Assembly: GCA_977020255.1 (NCBI GenBank)
Contig: CDROCS010000482.1
Location: forward strand, 62,001-126,000
Direction of reading: 5' to 3'
Length of the DNA stretch: 64,000 bases
Source of the DNA: Obrimoposthia wandeli
Taxonomy: Eukaryota
Position numbers and translations under genes: made by a program. Below are positions 1-64,000 of the stretch, one piece after another. How positions within the stretch are numbered: the stretch's first letter is position 1; the number at the start of each line of letters is the position of its first letter. The notes beneath the pieces are model-generated. The model saw only the letters and a program-made list of their open reading frames with translations, made no database searches and was not told where the DNA came from.

Positions 1-165
1 CTTGATATAATATAGTAAAATCACAAATACTCGTAACCATAACAAATATATATTTGCGGGTATTGAAATTGATGCATTAAAACAAATTCTTGTAGTAAAA
101 TTACTATACATGATCAGCTTTACACATGTAATTAGATAACTGTTAATATACATAAGCTTTATTTA

Positions 166-495
166 TCAAATTATATAATACTTATTTTTATTAGTAGATA
201 GGAAAAATAGCTGATGCTGTTTCATTGGTTTCAGATAGTACTCCCATCCCGATATTCCTCCCTGACAGTAAATACACTTTACATTATCTTTTGAATCATC
301 GTGCTTGTAAAATCCTGCTTTTGCTAAAGCTTTCTTATCGGCTAAACCAGTAAACTTTGCTTGTAACGATTCTAATCTTCTTTCTTCATATATCATATTT
401 TCATTTATTCTTGAAATATTATCAAAACGCCGTCGTCTAATGGTGAGTTCTCCGTTTTCTGAAACATAATGTGCAATAAATTTAGTAGTCATCAC
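166..495 (-). pseudogene. Truncated IAP (single BIR domain) of Polinton A
   Basis: BIR signature LAKAGFY...DNVKCIYC..GISGWE....PMKQH. Homology to the copy at 27156-28148 stops after HQLFF, before the last Zn-ligand Cys. Confidence 0.85.
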
Positions 496-1017
496 AAAAT
501 TGAATGATGAAATTGTCTAGCTTATATAGTAAGTGAAAATCTATTTTTAGACCACATTACAACTATTTGCAACTTTTCGCAAGTAATGACATGTGATGTC
601 TTTGTCTTAGTATAAACAATATTTTGATAATGGTTTTATTGAAAATGGATAATTAAAATAATCAAAATAATGAAAGTAGAGCTAGTACATATATAGGTTC
701 TGGTAGTAATTTATATTCTAATATGAATTATAATAGAAATAATCAGAGAGAAAATATTAATCCATCAAGTCAAACAATAACAAGTCCTACGCGCGTAACC
801 GAAGAACGTGAGCCCTTTAAGGATATGACTAATACTAGACGATAAACAAGAATGTTAACCAATTGAGACTAATCGATTTTCATAAACAAGAATATCGACC
901 AATTAGAATCGAGCTTTGGAGGATAAACAATTGAATATTTCAATTTATAATTGTCAATATGAATTTCGAAAAGCTATATCAACCTATGCATACATATTAT
1001 GGATATGAGATGCACTT

Positions 1018-1347
1018 TTGAAGAAAGCTCATAACTATAATTTTATTTTTCCTGTCAACATCGAGGCGCTTAAATTTGATTTTGAAATATCAAATTTGAC
1101 TTCTGTGGATAAAGAGAGAATCAATATTCTCTTGACTCAATTCGGAATCAACTATGCGCTTCAGGAAAACAAATTCGTAATCAAAGGATCAACTGCCACT
1201 TTCAAGCATGAGAATGGAACAATATACGAAGCACCTCCTCCTAAGCTAGAATGGATTCTCTCAATCAGAATTCAAGGATGCAAGATCGGGCCCAGTGGAT
1301 TGGAAACTCCGATATGGAAAATAATTGATGCTGTTAGAGTTGACTAA
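1018..1347 (+). CDS. Polinton small protein, unknown 'PxWKI' family (copy 1)
   Basis: Intact ORF, about 90% identical to 26331-26669 (11 differences in 108 aa) and alignable to 35178-35654 and 34630-35094. Confidence 0.75.
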   Translation: MKKAHNYNFIFPVNIEALKFDFEISNLTSVDKERINILLTQFGINYALQENKFVIKGSTATFKHENGTIYEAPPPKLEWILSIRIQGCKIGPSGLETPIWKIIDAVRVD

Positions 1348-1406
1348 TAAATTTATTTGTATTATTTTATATATATATAAACAATAGTGATACTTTAATA
1401 TTTATT

Positions 1407-1772
1407 ATGAAAATGACTAAAAAACCTACTAAATCATTAAAGACTAAGGTTAAAAAGACTATGAGTAAAAAGACTATGAGTAAAAAGAAAATCATGGAGG
1501 GTTTGGGTATTCATATGATGGCAGCAAATCTTTTAGGTAGATGGTTTGGTGGAGTTGATAAAAAAGCTATAAAGCACAAAAAGAATGTGGATTATTTGAG
1601 AGGTATACAAAATCAGAAACGAGTGCAAAAAGGAGATGGTATACAAAAAAGGGATGGTATGCTTGATATTTTTGTAAAATTAGATAAACTTACAAAAGCA
1701 TTTGAAAAGGATCCTAGTGCCTATCTTGGTCCAAAACTAAACTTTTTAGCAAACCGACCAAAAACTTTGTAA
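1407..1772 (+). CDS. Lys-rich Polinton protein, possible core/pVII-like
   Basis: Basic N-terminus and repeated QKGDG/QKRDG motifs resembling adenain-type cleavage sites (inference). Paralog at 25904-26253. Confidence 0.6.
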   Translation: MKMTKKPTKSLKTKVKKTMSKKTMSKKKIMEGLGIHMMAANLLGRWFGGVDKKAIKHKKNVDYLRGIQNQKRVQKGDGIQKRDGMLDIFVKLDKLTKAFEKDPSAYLGPKLNFLANRPKTL

Positions 1773-1959
1773 TTACATTGCAATATAGATGCAGAGTGTC
1801 TTTGTTAGACACTCACACATATATATATATATATACATGTATAAGAATAAATGTTACTATTGATTACATAAAGATGCAAGTATTTGCAATATAGATGCGT
1901 GACTGTCTTTGTTAGATAGATATAGATTTTAAGTATGTTACTAAAAATATAATCTTTTT

Positions 1960-2390
1960 GACCTCACCATGACCTTAAGTTGTCCTCATGACGTCATGAC
2001 CTTAAGTTGACCTTAAAGTACATTGTCCTCATCATGACCTTAAGTTGACCTTAACTTGCCTTGACCTCATGACCTACATCTTGTCCTCATCGTGACCTTA
2101 AGTTGTCCTCATGACTTTAAATAAAAAATCATGTGTACTCGAGAGAAATTTGACCTACATCTGTCATAAAAAATTTGAGTTCAAAAATTTTGCGCAAATT
2201 TCAAACATTTTCAAAAATTTTTGCGCAAATTTCAAAAATTTTGACTTATATTTCAAATTTTTCGCGCAAATTTCAAAAATTTTGACCTATATTTCAAAAA
2301 ATTTCGCGCAAATTTCAAAATTTGACCTAAATTTTTTGTCCTTATCAAAAAATTTGACCTACATTTTTGACTTGACCTTAAAAAATTTTT
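1960..2390. repeat. Subterminal arrays of copy A (TGACCT-rich array, then AAATTT/GCGCAAA array)
   Basis: At least 10 TGACCT hexamers in 1960-2160, then degenerate short repeats up to the terminus. Confidence 0.85.
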
Positions 2391-2436
2391 GTCCTCAGGG
2401 GGGGGCTTTGTGCCAGAAGTGCCACATCTACCTACT

Positions 2437-2780
2437 TTGGTGGGATAAGAAAGGCGTTGGAGCCGCCAGAAACTATCCCCGGTGACCATTACGAGAACAA
2501 TTAGTCAACTTCAGTCAACAACTTAGGGAAGAATATGCCAAGAGGCAGGACAAATTGATGCCAGATTTCCTTTTATTAAACAGATGCCTTTCAGAACAGC
2601 ACTTCAATTCTTATGAAGATATCAAAACTTGGTTTGATGAACCGGAACCAGAGTTATTCTTTCATAAAATTCACTTAACACCTGATAAATTACAAAATGG
2701 TATAGCTAGCGATGAAAAATACTTTAAAAAACATTTTGTTTTTTTGAAAACAGCAGAATTTTATTTAAGTACCCATTACT
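2437..2780 (+). mobile_element. Mariner (Tc1/mariner) transposase 3' remnant
   Basis: Reads WWDKKGV...(frameshifts)...LSEQHFNSYEDIKTWFDE..PELFFHKIH...IASDEKYF, matching the Mos1-type C-terminus; internal deletions. Confidence 0.8.
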
Positions 2781-2839
2781 TAGAAATTTTTAAATTGTGA
2801 ACAAAATTGTACAGCGGCAGCTTAGAAGTTGCGCACATA

Positions 2840-4745
2840 CCGGTTTGTGACGATTGGTCCCGCGTCAGCTGGAGATTCATATGCACATTTATGATCTCTC
2901 GTTTGACAACGTGGACGGGGTAGCTGCGTGCAAACAGGAGACGACACAGCCGCTGCAACACCATGGCACTGGAGTCCACCCCACCTCCGAGACGGGAGCA
3001 GGCATCCTCCTCCTGGGTGGACAGAAGTTGTCAATTGGAAAATGTAGGATACGCAGTAATTTACACATTGATAAATTGTATCTGCAACAAATAAATGAGT
3101 GCAAGTAGAGAATTAATATACAGAATCAAAATGGGGTGTTAATTCCAAACAAACCTTGACATTCATCTATACACTGCGTGTGAAAGTTACAAATATGTAA
3201 TATATCATTTGAATGTATGCTAACTAAAATCTTGTTTCTGAATTAATCATTTAGAGAATTTGTAATCAAATAAGAATCGGATTGTTCAGCGATCCAGTCA
3301 CAGCATTCAAGTCTGCTCCGTTACTAAAGGCTTCTGGTTTTTCAGAGTCTCATAGATTTCCTATAAATATGGTTTCCTATACAATTTGGATGTGGACTTT
3401 CGGAGACAATAAAAATCGGCAGATTATCGAATTGAATGTCGCACTTTGTCTACAGACCGCAGAGGATTCTTCTTTACAAACCCACACCCCTGCTCATTAA
3501 AATTGGCCATACTGTTTCCTCTGACTTATTTGATCCTGTCTTCTTTCTGTCTTCCACGTAACCTTGTCGCTCTATAGACCTGCTTACATGTCGTTGCATA
3601 ACTTCTAAAAGTTCATCATAACCCATATTGATACTCGTATACATTTTGATATATTCGGATGTATAAACAACCAACATTTCTAATTTAGCAATAATAATAA
3701 GTATAAACAAATGTGAGTTTAAATTATTCTGTGAACCTTTAGATTTTCTTATCTTATCATTATTAGACGGAGGGCATGTGGTCGGATAATAGACGAGGGT
3801 ACTGGGACGAGACCAGTTAAATATCATCGAAGCAAACAGTTCAAAGACGATGTCAAATTCAATTCGTGATCTTTGCGCCCTTCCTTCGTCATTTTATGAC
3901 CCTTTCCCCCCTAAAGATCTAAATGCAAAACGTAAACATTCGGTAGGGGTTTCTTGCAAACAATCATAAAATGTGCAGTAGACTTCGATGTTGTTGATGA
4001 GCTTGGAGAGGATGTTTATAGCAGCTATTATCATGTTCGACGAGCCACCCACTCGTAGGGGCTCACGAATCTCACGTACGAATCTAAAGAGAAAATGTGA
4101 AATAACAAAAGTTTTGAGTTGAGTTTGTCACATTTAGAACTACAAGTTCATTTAAGTTACTCAAAATATGAATTAAAAAAGGATAAATAATTTTTGGGAT
4201 ATTTTAAAAGTTGTATTTGTCAGTTAAATTAGAGTACAAAAAGACTGTCCAATCCAGCGTGGTTTGAAAAAAATTGAACTTTTAGTTCTAAATTGTTCAG
4301 TTTTAACCGATTTAGCCGTGGACACAGAACAAAATTTATCAAACGTGTTCGTGTGCATTTGAGTTGTTTGTAAATGAATTTTGTTTTGAAAAACGCATTG
4401 ACGGTTTAAGAGAAATCTTTCTCACCCTTAATTGGTTGAGATGATCTATTATAAATATTTTTCAGTATTTAAATTGATGATCTTAATATTCTGATTGAGA
4501 CAACAACACAGTTAATGAAACAGACCAAATTGTGCACCTTGTGTTCTAGACCTATACGTGGAATGATGACACATGCATTTGTGTGCCGGAATTTCGCTGT
4601 TTACGTAGGCGTCGATGTGATGTTTCGATGGTTATAATCTGCATGTTTGATCTCGCTACAGCAACTCGAAACGCGACACCGGAGTGAAAACCCAGGTCGG
4701 TGGTTGTGGACTGGTGCAAGCAGAGACCCGTTCAAACGAATGAGA
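2840..4745 (-). other. Putative exons of an unidentified minus-strand host gene or pseudogene
   Basis: GC-richer segments with AG/GT borders: 4745-4605 joins 4083 onward in phase (..TSTP-T-FVREIREPL..), and about 2975-2840 reads EEDACSRLGG... An in-frame TAA near 3890 and no recognisable family. Confidence 0.35.
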
Positions 4746-7739
4746 CTTTGAACACATTAACGAGGCAAAAAGGTATAGGTTAATAAGCGAGAGTGAGAGA
4801 GAGAGAATGACGTTGATGCAATAAAACATTATATTTCGAACATTTATTAAACTTAGGTACCACAAAAAGCGGTTTTATACAAACTCTAGTCGATAGACAA
4901 GTCCTGAATTGGCTATAAAATACCTAAAATAAGTTCTTGGTTTTGTTCTGATTTTCCAAGCGGTGTCACTCCGAGCATAAAAAGAGAAGAAACGCTGCTT
5001 ACAATCAGTATCAACATAGGGAAAGGAGGAGACTTGTTCTAAGGTTTCTATGTTCCCCATCAATTCACCATTACAAGTAAGATTGAAGAGAAATAAACGA
5101 GAAACAAGATAGTTAATTGAGGCGATAAACTGTTAAGAAAATGGCACGAAAGTAACCTAATTTATGCAACCTAAGTTTAACTAAACATCTTACTTATCTA
5201 CTTGTATGAGTATCAGAGCAAAGAATGTAAACAACCTTCATAATTACAGAGATAGAAAGATAAGCCAGGGAAATGCCGATCTGCACCGATACATAGCGGA
5301 CTGAATTTTCTTAAGCCAAATCGGCCTATTCTACATACACAACCAAAATCCCGAGAATCTCTCTACAAGACTCAATAATGTGACCATATTAAATCTTTAC
5401 AACCAGAAATGAGAAGATATTCACCAAGCACAGACTTAAAATCCATCTTTAGGCTGATGATATTCGAATCCACAAGAAATTCAATCCGGAGGAAATTATT
5501 CGAATTTTTGCCTAAATCGAAAACTGTATAAACGAAGTGTACATTTGGCGGACAAAAGATTGATCAGATTAAATGAAAGTAAAACTGAATATGTCGTCTG
5601 GGTGCAGATCAAACCTCTCAGAAAGTGCCATGTTTCAGTTGTTAGTCGAGATATGCATAAAAGAATCAATCCAAAATGTCCGCTTGTCGTATTGATGCAA
5701 ATTTAACAATGAAATCGTCCATGAATAATCTCGAGAATTTGTCAGTATTTATCTAAAGGTGTTGTGATCCTATTAACTCACACGGTTATCTCTCCTAGAT
5801 CATACAACAGCATTTAACTGCTCATTAACCTCCACATAAGCCGATTCAACACTTATAAATGATTCTGAATATAACTGTACGATCAATTGTCAGATAAAAG
5901 ACAAGTGAATCAATTTTACTGTATTGAAAAAACTCCCTTAGCTTCCTATCAGAGCACGAAGAGAATAGAAAGTTCTTATGCTATTCCAACATTGTTTATT
6001 GCTCTAAGAGCTCTTAGAATAAGCAAATCAATCTTCGAGTTTTGTTTATTTGTCTCCATATTGTGATTAAAAACCAAGAATGAACCTTGCAGCAAATTCT
6101 GGTTCTTTTATCTTTCAATGAGTATAAATAAACATCTTAAAATGGCATTCACACTTTTTTCAAATAAAATTACTCCAAAATTAACAAAACAGTACATTTA
6201 AAAATCAAAATTAAAATGTCCTTCGCTCAAATAAATCATAAAAAGTCAAAATTAAAATGTTGAACTGTTGAAACCGTACATAATACATCACGAATGCGTA
6301 TTTCTGTCTAAAACGCGCTTACATTTGTCTGTGACCATGCAGAACCAGCCAGGGAGAGAATAAAAACTTGATGAGCAAATATAATTAGAGTTTATAAAAA
6401 ATTACCCGCAAATACAACGTTATTCAAAATCATTTTGTCAGAAAATAATTTTAAATCTGTAACTCGGCTATTTATACTTAAATGATAAGACAAAACAAAA
6501 GGTTGTAAAACAATATAAAATTATTTCTAAACCTAATTGCAATTTGTAAGACTTTTAAAGCGTTAAGTAAAATTGTTTTATCATAAAAGCAATTCAAACA
6601 TATGAAAGTATTTATGAAATTTCTTTAAATACATTTTAAGTATGGAAACCTCAAAAATATAAATAAGGATTTACAAGAAAAGAATTTGTTAGACTAAATT
6701 TAAGATTTAAAAGCCAGATATAAAAACTCAAAAAATAGAATAAAAAAAGAAGAGAGTTAAATAACTGTAATCAGAACAAATTGTAAATTGATTCTCACAA
6801 TATCAACATTAAGAAGTTTTCTATCGATTAATAAAAAATGTCAAAAGTTAAATGTATTAAATAATTTTATGAACAATTCTTTATTTTCTGAATAACTTTT
6901 TATACAACGAATTTATATGAGTAGAAGAATTATACCAAAACGCATAATTAAATACTTCATATCATCTTTGTTTGGAAGTTCTTCACATACTGTATTAGAA
7001 ATAATTCACAAAAATGTTATTTTTGTTAATAGAAACGTTAATAAATAAAAACATGTTAGATGAATTTAAATACAATAAAAAGTAAAATATTAAACCAATT
7101 TTAAAGTATAATTAATTTAAATTAAATACGTTATATTTTGTTGAAATCGCACCTAAAGTTCAAAAAGTCCTATTATACAAAAAGTACAGATGACATATGA
7201 ACAAGTGAGAATGGACGAGGTGGATAGTCACTTAGTCATTCTACTGATAAGATCTTTATTGATAATAAGGATATGTGCATCTTTGAGAATAAAGCCATAC
7301 CTCTTGCCCTAGCAAAAACTCATAAATATGTTGGGGTTTCTATATGAAACTGTGTTCTAATATAGATCCTCTGACAGTGGAGGGCCCCAACGTGAGTTCT
7401 ATAGAAGCAGGGCTTGTAGATGGTTGTGGCCTACTTAATGTTATGCTTGCCTGTCTCAATTCTTATCTGAAGGTTTGTTGTTTTGTCTTAATCTGAAGGG
7501 TTTAGAACAATGCTTTCTAGTTGTAGGAAATCGTTTATTATTAACACACTAGACTAACACGAATTTATACGTTTAAGTACGTATTCTAAAAAGTTACAAT
7601 AAAATTCCTAAGACTTCTGTAAGTCTCTCCACAAGTGGGGATGAACCACGTATCGATTTTTTAAGGTTAGGGTTGGTTGGTCACTAGAGTCTTGACTTTA
7701 AAAAATGAGGGCAACTTTAACTTTAATGATTTTTAAGTC

Positions 7740-8000
7740 AACTTTAATTCTTCAAAACTTTATGATAACAATAAATTCACTTTCAAAATCTTTTCTCAAA
7801 AACTTTATAGACTTTTTAATTCAACTTTTAATAAATTTACTGTCAAAATAGCTTTTAATGATTCCTCAAAACTTTATGTTTTAAATTCAACTCTAAATAA
7901 ATTCACTGTAAAAATCCTTCTCAAAACTTTATACTTTTAATTCAACTTTTAATAAATTCACTGTCAAAATAACTTTTAATGATTCCTCAAAACTTTAAAT
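7740..8000. repeat. AT-rich degenerate tandem repeat
   Basis: Recurring AAAACTTTAT..TTTAATTCAACTTT..AATAAATTCACTGT units. Confidence 0.7.
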
Positions 8001-8064
8001 TTACTAATAGAGGTTCAATTTTCTTTTCAAATTGCTTCGGCTCACCTCCTCTTGTTTTATTGGT

Positions 8065-8290
8065 TTCCACAAGATACGACTGGCAAGGAACGGTGAGGTG
8101 CAGCGAGTCGCAGAAGATATGACTGGTACGGGACGGTGAGGTACAGCGAGTCGCAGAAGATATGACTGGTACGGGACGGTGAGGTACAGCGAGTAGCAGA
8201 AGATACGACTGTCTCGAAACGGTGAGGTGTAGTGAGTCGCAGAAGATACGACTGTCTCGAAACGGTGAAGTGTAGTGAGTCGCAGATTTA
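8065..8290. repeat. 43-bp minisatellite, about 5 copies
   Basis: Unit GTACGGGACGGTGAGGTACAGCGAGTCGCAGAAGATATGACTG and variants. Confidence 0.9.
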
Positions 8291-9966
8291 GAGGTAAGGC
8301 GTGCTTCTTCTGTTTGGCTTCTTGTTTCCAATCCGGCTTGCAATTGAACTTCATGTCAGATATCTCCTGTATTTCCGCTGTTCGAATTCTGGAGCTTGGC
8401 GTGGCGACGACTGCTGAATTTTTCTGTGCTTTTTTGTGCGTCTCTCTGAAAGCGTCACTCGCTTTTATATGTCTCTCGGCAAGTGAGGCTATTTCAATTT
8501 TCCTTGTCACAGTTTCCTAGAATAAATTAATCACTTGCACTTAAGCTAAGTGCTCCTACCTTCGTGGCTGGATTCCGTCTGCTGATGCTAATGGATTTGT
8601 CGCCTCTTGCTGCTCGGTTCTCGGAGATTAGGTGAGTGTTTCTTGTTTGATTTGGCTTGGCTCCCGACTGCTAATGGGTTTGTCGTTTCTTTGCTGCTCG
8701 ATTGCTGTCTTCTCGTCGGTCGCTAATGGACTTCTAATGTACGACTTAATTATTTTCTAATTTAGAATTTTACCTTCTTGATTTTTTCTCTAATTGGATT
8801 TTTCTTCTTGCGTTAATTTCTTTCTTTTTTGGGGCCCTTAATAATAATTTAAACTCCTATATATACTGCGCACTATACATGACCTTCGTAGTCCTTAATA
8901 TTTAAATTACCTTTTAATTTTATCAATTTAATTTAATAATATAAATTTTATTTTAATTATAACCTTGCTTTCAATGGTTTTATTTTGATATAAAAATGAT
9001 TAATTATTTTAATTTTCCCAAAACCTAATCCTAACAAATATATTTGAGTCAAAATTTCCAAATTCTAATTTATCTTTACCAAATATCTATTTTATCCTGT
9101 AAATAAATGCTGCTGGGAACAAATGTTGTCTTCACGATAAAATAATAAATAATTTTCTGTATCAAAATTGTATTTTTTGATAATCAAAATTCAACTACCT
9201 ACTTTGTGATAGTTATGCGTATAAATGCTTGCAGAAAACCTTCAGTTTATAAAGGAGAATTAGTGACCACACAATATTTTATCATCTAGTCAGTGGTGAG
9301 TAAAAGACAGAAAAGTGTGAGCAGGTAAAATAAGCAAACACATGCACACAGTCAGCACATCTGCAGTAGAGGGATATAGTTCACTGTTCAAGAGAGAACG
9401 GATGACATCCAATAGCATGCAACATAGAAGGGAGAACTGTTACTGCAACTAGAAGCTGTGGGGCATTAGTTGCACCGATAGTTACTGTCAAAACTACAGT
9501 CGATAATGCTTTTGACTCAGACAACCGTGATCGCGGTCTGAGAATCGGCTGGTAGGCAGTATAGTCCGAGAGATACGATAAAAGCGTTGTCGGTTGTTGG
9601 GAGATAGGATATAGTCTGAGGGGAGGGCAGAGACATAAGTAGAAGCAGCAGTTGCGGGATATTAGCAATGTTGTTGTTGTCATGGCCACATTAACTGAGG
9701 CACGGAAGGGAGAAATGATGTGTGCTACCGAGTTCACTAGAGGGAGCAATTGCGTGCACACAGATAATGACCCGATTTCCGACAGGTAGGCAGGGGAAAA
9801 TGTGAACTGGGAAGAGAGCAGAGACTACATTTGTTTCGATCACAGATCGAAATGAATCAAGTTAGTCCAGTCGATCTGCGATCGAATCTTAAACAGTGAC
9901 ATTCTTCGTTCACTCTTATATATGGCTTCGCGGGAAATATTTACCGCGAAGTCAGATATACTTGCC

Positions 9967-10018
9967 GTTGCCCTGATGAGCCCGACAGGGCGAAACCGGT
10001 AATAAACCGGTCGGGAAC
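9967..10018 (+). ncRNA. Type I hammerhead ribozyme
   Basis: GTTGCC-CTGATGA-GCCC(GACA)GGGC-GAAA-CCGGT(AATAA)ACCGG-TC^GGGAAC. All core nucleotides present, stems II and III perfect, stem I with one G.G mismatch, GUC cleavage after 10012. Confidence 0.9.
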
Positions 10019-10766
10019 TAAAAAAATAGATTCTGAAAATGTGTATCGAATAATTAATTAAACTTAACAAATGACTTAACTAAAAGTAGATCACCTTTCT
10101 CCTGAGTATATTAATTTACAAGTTTAAGGTTAAACGTAGGTCATGACCTAATATAATAAATCTGTTTAGACTAAATTTTGTTTAAATCCCCACAAAAACT
10201 TCGTGTGGATTCATTATTTTTTACATTATGCCCCTTTTCTGAAGATCCATCTATTTAGTCGATTTTTCGTTATGGTATACATAATTTTAAATTCAAGATC
10301 ATGACGTATTAAAGTATATATATTTTAAAAAGTGGTGTTGTTTAAATGAATCAATTTAGATGAATGTGAATTCAAAAGTAACTGTTTTGAAATTTTGTAG
10401 GACTCTATGTTCTTTATGCTTAAATTCTGTAGGATTTTAACGTAATTGATGACTCCTGGTTTTAGTTCTAATATACTATAACTCATGGTCATTGTCATTA
10501 ATCCTAGCTGTCCACCATTTCTGCTGTTTATTTGACTTAGCCAAAGTTTGGTTTGAGTAAAATAATTCGCAGACGTGAAACTAAACAGACATCGCCCGTG
10601 TGAGACTATTTCATTAAAATTGTAAGAATGGCCGTGCTGATTGAATGACTTAATTAAGCATAACACAATCCAGTCACGAGTTGTTTTATTTGCACAGCGT
10701 CATTGGATCTATTTTTAGTACACATTCCATAATTACTGGATGGGAGTCGCCATCGGCGGAGGCCGC

Positions 10767-10802
10767 TATAAATATCCAAGCTCAGCTACTCGACTTCTCA
10801 GT
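10767..10802 (+). promoter_or_regulatory. TATA box and Inr-like core promoter of the RPTP-like gene
   Basis: TATAAATA at 10767-10774 and TCAGT at 10798-10802, directly before ATG 10804. Confidence 0.7.
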
Positions 10803-10803
10803 A

Positions 10804-10852
10804 ATGGCGTTCCTCCTCCTTACTCTCACAATATTCGCTGCAGCTGCCACTG
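10804..10852 (+). CDS. RPTP-like exon 1 (signal peptide)
   Basis: [16 protein letters not shown], donor GTGAGA, phase 1. Confidence 0.8.
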
Positions 10853-13800
10853 GTGAGAGATTCTTCTTCTGCCCAATGACGAAAGTCTGAAAATTAGAAA
10901 CGAAGAATATATTGAAGCCATATAATTTAATTTGCAGATAAAAATAACTTGCCTTTTAGAATTTTTTTTATGTTCTAGCATAAAAGAACTTTGTTAATAG
11001 AAAATTATAATTTTAAGAACAACATTAAATTTACTATTTTGTAATTTAGTAAAACAACAAATGAATATTTTAGAAAGGTACTAAAATAGCATTAAATTTA
11101 ATTAAATTAAAAAATTAAAAAAAACAATTTTAAAATATATAAAAATATACATAATACACCTTTGTTTAAGTGGTTTAATTTACTATCAAATATTTTATGT
11201 ATATTTTAAAATTTAAATAAATGATTGAATTATCTTTAAGTTTTTATTTTAAACATTTAAAAAATATATATATTTTTATTAACATTTTACTACTTTTCAA
11301 TCAACACACAGCCAACCAATATATAAAAGTGAAGTTCTAAGACTATTTACTCAACGTTTTCCTATTATGTAAAAAAAAATTATACCTCGATTTGCGTCGT
11401 TAATTTGAACCAGAGAAAGAAAATGGCCCCGCGGATTTATTAAGTGTATCGAGTGCTGACAGTGCTGAAACATGGTTTAGTATTTTATACAGTACAAATT
11501 GTATGTTTTAATATAACCTGTTGTCTTCGTTGTCTTGTTTTATTACGCGTTCTACATGGAGTAATATTCTTTTAACCGACACCTCGCATTAACGGACTCT
11601 TTCACCCGGCTGACATAAATCCCTCATGCGATGTTTCACTTTATATATAGAAAATTACGAGAATATGTACAAAAATTGTAAGCTGTAAAAATTATTTTCC
11701 ATTAAGATCTCTAAATTGTTTAACAATCCAGATTTATTACAATGGGTTTTATGCAGTAGGCAAAAGTCTCAATGGTGCCGTGTTCCTGATCAGAACTTCC
11801 AGCTTCGTAAGCGCGTACGGTCCTGTCATATTAGTGTCATGGAATCAAGAGTCTACAGCAGATCGCTACATTGGACTGTTGATGGATAGGGAAAACAACT
11901 GTCTTATTAGCCAAGTCCATGTACCTATCGGCAAACCAGCGGTGAGTGGGATGTCGTTGTTGACTCAGGGGCGTTGCTGACTGGCTGTGCATTGTCATCT
12001 TCTCCCGGGACCTAAATATTCTCTATTCTTGGTATACTTCCCCTTTTCGTATTATTTTTTAGGAAAGTAACAAATTCCGCGTTGTGTTATTTTCTAACAA
12101 AATCGGTTCCAAAATATCCATTTATAATATTTCTGTATCAGAGCATCGGAATAGACACAAATGAGAACATATATTCTTGACTGGCATTTCTTCATGCCAT
12201 TTTGGGATTCAGATTTTGTGACAAGAGTTCGGCCAGAAAATAAGTCGTTACATAGCGGGCTAGATGATAATAGAGGATACATTCAAAAGACAATTATTTA
12301 GCAGTTGTCAGTGCTTGTAGTGCGCATGTTTAATGAGTTCTTCAGGCTGATTCCTCATTTTGGTACGAGTAAGAGTCATCAAGAAATCATTTATATCAAG
12401 AAAATCTCTAAAAAATAACCTTTACTATTTCTGTGTGGATACTGTTATTAAATCTCGCTTAGATCTCAACAAACTTTTACGCCGATAAGTTGTAGATTTT
12501 GGTCATATGTTCACCAATTTAGAACTGGTCATTTTCCACCAATCGTTTTAATGGGTTATATGCTATTGGATGTGGTATTTATTCTGCAGCGTTTTCTTAA
12601 ACTTAGAAATGTTGGGTTTTGGAGACGAAACTTATTTTTCAGTGAATTTTAGGCTGACAGAACGACGCAATAAGACACACCTTCTCAACGTATTCTCCAA
12701 CATTAAGTGGGTACGAAGTGCGGCTTTCTTCAGTGTAGTAACACGATATAATACACATTCCCATTGAGTTATTTCTGGTCGGAAGAATTGGGGATGAAGG
12801 ATGAACCGAACATTCAGTTAAGGTTGCCAATATGCTCCTCACTTCCTTCTAGAGCTCTAAAGCACGAACTTTGAATCCATCCTCAAATATTGTTGGAGTG
12901 TCTTTGCTAACGGAAGGCTGCGCATCGATTGTGAATATTGAATAACACAGTCATACAAAGCAAAAAACCATCGGCGGAGTCAAATACTAAGTAAGAATTT
13001 ATTCTTTGAGAATATCTATATGTCAAATTTTACTTTGCATAATAATTATTTTAAGATTTAAATAAAAGCTGAGCGGGTGTACTTCCTGCAATTTCTGCTG
13101 CTTCCTCTCGACAGTACAACCTCACCAGCGCGCGTCTGGATTTCCGATCGCTCTTCGCAGTGCCAATGTCAAACAGTATTGCTTATTTTGGCAACTTCTA
13201 CGGTGCACCGGCAGGTGGTCAGCTCGAGTTCGGCCAGACTTACACCTTCTCCATCGTGGCTGTCTACCTCACAAGGTCATACTACTCCAACCGGACTCTC
13301 ACCATGCCGCGGTTCCGTGAGTGCACCCATACTGAAACACGCAGAGTCATTCAATCATTATTGGAAGATTCTGAAGTCCGATCCAATTTAAATGTTATTT
13401 TTAAATTAAAAAAATAAATAAATAAAATAATAACATTTATTTGTTTAGTCAAATTAATTCAGAAGTTTATCAAAAATTTTCATAAAACTATTAAATTCTC
13501 ATTAGAGATAGAAAAGGTAATTGTATTTCTTTTTTGGATTGGAATTTAACTAAACTGGCCTGTATGTCAAAATGTTTTATTGATAAAGTGTGTGTGAAAA
13601 TATGATTAGAGATCTAGTTCATCGTGTCTTTGTGATGTAGACATTTAAATTTTAGACTTATTAAATGGCTTTGAAACATAATTTATACAATCACAGACTT
13701 GTAAAGTTTTCAATAAAATTTTAGGTACGAAAATAGAAACAAAATTTCACAATAAATCAACAGAATTATCCCTCTTCCCTATTCTGAAGGTGAACATAAA

Positions 13801-16800
13801 TTAAATAGGGTTTTCAATAAAATTTATGATTTTCATGTGCTTGAAAGAAAAAATGAAGAGGAAATAAGAAAGATCAATGTGAAAGGAAAAGGTAGGCTCA
13901 TCTTTGTTATCTCAAGTCTGTCTTTAGAATCCTAGTATGGTGGTCCCCAACGTGAGTTCTATAAAGAAAGGGATTTAGGGGCCTACCTCGTATCAAACAC
14001 GTTTGGGGCTAATTTTAATGCTATGAACGAAGTGTACATTTTGTCAGAAAAATTCTAAAATTATTGTGGTTTTTTGTTGATTAAGCTACCCCATTAAAAT
14101 CCCTTCAAAAATGTCTGGCTAAGCCTAAAATTACCGTTCTGGCAGCTCTCGTCTCTATAATTTCTGCTTTCTTATATTCGGACAATTTTGTCTAAGTTCG
14201 ACTTCTGCTTGAGGCTCAGTTTGGGTTTTGTTGTTGTTGTAGATTTTGGTTATCTGTTCACATATTTGGAACTGGTCATTTTCCATCAATCGTTTTAATG
14301 CGCTATATGCCATTGGATGTGGTATTTACTTTGCAGCGTCTTCTAAGACTTAGAAATGTTGGGTTTTGGAGACGAAACAGTTTTTGGTCCCTCAAGGTTC
14401 TATTTCATTCCATTATTTTTCACTAACTCCTAACCTTAAAATTGTATTTTCGTCATTTTAATTTAATGTAAAAGTTCATTTTGTCTACCTATAAATACCT
14501 CGTTTTTTTGTAATTTCTTTCAATCCAAATTTCCGTGTACTATCTGTATACAAGAACAATAGTAGTTGCTTATGTCCAGTTCCGGTCACCTCCCTTGCGA
14601 AAACCAAAAAAAAAGTCCAAATTTCAAAAACATTCTATAATACCTCTTTTTTCTAAGGTCAATGTGAAAAGTATGAAAATTTTGTTATAGTACACATGAT
14701 TTTTGAGGGTTAAATTCATATATTTATGTCACCTTATACTATAATACGTCCTATTTTAGGTGATTTTGGTCTAAATTTATATGCTTTTGTTTAAACACAT
14801 CAATTTTTATGCGTGCAAATTTATAAACATACTATAACACGTATATTTTTTCAAAATAATTATTAATGAAGGTCACATTTTGTTATAGTACAAATGATTT
14901 TAAGGGTTAAATTCATAAGTAAATCATTATGTGTTATATTACGTCTGTTTTAAAACGATTTAACTCTAAATGTATATGTTTCAGTTTAAATGCATAGATA
15001 TTTATGCGCGCAAATTTAAAAAACATACTATAAAACGACTATTTTCAAAATCATTATTAGTGAAGGTCATTTTTTATTATAGTGCATATGATTTAATAGT
15101 CAAGATTCTATTTGTATTATATTTAATTCATTTTTAAATATGTTTTTTGTTTTACTTCATCAATGTCAGTGAGCGGGATTTCAAAAGTGTGTCAATTTTT
15201 GTAAAAAATCTTTCTTTTTAAAACTTTTTGTTGTAAACATTTTGTTGAAATAACTTTTCATTGTAAACATTTTCGTTATAAACATTTTGTTTTAAATCAT
15301 TTTTGTTATTAAATGTTTTGTAAACAATTTTTGGTTGTAAACGTTTTGTTTTAAATACTTTTTTCTTGTTAAATCTTTGATAAAAAACATTCAGTTTGTA
15401 ACATTTTTGTAAACAACATTTCGTTTGAAACTTAATTTTTTTAAAACATGAGTAAGATGATGTGTGTGTCTTTTGAATCACATGACTACATCCTTCCATA
15501 TTTCACACAAAGTGAGATGTATTCTTATGTTAGAAACATTTCATTAATATCAAAAAGACAAATCAAAATATGTAATAATATAGACATAAATCAACAGATG
15601 AAGAATAAAATAAAAAAAATGATACAAATACGATAAAAAATATACAATACATAATCATTCATTCATAATATACTCATCTGGATGTAGATAATGACCATAT
15701 GCAACTGACCGATTCTTTTCAACCCATTTTCGCTTATCATCCGCACTACACATTGCTATTTTAGATAAATGTATAGTATATAGCTGATGATTAACGGAAG
15801 TTATACGACTTTGTTGAACACGCTCACTTATGCCTGTCTTGTAAACAGCTAAGTAATTCTCGAGTTTTAAATTACTCTGTTTAAGATTAATACCCTTTGC
15901 TCTCATATGTGACTCAGCATTGATAGTTTTTAGATTATAACATTTTGGACGAAGAAATATACATTCCGTATAAGTACAAATACCCTTACTTTCATCCTTA
16001 AACTTTCCTAGCAGTGTTAGCTGTTAAATCAAGAGGGTGATTTTTAGGATACTTAGATGTGTCTAATAATCCATCAGAAACCATTGCTGGTAGCAATTGT
16101 GCTTCTACATCCACATTTCTACATTTCAAGAAGAAACTGTCAGTATCCCCAGAAACAATTCTAATATCACAACTAAATTCCTGACGATATTTCTCAAGTT
16201 GCACGTACTGGAGCTCATACATTCGCAATTTGCTAAGATCTAGTACAGCCTGCCCTATATAACTAGGCCTATCCAAACAAATCATGTCTTTATTCAGTAA
16301 AACAGCTATTAGATCAGAATCTATTTCTATCGTGCGTTGAAATTATGCCTTACTACAATAAATAACAAGTTTTCGAGACGTATTACAAATCCTTAAATTA
16401 ATTCGCTTTTCAAATTCTCAATCAACTTTCCAAATAGAAAATTAACTTTAGCTTATAATAATCTCGTTCAAAATCATTAGTAGCAATAGCCCTTTTTGTT
16501 GAATTGTCTTCTATATACTTTGCAAAAACATTGGTTTGTGCAAACCGAATTGTTCTATGCAAGAATTCTATTTTAGCCCCAAGCCTGAGTTACATCTGAA
16601 GCAAACGAGAATGGACAATGTAATGCTTCTCTGGATAATAAGTTAAAAGTAATTTAGAAGTACGACTTCCAGGCGGGCAATCCTTACGTGGAGCTAAGGA
16701 AAGATCGTCAAGTTTATCATGCAATTCATTCGGAATTCTTATATCTACTTCCATTAAATGAGCATAATCACTACAGCTTAGATCCTTATATGAGAGCTCA

Positions 16801-19800
16801 TGAATTATTACTTCTAATTCCAATCGGTCAGTTACCCTTGTAAAATCTCCAACCGGTAAAAATTGTTACATAGCCCATCCATAGAGATTGTTAACATCAA
16901 TGTACAAAATAGTATCACCCTCAGAGTTAGTAATCTTATGTTCGTTCACAAAGGTCATTCCTCCACGAATACCTTCCTCAAACAGTCGATGCATCTTAGG
17001 ATCTTGAATCAATTCCACACTAGATCCGCCTGGAACCCTTGGTCTTTCTACGGTTGATTCAGTACCCAGTAATGACTTGAAAGCGCTTGCAAATTTTAAA
17101 ATTATTTACAAATTAAATAATGAAAAATAATAATAATATTTAACCTGGAATAGAAAATAAATTTAGAGGTTCCAATCCATCATCGGTGATAGCCTTCTCT
17201 CAAAATGTTGTAAACACATCCGCAAGTAGATATACATCCATTTTGAGATATACCAAGATATTGTCCCAAAGAGATTCACACCCACTCTCGTACCAAACTT
17301 TCTCCGCCAACTCATATTGTTCACTTTTGATCTTTTCATCCCATTTTGATGGAAGGCTTGTTATTGATCGGAGAGCACTCTCTGATACCGCCATATCGTA
17401 TGGAAATATCCCTTTACCATTCACAAGATGAGGTTGAAAAACAGAATGTGTCAATGGAATGGAAACTAAGTTTTCCACGAGTTTATCAAGACTACTATTC
17501 AAAAACTGCAATGAATCGATGAAACGTATACAGACTCCTCCAATACGCACTATCATTGCTTGGAATTTCTCTGTTGATTGAGGTATAACAGATACATTCC
17601 ATTTAGAAATGTTGCTCAGCGCATGTTTGAGAATGTGATGGAGATCATACCCTCTCAGGTTATGAAACACCACTGGGAGAGTACGATTCACTCGTCTAGA
17701 TAAATTGCACTTACTGTGAGCAGCTCCAAGGTCATATGATAATGGTCTTGTACCTTTTGAATGCATGTCTTATTACAGAAGTAACTACTAGTAGCCGATT
17801 CGAAACTAGCTATTTACTTGGGCGTAAGTGCTTGTATAACTTCCGCTGCATGTCTCTTATACCAAGGCAAAACAACTGTCTTTATCAATATTTGCAGCTT
17901 TGAAAAAAAAAATCAACAACACAAGTTTCACCAGTGAAAAGCAAGAAATCTTGAGTGTATCCTGTTGCAGCAATTGGATACATTAACATACCGGCTACAA
18001 TGGGGAGATGAATTTGATGGTGAATGCCATGGGGTGGGAGAACTGCTTGAAAATCTCCGTAAACAACAAATGGTGGAGAAATCGTTTTTGAAAAATCTGT
18101 GAATTGAATATATTTGTCCTCCGGCATCTGGTATAGTGTATTATGTTCCATATTCATCATACAAAGAGGTTTATGCTTCTCAAAACTTATTGCCCGTCTA
18201 AATCCATGAAGACATTTATGACACCATTTACATCGGATTCGTGTAGAACCTTCTTCTTTGTTATAATAGTTTAGAAGCATATTAAGATTTGGAACTGTGA
18301 TGTAGTGATATTGCTTTCCTTCTTCCAACAGAATTAGATTAGCTGGATTGCCTTCGGGATTGGTGGTTCGATACAATATATCAATAAAAGGATTTTTAAA
18401 ATTATCCTGACCCGAAGAAGAAATGATGTCTATGTGATTTTAAGGGAATACATTTATTGAAAAGGATGAATTCTCTATTTCGAAACGAGGGATATCAGCT
18501 AATCTCATAAGCATATCGTTTAAAGAGTATATCAAATCTCCTAAATATAGATAATATTGTGAGACTCTATACCTATACTGAGAGATAATATCGTACTTCA
18601 GAATAGAAAGTATACTATAGATAAAACACAAAACACCTGTATTCTGAACATTCACAACCAAATTGTGAATTTCATTTGGTGTAGCAATATATGCTTTTCC
18701 TTGGATAATTAATTTCCGTGGTCTTAATGATAATAAAATTTATATCCAGGATGTGTTTGAGTTGCCAATTACTGGCATTCTGAGAATACTTCTAAATCTT
18801 AGCATTGAGAGACTCTATACCCCGATCGACGAATTCAGGTGAAAAGAAAGTAGCCTTGTTTGAAATATTCCATTTTTTCACTCCACTCTCATTCTTGAAC
18901 TCCACCTGGAGCCCGAATTGCACCTTACAAGAAGCGAATTCTTCAACTATTACTCTTAAAGAGTCAATAGAGTGCTGCAGCACATCTAATTCAATAGCAT
19001 TATACATGTATGTCCTAAAATAGACATGTTCACCAACTCTCCTTGTTTACATAGTAAATTCATGTTTGTTTTACTGTGTTATTTTTAACAAAGAAATTGA
19101 AATATAAACAATAAATTGATATAAACGTAACAATTTCTATAAACAAAAGAATTATTAGTGTTTAATCGATTACAAAATGACTAATGTAAGTAATTTATTT
19201 TTATATTATTTCATTGATTATAATTTTAGTGCAATATTAACAAAAATCTTTGCTTTAATCAATACCATTTGATTTGCTAAACCAAGATGCAACAATATTT
19301 TGGAACAAAGTTCTATGGACGTATTTTCTATATATGTCCTCAATGTGAAGCGGCTGAAGAAGACTGGGGAGCTTTTGTTTCCAACAATCACAGCTAGGAT
19401 ATTTTGGAGCTAAAGGAAAGAGGAATATAGTTTTCAATCAAAAGGGAATAAAATATGTTAAATCAACCTCCAAACCCGATAAAGTCTCATTGTCATTCAA
19501 TCCTGATCGTATATCTACTCATTTAAACAAAAAGCATATAAATTTAGACCAAAATCACCTAAAAAACAGACGTATTATAGTATAAAGTGACATAAATATG
19601 AATTTAACCCTCAAAAATCATGTGTACTATAACAAAATTTGACCTCTTTTTCACATTGACCTTAGAAAAAAGAGGTATTATAGTATGTTTTAGAAATTTG
19701 GGCATTTTTTTTTGGTTTTCGCTAGGGGGTGGGTTGCTGGAACTGGACATAAGCATCTACTAATAATGTATTACAATATAGTTATATACCGCAAAGGTTG

Positions 19801-22800
19801 ATAGAAATTTGATGATTTTGTCACTCATAATTACTTATTTCTCTACACGGCTACAGTGGAAAGATGGAATCATTCAAGCAAATTTCCTGATGGCAGACTG
19901 TCTGTGTCTCTTCGATTCTTCAGCTACATGAATAGTCGTTCAGAACAGTATGCCATCGTGCTCACTGACAAGACCTTCGGTGGTAAATGTTCGATGATCT
20001 GGAACCGAATTTCTTCTATAAATTGTCGATGGGTGAGTACAAGATCAAAATTTTATCCATCCATCCCTCCATCCCTCCCTCCATCCCTCCCTCCATCCCT
20101 AAATATATTTATCTATCTATCCTTCTCTCCATCTCTCCATATTTTCATCCATCAATCCGTCCGTCAATTCCTCCATCCTGTCGTATATCCCTAAACATAT
20201 TCATCCTATTTTGTGAGATTTAATGTGAGATTTGTGACATTAAGATTGTTTAGAGGAAAGCTGATTTAGAATTAGGATATGAATAGAGAAGGAATTAATT
20301 TATTGTCTATAACATTTGTGATATTCGATGGTTTGGAAGACAAATTAACGAGATGTTCAGGTAATTTGGGATATTTAGGTGATTCTAAAGATAATTCTAA
20401 GCATACGTGGTATTAAAAAAAATTTACAAGGTGTTTAGAAGAAAATTACTTAGTAATTAGAAGATTTTAGACGAGAATTGAACGGGGTTTTTACGGTATT
20501 TCAGAAGAGAAAATATATATTAAAATGGATTTAGAGGAGGATAATTTAACGGGGATGTTGGTTTCAAAAGAAAAAATAGCATAAAAAGAGGTTTAGAGAG
20601 GGCTTTAACGAATGAGTTCATGTGGTTTCAGAAGATAATTTATAGTCTTAAAATGGGTCCAGAGAAGGATTTAACAGTGGTGTCCAAGAGGCTTCAAAAG
20701 AGTAAAATATTGTTTTAAATTATGTTTACAGGAGGTTTTACAGGGTGCTCAAGAGATTTCCGAAGAGAAAATATAACCTGTAAAGGGGATCAAAGAAGGA
20801 TTAAACCTTGGTGTTTAAGATGTTTCAGAAGAGAAAATTAGAGAGTTTTAGAACCGAAATTAAAGCATATATATATATATATATATTAACAATTTAACAA
20901 GAGTTTAGAAGGGAAAATCACAATGAAGACAAATTGATGTTTATAGAGGAGAAATTAATGACGTTCCGGTGCTTCTAGAAGTGAAAAGTATGATATATAT
21001 GTAATTAAGAAGTAACTTCAGGAAACTATTTAGGAGATACAGGGAAAAAATTAACAAGATGTTCAGGAAATTGGGATATGTAAGGTGATTAAGGTTTAAG
21101 AAGTGAAATTTAAGCCTATATGATTAGCTAATTTGTACTATCAGATGTTTTAGAGGATGCGTTATGTATTATTTAGTGATTTTTGTTATATTATAATTGT
21201 GATATTCTGCACATCTTTATCAATAATTCTATCATAAAAATGGAATGCATAATTATATAAATTCGATTCAATAATTTAGCTGTAACTTGATTTGACATAC
21301 TTCTCCTATTAAGTCGGAGTAATTTAGGAAAATATTATCAGTTTAATTGCTTATTATCTAACTTAACAGAAAGAAAATAGCGGGTTTTTGGGTAAAGTTT
21401 TCAATTAGCAAAACCGCTGCTTAGTCGTAACTTCATCACATACAGTCTAGCTGTTGGGGTATTTTTTGAAATATCAGTTAACATTTCCTCATATTTGATA
21501 ATCGATTTATAATTGATGAAATTGATCTAAGACCGTTGAAGTATCAGTTAATATCTATACATATTTTGTCATTATTTGATCATTTTTATATAAATTCATT
21601 CTCTGTTGAAGTCAATAAGTTATATCTAATGTCTGCTAAATAAGGAGTCTCAGAATTTGATGAGTTAGATATTATTGCGAATTATAGGTAAATGGCTAAT
21701 CCGCTCCTAAAGAGATTTTGGTAGGCTTATATCAATATATGACGGAAAGTTATGATATTTAGGTGGTTCTAAAGGTGAAATTAATGACATATATTCAGGA
21801 AATTAATGATATGTTCAAAAGATTTATTATATGTAGGTTGTTCTAGAGAAGAATTTAATGATATGTTCACCCAATTTGATATATTTAGAGGTTTCTAGAA
21901 AATAATATCCTATTGGAAGTTACTTTTAACTCATTGTCCAAAGAAGCATACAGATTACTTCAAATGTAGGCTAAAATAAATTTTATATATAAAAAAATTC
22001 GGTTTGCACAAACCCAATGCAAAGAAAATAATTCAGCAAAAAGGCATACTAAGAATTTTGAACGAGATTATTTTAAGTCATTTCGCTATTTAGATGGTAA
22101 GAAATATTTAGGAGAGTTTAAAGAGGTAAATATCGTGGAGATTAAGAGGTTTAAGAAGAGAAATATAACAAGTATTCGGGTTTAAGGAAAGAATTTGTGA
22201 GAGAATAGCATAGAATCCAAGAAATTATTGATTATTTTATAAAAATATCACGAATATATTTTGTTTATAAAAATCTTTATATATAACTTCACATGTTATT
22301 GAAACTTCTTTGAGACTATCAACAATTATTTGAAACCTTTTAAAATTACATGAGCAAGTGATATTTTGGTTCTATTTATTGTAAGTAGTTTAAATTTCTT
22401 AGAGAGTATATTAAACTGAGTCAATAAATAACTTTAAAACATATCCCTAACTTTCAAAAATATTTTTATACTTCCTTATTGATCCTAAATATAACCATGG
22501 ATGCATATTGAAAGTTATACCGAAATTATTTATATTACCAAATGAAAAGCCAAAATTGTCATATTTAAGCAATTTGTCTATATCCATTCTTTCAAGCAGC
22601 CATTGATTATTAAATCATTAGGTATATATTATAACATATGTTGTATGGGGATACTATATAACCTTTAGAGATTTTATTGATTATCTTCAAAGATAACATA
22701 ACAATGTATGTATTTTTCAAGGGTTAAATATATTCCAATAATATAAAAACAAATGACGGATTAAGATAGTAACATACAAATTTCAACAAATTTTTATGAG

Positions 22801-25800
22801 CTAGATTAAATCCCAATGTAATACACCAATAACACTTATTAGCACTTGGTATCTGGCGAGCAGTGACAATCTTCCACATTGGACTAACTCAAAGGTATTG
22901 ATCGAGCCTGATTCCTTCACATTTGATTGTAACATTATACTTCTCTCCCATCGAACAAGTCTTCATCTTATCACATTTTTCAATCTTCAAAATCAGCTCT
23001 ACAGTATTGTTGGGCTTAATTTAAATAAAAAAAGAAAATATAAAAATTGTAATATAATTTTATTAAATACAAAAATGACCAGGGTGCCAACAATTATGAG
23101 AGTTCTCAAATCAAAATTTTAATATTTTTAAAAACGTTAACATATTGAAGAATAAAAATAACAAAAATAAAATTAAAAGAATAATGACCTGTCGAATTTT
23201 TTGTAGGGGGAGGCCAGTCACGATGTCCAGTAAAATTTTAATTTGTCTATCTACCAAAAACACGGGTTTTTATATCCCCCCAATCTTCATGCCCTGGTCT
23301 TCCTGTCGGGGCTTTTGAATTAATCTAAATGGTGTTTGATCATTTAGATAATTTGCCCATTTAGGTTCCATCGGGTAACCCATTAGTAGGTGTGTCTGCC
23401 TGTTAGTATTGTAAACATTTATGTACTTTCTTATACTATTGGACTTTTTTTACCCAAAGGTGGGATTTTGATGAACCGTACATTTTTCAAATGGAAATAA
23501 TTTATGCTTTAAAATTATGTTTTGTTCATTCATTGCGACTTTTAGATGTTTAGAAATTCTTCTTTAAAGTTTAATTAATTAATGTTTTAATTAACAAAAA
23601 TCACATTTTTTGTGGATCTTTCTTAATAGGAAAGTTGAAAAACTTTCGAACATACATAAATAAAATCGATATTTCATTACTAATTTATGTGTAGTTATGA
23701 TTTTGATCTAAGGTATTTATTTATAATTAAGGTGAATTTTACACAAAATTAATTAATATTTTAAAACTATTATTCTCTATTGTGGGTCATTACATAACAT
23801 TTTAATAAGTATTTTGGTATAAACTTTATTCAAAACTTAAGCAATTGTTATTTATTTGCTTAACATATTTTAAGGATATTAACTTAAATATTTGCTATTT
23901 TTTAATGTTCTTTTAAATTTAACTCTAACAGTATCTTATCTGTAAATTGAATTGTCTAAGATCGAATCCTAGGAAAAGAGGATCAATCCGATTTCGAAGC
24001 AAAAATAAATCATGAACTCCATATCATATGTTAAATATTCTTCAGTTTCCGTTGAAATTTTAACCTTGTTAATGAATTTAAATTCAATTGGGGGAATTCA
24101 ATCTTATATACAACGGAGATTTTACATTCATAAAACAAGAATGCAGCTTCAAGATGAGATAAACAGTTATTGTGACAAAAACAACCAAAATCATGGTATT
24201 TATTTTTAGTAAAATTGTAACATCTATTATTATTGGTTAATTTGAGGCTCATTTTTATATAAATGAAGAGATATTTCCTTATATTGTTAAACATGCAAGC
24301 AATTACCGATGTATACCAGCATACCCATACTTTTCACGGATATGATATGCATTTTCTCAAGAAGCCTATCCATTACAAATTTATATATCTAGTATCGTTG
24401 AAAAATGTCAAATTCGATTACTTAATTTCTGATAATATTAAAACAGATATAGATAGAATCAATCAAATACTTACAAAATCAATTGTGAGTATCATGTGCA
24501 AGAACCGAAATTCATTATCAAAAGAAATGATGCCAATTTCAGAAATATCGTTGGATCAAAACTAGATTTCTGCACAACTGGATCACAATGGAATATCAAT
24601 ATCAAGATACAAGGATACAAGAGTAGGTAGATGTGACACTTCTGAAACAAAGCCCCCTCCTAAGGACAAGTTCAGATCATGACGAGGACAAAAAATGTAG
24701 GTCAAGTTAAGATCAAGATGAGATCGAATCCTAGGAAAAGAGGATCAATCCGATTTCGAAGCAAAAAAAAAAAAAAAAAAAATTCTCCAAGTCGCTCTTG
24801 TTGGATGACTTGTGAGTATATCTTGCCTGTCGTTATACTGTGTTGACTACTTAGTCTCACGTCGAGAAACCTCTCGTAGTTGCCCAAATCTAGATCCACC
24901 TCTCCACCGTCAGCCAGCACAAAACACTCGCCATGTTCGTATGGTGAGAATGTTCCAGCGTCCATATTCAAATACGGATCAATCTTCACCGATGTCACAC
25001 GCTGACCACAACTCTTCAGAAGAGCACCAATGCTACTCGATATGATACCTTTTCCGATACCACTAATTACACCTCCACTGACTCATGAGGTCATGACCTT
25101 AAGAAAATCTAGGTCATGACCCCCTCTGCTGAGGACAAAATGTATTTGTCCTGAAAGACACACACCAAGTAGGGGGATGTGCGTCTTTCAGGACAAAGAC
25201 ATTTTGAGCATACCCCCCCCCTTGAGCACAGGTTAAGGTCACGATGAGGACATGACATCATGAGGACAAGTTAAGGTCACGCTGAGGTCATGACCTCATG
25301 AGGTCAAGGTCATTTGAGCTCATGTTAAGGTCAAATTTCTCCCGAGTACACCTGATTTTTTCAAGGTCACATGAGGTCAAAGTCATGTGATGTAGGTCAA
25401 ATTTCTAAATTTATTTAAACTAAATTATCTACTTATAAAAATAAGTATTATGTAATTTGATAAATATGTTTAAATTAAATTCAATTAAACTATCTACTTA
25501 TAAAATAAAGTATTATATAATTTGATAAATATGTTTAAACGTTCGTGTCTCTATCTAACAAAGACAGTTATGTACTGCATTTATATTGCAAAAACTTGCA
25601 TCTTTATGTAATTTATTCTTATACATGTATGTATGTGTGTGAGTGTCTAACAAAGACAGTCATCAATACTTACAAAGACAGTCACGTACTGCATCTATAT
25701 TGCAAATACTTGCATCTTTATGTAATCAATAGTACCAAGTCACGTACTACCTTTATTCTTATACATGTGTATGAGTGTCTAACAAAGACAGTCATCAATA

Positions 25801-28800
25801 CATACAAAGACAGTCACGTATGTGTGTGAGTGTCTAACAAAGTTAGGCATCAATAGCTACAAAGACAATCACGCACTGCATCTATATCGCAAACTTTATG
25901 TAATTACAAACTCTTTGGAGGTTTTAGTATAAGTTTTCTACCAAGATAGGCACTAGGATCCTTTTGAATTGCACTTACAACTTTATGTAATTTTACAAAA
26001 ACATCAAGCATACCATCCCCTTTTTGTATGCCATCCCTTTTTTGCAATCCATTCCCATTTTGTATACCTCTAATATAATCCACATTCTTTTTCTGTTTTA
26101 TAGCTTTTTTATCAACTCCACCAAACCATCTATCTAAAAGATTTCCTACCATCATATGAATATCCAAACCCTCCATGATTTTCTTTTTACTCATAGTCTT
26201 TTTAACCTTAGTCTTTTTCGACTTTAATGATTTAGTAGGTTTTTTAGTCATTTTCATAATAAATATTATTAAAGTATCACTATTGTTTATATATAAAATA
26301 AAATAATACAAATAAAGACACACAAATTTATTAGTCCACTCTAACAGCTTCAATTATTTTCCATATCGGAGTTTCCAATCCACTGGGCCCGATCTTGCAT
26401 CCTTGAATTCTGATTGAGAAAATCCATTCTAATTTAGGAGGAGGTCCTTCGAATATTGTTCCATTCTCCTGCTTGAAAGTTGCAGTTAATCCTTTGATTA
26501 TGAATTTGTTTTCCTGAAGCGCGTAGTTGATTCCGAATTGAGTCAAGAGAATATTGATTCTCTCTTTATCCACAGAAGTTAAATTTGATATTTCAAAATC
26601 AAATTTAAACGGCTCAATGTTGTGAGGAAAAATAAAATTATAGTTAAGAGCTTTCTTCAAAACGTGCATCTCATATCCATATTATTTATGCATAGGTTGA
26701 TATAGCTTTTCAAAATTCATATTTACAATTATAAATTGTTATAGTTATTCAATTGTTTATCCTCTAAAGCTCAATTCTAATTAGTCGATATTCTTGTTTA
26801 TGAAAATCGTTTAGTATTAGTCATATCCTTAAAGGGCTTACGTTCTTCGGTTACTCGTGTAGGACCTGTTATTGTTTAACTTGATGGATTAATATTTTCT
26901 CTCTGATTATTTATATTATAATTTCTATTAGAATATAAATTACTACCGGAACCTATATATGTACTAGCTCTACTTTGATATTTTGATTATTTTGATTATT
27001 CATTTTCTATAAAATCATTATCAAAATATTGTTTATACTGCTTTATTCTTAAGATAAAGACATCACATGACATTTCTTGTAAATACTAAGAATGTTACTA
27101 AAAATATATTTTCATTTACTATATAAGCTAGACAATTTCCACATTCAATGCTGTTATGAATACTAAATTTATTTCACATTATGTTTAGCAAAATGGAGAA
27201 CTCAGCATTAAACGACGACGTTTTGACAAGATTGCAAGAAGAAATGAAAATATGATATATGAAGAAAGAAGATTAAAATAATTACAAGCAAAGTTTACTG
27301 CTTTAGCGGATAAGGGCAAAAGCAGGATTTAATAAGCACGTTGATTCGAAGGATAATGTAAAGTGTGTTTACTGTCTGGGAGCAATATCGGAATGTGAGT
27401 ACTATCTGAAACCAATGAAGCGGCATCAGGTATTTTTCCCAAGATGCGCGTTTGTTTTGAAAATGAATGTTTCAAACGTACCAATAATTGATTCCAGCAC
27501 CAAACAAATTGATTTTGATTCAACTCCAATGGATAAGTAGTTATTGTACGCAATAATTATTCTAATGATATTGAAATACCTACATTATCGATTTTCGATC
27601 ATGTATATATTTGGAATGATTCTTATCGATGTTGTTTCTGTCAGAAAGCAGTACCCCGACTTGAGTTTATTGATACTATGCCCGAAAGAATCTTTCCTAC
27701 TCGAGATTGTAAAGCATCTAGTATGGGAATCAAGAACGGATGTATTGTTGAATATCATATTAGTAATGATGAAATTGATGCTCAGATGGAAACTCGTCAA
27801 ATAGCTTTGCTGAAACGTGATTATAGCCATGATATAATCAAAGCCGTTTTAGTTAATAGGTTTAAAACATTCGGTATTAAATATGATTATATATATGAGT
27901 TTATAACGGATTTAAGGTCTTTAGAAATAAAATATGAACCAAAACATCGTATAAATTATCTTGAGTATCTCTTACCAAATCCCGAATGTGTTGTTTGCAT
28001 GACGGGTGCGATTTCCGTGGCATTTTTACCATGTGGACACTTAAACACGTGTATTAAATGTCCAGATCGTTTTATTTCATGTCCATATTGCAATACAATT
28101 AACATTAGACGAGTAAGAAATATTACATTTCATAGTATCGGCAATTAAACAAAGACATGTAATCTAAAAATATATGTTCAAATCGTATAAAGAGAAGAAA
28201 TCAGTTTATAATAATCAAAAATGCTACTTCACAATATCAAATTAGTGAATATTAATTACAAGGGAATGGTTGTAAGTAACATTCAACACTTACCATTTCG
28301 GACTTCGAAGCCTCATCAATATCGACTCAAGTGTGAAGGTTACACTATGATCATTTTCAAATCTGGTAATTTATTTTTACATTTAAATATAATTATAATT
28401 TAGGAATATGCAAAATAATGGGTTGTAAAACAGTGCTGGATGAAAGCACTCTTCCTTTTGATATAAAAATCGAAAGAATCCAATCAATCAGTCTCAGCTG
28501 CAATCTAGAAACCCCAATAAACCTGAGCAAGATGAGCAAGAGTATGGGATCGGAAGCTGTTTACGAGCCAGAATTCTTCCCGGGACTTCGATACGTCAAA
28601 TAAAATCCACTATGCGTGACCATTTTTGCGAGCGGGAAGATTATGATACTTGGTGTTAAATCTTTAAACTATGAGTATCTGATTGAATGTATTTTGTTCA
28701 ATATAAATCTTCAAACTTGTGTTATTTATTTCCTAAACAAAGACAACCAAATAGTCGTAATGTTGCTAAAAATAGATTTATCTTAGAGACAAAGACATCA

Positions 28801-31800
28801 CACGTAATTAGCTGCAAATAGCTGCAAAAGTTGTACTGTTGCTAAAAATAGATTTATCTTAGAGACAAAGACATCACATGTAATTACTTGCAAATAGCTG
28901 CAAAAGTTGTAATGTTACTAAAAATAGATTTTTCTGGGTTATAAACAATATTTGATTTGCTTTATCATAAAATGGATGAAATTATTAAATGTGAAGAGGT
29001 ACAGGTTGCATTAAAAGATCTTGCCTCAGTTATTCTCAATGCTTTAATTAGGAAAAATAATCACGAGTAATATTTATTTGTAGTTTATTTTACTCTTTAG
29101 GTTACGTCATCAACTACATTTACATGAGATGTTAAGTACAATGGAAAGGTTGAATAATACTCCAATCAAATCACGGGGCTATGATGAAACTGATGCTCCA
29201 ATGAAATCAAACCTCGTTTAGTATATAAGAGTAAATCTACTCTGAATTGATAAAAGGGAGAAAATCACATCAGCAACATGTTCATTGGCAGCAACATCAT
29301 TGCCAACACCATCAGCAGCAGCATTATCACCAGCAGCAGCAACAACAACAGTTATGAGAAGAGAAGAAACTATTGATGAAGTGACGATAGAAGAAGAAAT
29401 TATTATAGATCCAAATTATTGAAGATAAGAGACGGATAGATTTTTTGAATGCTTTGGCTTTTATGGAACCCATAATAGCTCATGCTTCCAGTATGGAAAT
29501 GAACCACATGACCCATCATTTTGATAGTTGGTTTAGGGCTAGATTTACTCAACATAATGTAGAAAAATTAAACAAAAACAAAAAAATGAGTGAGATTTTA
29601 ATAAATCAATTATATATTGGTAATTATAGAAATGGGTTTGATGAAACTACACTTTTGGACTCCGATTTCACTCATGTAATCAATACATCTATACTGGATA
29701 AGATATCTTATAAGAAATTTGAATTATACTTCTGTCTTTGTAATCTCCAAATTATGAGAAACAATAATGAGATATTATAAACAGACTACTAATATAATTA
29801 AAGAAACTATCGAAAATGGTGATAAGATTTTAGTATATGGTCATTATGGTAGTTTACATGCTGCTTGCATTGTTATTACATTTTTATCTTCTTCAATGGG
29901 TGTTACTGCTGCTTGTAATCTTGTTAAAGCTAAACGGACTATTGCTGTTCCTAATGAAGCTATGCTTCATCAAATACGTATTTTTAATCGTTATCATGTG
30001 TAAATTTTATTCGTCTTTATCTTTATTAATCAGTGTCTTTATTAGTTAGTGTATTTATTAACCAATCAGATTTCAAATGTATAGTATATAAGTAGATTAC
30101 TTTTTACTGCTTCTTCATTATGTCTACTCCAAATTATTTCAAGCAAGATGTTGACAAGGCGGTAAAGAGCTTCATCTCGAAGAATGTTATAGAAGCAGAT
30201 GTCCTGAAACTCATTGATGTTTCAAATCTACCCCTGGAGGAGCACATAAGAAGAATGGTGCATGACAAGACCGTCAATCATCTCATTCTGGGATACTATC
30301 AGAAGAAAGAAGAACTGGCAAAGAAAGAAGAGAAAGGAGACAACTCTTCTACGTCTGTCCAGTATGTCTCTCCGCAGAAGAGATTGATTGGTTGGAGTTT
30401 GTGGCGCCTCATCGCACCCATCTTTGCCATTTCCGGCAAGAAGGCCATCTTCCGGGATAGAGCTCACGGTAATATGACTGCTTTTCCTGCTATCATTTCT
30501 CAAGATCGGGTTGCTGCTTCTTCGCCAGTTACTGTCCCAATTGCTGTGCCAATTGCTGCCCCAGTTGCTGCACCAATTGCTTCTCCACCATCTAATGTAT
30601 TCTCTACTGTGGTTCCAGTTATGCCTCCTTCATCAACAGCTGGTATTATCCCCGCGTCGTTACCAGCATCTACCCGCAAGAGAAGTGTTATGCCCACTTC
30701 AGGTAGCTCTGTTGCGAAGTTTCCTAGGGTTAATGCCGTTAAGCGAAAAACTAGTCTTCGGAGCACGATTGAGACATTGTCATTAGATATTTCTAATGAC
30801 AATGTCATTGATTTACAAGTTCCTGAATCACTTTTGACTAGCTTAAGGGACACAGTCAGCAAGTTTGCGACTTGTAAGGTACAATTCGGAGTGTGTGTTG
30901 AATTTTCCAATATTAGAGCAACACGTGCTTGGAAATTTTCCAATATAGGGCTTCCCATATATGAGGGATTTATAGATGCGGGAGTAGATGGGATCAATAA
31001 GAAGATTGAGAATTATTCCCAAAATAGTAGTAATTGGGTTAGTGAACCGCTTCCTGGAAATTTTGTTTGTTGTGACTAAAACAACAAAATGAACTATCTC
31101 CAAGGGAGTAGTTATATACCAACTCCAACTGAGTTATCACTCTAACATTGCGTTATCAATGTGCAGAACTCTAACACTTTCTGTTTCCTTTACAGCATCT
31201 TAACTGTACTTTTTCGCGAAGTATTTCGCTCTAATCCTCATCGGGTTAATCAATATGATGCCCTGGTGAGTCAATTAGTTTTTGATGAGAATGAGATGCC
31301 GATGCATCCATGTAATATACTGCGATTAGAGAGAAAGAATCCATCTCGCTCAATCAACGTATTTACATTCAATAGGTTTTCAAATGTGCAAACATAGGGA
31401 TATCTTCAAAAATCCCTATGTGTATTTCATTTACAGAACCACAAACCAATAAGCCAATCAATCTTCTCATTTTAGAAAACAAGGATAATTTTCATTATGT
31501 CGGTATTCCTAAACTCAATAGGCTGCTTAATTATAGGAACAAAGGTGTATCTAATTGCATTCGGTGTACTTGGTGTCATAAGTGTCTCCATGGGTTCCGG
31601 AAAGCAATAGGTAATGCCAAACACGTTCCACTCTGTAGGATGAATTTAGATCATACAACACTTTATTCAATGCCTACAGAGAAGCATATTGAGTTTAAGG
31701 ACTTTTCAAAAACAATTTATCCGCCTTTTGCTGTTTACGCGGACTTTGAGGCTGTGCTGCCGCCGCATGGAATACATAATCAGATTCAGCTTCCAATCTC

Positions 31801-34800
31801 GGCCGGTATGCTCATGTCTCCAGTTGCAGCTACGATAGGGTACACACATGATTTCATATCTTTATTTTCTCCTTTATAATTATTTATTAATATTTAATAA
31901 GAAAGAATCATCACAGGTAAGGTTATGAATATATTGATATTTTTAAATAAGATGATTCATGAAACGATAGACAGAGAAATGATAATAATATGAATATATA
32001 TACTTCAATAAAATGGTGAGAAACTACGCTATCTTTAGAAATATCTTTAGAAACACCTAACCCCAATAATTATTTAATAATCAATAGCTGCTTGGAGAGG
32101 TTTTCCTAAACATCGAAGTCTTCTACATAATTAACTACATTACTCCACTTTATACTCCAAATCTCAATAAAATACTATATTAGAAATATCATTAGGAGCT
32201 CCAATGATCAGCGACTTTATGCTGGTTGATGATACTGAAAAAACTACTGAGACTGAATGTTGATAATAATATCGGTAATTTCTGTGTTTCAATAATCGAT
32301 TTTTATATACAGTAATATATAAATTTATGGTATTTGGAGATTTCTCTGAAAGTTAGGGCCATGTTTAAAGTTTTTGATAGAAGATTCATGAAAAGATAGA
32401 CATAGAAATGATAGTAATGGATAGATAAACCTCGAATTGTGTTTATTGATTTTAAGATTCATTCGCACTCATATAAAATTTTAAATATTTTCCTTCTACA
32501 CCATCACTTGATCATCTAACTCAAATATAACAAGGAAACTCTTAATATCTTAGTTTTTACAACAACATTTTTACAACTAAAAGTTTATCATATTGGTTAA
32601 ATAGCTACAACGTAGTGTATTTTTAAATAACTGCAACGTAGTTGATTTTAACCAATCAAAATTAAGATAGAAATTGATGTATAAGTAAAGCTAAAATTTA
32701 AAAGTCATTAATAATAATTGGCTATATCGTTTTTATGTACATCATTCTTTCCATTATAAACGTAGCACTATGTTTTATTTTTGAAAAACATCCATCATAT
32801 GTTTGCTTTGTCATTTCATAACTACTTTGATGAATGAGGTACCGTTATTTAACTGGGCTGCTTTATGTTTAGTCTTTATAAATATTTATAAGTTTAAATA
32901 ATATATATTGGTTTGCTTTCCTGGATTCTGTGCTATTCTCTCCTTAAACCCTAATACTTGTTATATTTATCTTCTTAAACCTCTTAGCCTCTACGTTATA
33001 TTCCTCTTCTGAAATCTCCTGTAAACCTATTTTAAGGCAATATTTTCTTTTCTGAAACCTCCTAAGAAACTGTTAAATCCTCCTCTGAACATTTTTTAAG
33101 GCCTTCATTTCCTCTTTTGAAGCCTCTTGGACACCACCGTTAAATCCTCCTCTGAACCCATTTTAAGACTATAAATTATCTTCTGAAACCACATGAACTC
33201 ATCCGTTAAAACCCTCTCTAAACCTCTTCTTATGCTATTTTTTTCTTCTGAAATTAACATCCCCGTTAAATCCTCCTCCTTTAAATCCATTTTAGTATAT
33301 ATTTTCTCTTCTGAAATGCCTTAAAAACCCCGTTCAATTTTCGTTTGAAATCTTATAATTACTAAGTAATTTTTCCTCTAAACACCTTGTAATTTTTTTA
33401 TAATACCACGTATGCTTAGAATTCTCTTCAGAATCACATAAATATCACAAATTACCTGAACATCTCCTTAATTTATCTTCCAAACCATCGAATACCACAA
33501 ATGTTATATACAATGCATTAATTCCTTCTCTATACATATCCTTATTCTAAATCAGCTTTCCTCTAAACAATCTTAATGTCACAAATCTCACAAAAATCAC
33601 CAAATATCACATCTCGAGGAATTCTCTTCTAGAAACACCTCGTTAATTTCCTCTCTGAACAATGATGGTTTAATTTCATTTCGAAAATTATTATTGGATA
33701 TATATACCAAATTTCAATAAAATTCTATATTAAAATAAGATTGACTTAGAAGCTCTGATGACTTAAGTCAGTTGATTGATTATGGTTAAGTTTGTATAAT
33801 ATTGATAAATTCAATGAAAAATATCCACTTCATCAAAATTATGCATGTTTTGATATGTTAAAATGTTTAATAAATCGATTTAAAATACTTATAGATAGAA
33901 ATAATAGATAAATTATTCCAATATACGCAGTATATTTATATGCATATTTTAAAATGTATTGACTATTATAGTTAATAATTAAATAAATATTTCCAATTAT
34001 ATTATTTATATCAAAAATTTCAAAAATTTCAAAAAAATAATATATCCACTTTTTATTTGATGATTAACTTCTATAAAAGTTTTTTATCACTTCATTATTA
34101 AAATGTTACAAATTGTATTACTTTAAAAATCATACATATGCGAAACTGATTTATTTTTGATCACAGTTTTCATTACTAAATCAAATACATTTACTATACT
34201 AGTAGGTGGATGTGTCCGGTCTAATCCACACCCCCCTCTCCCCTACTGTCCTTTAAAACCGTGCATGTGTGTAGTGAAATTTCGTGTAGGTGTGTGGAGT
34301 GAAATTTCGTATATGTGTGTCTCCATTCCACCCAAAGGGGGGAGGAAGGGGGGTACCCCCGCACCCACCACATTTTTTAAAAATTTTACAACGAATCTCA
34401 AAAGTGGTTAGAGAAGACCACGAGAATCCATATTGACCACGGCGGCTTTTCGCAGACGAGATTTCAAATATTACTACTATTTTTAAGAAAGATTTTAGAT
34501 TAATAAATTACTACATGTTAAATATCTATGTCAGTTTTAGAATTTAGAGGAGAAAAAATCGGTCAGATCTATATAATTTAGAGAAGAAAAAAACAAAATA
34601 CGAGACAAAATTATTTTTCAAAATATTTATTAAACATAAAACAACATATTGGCTTCACTCAAAGTCCAGAGAGGCTGTATTTTCCCGTCATCAGCAAAAT
34701 ATCCATTGAGACGTGTTGAGATATTCCATAGTTCTTCATCTAGAATTGGAGCAATCAAATATCCTAGATCATCTTTAAAATCCAGACCGGGATCAGTTTC

Positions 34801-37800
34801 AAGCTGGAAACAATTTCCTTCATATACATAATCAGGAATGTAAAATCCCAAAATATTTTTCAATTGATCAATATCAGTTGTTGTTAAACTTTCGATGAGA
34901 TATTTATTCTGCACTTTTGATATTTTCAAAGGATTCATAACTCGTATAATTTGATGCCTCTTTAATATATTACATAGTTTTCCTTTTGAAATTCTTTCTG
35001 GATAATAAAAATTTGCTACACATCTCTTATCCATTCTAAAATAAAGAAACTGATTAAAAACAATGTTTATAAAAAAAATACATATAAGATACAAATAAGA
35101 TACAAATAAAACTGATTATTAATTGCCAAATGAAAGAAACATAGTAAAACCGATTACAATTTATTACACGCAAAAAGTTAAAACATAGAAATATGAGCAC
35201 GTTCAATTTTCCACATAGGCAACTTTGTTCCCATTTCATCTTTCTTGTAACCATAAAGTCGAATTGTTAGAGTCCATTGCTTCTTTTTTGGAAAGGCATC
35301 AATATCAACATATCTTCCATAGTCATCTAGAAATGCTTCATCGGCTCCTCGGATATAAAATTCGTTCTTATTGAAAGTAAAATTTGGAACTGCCCTTTCA
35401 ACTTTCTGTTTAAGATATTGAAAATCAGGTTTTTGAATACCTGATAGATAGTAGCTGAACTTTCTTCTTTCAATTGTCACAGGATTTACTAAAGCAATCA
35501 GTTGAGCCTTCTTCAAGAATCTGACTTTGTATTTGAAATATTGTTTCACTTCTTCATACATATCCTTATCCGATTCTTCAAACATTTCTTCGTCATCGCT
35601 TAATACCCGTTGGCTATCGTCCATCGTTGATAATTGTCTTTGATATGAATGCATTTACTATGATTTGTCCTCCAATGGCGCATTCTTTTATACTAATTTC
35701 TAACAAAGACATGAATCTTATTGGTTAATATAACTAAAGCATTGAATTTGATTGGACTAAATCTATATTAAAAATCAAAATTGATTGGAAGAAATATATC
35801 ATCCAATTATAATAGGTTAGCAAGATAATTACAAGAAACGTGCAATAAAAAAGCAGGTTCAGACATATATAAAGAAGATTTTACAGAATACAATTTCAGT
35901 CTAATGAAACTCGTAAATATAAATTATAAAGGTAGAACAGATGATGATGTTTTGTACTTACCATTCAATGAATGGAAGCCGAGACAATATGTAGAAATGT
36001 TTGACTATTTCACAGTTGTTATTTTTCCTACAGATTAGTTTTTTTATTTCCATATTGAATTCTTTTAGGAAATTGTCGTGTTATGGGATGCAAAATACCA
36101 ATGCTTGGGTTCAATTTACCATTTGGAATTCGAATCACTGCAATACAATCAATCACGATTTCGGCTAATCTTGGGAAACAGATAAATCTTTTTAAAACTG
36201 CAGAGAAAATGAAAGAAGAATGCATGTTTGAACCAGAAATTTTTCCTGCTCTCAGTTATTTGAAGTTTAAACCGCTATGTGTAAATATATTTTCCAGTGG
36301 TAAAGTTATGATATTGAGATTGAAAAATTTTGATTATCCAGACATTGTTGATTTGATTTTAGAAAATATATCTTATTACATCTTGTTATCTTTTTCTATA
36401 AACAAACCCGTTTAAACTTATTGTTTCAAATGAATAATACTATAAATAGAGACAATGCAGTGGATCGGCTTGCCGACGAAATATTTTCTGGAAAAATTAG
36501 GGGTAAAGAAATTTTATCAGAATTAAAAAATAATGATATAACAAGAGATAACATTGAAATATTGGTTAGATCACACGTTATTCGAGAATTTAGAAATCGT
36601 ACACAAATAAATAAAATTATAGTCACATATTCATTAATTAATATTTGTATTTCATCTACAATAGCTCTAACATTGTACATTTCGATAAGAAAACTTCTAT
36701 AATAATATAAACAAAATTAAAAATGAAAGAGTATATACAATGGAGCTAAATAATAATGCTGTATTTCAAATAGTTGGCCCTAGTGAAAGTGGAAAGACAC
36801 ATTTCGTCTGTAAATTGTTGCAAAAATGAATTTCTTTTCAAATCTAGTTTCAAAAATATATTTATTTGTATCATGGTGGAGAAGGGGAAAGCGGGTTAAC
36901 CAAAACAGAAGTTTGCAAGTGAAGGGTATAAAGTTTATTGAAGGATTTGATGCAAATTGGTGTGAAAGATTGAAAAAAGAAGATGTAATAAAAATTGATG
37001 ATTTGTATGAGGAGGCTAACAAGGAATCGGACTTTAATAATTTATTTACAAAGATTGCAAGACATCGTGAAGTAACAGTTATATTTATCACTCAAAATCT
37101 GTTTCACCAAGGAGGTCACCATAGAACAAGAAATCTTAATGTACATTACTTAGTTTTATTTAAAAATCCTAGAGATCAAACAGTTGTTGATTTTGTGGCC
37201 AGACAGGCATTTCCTCAAAATAAGAACTTTCTAGTTGATTCATTCCACGATGCTGCTAAACAAGCACATGGGTATATATTTATTTGACTTTACACAAGCT
37301 TGCTCAGATGATTTACGTGTTTTAACAGACATATTTAATTCTAAGGGAGTAACTGTTTATAAACAAATAGAGAACAATTATAAAAAATAAATTCGCAATG
37401 CATTTTACAAAGTTGATAGTAAAACGTAAAGTAAAATCTAAGAAATCAAAAAAAAGAATCATTAAGAAAAAAGAAGTGAAAAAATTAATCAAATCTGTAG
37501 TTAAAAAAAAAAAAAAAACTTAAATGGCTTCGAATATAAACAATATTTAAATTGAACCTTTTTTATTAAAATGAAGAAAATACAAAGAAGCATACCCTAT
37601 TTTAAAGCTTTAGTCAAAGCCTCTTCTAATAAGAGAATGATTATTCTTAAAGCATTTCCATCTTTTGTTGTAGATGATTTATTGGAAGTTTTGTGTAATA
37701 TAGTTTTGGGTCGAGTAAAAGTTGGAAATCGGAAAAATATATTAATGAAATATAGAAAAACTCTTCTAGATATTGCTAATGTAAAAAGTAAAAAAAGGAA

Positions 37801-40800
37801 ACGAAATATTATTCTTAAACAGAATGGTGGTTTCATAGGGGCTCTTATTCCAGTTGTTGCTTCAATTATGAGTAGTATTATAGCTGCGACATAAACAATT
37901 ATTTCTAAAATCAGCTAAAGATATGGGTGCTAGGCCTTCTTTACCTAAACTTAAATTTTCTTTCTATTCCAATTGTTGTAATGGAGAAGATATGGTTCAA
38001 TCCAAAAGATCCAATTGGCTACACAGGAGTTTCAAAATTAGCAAAAAGAACAAAACAAAATTACAAGAAAACGCAGAAATGGCTGAGCGACCAGTTAGCC
38101 TACAGTCTGAACCAGCCGATGAGAAGAAGGTTTCCAACTAGAGCTTACAAAACCAGCGGTCCTAATAATTTATGGCAGATGGATTTGATGGAGATGATCC
38201 CATATTCTTCCATTAATAAGGGATATCGATATATTTTAACATGTATTGATGTATTTAGCAGGTTTGCTCGTGCAATTCCACTTAAAGCAAAGTCTTCAAT
38301 AGCTATGCTTGAAGCCATTAAAGAAATATTAAAAGAGGACATTCCACAAAATGTGCAAACTGATTTAGGAAAAGAATTTTATAATAAGCAAGTTCAATCA
38401 TTATTTAAACAAAATAATATAAATCATTACTCTGTGTTTTCACAATACAAAGCAGCAGTAGTAGAAAGATTTAATCGTACTCTAAGAGATCGAATAAAAA
38501 AGTATTTCACAAAAGAAGGAAATAAAAAATGGATCCAAGTTTTACCTAAAATAATACATGCATATAATCACTCGGAACATAGAGGTCTCAAGGGAATGAG
38601 ACCTGTTGATGTTACTAATAAAAATTCTATGGATATTTGGATGAACAGGAATAAAAAAGAAAATATTAAAAAAGCAAAATATAAGAAAAACGAATATGTC
38701 TGAATTTTGAAAATTAGCTCTACTCCATTTATTAAAAACTTTGATCAGAATTGGAAGCATTGCCGGTGAATCCAGTTCCGCCAGGCTTTCGTCCAAACCA
38801 GCGTCATCCCAGGCCCTCTTCAAGTTCTGGCTGGTTGTTGGACGAGGAGAAGTAGTCTCATGCAGATGTGGTTGACTCGAGGACGGACTTATCTCGATCG
38901 GCAATACTGGGATCCTCTCGTATAAAATTGAACCGTCGTCCACTGGAGATGGGAGAATCTCCTGCTGGCTAATCACCGCCTCAGAATAATGGCCAATTGA
39001 GGTGCGAATGTTTCTCGAGCGCTTCGTCTTTTTCACCTCTGCCGGCTTTGTCCTTTTCTTAGGGAAAGCAGTAACTTCTCCCCAAGTCTCCTCAATTATC
39101 TGGACAGGTTCCTGCAAATGAAAACATTAATAAAATTTCAAATAAATTTTATTTAATTAAAAAATATTTAAAATACCAAAAAATTACCTCAATACTCGTA
39201 TACGGAAGTTTTTCCTGCCGCTCAATCGTTACTTCGCTCGATTTGAGTAGACAGGATTTCGCCTTTCTAAGACGCCGTACTGCAGCCCGCCTCGTTCACT
39301 CCTGCGGGAAAGGAGAAATTTTGGCCCATGTCTCCTCAGTTAATTGTATTGGTTCCTGCAACAAAAAACATAAATAAAATTTAAACATATAAATAATTTA
39401 CCTCAATGACGGGCAGATTAGCCTGTTTCGCCAACTTGGCCTTCTTCCGATGGACCGTATTGGTTTTGACTCGATGGCGTCGAGGTTTCTTAACTGATGC
39501 TTGCTTCCTATCGACGGGTAATCTCCGAGTTGCCTCCTCCCAAATTTCCTCCACCAATTCGGCTTCCTATGTGTATAATTAAATAAATTTACTTATTTAT
39601 AATAATATACTTCAAATTTAGCCGGAGTCGGTAGGTAACGCTGATCACTCCTGGGATCATCCTGGCTACATTGACTCGCCAAGTACTGCGGTTCAATTAG
39701 CCTCTCAATCGTGGTCACTGACGGTGCCAAATCCAGTTGCAGTTTCTGAAAATAAAATTAAAAAACATTTTAAATAAATGATGTCTAACCTCATTCGTCG
39801 CCTTTATTCTCCTAACAGGACGTATCGGAGATTGTGGCCTTTTGAATGGATCAGGCACTGCATTGTTGGATATCGGAGTCGGAGTTGTTGAGGGAGTGAT
39901 ACCATCCCATTCGTCGGTGAACAGATCCCACTCATCTTCATCCAATTCTGCAACCATGGACTCGTTGGCTCCTGGGGCTCCGATACTTGGCTGTATCCAT
40001 TTCTCCTCCCCATCCGACGGAACGTCATCAGTAAACAGCTCCTCGCCTGAGTCTGGTGCCAGTATTATCTCCGGTTGAGACAGAGGGATCAATTTCCAGG
40101 GGCATTTGATTGCCGCCTCAAAATTGTCAAAGAGATTGGATCTCCTTGCTGCTACTGCTGAAGTTGCCGGACGATTGGCTTCTGTGTTCAGCCTGGGAGT
40201 ACAGTCTTCCCAATTCTCTATCGAATCCTGACTAGTCAGATCGATATATTGGGATCTCTGTACCTCACCTCGCACGCTCATTGGTTCTTCTCTTGGAGTT
40301 GAGCTGGCCAATGGTGCTTCTTCTTGTAACAGCTCCGCTCTTGCTGCTGCTTCTCATTCGTCTCCTTTGCTCACCACCGACGAGTCTTGACTAAGTAAGT
40401 CAAGGTACTGCGCCGGTGGTGGCGTTCGCTGCTGTACTGGAGAGAGATCCCCATACAGTTGAACCTCCGTCTCTTCATCCAAATCGACGTTGTTGAAAAT
40501 TGGCATTATTAATTATTGATTAATGATATTTGATTTATGAAAAATAATGAAAAGAGGTTTCCTTATATACAAAAATAATAGACTAACCCTCTTTTGTCGT
40601 CCAATGAGAGCGGGTTATTCAAATAATTTATTTTAAAATCAGTAGGCTTTTCTCAATTTTTTAACTATGTTTGAATGCTAGAATGTCATAGGATAAAACA
40701 TATTTTATTCGAAAATATAACTATTTTCTTAAGATTTTGTTGCTTAAGTTTAACGTCCAATGAAAACGTATTATTCCAAGAATTTATGATATTTTCTTAA

Positions 40801-43800
40801 ATTTTGTTGATGTTTGAATACATGTATATCTTTGGATTTAAAATAGTAATATTTTTTTGACTGTACATGTTTGGATGGTATAAAAAATTCATGAACTCAT
40901 TTAAGGTCAAGTTAAGGTCATGACCTTATGAGGTCATCATCATGAGGTCAAGGTCATTTAAGGTCAACATGAGGTTAAGGGTACAAAGTTGTCTAGGTCA
41001 TCATGAGATCAAGATCATTTATGGTCATGATGACTAATTTGATGACTCACCAAATAAAAATGAAAATTATTTCGAATTTATGTAATTGATTATTTAAATT
41101 TTTTTTGCTACCCTATATATGTATCTTTCTTATAAATTATTATAAAGAAATTTTTTTTAAGACATTGTATATATGTATAGATATAAATTTTTGTTGTTGA
41201 GTGTTTGGGAGGGGGGTAGAAAACCTTTCTACACATCTGCATGGAATTTCACTCCACACACATGCACGGTTTTAAAGGACAGTAGGGGGAGGGGGGTGTG
41301 GATTAGACCGGACACATCCACCTACTTATACTATAAAATATATTTACATTTTAGGTTACTGTGAAGCGATAAACGATTTTATTGACCTTAACTTGATTAA
41401 AATACAGAAATTTATTATCCATTGACACAAAATGATATTTAAAATGTAGATTAGTGTAAGTCAAAGAATGTAATATACTCGAAGTTACACAAGGTTACTT
41501 AATTTAAAACAATTAATTCAAAATGTAATACATTTAGGATTTATTTTTTCAATTTATTGAAAACGACAGTATTTTATCAATTACTTTTTATGTGATGGAA
41601 TAATACAGTAATAACTTAAAACATGTTAAAGGAAATATATGCAAAATATATTATGTTTACAAGTAAATTTCAAATATCTAGTAAACAAAAAATTTAAATA
41701 CTTAATAATACTTAATTACTTAATAATAACTTATATTTGAAAATTATATTATAGACAGTCGGGGCGATACAATTAATAAGTTTATAATTTGGAATGTTTT
41801 GTTTTTGAAGTTTAAAAATAAAGTCACTTGACAAAAATCACAACAAAAATGCGGACAAGTAAAACAAATTAACATAAAAAATGAAAATTTTTGTTGAAAA
41901 ATATTGAATATTATATTAATTATATGTTGTCAAGAATAGCTAATTATTTTGTGATTATTATAATTATTATTATACCTATATTCTGCCATACTCTCTAATA
42001 CTAGTTCATTTACATATACATTCGATATAGCTTACTTGATTTTATTTACTCTTGCTATCCCTTAGCACCATTTTCATATACACTACCTAACTCTTATTTT
42101 CATTTACTTATTTCTAATTCGCATTCGTACTTGGTTTCATTTACATACATTCTAACTCTAATTTATTCCAACTTTCATTCAAATTCATTGATACTTTTAC
42201 TGATATTCATTCATATTTGGTTTCTGTAGGTCTAACATTTGTAATTGTACATGTATAAGTTCTTACTTGAATTTGTAATTGCATTCATAATTCTACTCGC
42301 TTTTATTTAAATGTGTTCATTTACATCCAAGGACCTTAATTTTACTAGTTCACACAATAATTTTTATAATATTTCTTAGAAAATTGAATAATATATTGAA
42401 ATATTAGATTGATAGTCAAATATATGAACAATTTGATTGATTTATATGTTAAACAATATAATTAAAAATTTTATATTCTAAGTTATTGACAAAGCTTTCA
42501 GAAAACTTTGAAAAATATAGCTTTAGAAATAAATTTGCAATATTCTATACAAAACATTTTTTGTTGAATTATTTTATTAGAACTTGTATGTTTAAAATAT
42601 ATTTTAAATATTTATAAAGAAAAACGAAAAATGATAATATTCAAATTATATATATATATTTACATTCAAGTTTTTTGAAAATAAAGAATTCAAATTCAAT
42701 TGATAAAAAATCTAATTAATGAAATTTATCAAATGAGATAAGGAATATTTAATTATTTCAATGTGTAGGAATGAATTTTGATCATAGTAGCATTTAAAAA
42801 AAAAGTAAATAAAAATAAATAAAATGTGAAAATAAAAATATGGGAAAATTTACATCTAAAATAATAGAATTGTAATCAAATTACTAATATTATTCATTGA
42901 TTGTTAGTATTTATTTGTTAATTAGTTAGTAAAAACAATAATTTGTATTTCTTCATTTCAAAATTTAATTTGTAATTATTAAATTTCTAATATTTTCATA
43001 AATGTTTTAAGACATAAATTACTAATATTGAAGCATGCTATTTTGAATTTTATAAATATATATAACGTTTAATTTGTATTTGAATATACAATTGTTTGAG
43101 TACATCAATGACAACAATAAAAAAACACACACATAAATGTCAATATTTGTTAAAATTGTTATTTCACAAAATGCTATAAAAATTTAAATGAATTAATAAA
43201 ATGAGATGTGGACTTTTAAAGAAAGAAATTTGTAAAAATTATGTAAAGTGGGTTAATATTTTGTATTATTCTATATTTATTTTTAAATTAAATTTGTATT
43301 TTAGTAATTGCTTGTTGAACTTAAAGTAATTAATTTTTTTTCTAAATTAAAAATATCAAATAATCGTTGTAAATTATTTTATTTTAATAAATTATTTATA
43401 ATTTTTATTAATTGCAATGTATTTGAAATATAATTTTTTTGTCATTGTTTTAATACATTAATTGTATACAATAATAAAGCACAATTTTAATGTAATACAT
43501 TTATAATTTAAAAAAAGAAGAAGTTACACTAGTTGAAATAATGATATTAGTGTTTCAAAATTACGTCAAAGGAGTTAATCAGTCCACGTATGATAGGTGT
43601 TCGGATAGGGATACTAAGTGGGCTAGAATCCATCCTTCCACGTACTTTCCCTCTATCCATTCATCCGCCCTCGATTCATTCATCTGTCCATCCATCTATC
43701 TCCCTCCATCCCACCCTCCTTCCCACCCTCCTTCCCACCCTCCTTCCCTCCCTATCTCCCTCCATCACTCCCTCCAGATCTTCATCCCACCCTTCATCAG

Positions 43801-46800
43801 TACATATTTCCATCTATCCATCCAATCTTCCCTCCGTTCATTCCTCCATTCATTTTGTTCATTAATAACATCATTTTTACAGGGAGAGAGAAATTTGGGA
43901 TTTCTTAGCCAACTGGGATCGTGTTCTAAAATACAGAATTCAACCTTTGATGCTGCATCTCCAAATGGCGAATTGTTGTCTCCAGTTAACACAATATTTA
44001 AATCTAGAGAATACAAAATTGCCGTTTATCCAAAAAACTGTTGGGGTTGGATGAAGTCAGCTAATTTTAGTTTTGTTACACCTCAATTTAGTAAGTATTC
44101 ATTTTACATTCCTATCTGTCAAATATGTTTATTTTGCTGTAATCATGGCTACTCAAAATTAATGATTCAGGACATACAAATGACTTTTAATGGCTCCTGA
44201 ATTTCGCACGTTTAGAAGCTCATAACGTTTCTTGAAGTCCCTTGTAATAATTTTCTGCCACGACTTTCAGCATTCATGTACAAGTAGTATATCCCAAGAA
44301 CGATATTTAAAAATATGCTTGGTAAAGGCTCTTTTACACATTTTATTGTTTGTGTATCTCGTGAGTGATGGGCATTTGTGAGAAAATTTCCCCTTTATGT
44401 CTTGAGCACTGCCAACCGCGTAATATACGCAGCCACTGACCAAATTGGCAGTCAACCACACAATCCAAATGGGGATAGAACTTTACAATTTTATATCGCA
44501 CCAAAACATTCACCAGTTTGGTAAAATAGGGAATCAAAAACGACAAAATACCCAAAATAAAATATTTTCGATTTTGTGTGTGTGTAAATTGCATGGATGT
44601 AAATACTGGTTTTTTCATTAAATTCTGTATAAGAAATATCACAAAAGTAATAAAAGTCAGATTTCAACAATTTCTGACATGCAATCTTTCCTTTGTTGAG
44701 AAGCACATGTGAAGGTAAAACATTGGTTTTGATTTCTTTTCTTTGCTGTGATCGGAGTTGTAAGGAGGTTGAGAATAATGTAATTTTTGATAAATAAAAT
44801 TTAAATATAAAAAAATTATTCACATGATATTTTAATTAGATATTGTAATGGATGTGGGCTAGAATATACAAACTGGAAGTTTCTCAAATTTTGTTAAAAT
44901 ATTGTAAATAAAATAATATTTTTTTGAATTTTGAAAAGTATTTTAGTCAATGGAAACGACTAGTATGAATAGTCCAATTGCGCCTTTTAGGTCCTTTTGT
45001 ATCAACTCATTTTTTGGCTCTTGTGACTGTTTTGTAGATTTGGTATCAGAACTCTGCGTTGAACGAGTGATAGTATCAGTTCATTCGCTATTTCTCCTTT
45101 GAAGTGAATATGAACATCTCCAGACAGTTTGAAATCACAAAATGGCGGCTATGTCAGCGAATGTAGATACATATCTCACAACCAACGATGACACTTACAA
45201 TTACTTCTAAATCCACGTACCAGCCTGTCTAGATTGATGACTCGCCCTTCTGCTTTATTATACATTGTTACTTTGTTCAGTTGTGTTCGCCGGAGTACCA
45301 TGCATTGCCGAAGGAAGGAGAACAGGAGCTGTGGCATTATTCCAAAAAGCTGCATATTGTTTTTGCGCTGTGATAGAAATGGCAAGTATCTCATTTCATT
45401 GATACAGTTTATTTTGAGATTGGGACATTTCTTTTCTTCTCAATGTCCAAAGTTGTATCACACGAAATGCATCGATTAGTCAACATCACGCTTGTAAAAT
45501 AATTGTCTTTCTTAATATTCCTCTTACTATTCAAATAGTTTGGTGCTATCTCACTGCAAGAATCTCCTGGGATTTCTTCGTTCAGAGTCTATCAGAGTCT
45601 AAGTATTGTATTTGATTCCGTGAGCCAAAATATTTTCACTCAAATTTGTCGGTTTGTATGGAATGTATTATTTCATGGATACTCATTCATGGTACTCCAC
45701 CAGCATTTCATCAATAGACAACAACGGTCCTGGTTGTCAGAGCTTTGCAAGATTGTTATTGAACACATTGATGGAATTTAAGATAGGTTTGTAAATGTTT
45801 GAATCGCTTTGGGAAAATTCTCACTGTTTTAATTCATATTGTATATACGTGTGTGTTTCTAAAAAACTGGCCAATTACAAACAATAATTGAAGATTTGAG
45901 AAAAGAATATGAGGAAAGGTATAAGTATTGATAATCTAGTAGATTAGTTTGAAAAATTCCATTAAATTCGGGATATTTAAAGATACTGATATTTTTAAAA
46001 ATTATGCAATAAATTTAATTTATGGAATCAATATTTGAATATCATTACAAAAATGAAGAAAACCTGGAATAATTCATTCTTACTTCAATTGTGAAAATAA
46101 TCGATTTTAAAAGCACTACAAATCTTTACTTAACCCTTGAAAAAAGAGTAGAGATGAAATTTTGAAGGTTATGAAGATAAAGAAATCTACTATAAATTCT
46201 CAACACAAAAATATAAACTTAGGAATGTTGAAGAGAAAATAACAATAAAAAAACATTTTTGCATACCTGCTAAACGACACGATATGTTTTAACTGAGGTG
46301 ACTGCCTGAATACTGGCTATTCCTCACCCTTGATTATTGGAATACGTTATTGTACTATCTATAATTTCATCGTCTCCCTTCTGGACGAATGCCTACTGGA
46401 AAACATTGTCAAATACGAAATAAATTGCGAACAGGTGGTTGCCGCAGGTTGTCCAGCAAGTCCCGTATCGAGCTTTTAGTTTTAGATTTTCAGTCTCAGT
46501 TCCCAGATTGTCATTTTCTACTGGATGTGGTCGTAATCCGTTGAAGAAGCTGAAAGATCAGCCAAAGAATGTAGATTGGAATCGAGTATTTCATCCGAGA
46601 TTATCACCAACAGAGTTATTTGAAGGCACGGGCAAATCGATATTGAGTTGCAATCATCCATGGGGATTTCTTCAAGTTGTATGTCTTTTAACCGGTTCAA
46701 CGTATCATTGTTTCTTCATAAGGTAATTTTGCTTGTCCTGTGGGGACGCGGTGCTATGAATAAAGTTAATACACTTATTGAAATAACAACTTTTATAACA

Positions 46801-49800
46801 ATATTTTATTTTTGATTTATTCATTTTATTGTTATTGCTTGCAACGTGAGAAGAGTAAATTAGAGTCTGTGTACTGTAGTATAATGGAAATTAATGCAAG
46901 TTTTAATGGCCCATACAATGTACCAACAAACACAAACGCAGCACCCAGCGAGGTATGTAACCTGGTAAAAAGGTCAGTTCCCACTAACCGTTAAATATTA
47001 AATAAAACATTTACCATTTTCGTATTTTATTCAAAAGTCTGATAATAAACTAAAAAGTGAGAGGTTATATTTTAAATTTGAATCTCACACGTTCAACTCT
47101 TGTTGATGGAATAAAATAATTATTTTGAAGTTTATTTTTCCAATAAGAAGACTTGTCTATATACATTATAAGTAGTGATAGAGTGCATACGTATTATATG
47201 ACAATGTTTACCATGTCGTATGAACAGTTCATGCTTTTTTTAATTTTAAATAATTATAGGAAAAATTAAAATTATTTCATTTTATTTTCAGAAAATATGT
47301 TTGATGTGTCTTGTATTTTTTGCCTTTTATTTCATCTGAAACATAAAACATTACCTTTTCATTATTAAATTTATAACCTATTTCATCAAAAATACAAATT
47401 TATATAAAGTGTTTTTTCCCTTAATTCCATTTTGATAAAGAAAAAAAAAGTTAAAATGTATTAGTAAATTTATTTTTAGAATCCAAAGATTATAACGGAA
47501 TATTTACATGAAATATATAGTGTAACAGATTAAAATTATTACATACATCCATAACACATAATTATATCAATAAAAGTTTAGGACATATTTGATAAAATTA
47601 ATTTATATTTCCAAATAATGAAATAAAAAATATGAAATTTACAATCAAAGTTAGAAATTATTTTCAAATCTTCTAAGAATAATAAAATAATATTTAAAGA
47701 AAATCCAGCCAAATATAATTTGCATAATTTATCTGCAAACATTTCAATCATTATTTGATAGATTGTTTCCCTCTTCAAATCCTTCAATTTATTCCATGTA
47801 CAATTTAATTTGCAATCTATTCCATTTAATTTTATCTCCCATTTTTAAAAGAAATTATTTATAACAAGAAATATTTTGTAATATAAATTAATAATAAATA
47901 AAATTAATCCAAAAATAATCTAGCCACAACCCCTAGGAGTGAATATACCCACGTTATGGCGAAACACAGTCGACTGTTCGGCCTTAACGCTTTAAAATTG
48001 CGACCAGGACTAACAACTTACGTACTATCATGCATTACCTGACTAAGATAAATTGACAAACCAATACTACTGTAAAGGTCCAAAATGGACGATTTAAAAA
48101 AAATGACCAAATTAAATTGAATATGTATTTATAGACCTGGCCAAGGACATTTTAGAAAACTACAACAGAAAATTACAACAGAATTCAAATTCAAAAGGAA
48201 AATGTAGAACCAATAGGAACTAATTAACTCCATATTAAAACGGGAGGAGATAATTAACCTCATGTGACCTCTAACTCTATTACTTATAAATTCATATGAG
48301 ATAGAGTATAAGTAAATATGTCAATATGACTATGGATATATCACAACAGAAGTAAATTTCGTGTAAATATTTCAAATAGATTCAAGGAAAGCGAAATACA
48401 AGAACCATTAACACCATCGAAGGAAGTTCTAGTATATCTAGATAATGGAAAGATGAACAGCATAATCGATATTACAACACAGGCAAAAAGAAACAAATTT
48501 CCGCGACACAAACACAAATGCTGGCAGTCACAGAATCACGAGACATCTATAAAACCTATGTTATAAAGGTTTATTTAGAGGAAGCCAAAACAAACGAAAA
48601 CGTAGTGGTATAGATAAACGAAAATGAGAATCCGACAAGAATAAAAGCACGTAAAGGTAATGGAGTAAACCAAAAAAGAAAGTCAGGATAGAGAGAAATT
48701 CAGTGAGAGAACGCACAAAAACGAAATAATTTTATGCACAAATGTATTAAATCCGTAACACAGGCATTAATTATATGCACAGTTACATAATTCATACCCA
48801 AAGCAAACGCAGACAGCGACAGCTTGGGAATCTCTGGATATACCTATTTGTGCGAGATTTAGAAAACAAAAACACTAAAATGATAATAAACGCAAATGGT
48901 AACGCAAACCCATCAAATACAACTGTTAGTTACCCTCACCATCGATTTAGAAAAAACCTGCACTAATATTTTCCCTGACAATATTCAAAAGTTCAATTGG
49001 AGTTACAGAAGGAATAATCATGAGCTATGCCTGAGTACATACGTATTAAGAGAACACGTACGATCTTACAAATAAGCATACCTGCAAGTAGTGACAATAA
49101 TTGGTGATTCTTCAGGCGCAGAAGTACATGAGATTTTTTGTTGATACATTTTTATTAGTTAATCTTTTGAAATATAATGTGTAGCGGTCTCAAACTTTAG
49201 TAAATAATTTTAATAAAATCGACAACTTGTTTATTTTTGTTATCATGTAATACAATATCAACCTGTAGCGGTCCCAAGTTTTGATAAAATACAACTTGAT
49301 AAAAATTACAACCTCTAAAGGCTATACCTATTTAAATCTTAAAAAAGTCTGTCAGTAGGATTAGGAATATAATATATATCATAAGCTGTAACCCTAACCT
49401 TTCTATAAACATAATTATGTTGTGTGTATTATTTGTTGTGAATGCATTATCAATTTTTATAATCACATATGTTGACTTATTTAAGTGTGAATTATATAAT
49501 TTGTGGTTAATATTCTTGTTGATTCTTACATAAATAGTATTACAGATTCAGTAAGATATACATTGTGAGACCCTCAATCATAGATGATATCACAGTAATT
49601 GATAATAAGAAAAACAAAACAGTATGCCATTGTGAGAAAAAACAAATTACCTTCTGATGTTTGATACAAATCAGCACAGACCTTCCACTCAAGTCCTATA
49701 CCTCTTAAGAACTCACGCACCAAAGTCTTCCAAAAGAGGGATACAACTCTGGTCCCAACACTTCGACATATTCACATGTACTCAACCTTTCTATGTGTGA

Positions 49801-52800
49801 TTTGGATAGGTTCATTTGTCTTTTATATACACTGGAACACGTTCAGACACTTTCGTATACAAATTGGAAATGTGATATTTTCCTAAGGACATCTACATTT
49901 TGATGAAAAGTGTGTGTCACACGAATTTTGAGCTATGAACGAGCAGTTGTTTGCCATATAAGTGCCACTGTAGCTTTATTCAAAATATCTCAAACAAGTT
50001 TAAGTATTTGGCATTACGTTTTACTACCCTTCTAATTGCTTAGGCTGTGGTTATCCACAATCAAGTTCGAAGACTAGAATTGCAATATTTTATTATTCAA
50101 AGGACACTTGAAAATAATTACTTAACTACAAACATAACAATATAATGTGATTTCTATTTTTTTATCAAAATAAACTTTTATTTGATTATTTGATTTTAGA
50201 AAAATTATAAACAAACACATTTATGATTTATCTTGATAATTATACAAGAATATTTTATTGACTTTGAGGCTTTCCTTAATAAAGATGGAGATTATATTAT
50301 AAAATAATTATGTGATATATAGATATATGCGGAGTTTTTAATCTTTTACACTATATATTTCATGTATATATTCCATTTGATTCTTTATATTCTAAAATTA
50401 AATTAAATTTCCCACTAATGATTTTCATTTATTAAAATAAAAAATAAACGTTGTTTCATGTAAAATTTGTAATTTTGATTTAATAGATTTTAAATTTAAT
50501 ATCGAAAATGATTTTAAAAAAATATAATTTTAAAATAAAGATCACCTGTTTTTAATATTTTACATGAATACATATTTAAAGTTTCGAAAAATATTAGCTA
50601 TCCATATCTTGATAATGGTAAACATAAACAAGAGTATATACATGTAAATAACAATTCTTCTTATAGGAGAAAAAAACCTAAATAAAAATTATTATTTTCA
50701 ATCAATTTCTCTCACCTTTTTCATTGTAATGTTTCCTATGAATATAGTAAAATACTTAAACTCTTTAAACTTTTTTATTATTATTTTCAGACTTACTGCA
50801 TCCTGCTTCTAACGTATTGTGGTGCTTCGTCTCTCGATTAAGGAGAATCCAGTCACAATAACATGCTGGCTTATTATCAGACAAGGTATTTTGGGCTGAT
50901 TAAATTTGTGTACCTGTTCTGCTGAGAATCAGAGAAGAATGAGTACACAGTGTTCTTCGCTTATCATCGGGTTAACCTTGCCAGCTCACCAACAACAACA
51001 ACAAGGAGACTATTATGCACTTGGTAGTCAATTCGTCAGTTGGTTCAGCCCCAGCTCTACAATCTGTAATCAACACCAATTAAACAATAGTTATTTGTCT
51101 AGAAATCGTACTATCTGAATTATCTCCGTTTTTAAATGAATTGAAGTATCATGAAATCGAATTTTCTGTTAAATTAACTCTGATATCCAGATTTGAACAC
51201 GTGAATAAATTGAGTAATAATGTATTTAAATAAAATTCAAATCTCTCATTAAATTTAAGAGAACGACACATGTTCAAAATCTGCATGTATATATTATTTA
51301 CAGAAGCAAAAATTGGAGGACTCCGTTCAACTTAATTTTGCTCGAGAACGGTAATAAATTCCTTTATGCTGCAATTCCTAAAATATGTTTACTTCTAAAT
51401 TTAGATAACGGAGCCTTATTGATTAGGATAAGGTGTAAGTGGTGTCATATATGTTTGTATGGATTCATATCTGAGCTCTCTTTAGCAAACACTTGACATT
51501 ATGTACACTGAATTCCGATGACAATACGTTGTACAGTATTCAAAAAAATAAGGAAATTAAAAAAGGGATTGAGCAAAATATAATAATTGAATTTAAGGTG
51601 TATGTAGACTTTGAAACTATTTTTGGCTTTGCATGAGCAGCATGCGAGTATTCCCCCTACCGCCTTTGATACAACCCTTATTCTTAGGCCCCAATATAAC
51701 CTAGTATCATAAATTTTACAGTTCCAATTGTATTTTAAATTTTATATAAAACAATTAGAAAATTAAGTACTACAATTGTCAAACTGTGGTATGATCTTAA
51801 TGCACATCAACCAATGATCATGACTGGCGTAGACTAGGTTAATTATTCTAGAAGAAATTGTTATTTGTGCAGTGTTCAGTCCAAATTGGTCAGATATCAT
51901 TATTACATGCGCCCTTGGTCATCGACTCCCTATAAGACCGTGTTTCATAATCTCAAAGGATATGATTTTCATCATATACTTAAATATACGTTAGGAACAT
52001 TAACGTTTTGAGAATTATCTTGTTTAACTCAAACTTCAGAAAATATTTATCTTTAACTGCATATACTGAATTCTGCATTTTAAGATTTATAGATTCTTTG
52101 CAGTTTATAAAATGATCTTTAAAATTTTAACGGCATCTTTAAATGCATGGCCAATTACACAGTCAGTGTTCCCAGCTTCGGTTAATGATAAGAGGATTTT
52201 TCTGTATAAATTTGCGAAAACCTTCGCAGATTTAGAAAATACAACACAAATCCCCCATTACTGAATTCAAGGGTGTAAGTCTTCAAGACTATATTGAGGC
52301 TCGTACAATTTGGGAGAGCAATTAACGAAATCTTCTAGAATATATGCTTTATTATATGAAGTTAAACATTTATCTTTAAGCTGAAGTGTTTGAGTATTTT
52401 CGTGTAAAATCTTAAGCAGAAGATGGACTAGATCCCATGCATTTCTTTAGTTTACCTGGTCTTTCATGAACAACAGCAATTAAAACTCTTAAAACTATTG
52501 TCAAGTTACAGCAAGATCCCGCGATGTATCAGATGCATGATTATGGTATTCGCGGTGGAATGACTTTTGTCAACAAACATCATGTTGTCAAAAATCAATC
52601 CACGGAGATTCTGTACATCGAAATTAATAATTTGTATGGGTGGGCGCTTACTCAAGCTCTACCTCATACCAACTTTAAGTTGGTTTATGATGAGGAAGAG
52701 TTGAATAAGTTGATGACAGATTTGGCTACTGTTGATACAGTTTCATCAGACGTCGGCTATTTAGTTGAGGTTGACTTACAAATCCCTCCCAATGTGCATG

Positions 52801-55800
52801 ATAAATTAGATGATCTTCCTGTAGCGCCTCTTCATCAATGTCCACCTAATTCAAAGGTTAAGAAATTATTGTTAACCCATAAAGACAAGTTGAATTATGT
52901 TGTGCATTGGCGGCTTCTTCAATTCTACTTAAAGTTGGGAGCGAAAGTTACTCGAATTCATCGTGCTATAAGCTTCAATCAAAACTTTGTGTTTAAAGAC
53001 TATATTGAGAAGAATTCAAGAAAACGTAATTTGGCCAATAGCAAATTTGATCGGGATTTTTACAAGTTAAAAAGTAATAGCCTCTTTGGAAAAACTGTAG
53101 AGGACTTGTGGAAACGTATTTGTCTATGGTTTTGCAATGATGAGCGTAAACTAATAACATAAACTAGAAAGTACAACTGTAAGCGTAATTTTACAATTGC
53201 AGATGAATTGGTAGCAGTGTTATTAGGAAAACAGAGTATTTGTCTCGATCGACCGAGTTATATAGGTCAAATGGTTTTAGACATTTCTAAACTCAGAATG
53301 TATGAGCTTCAATACATAGAATTAGAGAAATATTGACAAGAATTCAATTGTGAGATCAAAATCGCAGCTGTGTACACTGACTCTTTCTTTTTAGAATGTA
53401 GATATGTTAGTTGACAAAATCAATTTTTACCGCAATGTTTAGAGATAATTTACTTGATACTCATAAATATATCGTTAATCATCCTTTACACTCTATGAGT
53501 TTAAAGGATATTATCGGGAAATTTAAGGATGAAAGCGATGGTCAGATTTCGTATGATGATTGTATTTTTCTATGCCATAAATGATCCCTATGGCACTTTT
53601 ATTCTAACATTTATTTCATATATTTAAAAATTGGGCTTATTGCTTAACATTGTTAACATATCTTCTTATTACGTGACCTTTTACGATTGAATAAGTGTGT
53701 ATAGTAAAAATAAATCTTGTGTCATTTTTAAATAATATTTATGAAATTTTTAAAAAATATTAAGTAAAATATGCTTTTATCAATATATTTATTATATTAA
53801 CACATTTTAATTTTTTATAACGATAACCAAAAAATTCGTTTTTGTTTTCACTTTTATTTTGGCAGATCCTGGAATTGTACTCTTGAGAGAAATTTTCATT
53901 GTTGCGTTTCTCAATAGGAAGCAATTTACCTTATCAATTCTGCTATTTGGTTGTGAGAAGGATGGATTTGGAACAAAGATAAGTGAATTGAAAATTGAAC
54001 GTTCTCATGTTTTGACTTTGTGTTTCATTTTTTCTTTCTGTGTTACTTTATATGTAATTTTACCAGTTTTCTTCCCTTTTATATTTCTGCATGTTCGATT
54101 TTATCCAAGTAATAAATTGTGATTAGTTTTAATTCATTCTTCTAATTATTTTGTTCAATAATTTTGATTTATATTTAATATTTTTTTAGATTGGATTCTT
54201 TTCAGAGTTATGTAGAGAAAACGTTTTTACCTGGAATATGTTACAAAGGGAAACTATGTAATATTTAAAAATTCATCACATTATACGTGTGACAAATCCT
54301 GTAAAAATATAAAAAGATGAAATAAATATTTATTTGAAATTTTAACAAAATCTGATATTGATCAATTCAAAAATATTTGAATTTTATTTCCGTTTTGTTT
54401 GTATAGCTGGCCTTAGTTATATGCTTGGTACTCATATAGAATGAGAAATATGGAATGCTTCAACTTGGAAGAATGGATACTATGCCGCAGCAGATTAAAC
54501 ATGCAACCTCTTTGGACTTCGGATGCAGCTAATATGGTGTTTTACATTAAATATTTGTATTGATTTAATAAATGTATTAATTTTTGTCTTGTATCTTTTT
54601 ATTTTCTCACATATTTTTTTAGAAAGTTTGTTGGTGAAAATAATTTAACTGTTACATGTAAGAGGTAACTGTGACCTTTTCCGGCATTGAATGTAAATTT
54701 GCTATAATCTTCATTCACAGATTTCCGTACATTTTAAATTTTGTTTAATTTTTCCAGAACAGCTTTATTATTAAAATATTTGCATTTTAAATGATTTATT
54801 TTAAAAGTTTTATATATATACTTATTTGTTTGTTTATTTAAAATTGAAATTATCAATTTGAGTAAAATATTTCCACTTCAGAAAATTTTGAGGGTTTTAG
54901 CATCATCTCAACTCAACTTCAGTGACTTCATAATGGACCTTTAATTTCATTTATTATTTTTTGAATGCAAATATTTATGAAACACTTAGCAACGTAGCAT
55001 TTAAACAATATTATCATGTTTAAAGTTAATAAATTTATTTAAAGTTTTGGGGGAGCTAATATTTAAACATTGTTCCTAACATGTATTTTTCAGTGTTAAT
55101 AAATCTCGAAAACTTCCGTTATATATAGTAAATATTTATAATTTTCGTTTTATATTCACCCTTACATTTTAGTGTTGCTTTTATTTCTTTGGTTAGATTA
55201 CAATTGTAATGTCTAATAAAATATTATTTTTACATTTGAAAATGTTTATTTCTTTTATTTTTTATATTTTTCATTGAAATGTTTCAATTGTAGATATTAT
55301 TTTTGAATATTTATGTTTATATTCTAATTAAACTATGAACCATTTCTTTTCAACAAGCAGGCCTTCATCATTTCCAATTTCAGCTTGTGTTGGTGATATT
55401 ATAGAGGGATAATATAATCCAAGAGAATCAAATACAAATATTTCCCTCCATTTGACATATATTTCAATATATGTGCACATTTTTTCCTTACATATCTTCA
55501 TAATCAATTTTTTATAATGTAGATACACCTCCAACTCCTCCAACTTCAACTACATCTCCAACTTCAACTACAACTACAACTACAGCTACAACTACAACTA
55601 CAGCTACAACTCCTTCAACTCCAACTGCAAAATATCGTACTACGACAGCAAGTCTAGTGACTCAAGGTACAGGTTCATTTTGACAACAAAATCCAAATGG
55701 AAAAACTAAATTGTTAAACAGAAAACTCCAAATCTCAATTCGCAGTCCTCACCCCAAGTTCCAGTTTCTTAAATAATCAACAACAACTGAGACCGATGTA

Positions 55801-58800
55801 ATCGTCCGTGCGTTACGAACAAGAGATACTTAGGGTCAGCAATAACCTTAATAAAGAGAGTGGCAATTAATTAGGAAATGTTTTTGGACCTTGGAAATAG
55901 CATTATGACTTTCTGTAGCGATAAACCTTTTATCAGAAATATCGGTCTATCTAAACTCGGTGCTACTCGGTGCTGTGTTGTGTAGGTCACAAATGGGCGG
56001 TATTCTTACACACATATCCTTGTCACAAGGTCGTCGTTGACTCAACTATGTTGGTATCATCTGGGTGTGAGTTCTTCTGCAATATCACTTCTGAATGCGC
56101 TAATTTTACACTTCTCTCCCGGGGAGTTTTACGAAAATGCGGTCTTTGTGCACACTCAATGTTAAGAGTTGATGTTGACGGGAACTGAATGAAATGTCTT
56201 ACCAAATGAGATCGGGAAATATTTGTTATATTTATCGAAGTATGACCTCTTTGACAATATTTTTGTCTGAACATATTCTCAGAATATTATACAGCCAGGT
56301 AGAGTGAGTCTGGGTGAAAATGTAAAAGACGTCAAAACTCTCGAAAAGAACGGTTGAAGAAGCAACGGAAATTATTTGTAGAGCAAGAAAAGATTTTCAA
56401 CAAGAAAACAAAATAGAAGAAGATATAGTGAAATAAATAAGAAAGGTCAGGATAAGCCAGATGGCCAAATATATTATTTGTACTAGATAATGGCGAAAGG
56501 AAAAAGTAGGCTTAGCTCCATAAAGCTAGTTTGACTGATGCGCACTTGAAGATACTCGGTAAAGCGATGGAATAAGACAAAACAGCAAGTTATGCAGACG
56601 AACAAAAAGCCAGTTTCAAGGAGAGCCTTCAAAGGTGTAAACTAAAAGCTGAAGCATACGAAGCAGTGTCAACTCAGCCTAAATTTACTGTGCCAAAAAT
56701 ACAACTAGCTTATTATTCGAAACTATCTCAAAGACCATCACCAAAGCCAAATTTTGACGTGGAAAGAAATACGCATCCAAGCAGAATGTCTGAATGTGCA
56801 GTGTGAGGGTCATACTGAATATGGAGGATAATCGATATGGGTTTAATTTGATTGGTTAACCAAAAATATCCTTTTTATGTTTTATAGAATCGTCAGTTTT
56901 AGTTTTTCATACCTTCTAATTTAAGTACGTTAAAAATGTTATTAACCTTATTATTAAACTATACCAACCGATATTTTTCAATTTATTGTACTCCAGAACG
57001 TTTCGAAGCTAGAATTTTAGAATTGCGTCACTTTCTCCAAAGTAGAATTTTATTTCTGAATTTAACTCTTCATATTTTAATAACTTTGGGAGATATCAAG
57101 TATTATCATCATCATGAAACTCTTTTTGTTATCATATGAGAAAATGATTTTAGATAAAATATTTTGCATTATTAAATATTCTATTGAGTCTAAGGTGCTG
57201 CTCGGCAATACGTCTTTCCTCTTAGGAAGCTCTGTAAGAGAGACTGTGACCATTTAAAATTAAAACAAATATTCAAAAATCTAGAAATCATAAATAATTT
57301 TAAAAACCGCGAAATTTAAAAGAAACTCATAGTTTCGTTAAAACAAACTTTCAAACTGTCTGGAGATATAAAATTCATATAAAGTCTCCAAATCAAGCAT
57401 ACTGGAGCAAATTTTGCAATGTACAACCTACATACTCAAGCATTTGCAGTAAAATATACCCCCGATTTCAGTGCTCCAGTAAGCACGATTTCATGAACCA
57501 ATGATTTACACGATTTTTGTGTGTTTTCGACATTTGGTATTGTGGTCACTGACCCACGACTGTGTTCCAATCCCCTATTCCCGAGTAGGGAACTATTTGA
57601 TAATTGGGAGATAAAGCTGCTTACTGGGCTTGTGATCGTCAAGGAAGACCGCCTCTCCGGATGGCTGGACTCAGTTGCGAGAACGTTACCTCGACCACAA
57701 TTCGGTGCTTGTGGCGTCTGCGGGGAAGTGTGGACAAGAACAACAGGATACACTGCTCTCTGACTTGTGACGAGGCAGGAATGCGCAACAAGACAATCTA
57801 CGACAGTGGAGATCTCTGCTCAACTGTGGAGGATGGAGCTTCGGGCACAATCAGGATCCGCCAGCACGTTCAACAAGGGACAATATACAACTGCGCGGTC
57901 AGCTGACACACTGACACATTTACACACACTGGTTCATAGACACACTTACACACTGCCACATTGACACACTGCCATATTGACACATTGACACTCTCGATCT
58001 TCCTCACTCACTCTCAGTCACTCTCAGTCACTCTCAGTCACTCTCAGTCACTCTCACTCACTCTCACTCACTCTCAGTCACTCTCAGTCACTCTCACTCA
58101 CTCTCACTCACTCTCACTCACTCTCACTCACTCTCACTCACTCTCACTCACTCTCACTCACTCTCACTCACTCACTCTCACTCACTCTCACTCACTCTCA
58201 CTCACTCTCACTCACTCTCACTCACTCTCACTCACTCTCACTCACTCTCACTCACTCTCACTCACTCTCACTCACTCTCACTCTCACTCACTCTCACTCA
58301 CTCTCACTTATTCGTTAATGAATTAATTTTTTATTTTATTTTTTTTGTAGATGAAGCTGAGAAATTCATCTGATGCTGTAATTGAGCAAATGGGCGTGTT
58401 TAATTTGAGCGTGTACAAATACATTCGTAAGTACACTCATTGGTTTAATTTTTAGTGTGGTGCAGTGTGGTGCAGTGTGGTGCAGTGTGGTGCAGTGTGA
58501 TGCAGTGTGATGCAGTGTGGTGCAGTGTGATGCAGTGTGATGCAGTGTGATGCAGTGTGATGCAGTGTGATGCAGTGTGATGCAGTGTGGTGCAGTGTGG
58601 TGCAGTGTGATGCAGTGTGGTGCAGTGTGATGCAGTGTGATGCAGTGTGATGCAGTGTGATGCAGTGTGATGCAGTGTGGTGCAGTGAGATGCAGTGTGA
58701 TGCAGTGTGATGCAGTGTGGTGCAGTGAGATGCAGTGTGATGCAGTGTGATGCAGTGTGGTGCAGTGTGATGCAGTGTGGTGCAGCGTGGTGCAGTGTGG

Positions 58801-61800
58801 TGCAGTGTGATGCAGTGTGGTGCAGTGTGGTGCAGTGTGGTGCAGTGTGGTGCAGTGTGATGCAGTGTGATGCAGTGTGATGCAGTGTGGTGCAGTGTGG
58901 TGCAGTGTGATGCAGTGTGATGCAGTGTGATGCAGTGTGATGCAGTGTGGTGCAGTGTGGTGCAGTGTGATGCAGTGTGATGCAGTGTGGTGCAGTGTGG
59001 TGCAGTGTGATGCAGTGTGATGCAGTGTGGTGCAGTGAGATGTAGTGTGATGCAGTGTGATGCAGTGTGGTGCAGTGTGATTCCATGTGGTCATCTGTGG
59101 TCATGTGTCACAGTACATCATGTTCTGATTGCAGCGCCGGAGTTGAGTCTCTCAAAGCAAGAAATAGACAGAATTGTGAAAAATTTCACTCAATCTGTGT
59201 CGTCTAACTCCTCCTCTCCTACACAAAGTGTTCCCAACATTGACCGCAGCACACAGATCGTCACTCTGCTGCCATTAGCTGCCTTCAACAAAAGCAGGTC
59301 CCGGATTCGTTATTTCTCCGTGGTGGTTTCTGGCAGTGCTCGGTTATTGCAGCCTGAAGGTGAACTTGAGACTGGCGTCAATGACACCTCCACGTCTGCA
59401 AATCCCAGATTCGCTTCTAAGGTTGGTGATGACTGAATAGGACGACCTGGATTGACGATGTTAGCACTGCTGCTGTTGCTCTTCATACTATGGGTCGAAC
59501 CTGGTCAACTGTAAACCATCTTCTGCAAGATTCAGCTAGGGACTTCATATCGTGCCCAAACCCTCTAATTCTACCTAGACCAGTCATGGTATATGATTAT
59601 CTTTATTTAGGTGCTCTTGACCAGTGCCTTTGCTACGTGAATGATCTTTGAGATGCTGAGGTTATTTCATTTCAAATCAACCCTCTCGTGTTCAATGACT
59701 ATACAGTGTCTCGGGAATTTGGTCAACATCATTTATATTTCTTCACTTCGGATTTTTCAAGCAAGCCATATACATTTTGGATCAAGTTGTTGTTCCTGAA
59801 CTTGGAGATGCGCTGGACAACAAACTTACTGTTCTCACATTCTTCCACTCGTTCTAGTCTTCTCAATGCTGCTGCCTGATATCCCGAACAGTCGCAATCT
59901 CCAACTAAACTAGCCTAATATGACATCTTACCTTACCATTTGTCACGATCACTGCTCCCTCATCGTTTGTCCTTCATTCTTCAGCAGATACATTTGTATT
60001 CATGAGCAGGTTCAAATTACTGCTATTACTTTCTTTTGTTGTGTCAGCTCCCGGTTTTTGATGCCGATATCACTTCTCACTCCGTATGGTTTCAATCTCA
60101 TGTCACAGACATCCTTCCACAGAGCCCTCATTGGGAGTGACCCCCTGGATACTGTTACCCAACCCTTCCCAGCCTCCATCGCTGCAAATGAGATCTGACA
60201 TTTCTCTCTAACATAAACCTCCTGTATCACTCCCCTCTCTTTCAAAAGAATCTCGACTTTCTCTCCATACACATCCCAGTTCACCGACATATGTATCCAT
60301 CTCACAAATCATGAGCCGAAACCCTTTATAATTTATTAGTCCGTTCTCCACACCCCTTATTATACGCATTGGCATAGTCAAACAGTGAGAGTGCAGTTTT
60401 GATCCGACCCTGTAAGCCGTCATTTACATCCTGCAACTGTCGGGTCCTTCACAAACATACACCATCACAACAGTCTGGTTACCCCCTCTAAGAAGTACAC
60501 CAAGTGGTGGTTAAGTACTCTTTCCATCCATTTATTGATGGTAGGGATAAGGCAATATTTTGGGATTTTTTTCACTTTGAGAATTAGCATGATCATCGCT
60601 CCTCTTCAGTTATACAGGATTTAAAAACGTTCAGTTGAAAAATACTATAGCTATTTCAGTCCATACTGCACAACATCCTCAACGACCTTGGATACAAACC
60701 ACTGCTATAGTATCATTTATTTTCTTAAGGGCCTGACAACTTTCGACTCTTTCAGCTCACAACCCTCGTCACCTTCAACGGAGACATTTCTTAGGATATC
60801 GTCAGATTCTTTCTCCACTCTTTTAGTTTCAACAATCAACAATCTTCAATCACCCTCAATTACAAATGTATTAGCGAGGCTTCCTCATCTGTTTTACTCT
60901 TTCCAAGGTTACAAGGTCCCATTGTTCGCCTTCCCTCTTTCTTTCTGGCTCTTCAGCAATTATTATCGTGGAAATCTCTTTTCATCTTTTTCTTTCTTCT
61001 TATTCACTTGGCATAACTTATCTTCTTGTTCCTTTACTTTCCTAACCGTCTACAGCTTTTTGAGAGCATCTCTGATTTCGATCTCATTCCGTACTTCCTC
61101 ATCGATCATGGCTTCAGTGCGGAATCTGAGCACATTCAACCCAATGTGTTTCTTCGCTGCCTTCAAAATTGCAGTCCTCGGTCCTTATTTCATACTGTTG
61201 TTGTACTGTTCTATCAGTTTCCTGCATCTTCACTTCTTCCTTATAGTCACCACAATTCTTTGGATTGCATATCCAGGTGAACTTTGTAATTGACTTTTCA
61301 GTGATATTTTCCATACATGAGTCAATGAGAATCGATAAATGGTTTGTTCCTCGACTTTCCGCCGTTCTCCATTTCATATCCTTCATACGTCTTTCGTGAC
61401 AGAGATATATCTGTTTGTATGTTCTACCAGACCGTCTGTCTACCTTAGTATATCAGCTGTCATTCAGGGCCCCAAGTCATCCCAGCATCTATCCATTCTT
61501 CCACGGGTGTGCGTTGAAATCTCCTGTTTTTTACCTGGGAATCTTCCATTAGCTATCTTTTCATACATAAACTCAATGACTTTCCGCAGTAAATGACTTA
61601 ATGTATATATGAAACAAAAATGAACAGTTATGCAACAAATCAAATAGAAATAATATAGACAAACATAACTTAGACATTTAAAATTGACAAAAGTTTACAA
61701 AAAAAATTAACTAAACTTTGATTTTTTAAAATTGATTATAGATGTTGATATTAGCACTTATATAGATTGTGTCAGACAAAATCATTCAGTTAGAGAAAGT

Positions 61801-63426
61801 CAAACGAGTCTGGGAACATGGGAACGAGGATAAATACTGTTAAATTCTGAATTATTTTAAAATATTGATAAATTCAAAGTTTAAAGTGCTGCTGAGTTTT
61901 TAAAAATTAAAATGTTGAAAATTTGTTCATATTACATTTAAAATTAATTTACTCTTACTGCGCAGTCGTACGAGGACTGTGACCGAGGTCGAGCTTGCAA
62001 CTATGAGGTACGTGTTCTCGAATCAGCCTCGCCTCCACGACAACGAAGAAGTGTAGATGTGACTGCATCTCCAAGACCCGGATTGAGCAATACTGTCTTT
62101 GTTGTGGGTGCTCATCGCAGCTGTGAAGGGATTCCGCGTTTCCAATGTAATGGTCCGCTGGCACCGCACACCAGCTACACGTGAGTGCTTGTCTCTCATC
62201 TGATTGGCTGCACCCACACCTTGCTTGTATTCGATTGGCTGCACCCAACATTAAAACTTAAATAATTAACATCTCTCTCTAAATTTTAGAGGTTTGCATT
62301 AGCCTAGAACTGATGCAACCACTGATGGTGAAGCCTTGATCTGGCATAATTGTACTGCCTCTTTTCCAGGGTCGCTCTGCGGGCTTACACACACCGGGGC
62401 TTCTTGACTGTGGGCGAGGTGACTAAGGAAACTGCAGTTGAAGGTCGGTGTGGTTATTTGTCTGATAAATTGACCCTGTGTCTCTTTTTCCTTACAGATC
62501 GCCAAACGTCTGTAGGTGAGTGGAGCGAGCATACTCAACAAAGGAGGCCAATTTAGGGCTGTCTAGAGTTGTGCAAGGGTGGTGTTGTGCCAGGGTGGTG
62601 TTGTGCCAGGGTGGTGTTGTGCCAGGGCGGTGTTGTGCCAGGGTGGTGTTGTGCCAGGGTGGTGTTGTGCCAGGGTGGTGTTGTGCCAGGGTGGTGTTGT
62701 GCCAGGGTGGGGTTGTGCCAGGATGGTGTTGTGCCAGGGTGGTGTTGTGCCAGGGTGGTGTTGTGCCAGGGTGGTGTTGTGCCATGGCAGTGTTGTGCCA
62801 GGGTGATGTTGTGCCAGGGTGATGTTGTGTCAGGGTGGTGTTGTGCCAGGGTGGTGTTGTGCCAGGGTGGTGTTGTGCCAGGGTGGTGTTGTGCCAGGGG
62901 TTGTTGATTATCCATGCATGTAGAGATTGTCAGGTTGCTGGTGTCTGATTGACCCCAAACTCGGGCGGATGAAGACTGCCGAGGGAGCAGAAAGTCTTAT
63001 ATGACACAGTCTGATAATTCTACACCACAAAGACGGTGTGCTAAACAGAAAACCCGAGATTCGTGAGCAGTTTGCAGAATACAGATTGCCGAATCACAAC
63101 CAAGATTGGATTCCATACTTCATGTTCAACTAAATATCAAAATATCTGATATTAAAACTATTTTGATTTCTTGAGAGAATCGTTGGACACTCAGCTGGAG
63201 AATCGGGAGTCCTCATCTCAGTCATCCACACACACTCGATCCATCATCTCAATGTTTACCCTCACACACAGTCACTAATCCATCCTGAATGACTGACTGA
63301 CCTTGCAGGTGTCTTTGTGGTGCCCATCGTTGTGGGGCTCGTGTTCGTGATTGTTGTTGTTGGAGGAGTCCTTCTCTACAAACGCAGCAGCAGCGGCAGC
63401 TGGAGTCTTAAGAAGACCCCGAGAAA
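10804..63426 (+). CDS. Receptor protein tyrosine phosphatase-like type I membrane protein (12 exons visible; 3' end outside window)
   Basis: Joined exons give 1859 nt, stop-free with all phases matching: signal peptide, FN3-like repeats, [18 protein letters not shown] and FVVG...[19 protein letters not shown] (RPTP juxtamembrane module), TM helix. Catalytic domain not seen. Confidence 0.8.
11760..11941 (+). CDS. RPTP-like exon 2
   Basis: TAG acceptor, [13 protein letters not shown]...PIGKPA, donor GTGAGT, phase 1 to 0. Confidence 0.8.
12490..12640. repeat. Dispersed repeat of about 150 bp (second copy 14240-14380)
   Basis: TGTAGATTTTGGT...TTAGAAATGTTGGGTTTTGGAGACGAAAC occurs in direct orientation at both sites. 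Confidence 0.8.
13115..13316 (+). CDS. RPTP-like exon 3
   Basis: YNLTSARL...[12 protein letters not shown] (FN3-like F strand), donor GTGAGT, phase 0 to 1. Confidence 0.8.
14561..19761 (-). mobile_element. Polinton-type element D (TIR-PolB-TIR, 5.2 kb)
   Basis: TIRs of about 240 bp (14561-14800 and 19525-19761), ends AGTAG...CTACT, flanks AACAAT/AATAAT (5 of 6 TSD match). Confidence 0.9.
15655..19070 (-). pseudogene. Protein-primed family B DNA polymerase (pPolB), degraded but apparently full span
   Basis: N-terminal [12 protein letters not shown]...HY segment, VVYGDF (ExoI), FHNLRGYD (ExoII), [28 protein letters not shown]-terminal DDKR. Multiple stops and frameshifts. Confidence 0.92.
19857..20032 (+). 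CDS. RPTP-like exon 4
   Basis: CAG acceptor, [13 protein letters not shown]...INCRW, donor GTGAGT, phase 1 to 0. Confidence 0.8.
20055..20200. repeat. (CCAT/CCCT)n microsatellite just after exon 4
   Basis: Direct reading. Confidence 0.85.
20225..20700. repeat. Degenerate repeat family; inverted copy at 33110-33590 (also about 22080-22230 vs 32900-33050)
   Basis: The reverse complement matches along about 480 bp. Internal recurring TTTAGARGAGAAAAT motif. Confidence 0.85.
24783..25082 (-). pseudogene. CTPS: CTP synthase N-terminal fragment (100 codons, uninterrupted)
   Basis: [74 protein letters not shown]...[16 protein letters not shown] is the diagnostic CTPS synthase-domain start. It lacks the start Met and the rest of the gene. 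Confidence 0.95.
25545..25890. repeat. Subterminal tandem repeats (GTGTCTAACAAAGACAGTCA); counterpart at 1770-1920
   Basis: Direct reading. The ORF 25545-25829 is an artefact of the repeat. Confidence 0.8.
25904..26253 (-). CDS. Lys-rich Polinton protein (paralog of 1407-1772)
   Basis: [12 protein letters not shown]...[13 protein letters not shown]. Likely start at MKM rather than the ORF-track start. Confidence 0.6.
26331..26669 (-). CDS. 'PxWKI' family protein (copy 2)
   Basis: Intact ORF, about 90% identical to 1018-1347. Confidence 0.75.
   Translation of the reverse strand: MHVLKKALNYNFIFPHNIEPFKFDFEISNLTSVDKERINILLTQFGINYALQENKFIIKGLTATFKQENGTIFEGPPPKLEWIFSIRIQGCKIGPSGLETPIWKIIEAVRVD
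27156..28148 (+). pseudogene. Inhibitor of apoptosis (BIR, degenerate BIR, RING), disrupted
   Basis: BIR1 ([11 protein letters not shown]...RHQVFFPRC), second C..C segment (DSYRCCFC), C-terminal RING CVVC...[13 protein letters not shown]....CPYC. Stops and frameshifts. Confidence 0.88.
28221..28770 (+). pseudogene. TBP-like protein with 38-nt intron (28366-28403)
   Basis: Spliced: IKLVNINY...[15 protein letters not shown]...[10 protein letters not shown]...INL...[11 protein letters not shown](stop)..[18 protein letters not shown], i.e. the two TBP repeats. One in-frame TAA. Confidence 0.85.
28760..28930. repeat. Tandem duplication of about 80 bp
   Basis: GCTAAAAATAGATTTATCTTAGAGACAAAGACATCACA...GCAAATAGCTGCAAAAGTTGTA repeated. 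Confidence 0.8.
29586..30003 (+). pseudogene. Dual-specificity phosphatase-fold protein lacking the catalytic motif; frameshift near 29770
   Basis: [11 protein letters not shown]....FTHVIN...[23 protein letters not shown]...[18 protein letters not shown]. HCxxGxxR is replaced by YGHYGSLH. Confidence 0.75.
30120..31879 (+). pseudogene. pPolB N-terminal part with extension of about 215 aa, truncated after ExoI
   Basis: [41 protein letters not shown] and FAVYADFE are collinear with element D PolB. Ends at about 31860. Confidence 0.88.
34630..35034 (-). CDS. 'PxWKI' family protein (copy 3, divergent)
   Basis: [12 protein letters not shown]...[10 protein letters not shown]...GKIQPLWTL aligns with 35178-35654. 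Likely start MDKRC. Confidence 0.7.
   Translation of the reverse strand: MDKRCVANFYYPERISKGKLCNILKRHQIIRVMNPLKISKVQNKYLIESLTTTDIDQLKNILGFYIPDYVYEGNCFQLETDPGLDFKDDLGYLIAPILDEELWNISTRLNGYFADDGKIQPLWTLSEANMLFYV
35178..35654 (-). CDS. 'PxWKI' family protein (copy 4)
   Basis: [16 protein letters not shown]...FYIRG...[12 protein letters not shown]...LPMWKI aligns with 1018-1347. Confidence 0.75.
   Translation of the reverse strand: MHSYQRQLSTMDDSQRVLSDDEEMFEESDKDMYEEVKQYFKYKVRFLKKAQLIALVNPVTIERRKFSYYLSGIQKPDFQYLKQKVERAVPNFTFNKNEFYIRGADEAFLDDYGRYVDIDAFPKKKQWTLTIRLYGYKKDEMGTKLPMWKIERAHISMF
35904..36415 (+). pseudogene. TBP-like protein with 35-nt intron (36034-36068; donor reads AT instead of GT)
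   Basis: [10 protein letters not shown]...[15 protein letters not shown]...[14 protein letters not shown]...[27 protein letters not shown]. Confidence 0.85.
36421..36702 (+). CDS. Small protein with C-terminal hydrophobic helix
   Basis: Intact ORF between TBP-like and ATPase genes, ending [26 protein letters not shown]. Confidence 0.5.
   Translation: MFQMNNTINRDNAVDRLADEIFSGKIRGKEILSELKNNDITRDNIEILVRSHVIREFRNRTQINKIIVTYSLINICISSTIALTLYISIRKLL
36740..37390 (+). pseudogene. A32/FtsK-like DNA packaging ATPase, frameshifted
   Basis: Walker [11 protein letters not shown], Walker [22 protein letters not shown]...[14 protein letters not shown]. Frameshifts near 36826 and 37287. Confidence 0.92.
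37571..37894 (+). CDS. Conserved Polinton basic protein ending in QxGG|F amphipathic peptide
   Basis: [11 protein letters not shown]...[27 protein letters not shown]; lies between ATPase and integrase. Confidence 0.7.
   Translation: MKKIQRSIPYFKALVKASSNKRMIILKAFPSFVVDDLLEVLCNIVLGRVKVGNRKNILMKYRKTLLDIANVKSKKRKRNIILKQNGGFIGALIPVVASIMSSIIAAT
37981..38755 (+). pseudogene. Retroviral-type (rve) integrase, with nonsense mutation and 3' truncation
   Basis: [46 protein letters not shown] at 38701-38703 replaces the expected R of EYVRI, and homology ends at about DQNW. Confidence 0.95.
38750..40506 (-). pseudogene. Five-exon disordered acidic/basic protein of copy C
   Basis: Exons 40506-39790, 39745-39611, 39566-39402, 39355-39188 and 39111 onward. 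GT-AG phase-0 introns of 44, 44, 46 and 76 nt. Two in-frame TGA. Confidence 0.75.
40900..41030. repeat. AGGTCA-rich subterminal array of copy C
   Basis: At least 6 AGGTCA, including AGGTCATGACCT. Confidence 0.8.
43625..43850. repeat. (CCAT/CCCT)n microsatellite just before exon 5
   Basis: Direct reading. The ORF 43541-44200 runs through it. Confidence 0.85.
43883..44090 (+). CDS. RPTP-like exon 5
   Basis: GERNLG...[15 protein letters not shown]...TPQF (FN3 Y.V.V..N..G pattern), donor GTAAGT, phase 0 to 1. Confidence 0.8.
44940..46990 (-). mobile_element. Degraded piggyBac-like transposon
   Basis: Transposase motifs across frames: [25 protein letters not shown] (YN.TKGGVD..D), K+G.KYF.L. 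Candidate end TTAA-CGGTTAG at 46990-46994; other end not found. Confidence 0.7.
51880..53590 (+). pseudogene. pPolB remnant (Polinton copy E)
   Basis: [67 protein letters not shown]. Heavily disrupted; no termini found. Confidence 0.9.
54200..54550 (+). pseudogene. 'PxWKI' family remnant (copy 5)
   Basis: KGKLCNI and [16 protein letters not shown] match KGKLCNI and [16 protein letters not shown] of 34630-35034. Confidence 0.7.
55550..55630. repeat. (CAACTA/CAGCTA)n microsatellite
   Basis: Direct reading. Confidence 0.85.
57644..57897 (+). CDS. RPTP-like exon 6
   Basis: [24 protein letters not shown] (FN3 start). The AAG acceptor is weak, so the 5' edge is less certain. Confidence 0.7.
57985..58306. 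repeat. (CACTCT/CTCA)n microsatellite
   Basis: Direct reading; lies in intron 6. Confidence 0.95.
58351..58426 (+). CDS. RPTP-like exon 7
   Basis: Strong polypyrimidine TAG acceptor and GTAAGT donor, phase 0 to 1, [10 protein letters not shown]...YKYI. Confidence 0.75.
58455..59080. repeat. 10-bp satellite (TGCAGTGTGR)n
   Basis: About 60 copies in intron 7. The His-rich ORFs here are artefacts. Confidence 0.95.
59135..59421 (+). CDS. RPTP-like exon 8
   Basis: PPELSL...[23 protein letters not shown]...FASK, phase 1 to 0. Confidence 0.75.
59700..61600 (-). mobile_element. Degraded non-LTR retrotransposon (LINE ORF2) remnant
   Basis: Fragments such as [10 protein letters not shown] and LFDYANAYN (D+.KA+D-like) appear in ORF2 order. 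Very decayed. Confidence 0.45.
61966..62180 (+). CDS. RPTP-like exon 9
   Basis: SYEDC...PRQRRSV...FVVGAHRSC....[12 protein letters not shown], donor GTGAGT, phase 0 to 2. Not in the ORF track because it has no start codon. Confidence 0.85.
62370..62443 (+). CDS. RPTP-like exon 10
   Basis: [25 protein letters not shown], phase 2 to 1. Confidence 0.8.
62498..62515 (+). CDS. RPTP-like exon 11 (18-nt micro-exon)
   Basis: TTTTTCCTTACAG acceptor and GTGAGT donor, DRQTSV, phase 1 to 1. Confidence 0.65.
   Translation: MAKRL
62575..62900. repeat. 16-bp minisatellite (GTGCCAGGGTGGTGTT)n
   Basis: About 20 copies in intron 11. The overlapping ORFs are artefacts. Confidence 0.95.
63309..63426 (+). CDS. 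RPTP-like exon 12 (transmembrane helix)
   Basis: [26 protein letters not shown] stop-transfer, donor GTGAGT. Confidence 0.85.
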
Positions 63427-64000
63427 GTGAGTCATCATAATCCATACTTTCTTCTTTAATTTTAATGATTGTTGCTACTTTAGGCTCCAAGTCTCTATTA
63501 AGCAGGTGATACATATAAAGTTTTTCAATCTTTGATATAAAATGTTTTGGTGCAACAAATAGGTGAAAGTATGTTTCAGAATACTTAGCCATCAAGGTTG
63601 GGATCAGGTTATCATAGAGAGCTTGCAATTTATATTTAGAAGTAGTCATTTGAAATAAGGAGAAATTGGTTGAAAGGTGTATATATCTATAAAGAATTAT
63701 CCAATTAAATGAGGAGCTAGTAGGAAATCAAGACATGATTATGATACATACAATGTATTAAAAATAAACATCAATACAAATATATTTACATACTATCGTT
63801 TAAAATGATATATACATTGACTGTTTATTACAATAAGAAAAAATATATTAGCCAATACTTTCAAGAGATTACCCCAAATTTTATACACCTATCTTTGACT
63901 ATAATGTCCATATGCGATGGATTTGTTTTTCTCAATCCAAACCCTTTTATCGTCATAACACCTTAATGCTATTTTATCATTAAACATTGTAAATAATTGA

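What the first reader, a model, noticed from the sequence alone, without database searches (positions are those of the whole stretch)
14561..19761. A polymerase-only mini-Polinton with integrase-type TSD: possible satellite or segmented system
Seen: D is TIR, a pPolB running from N-terminal domain to C-terminus, then TIR. No fragment of integrase, ATPase or capsid is visible, yet it has a 6-bp TSD (one mismatch). Nearby C is complementary: integrase and ATPase, no PolB. Inference: D could replicate on its own and borrow integrase in trans, as a satellite or one segment of a multipartite Polinton. Against: C shows an apparent deletion junction, B and E link PolB to other genes, and D's ends match C's for only about 5 nt. 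A clean deletion derivative remains plausible.
Basis: partly seen in the sequence, partly recalled or inferred. Interest (0 to 1): 0.72.

Follow-up and report, generated by a model that had tools for sequence, protein, structure and literature searches.

The report
Polymerase-only satellite lineage of Polinton viruses
This 5.2-kb element is a broken, one-off copy from a high-copy family of virus-like insertions that mostly carry only a DNA polymerase gene, keep that gene under purifying selection, and likely borrow their integrase from complete Polinton viruses in the same genome.

Summary
D is real: 240-bp TIRs, a 6-bp TSD with one mismatch, and pPolB as its only gene. But D is dead and unique. 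Its pPolB has 7 stops, 6 frameshifts and an inverted 5' end, and both internal junctions occur once in the genome. It is best read as a two-deletion product of a 12-14 kb palindrome.

The family is the finding. Of 34 D-ended elements mapped end to end, 28 have distinct TSDs and none carries integrase or ATPase. Of the 28, 22 are pPolB-only (4.4-14.5 kb; monomers and palindromic dimers), 3 are geneless and 3 are chimeras with a complete family. Substitutions shared among copies are depleted of amino-acid changes (pN/pS 0.22, against 0.86 for private ones), also without CpG sites. So the lineage spread with a working polymerase and likely took integrase in trans.

C is not a partner segment. It is a 10-kb deletion of a complete Polinton family with 14,966 exact ends. 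An unsampled complete parent is not excluded, and one D-capped locus has integrase in cis.

The parts
14555..14560 (+). left copy of 6-bp target-site duplication (aacaat)
14561..14795 (+). left terminal inverted repeat, older family terminus AGTAG(T/A)TGCTTATGTCC
14615..15094 (+). subterminal direct repeats about 200 bp apart (74% alike)
15451..15480 (+). internal terminus-like motif, possibly the relic of an earlier end; internal in 51 of 52 distinct copies checked
15655..19003 (-). broken pPolB (PolB1 lineage), codons 145 to end, with endonuclease-VII-like insert; 7 stops, 6 frameshifts
17100..17144 (-). 45-bp GT-AG intron of pPolB; acceptor lost in D
19002..19046 (+). first junction and a 45-bp piece of the family's non-coding tandem-repeat region
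19047..19520 (+). piece of the opposite (right) arm: upstream region plus pPolB codons 1-80 (ATG at 19287), inverted relative to the main gene
19522..19761 (-). right terminal inverted repeat; its junction with the inverted piece is unique in the genome
19762..19767 (+). right copy of target-site duplication (aataat)
   Evidence: a contig crosses this end into unique flank in runs X1 and X2
34201..41326 (+). element C (comparison, candidate helper family): TBP, ATPase, integrase; TSD TATACT; 10-kb deletion at 38748-38755 removed capsid, protease and pPolB

Best explanation
D is a dead, single-site deletion product of a palindromic member of a high-copy lineage of Polinton-derived elements that mostly encode only a protein-primed DNA polymerase, have kept it under purifying selection, and likely use the integrase of complete Polintons in the same genome. 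Shown: the anatomy, the TSDs, the absence of integrase and ATPase in every mapped element, the selection signal, and that the two arms of each palindrome descend from one arm. Inferred: (1) the lineage arose by deletion of the middle of a complete Polinton; (2) a linear form is copied by its own terminal-protein-fused pPolB from the terminal origins; (3) a displaced single strand folds back and copies its own left arm, which gives palindromic dimers and lengthened TIRs; (4) the integrase of the C/E family (closest termini, by far the most copies) or of the F family inserts it with a 6-bp TSD; (5) template switches swap ends and halves with other families. D then lost the centre and most of the right arm, before or after insertion, and decayed.
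For: Of 34 D-ended elements with both ends located, 28 have a TSD with at most 1 mismatch (23 exact, all different) and 0 of 34 have an integrase or ATPase hit; 22 of the 28 are pPolB-only. The same queries find F-family integrase at 69-73%. There are 386 exact D-type ends. In 43 near-full pPolB copies pN/pS is 0.86 for private changes and 0.22 for changes shared by 3 or more copies (p=1e-14); in the 34 copies with no capsid seen in cis it is 0.88 against 0.21. The contrast holds without CpG-touched sites: transitions 1.33 against 0.38, transversions 0.89 against 0.19. PolB1 is its own clade (support 97), 78-82% identical to F's polymerase and 54-64% to C/E's and one other type. D maps as left arm + inverted right-arm piece + terminal 249 bp of the family structure; C2263b and C2904 show similar one-sided deletions. 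Arms are closer to each other than to any other element in 9 of 9. A remnant of the neighbouring gene sits upstream of pPolB in 4 of 6 copies probed plus the reference monomer. Termini match C at 13-16 of 17 nt.
Against: The sample is 83 PolB1-bearing stretches of 126 held, mostly picked by likeness to D, and most were not mapped end to end. Six of the 34 mapped elements lack a matching TSD. C9 has a D end, a mosaic pPolB and F-type integrase, ATPase and TBP in cis (no capsid; far end unresolved). D-type terminal caps also sit on other families' bodies (C6522, C90), so 386 is not a count of pPolB-only elements. Only 3 of 43 copies have no break. Three of 9 two-armed elements share a stop in both arms, and C2078 shares a 1.6-kb insertion in both, so some copies were made without their own polymerase or were converted after insertion. 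Shared variants were counted per site, not on tree branches, and the two-copy class is not depleted once CpG sites are removed. No expression or extrachromosomal form was shown.
Confidence: 0.62

Rival explanations
1. Ordinary non-autonomous debris. A complete PolB1 Polinton (unsampled, collapsed in the assembly, or exogenous) is the master; the pPolB-only copies are its repeated deletion or copy-back products, and selection acted only in the master.
For: A gene remnant upstream of pPolB shows descent from a complete element. C9 has integrase in cis. Sampling is partial. C shows that plain deletion derivatives arise in this genome. 40 of 43 copies are broken.
Against: The same gene-less arm of about 2 kb follows pPolB in old and young copies across the tree, which independent deletions would not give. 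None of 34 mapped elements is complete. All capsid genes found on D arms are 88-99% identical in DNA to family F, and 11 loci share one junction.
Confidence: 0.23
2. The master is the two-polymerase, capsid-bearing chimera (D arm + capsid + protease + second pPolB, no integrase or ATPase). pPolB-only forms are its by-products.
For: Eleven loci share the chimeric junction, and 3 chimeras have exact TSDs. The capsid is a double jelly roll. Shared changes within the 9 chimeric copies are also constrained (2 N against 10 S).
Against: Eight of the 9 chimeras form one nested clade (support 99) and older capsid-less copies, D among them, branch outside it under midpoint rooting. The selection signal stays when chimeras are removed.
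Confidence: 0.1
3. D and C are segments of one multipartite Polinton virus.
For: Complementary gene content in the window and similar termini (13 of 17 nt).
Against: C equals L038x minus 10 kb that holds capsid, protease and its own pPolB. C-type ends outnumber D-type ends 14,966 to 386. D-family sizes vary from 0.4 to 14.5 kb.
Confidence: 0.03

Closest known systems
Polintons/Mavericks (polintoviruses)
   Same: pPolB with catalytic motifs, TIRs, 6-bp TSD (13-25 kb, 100-1500-bp TIR, 5-8-bp TSD in passages of 10.1101/2023.08.22.554363). Co-resident families C/E and F are complete members.
   Different: The D lineage has no integrase, ATPase, capsid or protease of its own, and its TIR can grow to 5-7 kb and hold the whole polymerase gene.
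pPolB + TIR remnants without integrase in C. elegans (10.1101/2024.01.15.575659, passages)
   Same: pPolB next to a TIR with no integrase, at 10 loci.
   Different: Described there as remnants; the passages read report no selection test, no palindromes and no separate polymerase lineage.
Linear plasmids and transpovirons (PMC11071308, passages)
   Same: Capsid-less elements built around a terminal-protein-fused polymerase; transpovirons arose by loss of the structural module and depend on a helper virus.
   Different: Those are cytoplasmic or mitochondrial plasmids or giant-virus parasites, and transpovirons have a polymerase-helicase fusion. The D lineage is chromosomally integrated with integrase-type TSDs and has a spliced pPolB.
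Copy-back and snap-back defective viral genomes (PMC13506859, passages)
   Same: One end copied onto the other, giving panhandles or full palindromes.
   Different: Here they are heritable chromosomal insertions of a DNA element, and the retained gene shows long-term purifying selection.
Non-autonomous Polinton derivatives and MITE-like deletions (recalled, not from a call)
   Same: Keep the ends and are mobilised in trans; the 0.4-2.2-kb geneless D-ended copies fit this.
   Different: Such derivatives are expected to lose coding constraint; this lineage kept it on pPolB.

Membership tests
Autonomous Polinton/Maverick | protein-primed PolB | tested here: met
   PF03175; broken in D, no break in 3 of 43 family copies
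Autonomous Polinton/Maverick | TIRs and 5-8-bp TSD | tested here: met
Autonomous Polinton/Maverick | RVE integrase in cis | tested here: not met
   0 of 34 mapped elements; exception C9, unmapped end
Autonomous Polinton/Maverick | packaging ATPase in cis | tested here: not met
   0 of 34; query supported as a Pox_A32-like lead (26% of one cluster)
Autonomous Polinton/Maverick | double jelly-roll major capsid and protease | tested here: not met
   absent in D and in 22 pPolB-only elements; present only in chimeras with family F
Autonomous Polinton/Maverick | minor capsid (penton) | not tested
   no penton query was identified in any family
Multipartite virus (bidnavirus-like) | complementary segments with no complete single-molecule parent | tested here: not met
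   C has a complete parent
Multipartite virus (bidnavirus-like) | fixed segment size and co-packaging | tested here: not met
   sizes 0.4-14.5 kb; packaging itself not testable
Satellite / helper-dependent replicon | repeated integration without own integrase | tested here: met
   28 distinct TSDs
Satellite / helper-dependent replicon | own replication gene under purifying selection | tested here: met
Satellite / helper-dependent replicon | no complete parent of the same lineage | tested here: inconclusive
   none in 83 PolB1-bearing stretches, but sampling is partial
Satellite / helper-dependent replicon | extrachromosomal replication and helper identity shown directly | not testable with these tools
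   only contigs of one sample were served
Copy-back/snap-back defective genome | arms derived from one end | tested here: met
   arm-arm distance below nearest other element in 9 of 9; private variants in both arms in 8 of 9

The most novel reading that the evidence does not exclude
The D family is a true satellite of Polinton viruses in an animal-type genome: a long-lived, polymerase-only linear replicon that parasitises the integrase, and perhaps the capsids, of complete Polintons. Its termini have drifted towards those of the dominant helper family, and it dimerises by copy-back into 11.5-14.5-kb palindromes close to helper genome size. It would be a living intermediate on the route from polintovirus to capsid-less linear plasmid.
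Probability: 0.3. Interest if true: 0.8.

Novelty: new variant of a known kind. Interest (0 to 1): 0.58.

Why it matters
Polinton surveys usually require pPolB plus integrase (both nematode papers read here filter that way), so a polymerase-only lineage would be dropped as debris. This one shows integration in trans, copy-back, end swapping and selection on the polymerase, all readable from one genome. Those steps of the Polinton life cycle have been proposed but are hard to observe. It also gives a concrete case for the proposed path from polintoviruses to capsid-less linear replicons. D itself is only a fossil of that family.

Tried and rejected
Targeting of other Polintons: rejected. 9 of 29 outer D flanks hit a Polinton library against 63 of 200 control windows (the controls come from 20 arbitrary 10-kb stretches of contigs that also hold D hits).

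A parent starting at the internal terminus-like motif (15451): rejected. It is internal in 51 of 52 distinct copies; the other is a truncation.

C6522 and C251 as a complete PolB1 element: rejected. The D element ends at an intact terminus and an F body lies beside it.

F-family end count: my pattern was a rare variant and gave 1 hit, so there is no count for F.

Reads: no RNA holder listed. A palindrome centre junction was not bridged by listed contigs, which is inconclusive. Contig depths were not used as copy numbers.

Capsid identity: Pfam and PDB sequence search found nothing; the fold search did.

The careful protein tree did not finish; the quick tree is quoted. The script stopped at the tenth element (C908), so counts are of 9.

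Earlier findings of this scan: none returned.

Literature: eight full-text searches listed no paper whose title or abstract describes a polymerase-only or palindromic Polinton lineage. Repbase, the 2006-2007 founding papers and all supplements were not seen and may bear on novelty.
Full report
Observation. D spans 14561-19761 between aacaat and aataat. Its TIRs align at 89.7% over 243 columns. The interior holds minus-strand pPolB fragments (PF03175 E=1.3e-12) and nothing else among the queries for integrase, ATPase, capsid, protease and TBP. A contig crosses D's right end into unique flank in runs X1 and X2 (one sample, possibly the assembly's source). The gene is dead: 7 stops and 6 frameshifts over 1094 of 1248 codons, codons 1-80 inverted at 19287-19520, codons 81-144 absent, and the acceptor of a 45-bp intron lost. 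D's ends match C's at 13 of 17 nt.

D is one rearranged member of a large family. The genome (1.35 Gb, host not identified) gave 1459 first-look candidates for D's TIR, 2102 for its polymerase (40 scored each) and 386 exact D-type ends. I held 126 stretches (1.78 Mb), 83 with at least 1 kb of D-type polymerase (PolB1). Against a natural 7.0-kb monomer (L088), D is bases 1-4253, then 4953-4476 inverted, then 249-1 inverted. That is what a palindrome gives after losing its centre and most of its right arm. Such palindromes exist with exact TSDs: 11.5, 12.4, 12.7, 14.0 and 14.5 kb, the four measured having arms 96-99% identical. Both D junctions occur once genome-wide with one mismatch allowed; older copies with more changes would be missed.

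Architecture. I located both ends for 34 D-ended elements. Twenty-eight have a TSD with at most one mismatch (23 exact, all different); six do not. None of the 34 has an integrase or ATPase hit. Of the 28, 22 are pPolB-only (4.4-14.5 kb), 3 are geneless (0.4-2.2 kb) and 3 are chimeras with family F. The pPolB-only class has D ends on both sides or a D end with a B-type end. Most loci were chosen by likeness to D; 16 came from an exact-end list in contig order, five of them picked because both ends were listed. One locus goes against the pattern: C9 has a D end, a mosaic polymerase and F-type integrase, ATPase and TBP, no capsid, far end unresolved. D-type caps also occur on other families' bodies.

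Helpers, and C. C equals the complete element L038x minus 10 kb at 38748-38755; the missing part holds capsid, protease and a different polymerase. This C/E family has 14,966 exact ends and at least 150 integrase copies at 99% identity. Family F is also complete: 5 TSD-flanked copies of 12.8-14.2 kb among 10 loci fetched carry TBP, ATPase, integrase, capsid, protease and polymerase. The capsid call rests on a predicted model (pLDDT 88) matching iridovirus, PBCV-1 and mavirus double jelly rolls (best E=1e-16). Every capsid gene seen on a D arm is 88-99% identical in DNA to F's, and 11 loci share one junction. So C is no partner segment, and the capsid on D arms is borrowed.

Selection. PolB1 is a separate clade (21 rows, support 97, quick tree; 18 of 60 PolB1-like rows were drawn at random), 78-82% identical to F's polymerase. 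I compared 43 of 47 near-full copies, dropping four second arms. Private changes gave 713 N and 223 S (pN/pS 0.86). Changes in three or more copies gave 74 N and 90 S (0.22; p=1e-14). The 34 copies with no capsid seen in cis gave 0.88 and 0.21. Without CpG-touched sites the contrast stays for transitions (1.33, 0.38) and transversions (0.89, 0.19), though the two-copy class is then not depleted. Copies decay after insertion, but the templates that left many descendants had a working polymerase. In the DNA tree 8 of 9 chimeras form one nested clade and D is among the oldest branches (midpoint root). A remnant of the gene that precedes pPolB in complete families lies upstream of PolB1, so the lineage descends from a complete Polinton.

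Mechanism. Shown: ends, TSDs, gene content, selection, and single-arm ancestry of palindromes (arms nearest each other in 9 of 9, private variants in both arms in 8 of 9). Inferred: protein-primed replication from the termini by the element's own pPolB, which in Polintons carries the terminal protein (PMC11071308, passages); fold-back of a displaced strand to make palindromes; insertion by a helper integrase, most likely C/E's, given 13-16 of 17 matching terminal bases and its abundance. Three of 9 two-armed elements share a stop in both arms, and one shares a 1.6-kb insertion. So polymerase can also come in trans, or arms are converted after insertion. Packaging in helper capsids is speculation; doubling a 6-7-kb arm gives helper-like sizes by itself. 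There is no sign of targeted insertion into other Polintons (9 of 29 against 63 of 200).

What is known. I read passages only, found by keyword, of 10.1101/2024.01.15.575659 (pPolB + TIR without integrase at 10 C. elegans loci, treated as remnants), PMC8097293 (vertebrate Mavericks: at most 287 copies, 96% defective), 10.1101/2023.08.22.554363 (definition and filters), PMC11071308 (terminal protein, linear plasmids, transpovirons), 10.64898/2025.12.11.693146 (Maverick-driven genome growth in Dugesia, family level only), PMC13506859 (copy-back and snap-back genomes), PMC11131425 (nothing relevant) and PMC4028283 (core genes). Eight searches listed no description of a selected, polymerase-only or palindromic Polinton lineage. 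Repbase, the founding papers and supplements were not seen. That non-autonomous Polinton derivatives exist is recalled, not from a call. Family letters (B, C/E, D, F) and the labels PolB1 and EXO are mine; PolB1 is not the nematode pPolB1.

Verdict. D itself is an ordinary fossil. Its family works like a helper-dependent, polymerase-only satellite and fails membership as an autonomous Polinton or as a segment of a multipartite virus. Best explanation 0.62; unsampled complete parent 0.23; chimera as master 0.10; segmented virus 0.03. New variant of a known kind; interest 0.58.

Noticed in passing
genome-wide; window 34201-41326: Extreme Polinton load: 14,966 exact copies of one 28-nt end, at least 150 integrase copies at 99% identity with no stop in the matched 170 residues, 63 of 200 control windows Polinton-like.
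   Followed up: partly
L139/L140 (C1472), L145/L146 (C80): Complete 13-14-kb family F whose long TIR (about 1.3 kb) contains the 3' end of its polymerase gene, suggesting TIR growth by copy-back there too.
   Followed up: partly
L047, L037, L042, L065, L149/L150 (C1808): Two-polymerase chimeras: D arm + capsid + protease + second pPolB, without integrase or ATPase; 11 loci share one junction; ends are heterologous yet TSDs are exact in 3.
   Followed up: yes
L135/L136 (C6522), L265 (C90), L085, L088: Terminal caps of about 25-30 nt and 270-290-bp end modules are swapped between families.
   Followed up: partly
L073/L074 (C2078): A 1.6-kb insertion with no other match in my sample interrupts pPolB at the same site in both arms (99.3% identical).
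   Followed up: partly
L257/L268 (C9): D end + mosaic pPolB + F-type integrase, ATPase and TBP, no capsid; far end unresolved.
   Followed up: partly
window 24622-33606: B-type element with IAP (BIR + RING), TBP, dual-specificity phosphatase and a third polymerase type; a CTP synthase fragment lies at 24705-25082 between two terminus motifs.
   Followed up: no
window 34633-36412: TBP-like gene and two paralogous unknown genes at the left end of the C/E family; TBP also occurs in families F and B.
   Followed up: no
window 201-1915 and 25669-27439: Two 82%-alike B-type pieces in opposite orientation 24 kb apart, on either side of D.
   Followed up: no
L101/L102 (C1235), about 5.7-9.4 kb into the stretch: Cluster of ORFs that look like Rep and superfamily 3 helicase genes (label from recalled motifs, untested) beside Polinton DNA.
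   Followed up: no

Follow-up and report, generated by a model that had tools for sequence, protein, structure and literature searches.

The window analysed here, by which we mean the whole stretch of 64 kb, is AT-rich eukaryotic DNA (20–40% GC in most 1-kb bins) crowded with decayed transposons. Between the ends of such elements lies a patch made of a short copy of local sequence, a run of adenines and a fragment of a CTP synthase (CTPS) gene in minus orientation. The features of the locus are the following:

23600–24621, plus strand: element E, a decayed multicopy Polinton-like element (left limit approximate)
23959–24005, plus strand: local sequence from which the 47-bp piece was copied, 762 bp upstream of that piece and outside t1
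24622–24725, plus strand: t1, the first Polinton-type terminus with AGGTCA-like subterminal units (by terminus similarity)
24721–24767, plus strand: direct copy of 23959–24005, 47 of 47 letters identical
24763–24782, plus strand: A run of exactly 20 nt, read from the sequence
24783–25083, minus strand: N-terminal CTP synthase fragment, about codons 6–105 (Pfam CTP_synth_N)
25083–25135, no strand: palindromic AGGTCA-TGACCT subterminal repeats, with palindromes at 25088 and 25111 and the same unit at 25283–25310
25136–25164, minus strand: inverted copy of t2 without its outer ~10 nt (self-BLAST, 25136–25206)
25168–25400, plus strand: t2, the second terminus, with subterminal repeats of element B (from contig flanks)
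25400–31879, no strand: decayed body of element B, 82% identical to 201–1915 (Pfam BIR, zf-C3HC4_3, TBP and DSPc)
27098–30003, also 166–516 and 36059–36415, no strand: IAP-, TBP- and phosphatase-like cargo (Pfam)

The initial annotation had given the terminus at 24622, the 47-bp copy, the 20 adenines, the CTPS piece and the AGGTCA-type DNA in this order, and these parts stand where it placed them. The second terminus starts at 25168, beyond the end at 25140 that had been assigned to the feature, and both the inverted terminus at 25136–25164 and element E to the left of 24622 had been overlooked.

The termini share the form AGTAGG-NN-GATGTG, which occurs five times in the 64 kb (24622 plus, 25168 plus, 34201 plus, 41326 minus and 2436 minus); the one starting at 24622 reads AGTAGGTAGATGTG. 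Element C (34201–41326, 7.1 kb) has both Polinton-type termini, an inverted repeat of about 119 bp (34183–34298 and 41228–41345, self-BLAST), a 6-bp target duplication (TATACT) and an integrase (Pfam PF00665, rve, 37909–38703, E 3.1e-13). It thereby has the terminal inverted repeats of 100–1500 bp and target-site duplications of 5–8 bp by which Polintons are defined in the available part of 10.1101/2023.08.22.554363; a further source for such definitions, also available in part, is PMC8502044. Remnants of a protein-primed family B polymerase (PF03175) lie at 17200–17769 (E 1.3e-12) and 52470–53162 (E 2.6e-14). The termini are therefore Polinton-type, given the integrase, the inverted repeats, the target duplication and the polymerase remnants. 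Pfam gave no match to a packaging ATPase, protease or major or minor capsid protein in the ORFs scanned across the window, which comprised 69 of the 81 ORFs of at least 90 aa (the remaining 12 lie in simple or tandem repeats) and 129 shorter ones (all 85 in 19.7–41.4 kb and 44 of 119 elsewhere). We take the segment 36814–37287 to resemble a packaging ATPase by its motifs. Element C, in which no polymerase or capsid gene was found, is probably non-autonomous. The far ends of t1 and t2 do not occur within the 64-kb window.

Several further observations concern this setting. Element C carries TBP-like and ATPase-like ORFs alongside its integrase, whose relatives among the 120 matches listed share 54–69% identity and come nearly all from metagenome or run assemblies; with the integrase as query none of 10 stretches in viral contigs was confirmed, and the terminus pattern had no match in viral contigs. 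A 5.2-kb element at 14560–19762 has inverted repeats of about 240 bp (90%) without the AGTAGG motif and contains, on the minus strand, the decayed gene of a protein-primed polymerase. Further decayed elements, nested around or inside element B, are represented by the inverted-repeat pair 20207–22224/32917–33606 (88% over 580 bp) and by the inverted repeats at 47103–50705 (72–80%). Tandem arrays occupy 57900–59100, 62490–62970 and 8068–8286 (periods of 10, 16 and 43 bp), and an Rfam search of 22000–28000 gave no match.

For comparison with other copies, we used contigs of four runs (X1–X4) from one sample of one study, in which 0.31–0.49 of the sampled window words were present. They were aligned to the window at 85% likeness, with the A run and its neighbours skipped and only the best of thousands of rows retained; contigs drop rare variants. 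The runs would be DNA, judging from 0.3–0.9 Gb of contigs and summed depths of up to 1e6 on non-coding repeats.

On the left, a gene remnant of element E (24311–24621) with 39–43% amino acid identity to the gene at 26394–26705 on the minus strand (E 5.7e-16) is broken off mid-gene by t1, exactly at 24621. In 15 contigs of run X2, other copies of element E read on beyond this position, and where X2 contigs diverge at 24622 their letters resemble the continuation seen from 1285 on the plus strand and from 26393 on the minus strand. That these copies read on past 24621 makes t1 a real insertion end, with the 47-bp donor on its outer side. Two other elements have homologous genes; otherwise, the remainder of element E is absent from the window. 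The terminus t1 matches the one at 2436 (minus) with 89.6% over 48 bp, its subterminal unit is in register with the unit at 25267–25289, and its final 5 nt are also the first 5 nt of the 47-bp copy.

On the right, position 25168 is a true, much-used end of a high-copy family, and 41 X1 contigs have unrelated flanks before it (agreement 0.41). The inverted segment 25136–25164 can pair with 25168–25206 in a hairpin of -41.7 kcal/mol (z -10.1), and none of 200 shuffles folds as well. At 25165 the contigs, by nearly all of their depth, have the terminus letter and not that of the window, and other contigs connect 25306 back to 25104 or 25138; 25136–25164 is probably the right end of a small, high-copy element. 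A fold-back origin of the inverted terminus was rejected, as the same right-end form is present in other contigs. Element B itself consists of two small minus-strand genes followed by plus-strand remnants of an IAP (BIR + RING), a TBP-like, a phosphatase-like and a polymerase-N-like gene. The last resembles the N-terminal part of a polymerase: 31506–31855 is 69% identical to 17945–18294, which adjoins a DNA_pol_B_2 frame. Pfam found no integrase in element B, whereas its sister element C with the same terminal motif has one, and the far terminus of element B was not found in the 64-kb window. The frame of the patch is a single small hybrid element, into whose right end element B was inserted, or else a pair of fused loci.

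The contig joints between 25104 and 25306 suggest a very high-copy, non-autonomous element of about 200 bp built from the two t2 ends. Its halves are permuted here, the right end preceding the left, and the same 11 letters occur at 25083 and 25296, an arrangement like that left by the re-integration of a circle or by tandem insertion. Half-sites of AGGTCA, in many cases paired as the perfect palindrome AGGTCATGACCT, form subterminal arrays at 1958–2115, 10124–10310, 25083–25400 and 40900–41040. We take this palindrome to resemble an IR0 nuclear-receptor response element, and as candidate IR0-like sites the palindromes might tie element expression to hormone signalling.

The CTPS fragment comprises 100 stop-free codons (24783–25082, minus strand) with 46% GC. 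It aligns with positions 5–105 of PF06418 (CTP_synth_N, E 8.9e-52), was assigned to the CTP synthase family in an Atlas search and has no start codon, ending about 5 codons from the ATG. The closest relative in a protein collection shares 80% identity (7715 longer and 1540 similar-length candidates), the closest among 150 listed representatives 77%, among the best 80 of 555 metagenome loci 74% and among 20 loci in viral contigs 71%. The fragment is derived even at near-invariant sites: its LADGG occurs in none of 240 hits, NMDAG in one and HSITTG in two. A tree of 45 rows and 100 columns groups the fragment with the animal/fungal side (97/84) and separates it from the viral and archaeal rows, though its branch is long and the bootstrap unsettled. 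A viral or archaeal origin was rejected on this placement. The simplest reading is that the fragment comes from a fast-evolving host gene or a paralog. Two animal-type genomic ORFs (P0396 and P0405) contain at YEHG|E, midway along the fragment, an insert resembling an intron, which the fragment lacks; a derived CTPS without this intron may belong to a fast-evolving lineage or be an intronless paralog.

The fragment had been described as free of stops beside decayed genes, and this holds: its 100 codons are open, whereas the neighbouring BIR + RING, TBP-like and phosphatase-like frames are each split over several ORFs. As proof of youth the open frame alone was rejected, since a frame of 100 codons survives 5% decay in 23% of simulations; identity to the donor is the stronger clock. 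The CTPS stretch is covered in two of the four runs, by exactly one long contig each: a contig of 311 nt and depth 230.6 in X1, together with a small extra piece, and one of 755 nt and depth 10.2 in X2. The first-bin depth of 205.7 in X1 equals 230.6 × 66/74. Only traces of cover occur in X3 and nothing in X4, which is uninformative; a filter may remove conserved genes. Both long contigs match 24792–25083 without gaps and with 291 of 292 letters identical, the sole difference being a synonymous third position at 25020, and the match to the donor ends at 25083. Beyond the match, the X2 contig extends off the window by 445 letters toward the 3' end of the gene and by 18 toward the 5' end, and it is most likely the donor locus. 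Divergence between fragment and donor is thus 0.3% with an upper 95% bound of 1.9%, compared with 18% between elements A and B; at 5% divergence, the probability of at most one difference would be 7e-6. Dating by donor identity, as proposed initially, therefore yields a young event, with one difference in 292 bp to sample contigs. An exon-split CTPS donor was not found at 85% likeness or more in the contigs of the four runs, and very probably a near-identical, intron-free CTPS donor exists as DNA.

The three junctions can be read letter by letter. At junction 1, AGATC is common to the start of the local donor and to the repeat register, where it matches AGGTC in 4 of 5 letters; AGGTC at this level or better occurs at 12 of 1617 flank positions. 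At junction 3, the CTPS piece ends in TGAC, which it shares with the unit at 25283–25310 and which is carried at 4 of 297 positions within the piece. Each outer junction thus has 4–5 bp of microhomology within one palindromic repeat unit, although these matches are short, imperfect and found post hoc. Other copies have an unbroken AGGTCA-TGACCT palindrome at the site of the patch, and the strong hairpin at 25136–25206 adjoins the junction. At junction 2, the first five adenines of the run are still part of the 47-bp copy and correspond to A5 in the local donor; the exact match of this copy has a chance of about 1e-15. All aligned relatives that reach this point have Y or F and then L, in the pattern G-(D/E/N/H)-(Y/F)-L, and because of the conserved Y/F and L codons a T run is expected in the donor there. 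Judged from this alignment and from the end of the X1 contig within the A run, a short donor T run probably paired with the A5 of the copy, and A20 would be this microhomology expanded by slippage. On the CTPS sense strand, the run is T20 and reads as poly-Phe.

Other explanations of these two pieces were tried and rejected. The A run has the wrong strand for a CTPS poly(A), and as the tail of an element E transcript it lacks an AATAAA upstream of the end of the 47-bp piece, the motif overlapping and following that end. The 47-bp repeat is no target-site duplication, as it lies on one side only of the CTPS piece.

On balance, we favour the reading that the patch arose by repair of a chromosomal break through serial microhomology-mediated template switching (MMBIR or filler DNA). 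A break or a stalled fork may have occurred in the palindromic, hairpin-rich subterminal repeats of an integrated, already decayed Polinton and would have been patched by MMBIR/FoSTeS or by filler DNA synthesis of the Pol theta type. On the plus strand, the broken end with AGATC would have annealed 762 bp upstream in the flanking element and been extended by 47 nt. The A5 end of this copy would then have paired with the T run of a CTP synthase gene at another genomic site, lengthened to A20 by slippage and been extended along about 300 nt of CTPS, before the strand returned to the AGGTCA-type repeats by way of TGAC/T. On the other strand, the opposite order would fit equally well. The donor's T5, the sequence of steps, the enzymes involved and the one-element or two-loci history are our inferences. 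Both templates are identifiable, with 47 of 47 letters matching locally and 291 of 292 matching a contig with other flanks. Together with the junction microhomologies, the exact local copy and the near-identical donor bear out the earlier description of a recent templated patchwork made by template switching or end repair. The product is most likely a non-coding dead end.

Multi-donor insertions with local and distant donors and 0–20 nt of microhomology are described in the available parts of PMC11724301 and PMC8421209, and switching of Pol theta between cis and trans templates in that of PMC4912351. The patch resembles the MMBIR/MMB-TI insertions of PMC8421209 and PMC11724301, as far as these sources are available, in its several donors, its short microhomologies and its near-perfect copies. 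It differs in that those cases come from yeast and human cells, whereas the present event is of germline type, lies in the end repeats of Polintons and combines a coding donor of 300 bp with an expanded A run.

The absence of the insert at YEHG|E would also suit a template of RNA. In such a repair, an A-ended primer would have annealed to an internal U run of a CTPS mRNA and been extended by Pol theta or a LINE reverse transcriptase toward the 5' end. The orientation fits, as synthesis of the plus strand uses the sense strand as template, and the piece stops about 5 codons from the ATG. However, the sole long matching contig in each of X1 and X2 is itself uninterrupted, so that the missing intron is uninformative, and the contigs of the runs hold no exon-split donor at 85% likeness or more. 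As the donor contigs also lack the intron, a template of DNA is enough, and the intron test can no longer discriminate. In addition, the A run is not a sense-strand poly(A), the CTPS piece has no target-site duplication around it, and the other donor is local DNA. We therefore regard an RNA template as unlikely. The initial annotation had considered an mRNA origin and proposed that a spanned intron would reveal it; the donor contigs run uninterrupted through 24792–25083, so no intron need have been removed, and the A run is on the wrong strand for a CTPS tail.

Processed retrocopies made by LINE target-primed reverse transcription are intron-free coding pieces that adjoin a homopolymer, and in this the patch is like them. 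It differs from them in that its sense strand carries T, it derives from the gene's 5' portion, no duplication flanks it and its donor is free of introns. T20 rather than a 3' poly(A) follows the sense strand, and neither self-alignment nor reading of the flanks found a direct repeat that pairs the two sides of the CTPS piece.

The depth of the X1 contig bears on a history in two steps, in which the CTPS piece would have been captured elsewhere, in another element or a small multicopy fragment, and reached this site as a secondary copy. This contig has a depth of 230.6, compared with 42–60 on the seven other X1 contigs listed, and its right end lies 5 letters past the junction, as if another copy forked there. 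Still, depth is not copy number, and the runs show a GC bias (the ratio of X1 to X2 is about 30 in the GC-richer bin and 5.7 in the AT-rich bin). The contrast is small in X2, where 10.2 compares with 2.9–9 for six of the seven other contigs listed and 31 for one, and the exact local 47-bp copy implies that one junction or more arose here. The raised depth could reflect a few extra copies; the two-step history itself seems to us somewhat less likely again than an RNA template.

Whether the patch is genuine depends on the same contigs. A chimeric library molecule or an assembly misjoin might have glued two repeat-rich loci together through the CTPS fragment, as no contig listed (best rows, A run skipped) bridges any junction, the window's letter at 25020 occurs in none of them, the best run holds 0.49 of the sampled words, and the rest of element E and a far end matching t1 are absent from the window. 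Such an artefact would, however, have had to produce three junctions in a span of 360 bp, and the microhomology at the two outer ones keeps to the register of a single repeat unit. Run X1 contains the exact neighbouring locus, with no difference over 23973–24357, and both ends of its CTPS contig fall on a junction or no more than 5 letters from one. We give a chimera a small chance, and the patch is probably a genuine, young repair event of a known kind. Proximity ligation was rejected as a source of chimerism, since a GATC at the junction fits junction 1 alone and an uncut GATC lies inside the 47-bp piece.

The left end of the X1 contig lies 14 letters to the left of 24792, which is five letters into the A run, and its right end 5 letters past 25083, whereas the X2 contig runs on, with 445 further letters on its longer side. 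These ends would be expected if the assembly graph of X1 forks at the junctions, and so would the X2 contig running on, although a simple fork does not explain the overshoot of 5 letters at the right junction. A point against the patch is that an exact X1 contig (23973–24180) passes through the end of the 47-bp donor without interruption. When contigs are simplified, links of low depth between deep nodes are lost.

The 47-bp donor is part of the chromosomal DNA beside the element, and repair by the host therefore accounts for the patch better than would replication of an element after excision. This bears on the proposal that the protein-primed polymerase of a Polinton captured CTPS while replicating its terminus, which would make the fragment true cargo and a possible source of antisense or small RNA against CTPS. 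The patch does start about 100 nt inside a terminus, elements in the window carry IAP-, TBP- and phosphatase-like genes, and nematode Mavericks have GC-rich host-derived cargo beside the left TIR in the available part of 10.1101/2022.07.12.499685. Yet the first donor lies outside the terminus, where it is unavailable to an excised element, the elements are decayed, and the gene fragment has no start codon and lies outside t2, a true family end. We consider this capture very improbable. The earlier suggestion that the locus illustrates how these elements acquire host genes is not borne out for 100 codons that lie outside t2, show no sign of mobilisation and are surrounded by decayed elements without far ends in the window. 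Spread of the fragment is unsupported, as is its putative antisense function.

The patch shares with wasp and krma, the Maverick cargo of nematodes, GC-rich host-like DNA beside a TIR. According to the available part of 10.1101/2022.07.12.499685, those are whole intron-bearing genes in regions of 2–5 kb within largely complete elements that have spread between species, whereas the patch is a start-less fragment of 0.3 kb among decayed elements. No whole gene was found here: the start-less 100 codons lie outside t2, and the window contains no far end of t1. Filler-DNA capture by Helitrons and Pack-MULEs is similar in placing a host gene fragment in or beside a DNA transposon with short end homologies, of 2–13 bp for Hel1 in the available parts of PMC6544945 and PMC6431247. 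In the latter, as far as available, capture of whole genes is rare compared with fragments in both groups. The present case differs from those of PMC6544945 and PMC6431247, so far as their available parts go, in that the recipient is a Polinton-type subterminal repeat and amplification has left no sign. Our literature search found no report of template-switched capture of a host gene in Polintons or of such a patch in Polinton ends, no mention of CTP synthase with Polintons among the matches listed, and no work on Polintons, by title or start of abstract, in the literature on filler-DNA capture. The kind of event is already known, with the known cases lying outside Polinton ends.

The cargo of the Polinton-like elements is a separate observation. 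Their genes include one that resembles an IAP, with BIR and RING, one that resembles a dual-specificity phosphatase and, in two elements, a TBP-like gene with a single repeat. For the TBP-like ORF, the Atlas gave a match of 0.95 to small TBP clusters, a figure legend in the available part of PMC8502044 names TBP, and a literature search for Polintons with TBP or IAP found nothing on the subject by title. This set of genes may merit more attention than the CTPS patch.

As a single event, the patch is an ordinary repair scar, and its value is that of an example preserved well enough for its junctions to be read. One conjecture on how Polintons pick up host DNA, to which we would give long odds, is that the AGGTCA-TGACCT repeats and head-to-head terminus hairpins of this family are break-prone capture sites at which host repair drops gene pieces inside termini, some of them being copied onward. 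If this were true, the raised CTPS depth would reflect extra copies, and the locus would represent, at base resolution, the first step by which Polintons gain cargo such as the IAP-, TBP- and phosphatase-like genes. Should patches be found to pile up at palindrome centres inside termini, this would amount to a testable route of cargo acquisition via host break repair and not via the element's polymerase.

Follow-up and report, generated by a model that had tools for sequence, protein, structure and literature searches.

The window analysed here, 64,000 nt of the Obrimoposthia wandeli genome (contig CDROCS010000482.1, positions 62,001 to 126,000), contains two Polinton copies, B and C, that each carry a gene for a small TBP-fold protein, called mini-TBP below. 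These are broken copies of a conserved Polinton gene, whose 145-160-aa product, we believe, probably serves the late promoters of the element. In this model, mini-TBP would be an early product, expressed from a promoter of the host TATA type. It would then bind the word YATAAAC ahead of the packaging-module genes, and its acidic stirrup, which is retained, would bring in host TFIIB and RNA polymerase II. With helix H2 of the N-lobe lost, it would escape the host regulators Mot1/BTAF1, TAF1, TFIIA and Brf1. The labels "early" and "late" were assigned by gene type. How Polintons, with neither a helper virus nor an RNA polymerase of their own, activate the genes for their particles is, to our knowledge, an open question. 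A candidate factor and a candidate 7-bp site make this question testable.

Mini-TBP genes in elements B and C

B and C belong to two different Polinton families, and their mini-TBP genes have inserts at the same Gly codon. In B, exon 1 (28221-28365, plus strand, ATG at 28221) encodes the N-lobe strands S1-S4. It is followed by an inferred intron of 38 nt (28366-28403) with GT..AG ends, in phase 1 in the Gly codon of IIFKS-G, and by exon 2 (28404-28786), which has a premature in-frame stop at 28601-28603. In C, exon 1 (35904-36033, plus strand, ATG at 35904) precedes an inferred intron of 35 nt (36034-36068), in phase 1 in the Gly codon of VIFPT-G, and exon 2 (36069-36415) is open as far as its stop at 36415. 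The donor of the C intron is non-canonical in the window copy. Because of the premature stop in B and this donor in C, neither window mini-TBP is a working gene. Both genes have a canonical TATA-type box in their upstream sequence: TATAAAGA at 28186-28193 in B, 35 nt 5' of the ATG, and TATAAAG at 35868-35874 in C, 36 nt 5' of the ATG (both plus strand).

Exon 2 exceeded the Pfam TBP (PF00352) cut-off of 22.9 bits in both copies (B, 28.7 bits, E 1.2e-6; C, 42.7 bits, E 5.2e-11), and the Pfam TBP matches in B flank the premature stop (E 1.2e-6 and 0.0072). Exon 1 alone gave no Pfam TBP match in the profile search of B and C. The two exon 2 products are 46% identical over 114 aa.

An earlier note, made from the letters of the window, had described a two-repeat TBP fold in B and C, split by a phase-1 insert of 38 or 35 nt in a Gly codon. 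The fold is borne out by the exon 2 matches and by the homologue model described below. The position of the insert was confirmed, and its splicing is suggested by comparison. The residues that the note had pointed out (YEPE/FEPE, both phenylalanines of IF..G, and KP.QY) are all present as described in the residue alignment. Its span for B, 28221-28770, had the right start and too early an end; the frame runs to 28786.

Predicted fold and residue pattern

The intronless homologue P0002, which is not a window protein, was modelled with AlphaFold2 (pLDDT 96.5). The top 44 PDB ranks, which were all the matches at E<=0.001, were TBP or TBP-containing chains with 159-184 columns aligned. The predicted fold is the two-repeat TBP saddle. 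The earlier note had proposed a profile and structure search, and this is its outcome: a Pfam TBP match in exon 2, and TBP chains in the PDB for the homologue model.

Residues were counted over 113 rows, with the yeast DNA contacts taken from Table 1 of PMC12529657. The equivalents of F116, F190 and F207 are F in 100, 99 and 100% of rows. F99 is replaced by P in 96%, so that one of the four intercalating phenylalanines is lost. Other replacements are V71 to N (91%), V122 to R (97%), T124 to M (100%), N159 to S (92%), V161 to T/S (99%) and L205 to N (98%). No other surface is as well conserved as the stirrup. At the equivalents of E186 and E188, 97% and 99% of rows, among them both window copies, have E, and the accessible text of PMC7221094 describes these two C-lobe glutamates as contacts of TFIIB. 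The earlier claim that the TFIIB-contact stirrup is retained is thus upheld. The median length of the H2 segment is 21 residues, compared with 32-33 in four cellular TBPs, and the segment is non-helical in the model. According to the same text, the basic patch of the N-lobe serves TFIIA, TAF1, Brf1/2 and Mot1.

Cellular TBP and its paralogues (PF00352; PDB 1qn5, 1ytb, 1cdw) have the two-repeat saddle, the C-lobe EPELFP stirrup and F116/F190/F207 in common with mini-TBP. In contrast to them, mini-TBP is about 30 residues shorter, its N-lobe helices are reduced or absent, and F99 and six more DNA contacts are replaced.

Conservation and Polinton context

The mini-TBP family is widespread: 98 clusters matched at E<=1e-10. 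Polinton hallmark genes were present on 20 of the 22 metagenome loci of at least 4 kb, and on 39 of 79 overall. All four core genes (pPolB, rve integrase, packaging ATPase and C5 protease) were found by tblastn in other copies of B and C, and have Pfam support in the metagenome loci; the window copies are deleted. A conserved ORF of about 420 aa precedes the protease, and gave no Pfam match when the double jelly-roll capsid was looked for. The usual place of mini-TBP is ahead of the ATPase-integrase module, and in most elements it adjoins an SSB-like gene and the packaging ATPase, while other cargo varies. The neighbours include IAP-like, phosphatase and ubiquitin-conjugating genes.

In a search for a Polinton family without the gene, all five regions fetched from the same genome carried mini-TBP. 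IMG/VR scans for mini-TBP and for the ATPase returned nothing. The integrase scan returned four loci, of which one partial contig was used as the control below. The Atlas search with P0002 gave generic TBP clusters.

Pairwise dN/dS over 55 B copies was 0.48 (0.33-0.75), and the shifted forward frames gave 1.28 and 1.45. Family C alone gave 0.65 (0.34-1.32), which is no significant constraint. The earlier note had looked to intact copies under purifying selection; these data agree for family B, and are not significant for family C alone. Its assignment of B and C to Polintons held, given the terminal repeats, the core genes in other copies and the metagenome loci. Its statement that "this lineage" has an element-specific TBP was too narrow. 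The gene is frequent throughout a broad group of Polintons, and Fig. 5 of Starrett 2021 already carries a "TBP" label.

Of the terminal inverted repeats of element B, only the left one lies in the window (24622-24669, plus strand); it starts AGTAG and is an inverted match to 2389-2436 at 90%. A conserved small gene, SSB-like as a lead only, lies at 26334-26681 (minus strand) and has homologues in C (35178-35654) and among metagenome ORFs. An IAP-like BIR + RING gene lies in pieces at 27132-28148 (plus strand), with the RING matching PF13920 (E 3.7e-10) and the BIR assigned by homology to 169-516 (PF00653). Downstream of mini-TBP, on the plus strand, are a YATAAAC word at 28940-28946, 32 nt ahead of a small ORF at 28972; a dual-specificity phosphatase-like gene in two frames (29409-30003; PF00782, E 7.7e-9 for the second piece); and the N-terminal part of the polymerase gene (30096-31879). 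This copy lacks, at about 30339, the ATPase-to-protease module that other B copies have. At the window start, element A has no mini-TBP within 10 kb upstream.

Element C (34201-41326) is flanked by TATACT on both sides (34195-34200, plus strand, and 41327-41332) and has terminal inverted repeats at 34201-34308 (plus strand) and 41228-41326 (minus strand), the termini expected of a Polinton. A conserved ORF of about 160 aa (34633-35115, minus strand) has YATAAAC upstream at 35065-35071 on the minus strand. The SSB-like gene (35178-35654, minus strand) is divergent from mini-TBP and has homologues in B and the metagenome; it is a lead only, from Atlas leads, all <0.9, to Pox_I3/DUF2738 clusters. 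The remaining features are on the plus strand. YATAAAC words lie at 36397-36403, 33 nt ahead of the ORF 36430-36702, and at 36706-36712, ahead of the frameshifted A32-like packaging ATPase gene (36723-37378; tblastn to Pox_A32-matching metagenome ORFs, E to 6e-64). Two more lie at 37535-37541, 36 nt ahead of a small basic ORF (37571-37894), and at 37890-37896, 33 nt ahead of the integrase ATG. The rve integrase (37923-38755; PF00665, E 3.1e-13) is truncated, and homology to other copies stops at 38755.

The YATAAAC word upstream of packaging-module genes

ATAAAC was found within 100 nt upstream of 71 of 83 packaging-module genes versus 4 of 51 mini-TBP genes (Fisher p 4e-20). It precedes 23 of 24 ATPases, 12 of them at 33-37 nt, and its background in PolB ORFs is 0.05 per 100 nt. 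The canonical TATA pattern was seen in no more than 20 of the 51 mini-TBP upstreams, a point against the proposed model. At the first position of the motif A is nearly excluded (1/64), and the C is invariant. A polyadenylation reading of YATAAAC was set aside on these two features and because several copies lie inside the preceding ORF.

The motif was absent from all 10 upstreams of the control, a Polinton contig without mini-TBP. Since this control is one partial contig from a distant group, common ancestry may be all that ties the motif to the gene, and the association of protein and motif is correlative. The earlier note had suggested redirection to element promoters; a candidate motif for this has now been found, and binding of it by mini-TBP is what we infer from the distribution.

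Role of mini-TBP and comparison with known systems

It is unlikely, in our opinion, that mini-TBP is a general TBP supplement or ordinary TATA binder, with YATAAAC a lineage variant of TATA read by host TBP paralogues or by another element protein. Such a reading would suit a motif that is TATA-like, a protein that keeps three of four phenylalanines and both glutamates, and a host genome with several divergent TBP paralogues, and the negative control is a single contig. It does not sit well with seven DNA-face positions fixed at non-TBP residues in 91-100% of the 113 rows, or with a motif that avoids the promoter of mini-TBP itself and has A at its first position in 1/64 cases. Somewhat less probable still is a role of mini-TBP as a decoy, one that would tie up host TFIIB or compete for the promoters of the host, damping host transcription or defence beside other host-manipulating cargo. 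The conservation of the stirrup and the IAP-like, phosphatase and ubiquitin-conjugating neighbours speak for it. Yet a decoy leaves unexplained the invariant remodelled DNA face, the confinement of the motif to module genes, and the usual place ahead of the ATPase while other cargo varies. Both the motif and the altered DNA face suit the decoy idea less than they suit a late-promoter factor.

We give little credit to a role of mini-TBP as a DNA-bending factor for replication, packaging or integration instead of transcription. In most elements the gene has the SSB-like gene and the packaging ATPase as neighbours, and the N-lobe partner surfaces are lost, as such a factor would allow. However, there would be little reason for such a factor to keep the TFIIB-specific glutamates at 97-99%, and the motif lies at promoter distance from start codons.

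Our preferred reading, a late-promoter factor, can be extended to a large Polinton group with autonomous two-step transcription, an extension that we offer tentatively and with rather less than even confidence. Spliced early genes would be driven by host TATA/CCAAT promoters; the smallest known two-lobed TBP would read an orthogonal YATAAAC box, borrow host TFIIB and be immune to Mot1/TAF1; and splicing would act as a host-dependent gate. If the preferred reading holds, mini-TBP would be a natural minimal TBP of changed specificity that still uses host TFIIB, unlike the herpesvirus and giant-virus mimics.

In Fig. 5 of Starrett 2021 (PMC8502044; preprint 10.1101/697771), the "TBP" label occurs among MELD viruses with adintovirus-like PolB, so that Polinton-type elements already have a TBP-like gene on record, as a figure label. 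For that gene, the accessible text does not supply the name of the element, the distribution, residues, a promoter motif or an intron; the gene may belong to the mini-TBP family. One supplement of PMC8502044, searched for TBP/TATA, had no match. Figures, bioRxiv supplements, Repbase and most subscription papers aside, the literature search found no description of the mini-TBP family, its motif or its intron.

As described in the accessible text of PMC12529657, KSHV ORF24, one of the beta/gamma-herpesvirus mimics and the best-known analogue from a small genome, has a viral TBP fold in a nuclear DNA virus that uses host Pol II at late promoters, as proposed here for mini-TBP. Polar residues at V122, V161 and L205 are present in both proteins. 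ORF24 is a multi-domain protein of 752 aa that works with other viral factors, has all four phenylalanines and was modelled there as incompatible with TFIIB, which speaks against our model, whereas the Polinton protein is a bare core of about 150 aa that has lost F99 and kept the TFIIB glutamates. We regard the two as functional analogues only. NCLDV TBP-like proteins also lack the regulator surface of the N-lobe, and escape from Mot1/BTAF1 has been proposed for them (Ravarani et al. 2020, PMC7221094, accessible text). Their TFIIB contacts have diverged, and they are often paired with a viral TFIIB; in contrast, mini-TBP keeps the glutamates. Foldseek identities to viral models were 20% or less. 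Pfam TFIIB gave 12 matches in the genome, and the five loci translated resemble host Brf1/TFIIB exons; a very divergent TFIIB could escape the profile.

The inferred intron

Sequence comparison makes it likely that the 35-40-nt insert is a genuine spliceosomal intron, gained within the Polinton lineage. It is optional. Four of six families sampled in the same genome and one metagenome locus carry it; two families of this genome and almost all metagenome relatives do not. The five carriers have lengths of 38, 35, 36, 40 and 40 nt, which cover all three values modulo 3, and the 36-nt insert mostly contains an in-frame stop. GT..AG ends were present in 53 of 55 B copies (37-39 nt). For C, 26 of 30 DNA-selected copies have canonical ends, and 29 of 30 protein-selected loci a canonical donor (34-39 nt). 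Removal of the insert restores colinearity with intronless homologues.

An unspliced insert, either inactivating or bypassed by frameshifting, seems to us very improbable. In its favour, exon 2 has a Met of its own at which several database proteins begin. Against it, the GT..AG ends have been retained in five diverged lineages in which most insert interiors cannot be aligned (B-G is the one similar pair, p 0.014), the lengths cover all three frames, family B is under constraint, and skipping the insert gives an open frame in 33/55 B and 17/30 C copies. Four contig runs of one sample, aligned to C, behave as DNA and carry no information on expression; the exon junction was not among the 15 joints listed out of 80.

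That the carriers share one position is due either to a single gain, spread by descent and gene exchange and accompanied by losses, or to repeated gain. On the core-gene tree, a single clade of intron carriers is rejected (AU p=0.002). The mini-TBP tree, of 149 columns and too weak for intron history, does not reject it (p 0.38). The earlier note had read the shared intron as a sign of long-term selection on a spliced gene; this overreaches, since many relatives are intronless and the carriers are not one clade on core genes. Two origins were also considered. Inheritance from host TBP was rejected for this host, where the TBP genes (L144/L145) are uninterrupted at the repeat-1 IFSSG, and proto-splice duplication found no support, with AG|GT in 0/72 intronless loci.

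Intact vertebrate Mavericks are stated to be intronless in the accessible text of PMC8097293, and the introns (introners) reported for dinoflagellate Polinton-like elements are mostly post-integration insertions (PMC11957031, accessible text). Unlike these cases, the mini-TBP intron stands at one codon and is common to copies of families that spread. Introns of this kind would point to nuclear transcription of these elements. Annotation by ORFs alone misses such genes, and several database entries accordingly start at the exon 2 Met.

Mini-TBP genes in the window and their copies

The Polintons B and C, from separate families, each encode a mini-TBP, a TBP-fold protein of ~145-160 aa. The B gene starts with the ATG at 28221 (+) and contains a 38-nt GT..AG insert at 28366-28403, and in the C gene the ATG is at 35904 (+) and the insert, of 35 nt, occupies 36034-36068. 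Both inserts lie past base 1 of the Gly codon closing IF..G in repeat 1, as the earlier note had read from the sequence. The TBP fold claimed there agreed with the profile search, in which exon 2 of both genes passed the Pfam TBP cut-off, and with the predicted structure of P0002, an intronless homologue. This model, built from an alignment of 63 rows (pLDDT 96.5), matched TBP across both repeats in a structure search. The window copies are not functional: in B the frame is broken by a stop at 28601-28603, and the donor of C is non-canonical. These lesions are mostly copy-level. Across the genome, the ends of the insert were canonical in 53/55 B copies and 26/30 DNA-selected C copies, and the reading frame was open, with the insert left out, in 33/55 and 17/30, respectively; every copy set comprises the best matches to one copy and is therefore biased to young, similar copies.

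Purifying selection was found in family B. The copy-against-copy dN/dS of the 55 B copies was 0.48 (0.33-0.75) versus 1.28 and 1.45 in the shifted frames; the antisense frame, with common third positions, was also low, as expected. Estimated without weighting from the net divergence that separates two B sets, it was 0.22 (0.03-0.89). In family C (30 copies), the value of 0.65 (0.34-1.32) was not significant.

Spread of the family

Among 5.8 billion proteins searched, 4 relatives were found, with 51-53% identity, and 98 clusters of a representative library matched at E<=1e-10. The metagenome scan gave 121 confirmed loci, of which 80 were listed; L139 turned out to be a cellular TBP and was removed, leaving 79. 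Polinton hallmark genes were present on 39/79 listed loci and on 20/22 of those of at least 4 kb. The gene usually lies immediately before the ATPase gene, with the exception of locus L089, where it follows the protease gene. PLA2-domain-bearing Polintons of a distant clade (L113, L124, L130) also have mini-TBP, so the family spans at least two deep groups. Mini-TBP is thus a conserved, common Polinton cargo, and the earlier idea of an element-specific TBP of one lineage was too narrow, given the 98 clusters and 121 loci.

Conserved surfaces and the candidate promoter word YATAAAC

A survey of 113 rows was mapped onto a cellular TBP and the yeast TBP DNA-contact residues of Table 1 in PMC12529657. 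Of the four intercalating Phe, three are retained; the other, F99 (yeast numbering), is replaced by Pro. The changes V71->N, V122->R, T124->M, N159->S, V161->T/S and L205->N are fixed in 91-100% of rows; V71 and F99 were mapped by the repeat-2 register and an extended alignment and are slightly less sure than the other positions. The acidic stirrup is retained as previously proposed, its two glutamates (E186/E188 equivalents) being kept in 97% and 99% of rows. PMC7221094 assigns the glutamates at these positions to contact with TFIIB, and the H2 patch to TFIIA, TAF1, Brf1/2 and Mot1. The N-lobe helix H2 segment is a 21-residue loop in mini-TBP versus 32-33 residues in four cellular TBPs. Giant-virus TBPs are reported to have lost both surfaces (PMC7221094), whereas mini-TBP loses the H2 patch and keeps the TFIIB glutamates. 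Pfam TFIIB matches occurred at only 12 places in the genome.

Regions upstream of genes in dereplicated metagenome loci were used for the word test. ATAAACA was observed in 56/157 upstreams versus 4.0 expected, and the base preceding ATAAAC was T or C in 61/64. ATAAAC lies <=100 nt before the start in 71/83 packaging-module genes versus 4/51 mini-TBP genes (p 4e-20, descriptive, since the gene classes were picked after the sequences had been seen). The mini-TBP upstreams have the canonical TATA pattern (20/51) and CCAAT (15/51). In the window, the word lies 33-38 nt ahead of four C genes and, depending on which of two possible starts is used, 17 or about 34 nt ahead of the C ATPase gene; TATAAAG lies 35-36 nt ahead of both mini-TBP genes. 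In a weak control, one partial Polinton contig without mini-TBP, the word was absent from 10/10 upstreams.

In TBP, the N-lobe Phe pair holds the TATA box at its 3' end. It is at this end that YATAAAC differs from the host TATA, and in the corresponding part that mini-TBP is most changed. The best reading, towards which we lean, is that mini-TBP is a late-promoter factor borrowing host TFIIB. It is predicted to be a functional analogue of the herpesvirus TBP mimics from outside that family, and it is not a member of canonical TBP. Mini-TBP and YATAAAC form a candidate factor-and-motif pair that is directly testable.

A literature search covering few subscription papers found the mini-TBP family, the motif and the intron nowhere described. 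A TBP label exists in the Fig. 5 legend of Starrett 2021 (PMC8502044), undiscussed in the accompanying section. By term matching, TATA was unmentioned in a 2026 PLV framework preprint and a nematode Polinton paper. A Cymbomonas mention relates to different elements.

The probable shared intron

Within the genome, families B (38 nt), C (34-39 nt), D (36-45 nt) and G (40 nt) have the insert, and E and F lack it. Among the 79 listed metagenome loci it was found only in L099 (40 nt); of the remaining loci, 13 are incomplete or carry frameshifts, and ranking by best hit is biased towards genes without the intron. The insert lengths fall into each of the three frames, and the version of 36 nt usually includes a stop, so splicing is the only simple reconciliation. 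Insert interiors are unalignable, save B versus G. Host TBP genes have no intron at this site, and their short introns are 47-48 nt. Intact vertebrate Mavericks are described as intronless (Barreat and Katzourakis 2021, PMC8097293), and introners are known from dinoflagellate Polinton-like elements (PMC11957031).

The history of the intron may be one of a single gain and several losses, of exchange of the gene among elements, or of parallel gain. In the mini-TBP tree (40 of 113 rows), four carriers grouped together in 0/200 bootstrap trees, and a single intron clade was not rejected (p 0.38). The core-gene tree (1,279 columns; 22 rows, 10 under half filled) rejected it (p 0.002). In that tree, intronless E joined B, C, D and G; L099 fell among intronless relatives. 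The intron is thus kept where it occurs and is dispensable for the protein. The earlier step from a shared intron to long-term selection on a spliced gene went too far: the intron is optional, as E, F and almost all metagenome loci lack it, and on core genes its carriers do not form one clade. On sequence grounds, the shared intron is probably genuine, though secondary.

In 11/24 ORF rows listed (L062, L065, L067, L069, L070, L074, L075, L080, L084, L087, L092), the SSB-like gene has a putative GT..AG intron of 41-46 nt, which follows CAA/CAG and immediately precedes the conserved domain. These candidates suggest that early genes of this Polinton group tolerate or favour splicing; short introns may be typical of such genes. 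The host TBP genes L144 and L145 (G000:C238) are arranged head to head at a distance of about 1.2 kb, and their introns ahead of YEPELF measure 47 and 48 nt; L142, L143 and L146 are additional divergent host paralogues.

Element structure and genomic context

Nested and deleted Polintons cluster in the window. Element C (34201-41326), a deleted Polinton, spans 7.1 kb and has inverted repeats and a duplicated TATACT. Unrelated sequence at 38755-41228 stands in place of the rest of it; this holds several ORFs, among them an acidic one of 212 aa at 39715-40353, and a Pfam search gave no match. Element B starts at 24622, and its ATPase-to-protease module is missing at about 30339. In other copies, the B order is SSB-like, BIR, RING, mini-TBP, phosphatase, ATPase, small basic, integrase, two conserved ORFs, a ~420-aa ORF (whose size and place suggest the capsid), protease, a ~160-aa ORF and PolB; the C order is SSB-like, mini-TBP, small ORF, ATPase with the rest of the B-type module, and PolB.

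At 24705-25082 (-), just within the left end of element B, is an N-terminal fragment of a CTP synthase gene (PF06418, E 9e-52), with a 15-aa duplicate at 23958-24002. Element A (1-2436 and upstream on G000:C482; L061 4534-6948) is a fold-back derived from the B family, with 2.4-kb arms that are 96% inverted; no mini-TBP was found in it. Polymerase genes of further Polintons lie at 15658-19046 (-), 51126-54548 (+) and 63892-63999 (-), and long tandem arrays of 10-bp and 16-bp units at 57903-59100 and 62488-62967. The host genome is AT-rich, 1.35 Gb in size and probably that of an invertebrate. Its Polinton load is very high: mini-TBP queries gave 32,151-42,207 first-look candidates, which are not copy numbers, and single 20-kb stretches hold nested copies from several Polinton families.
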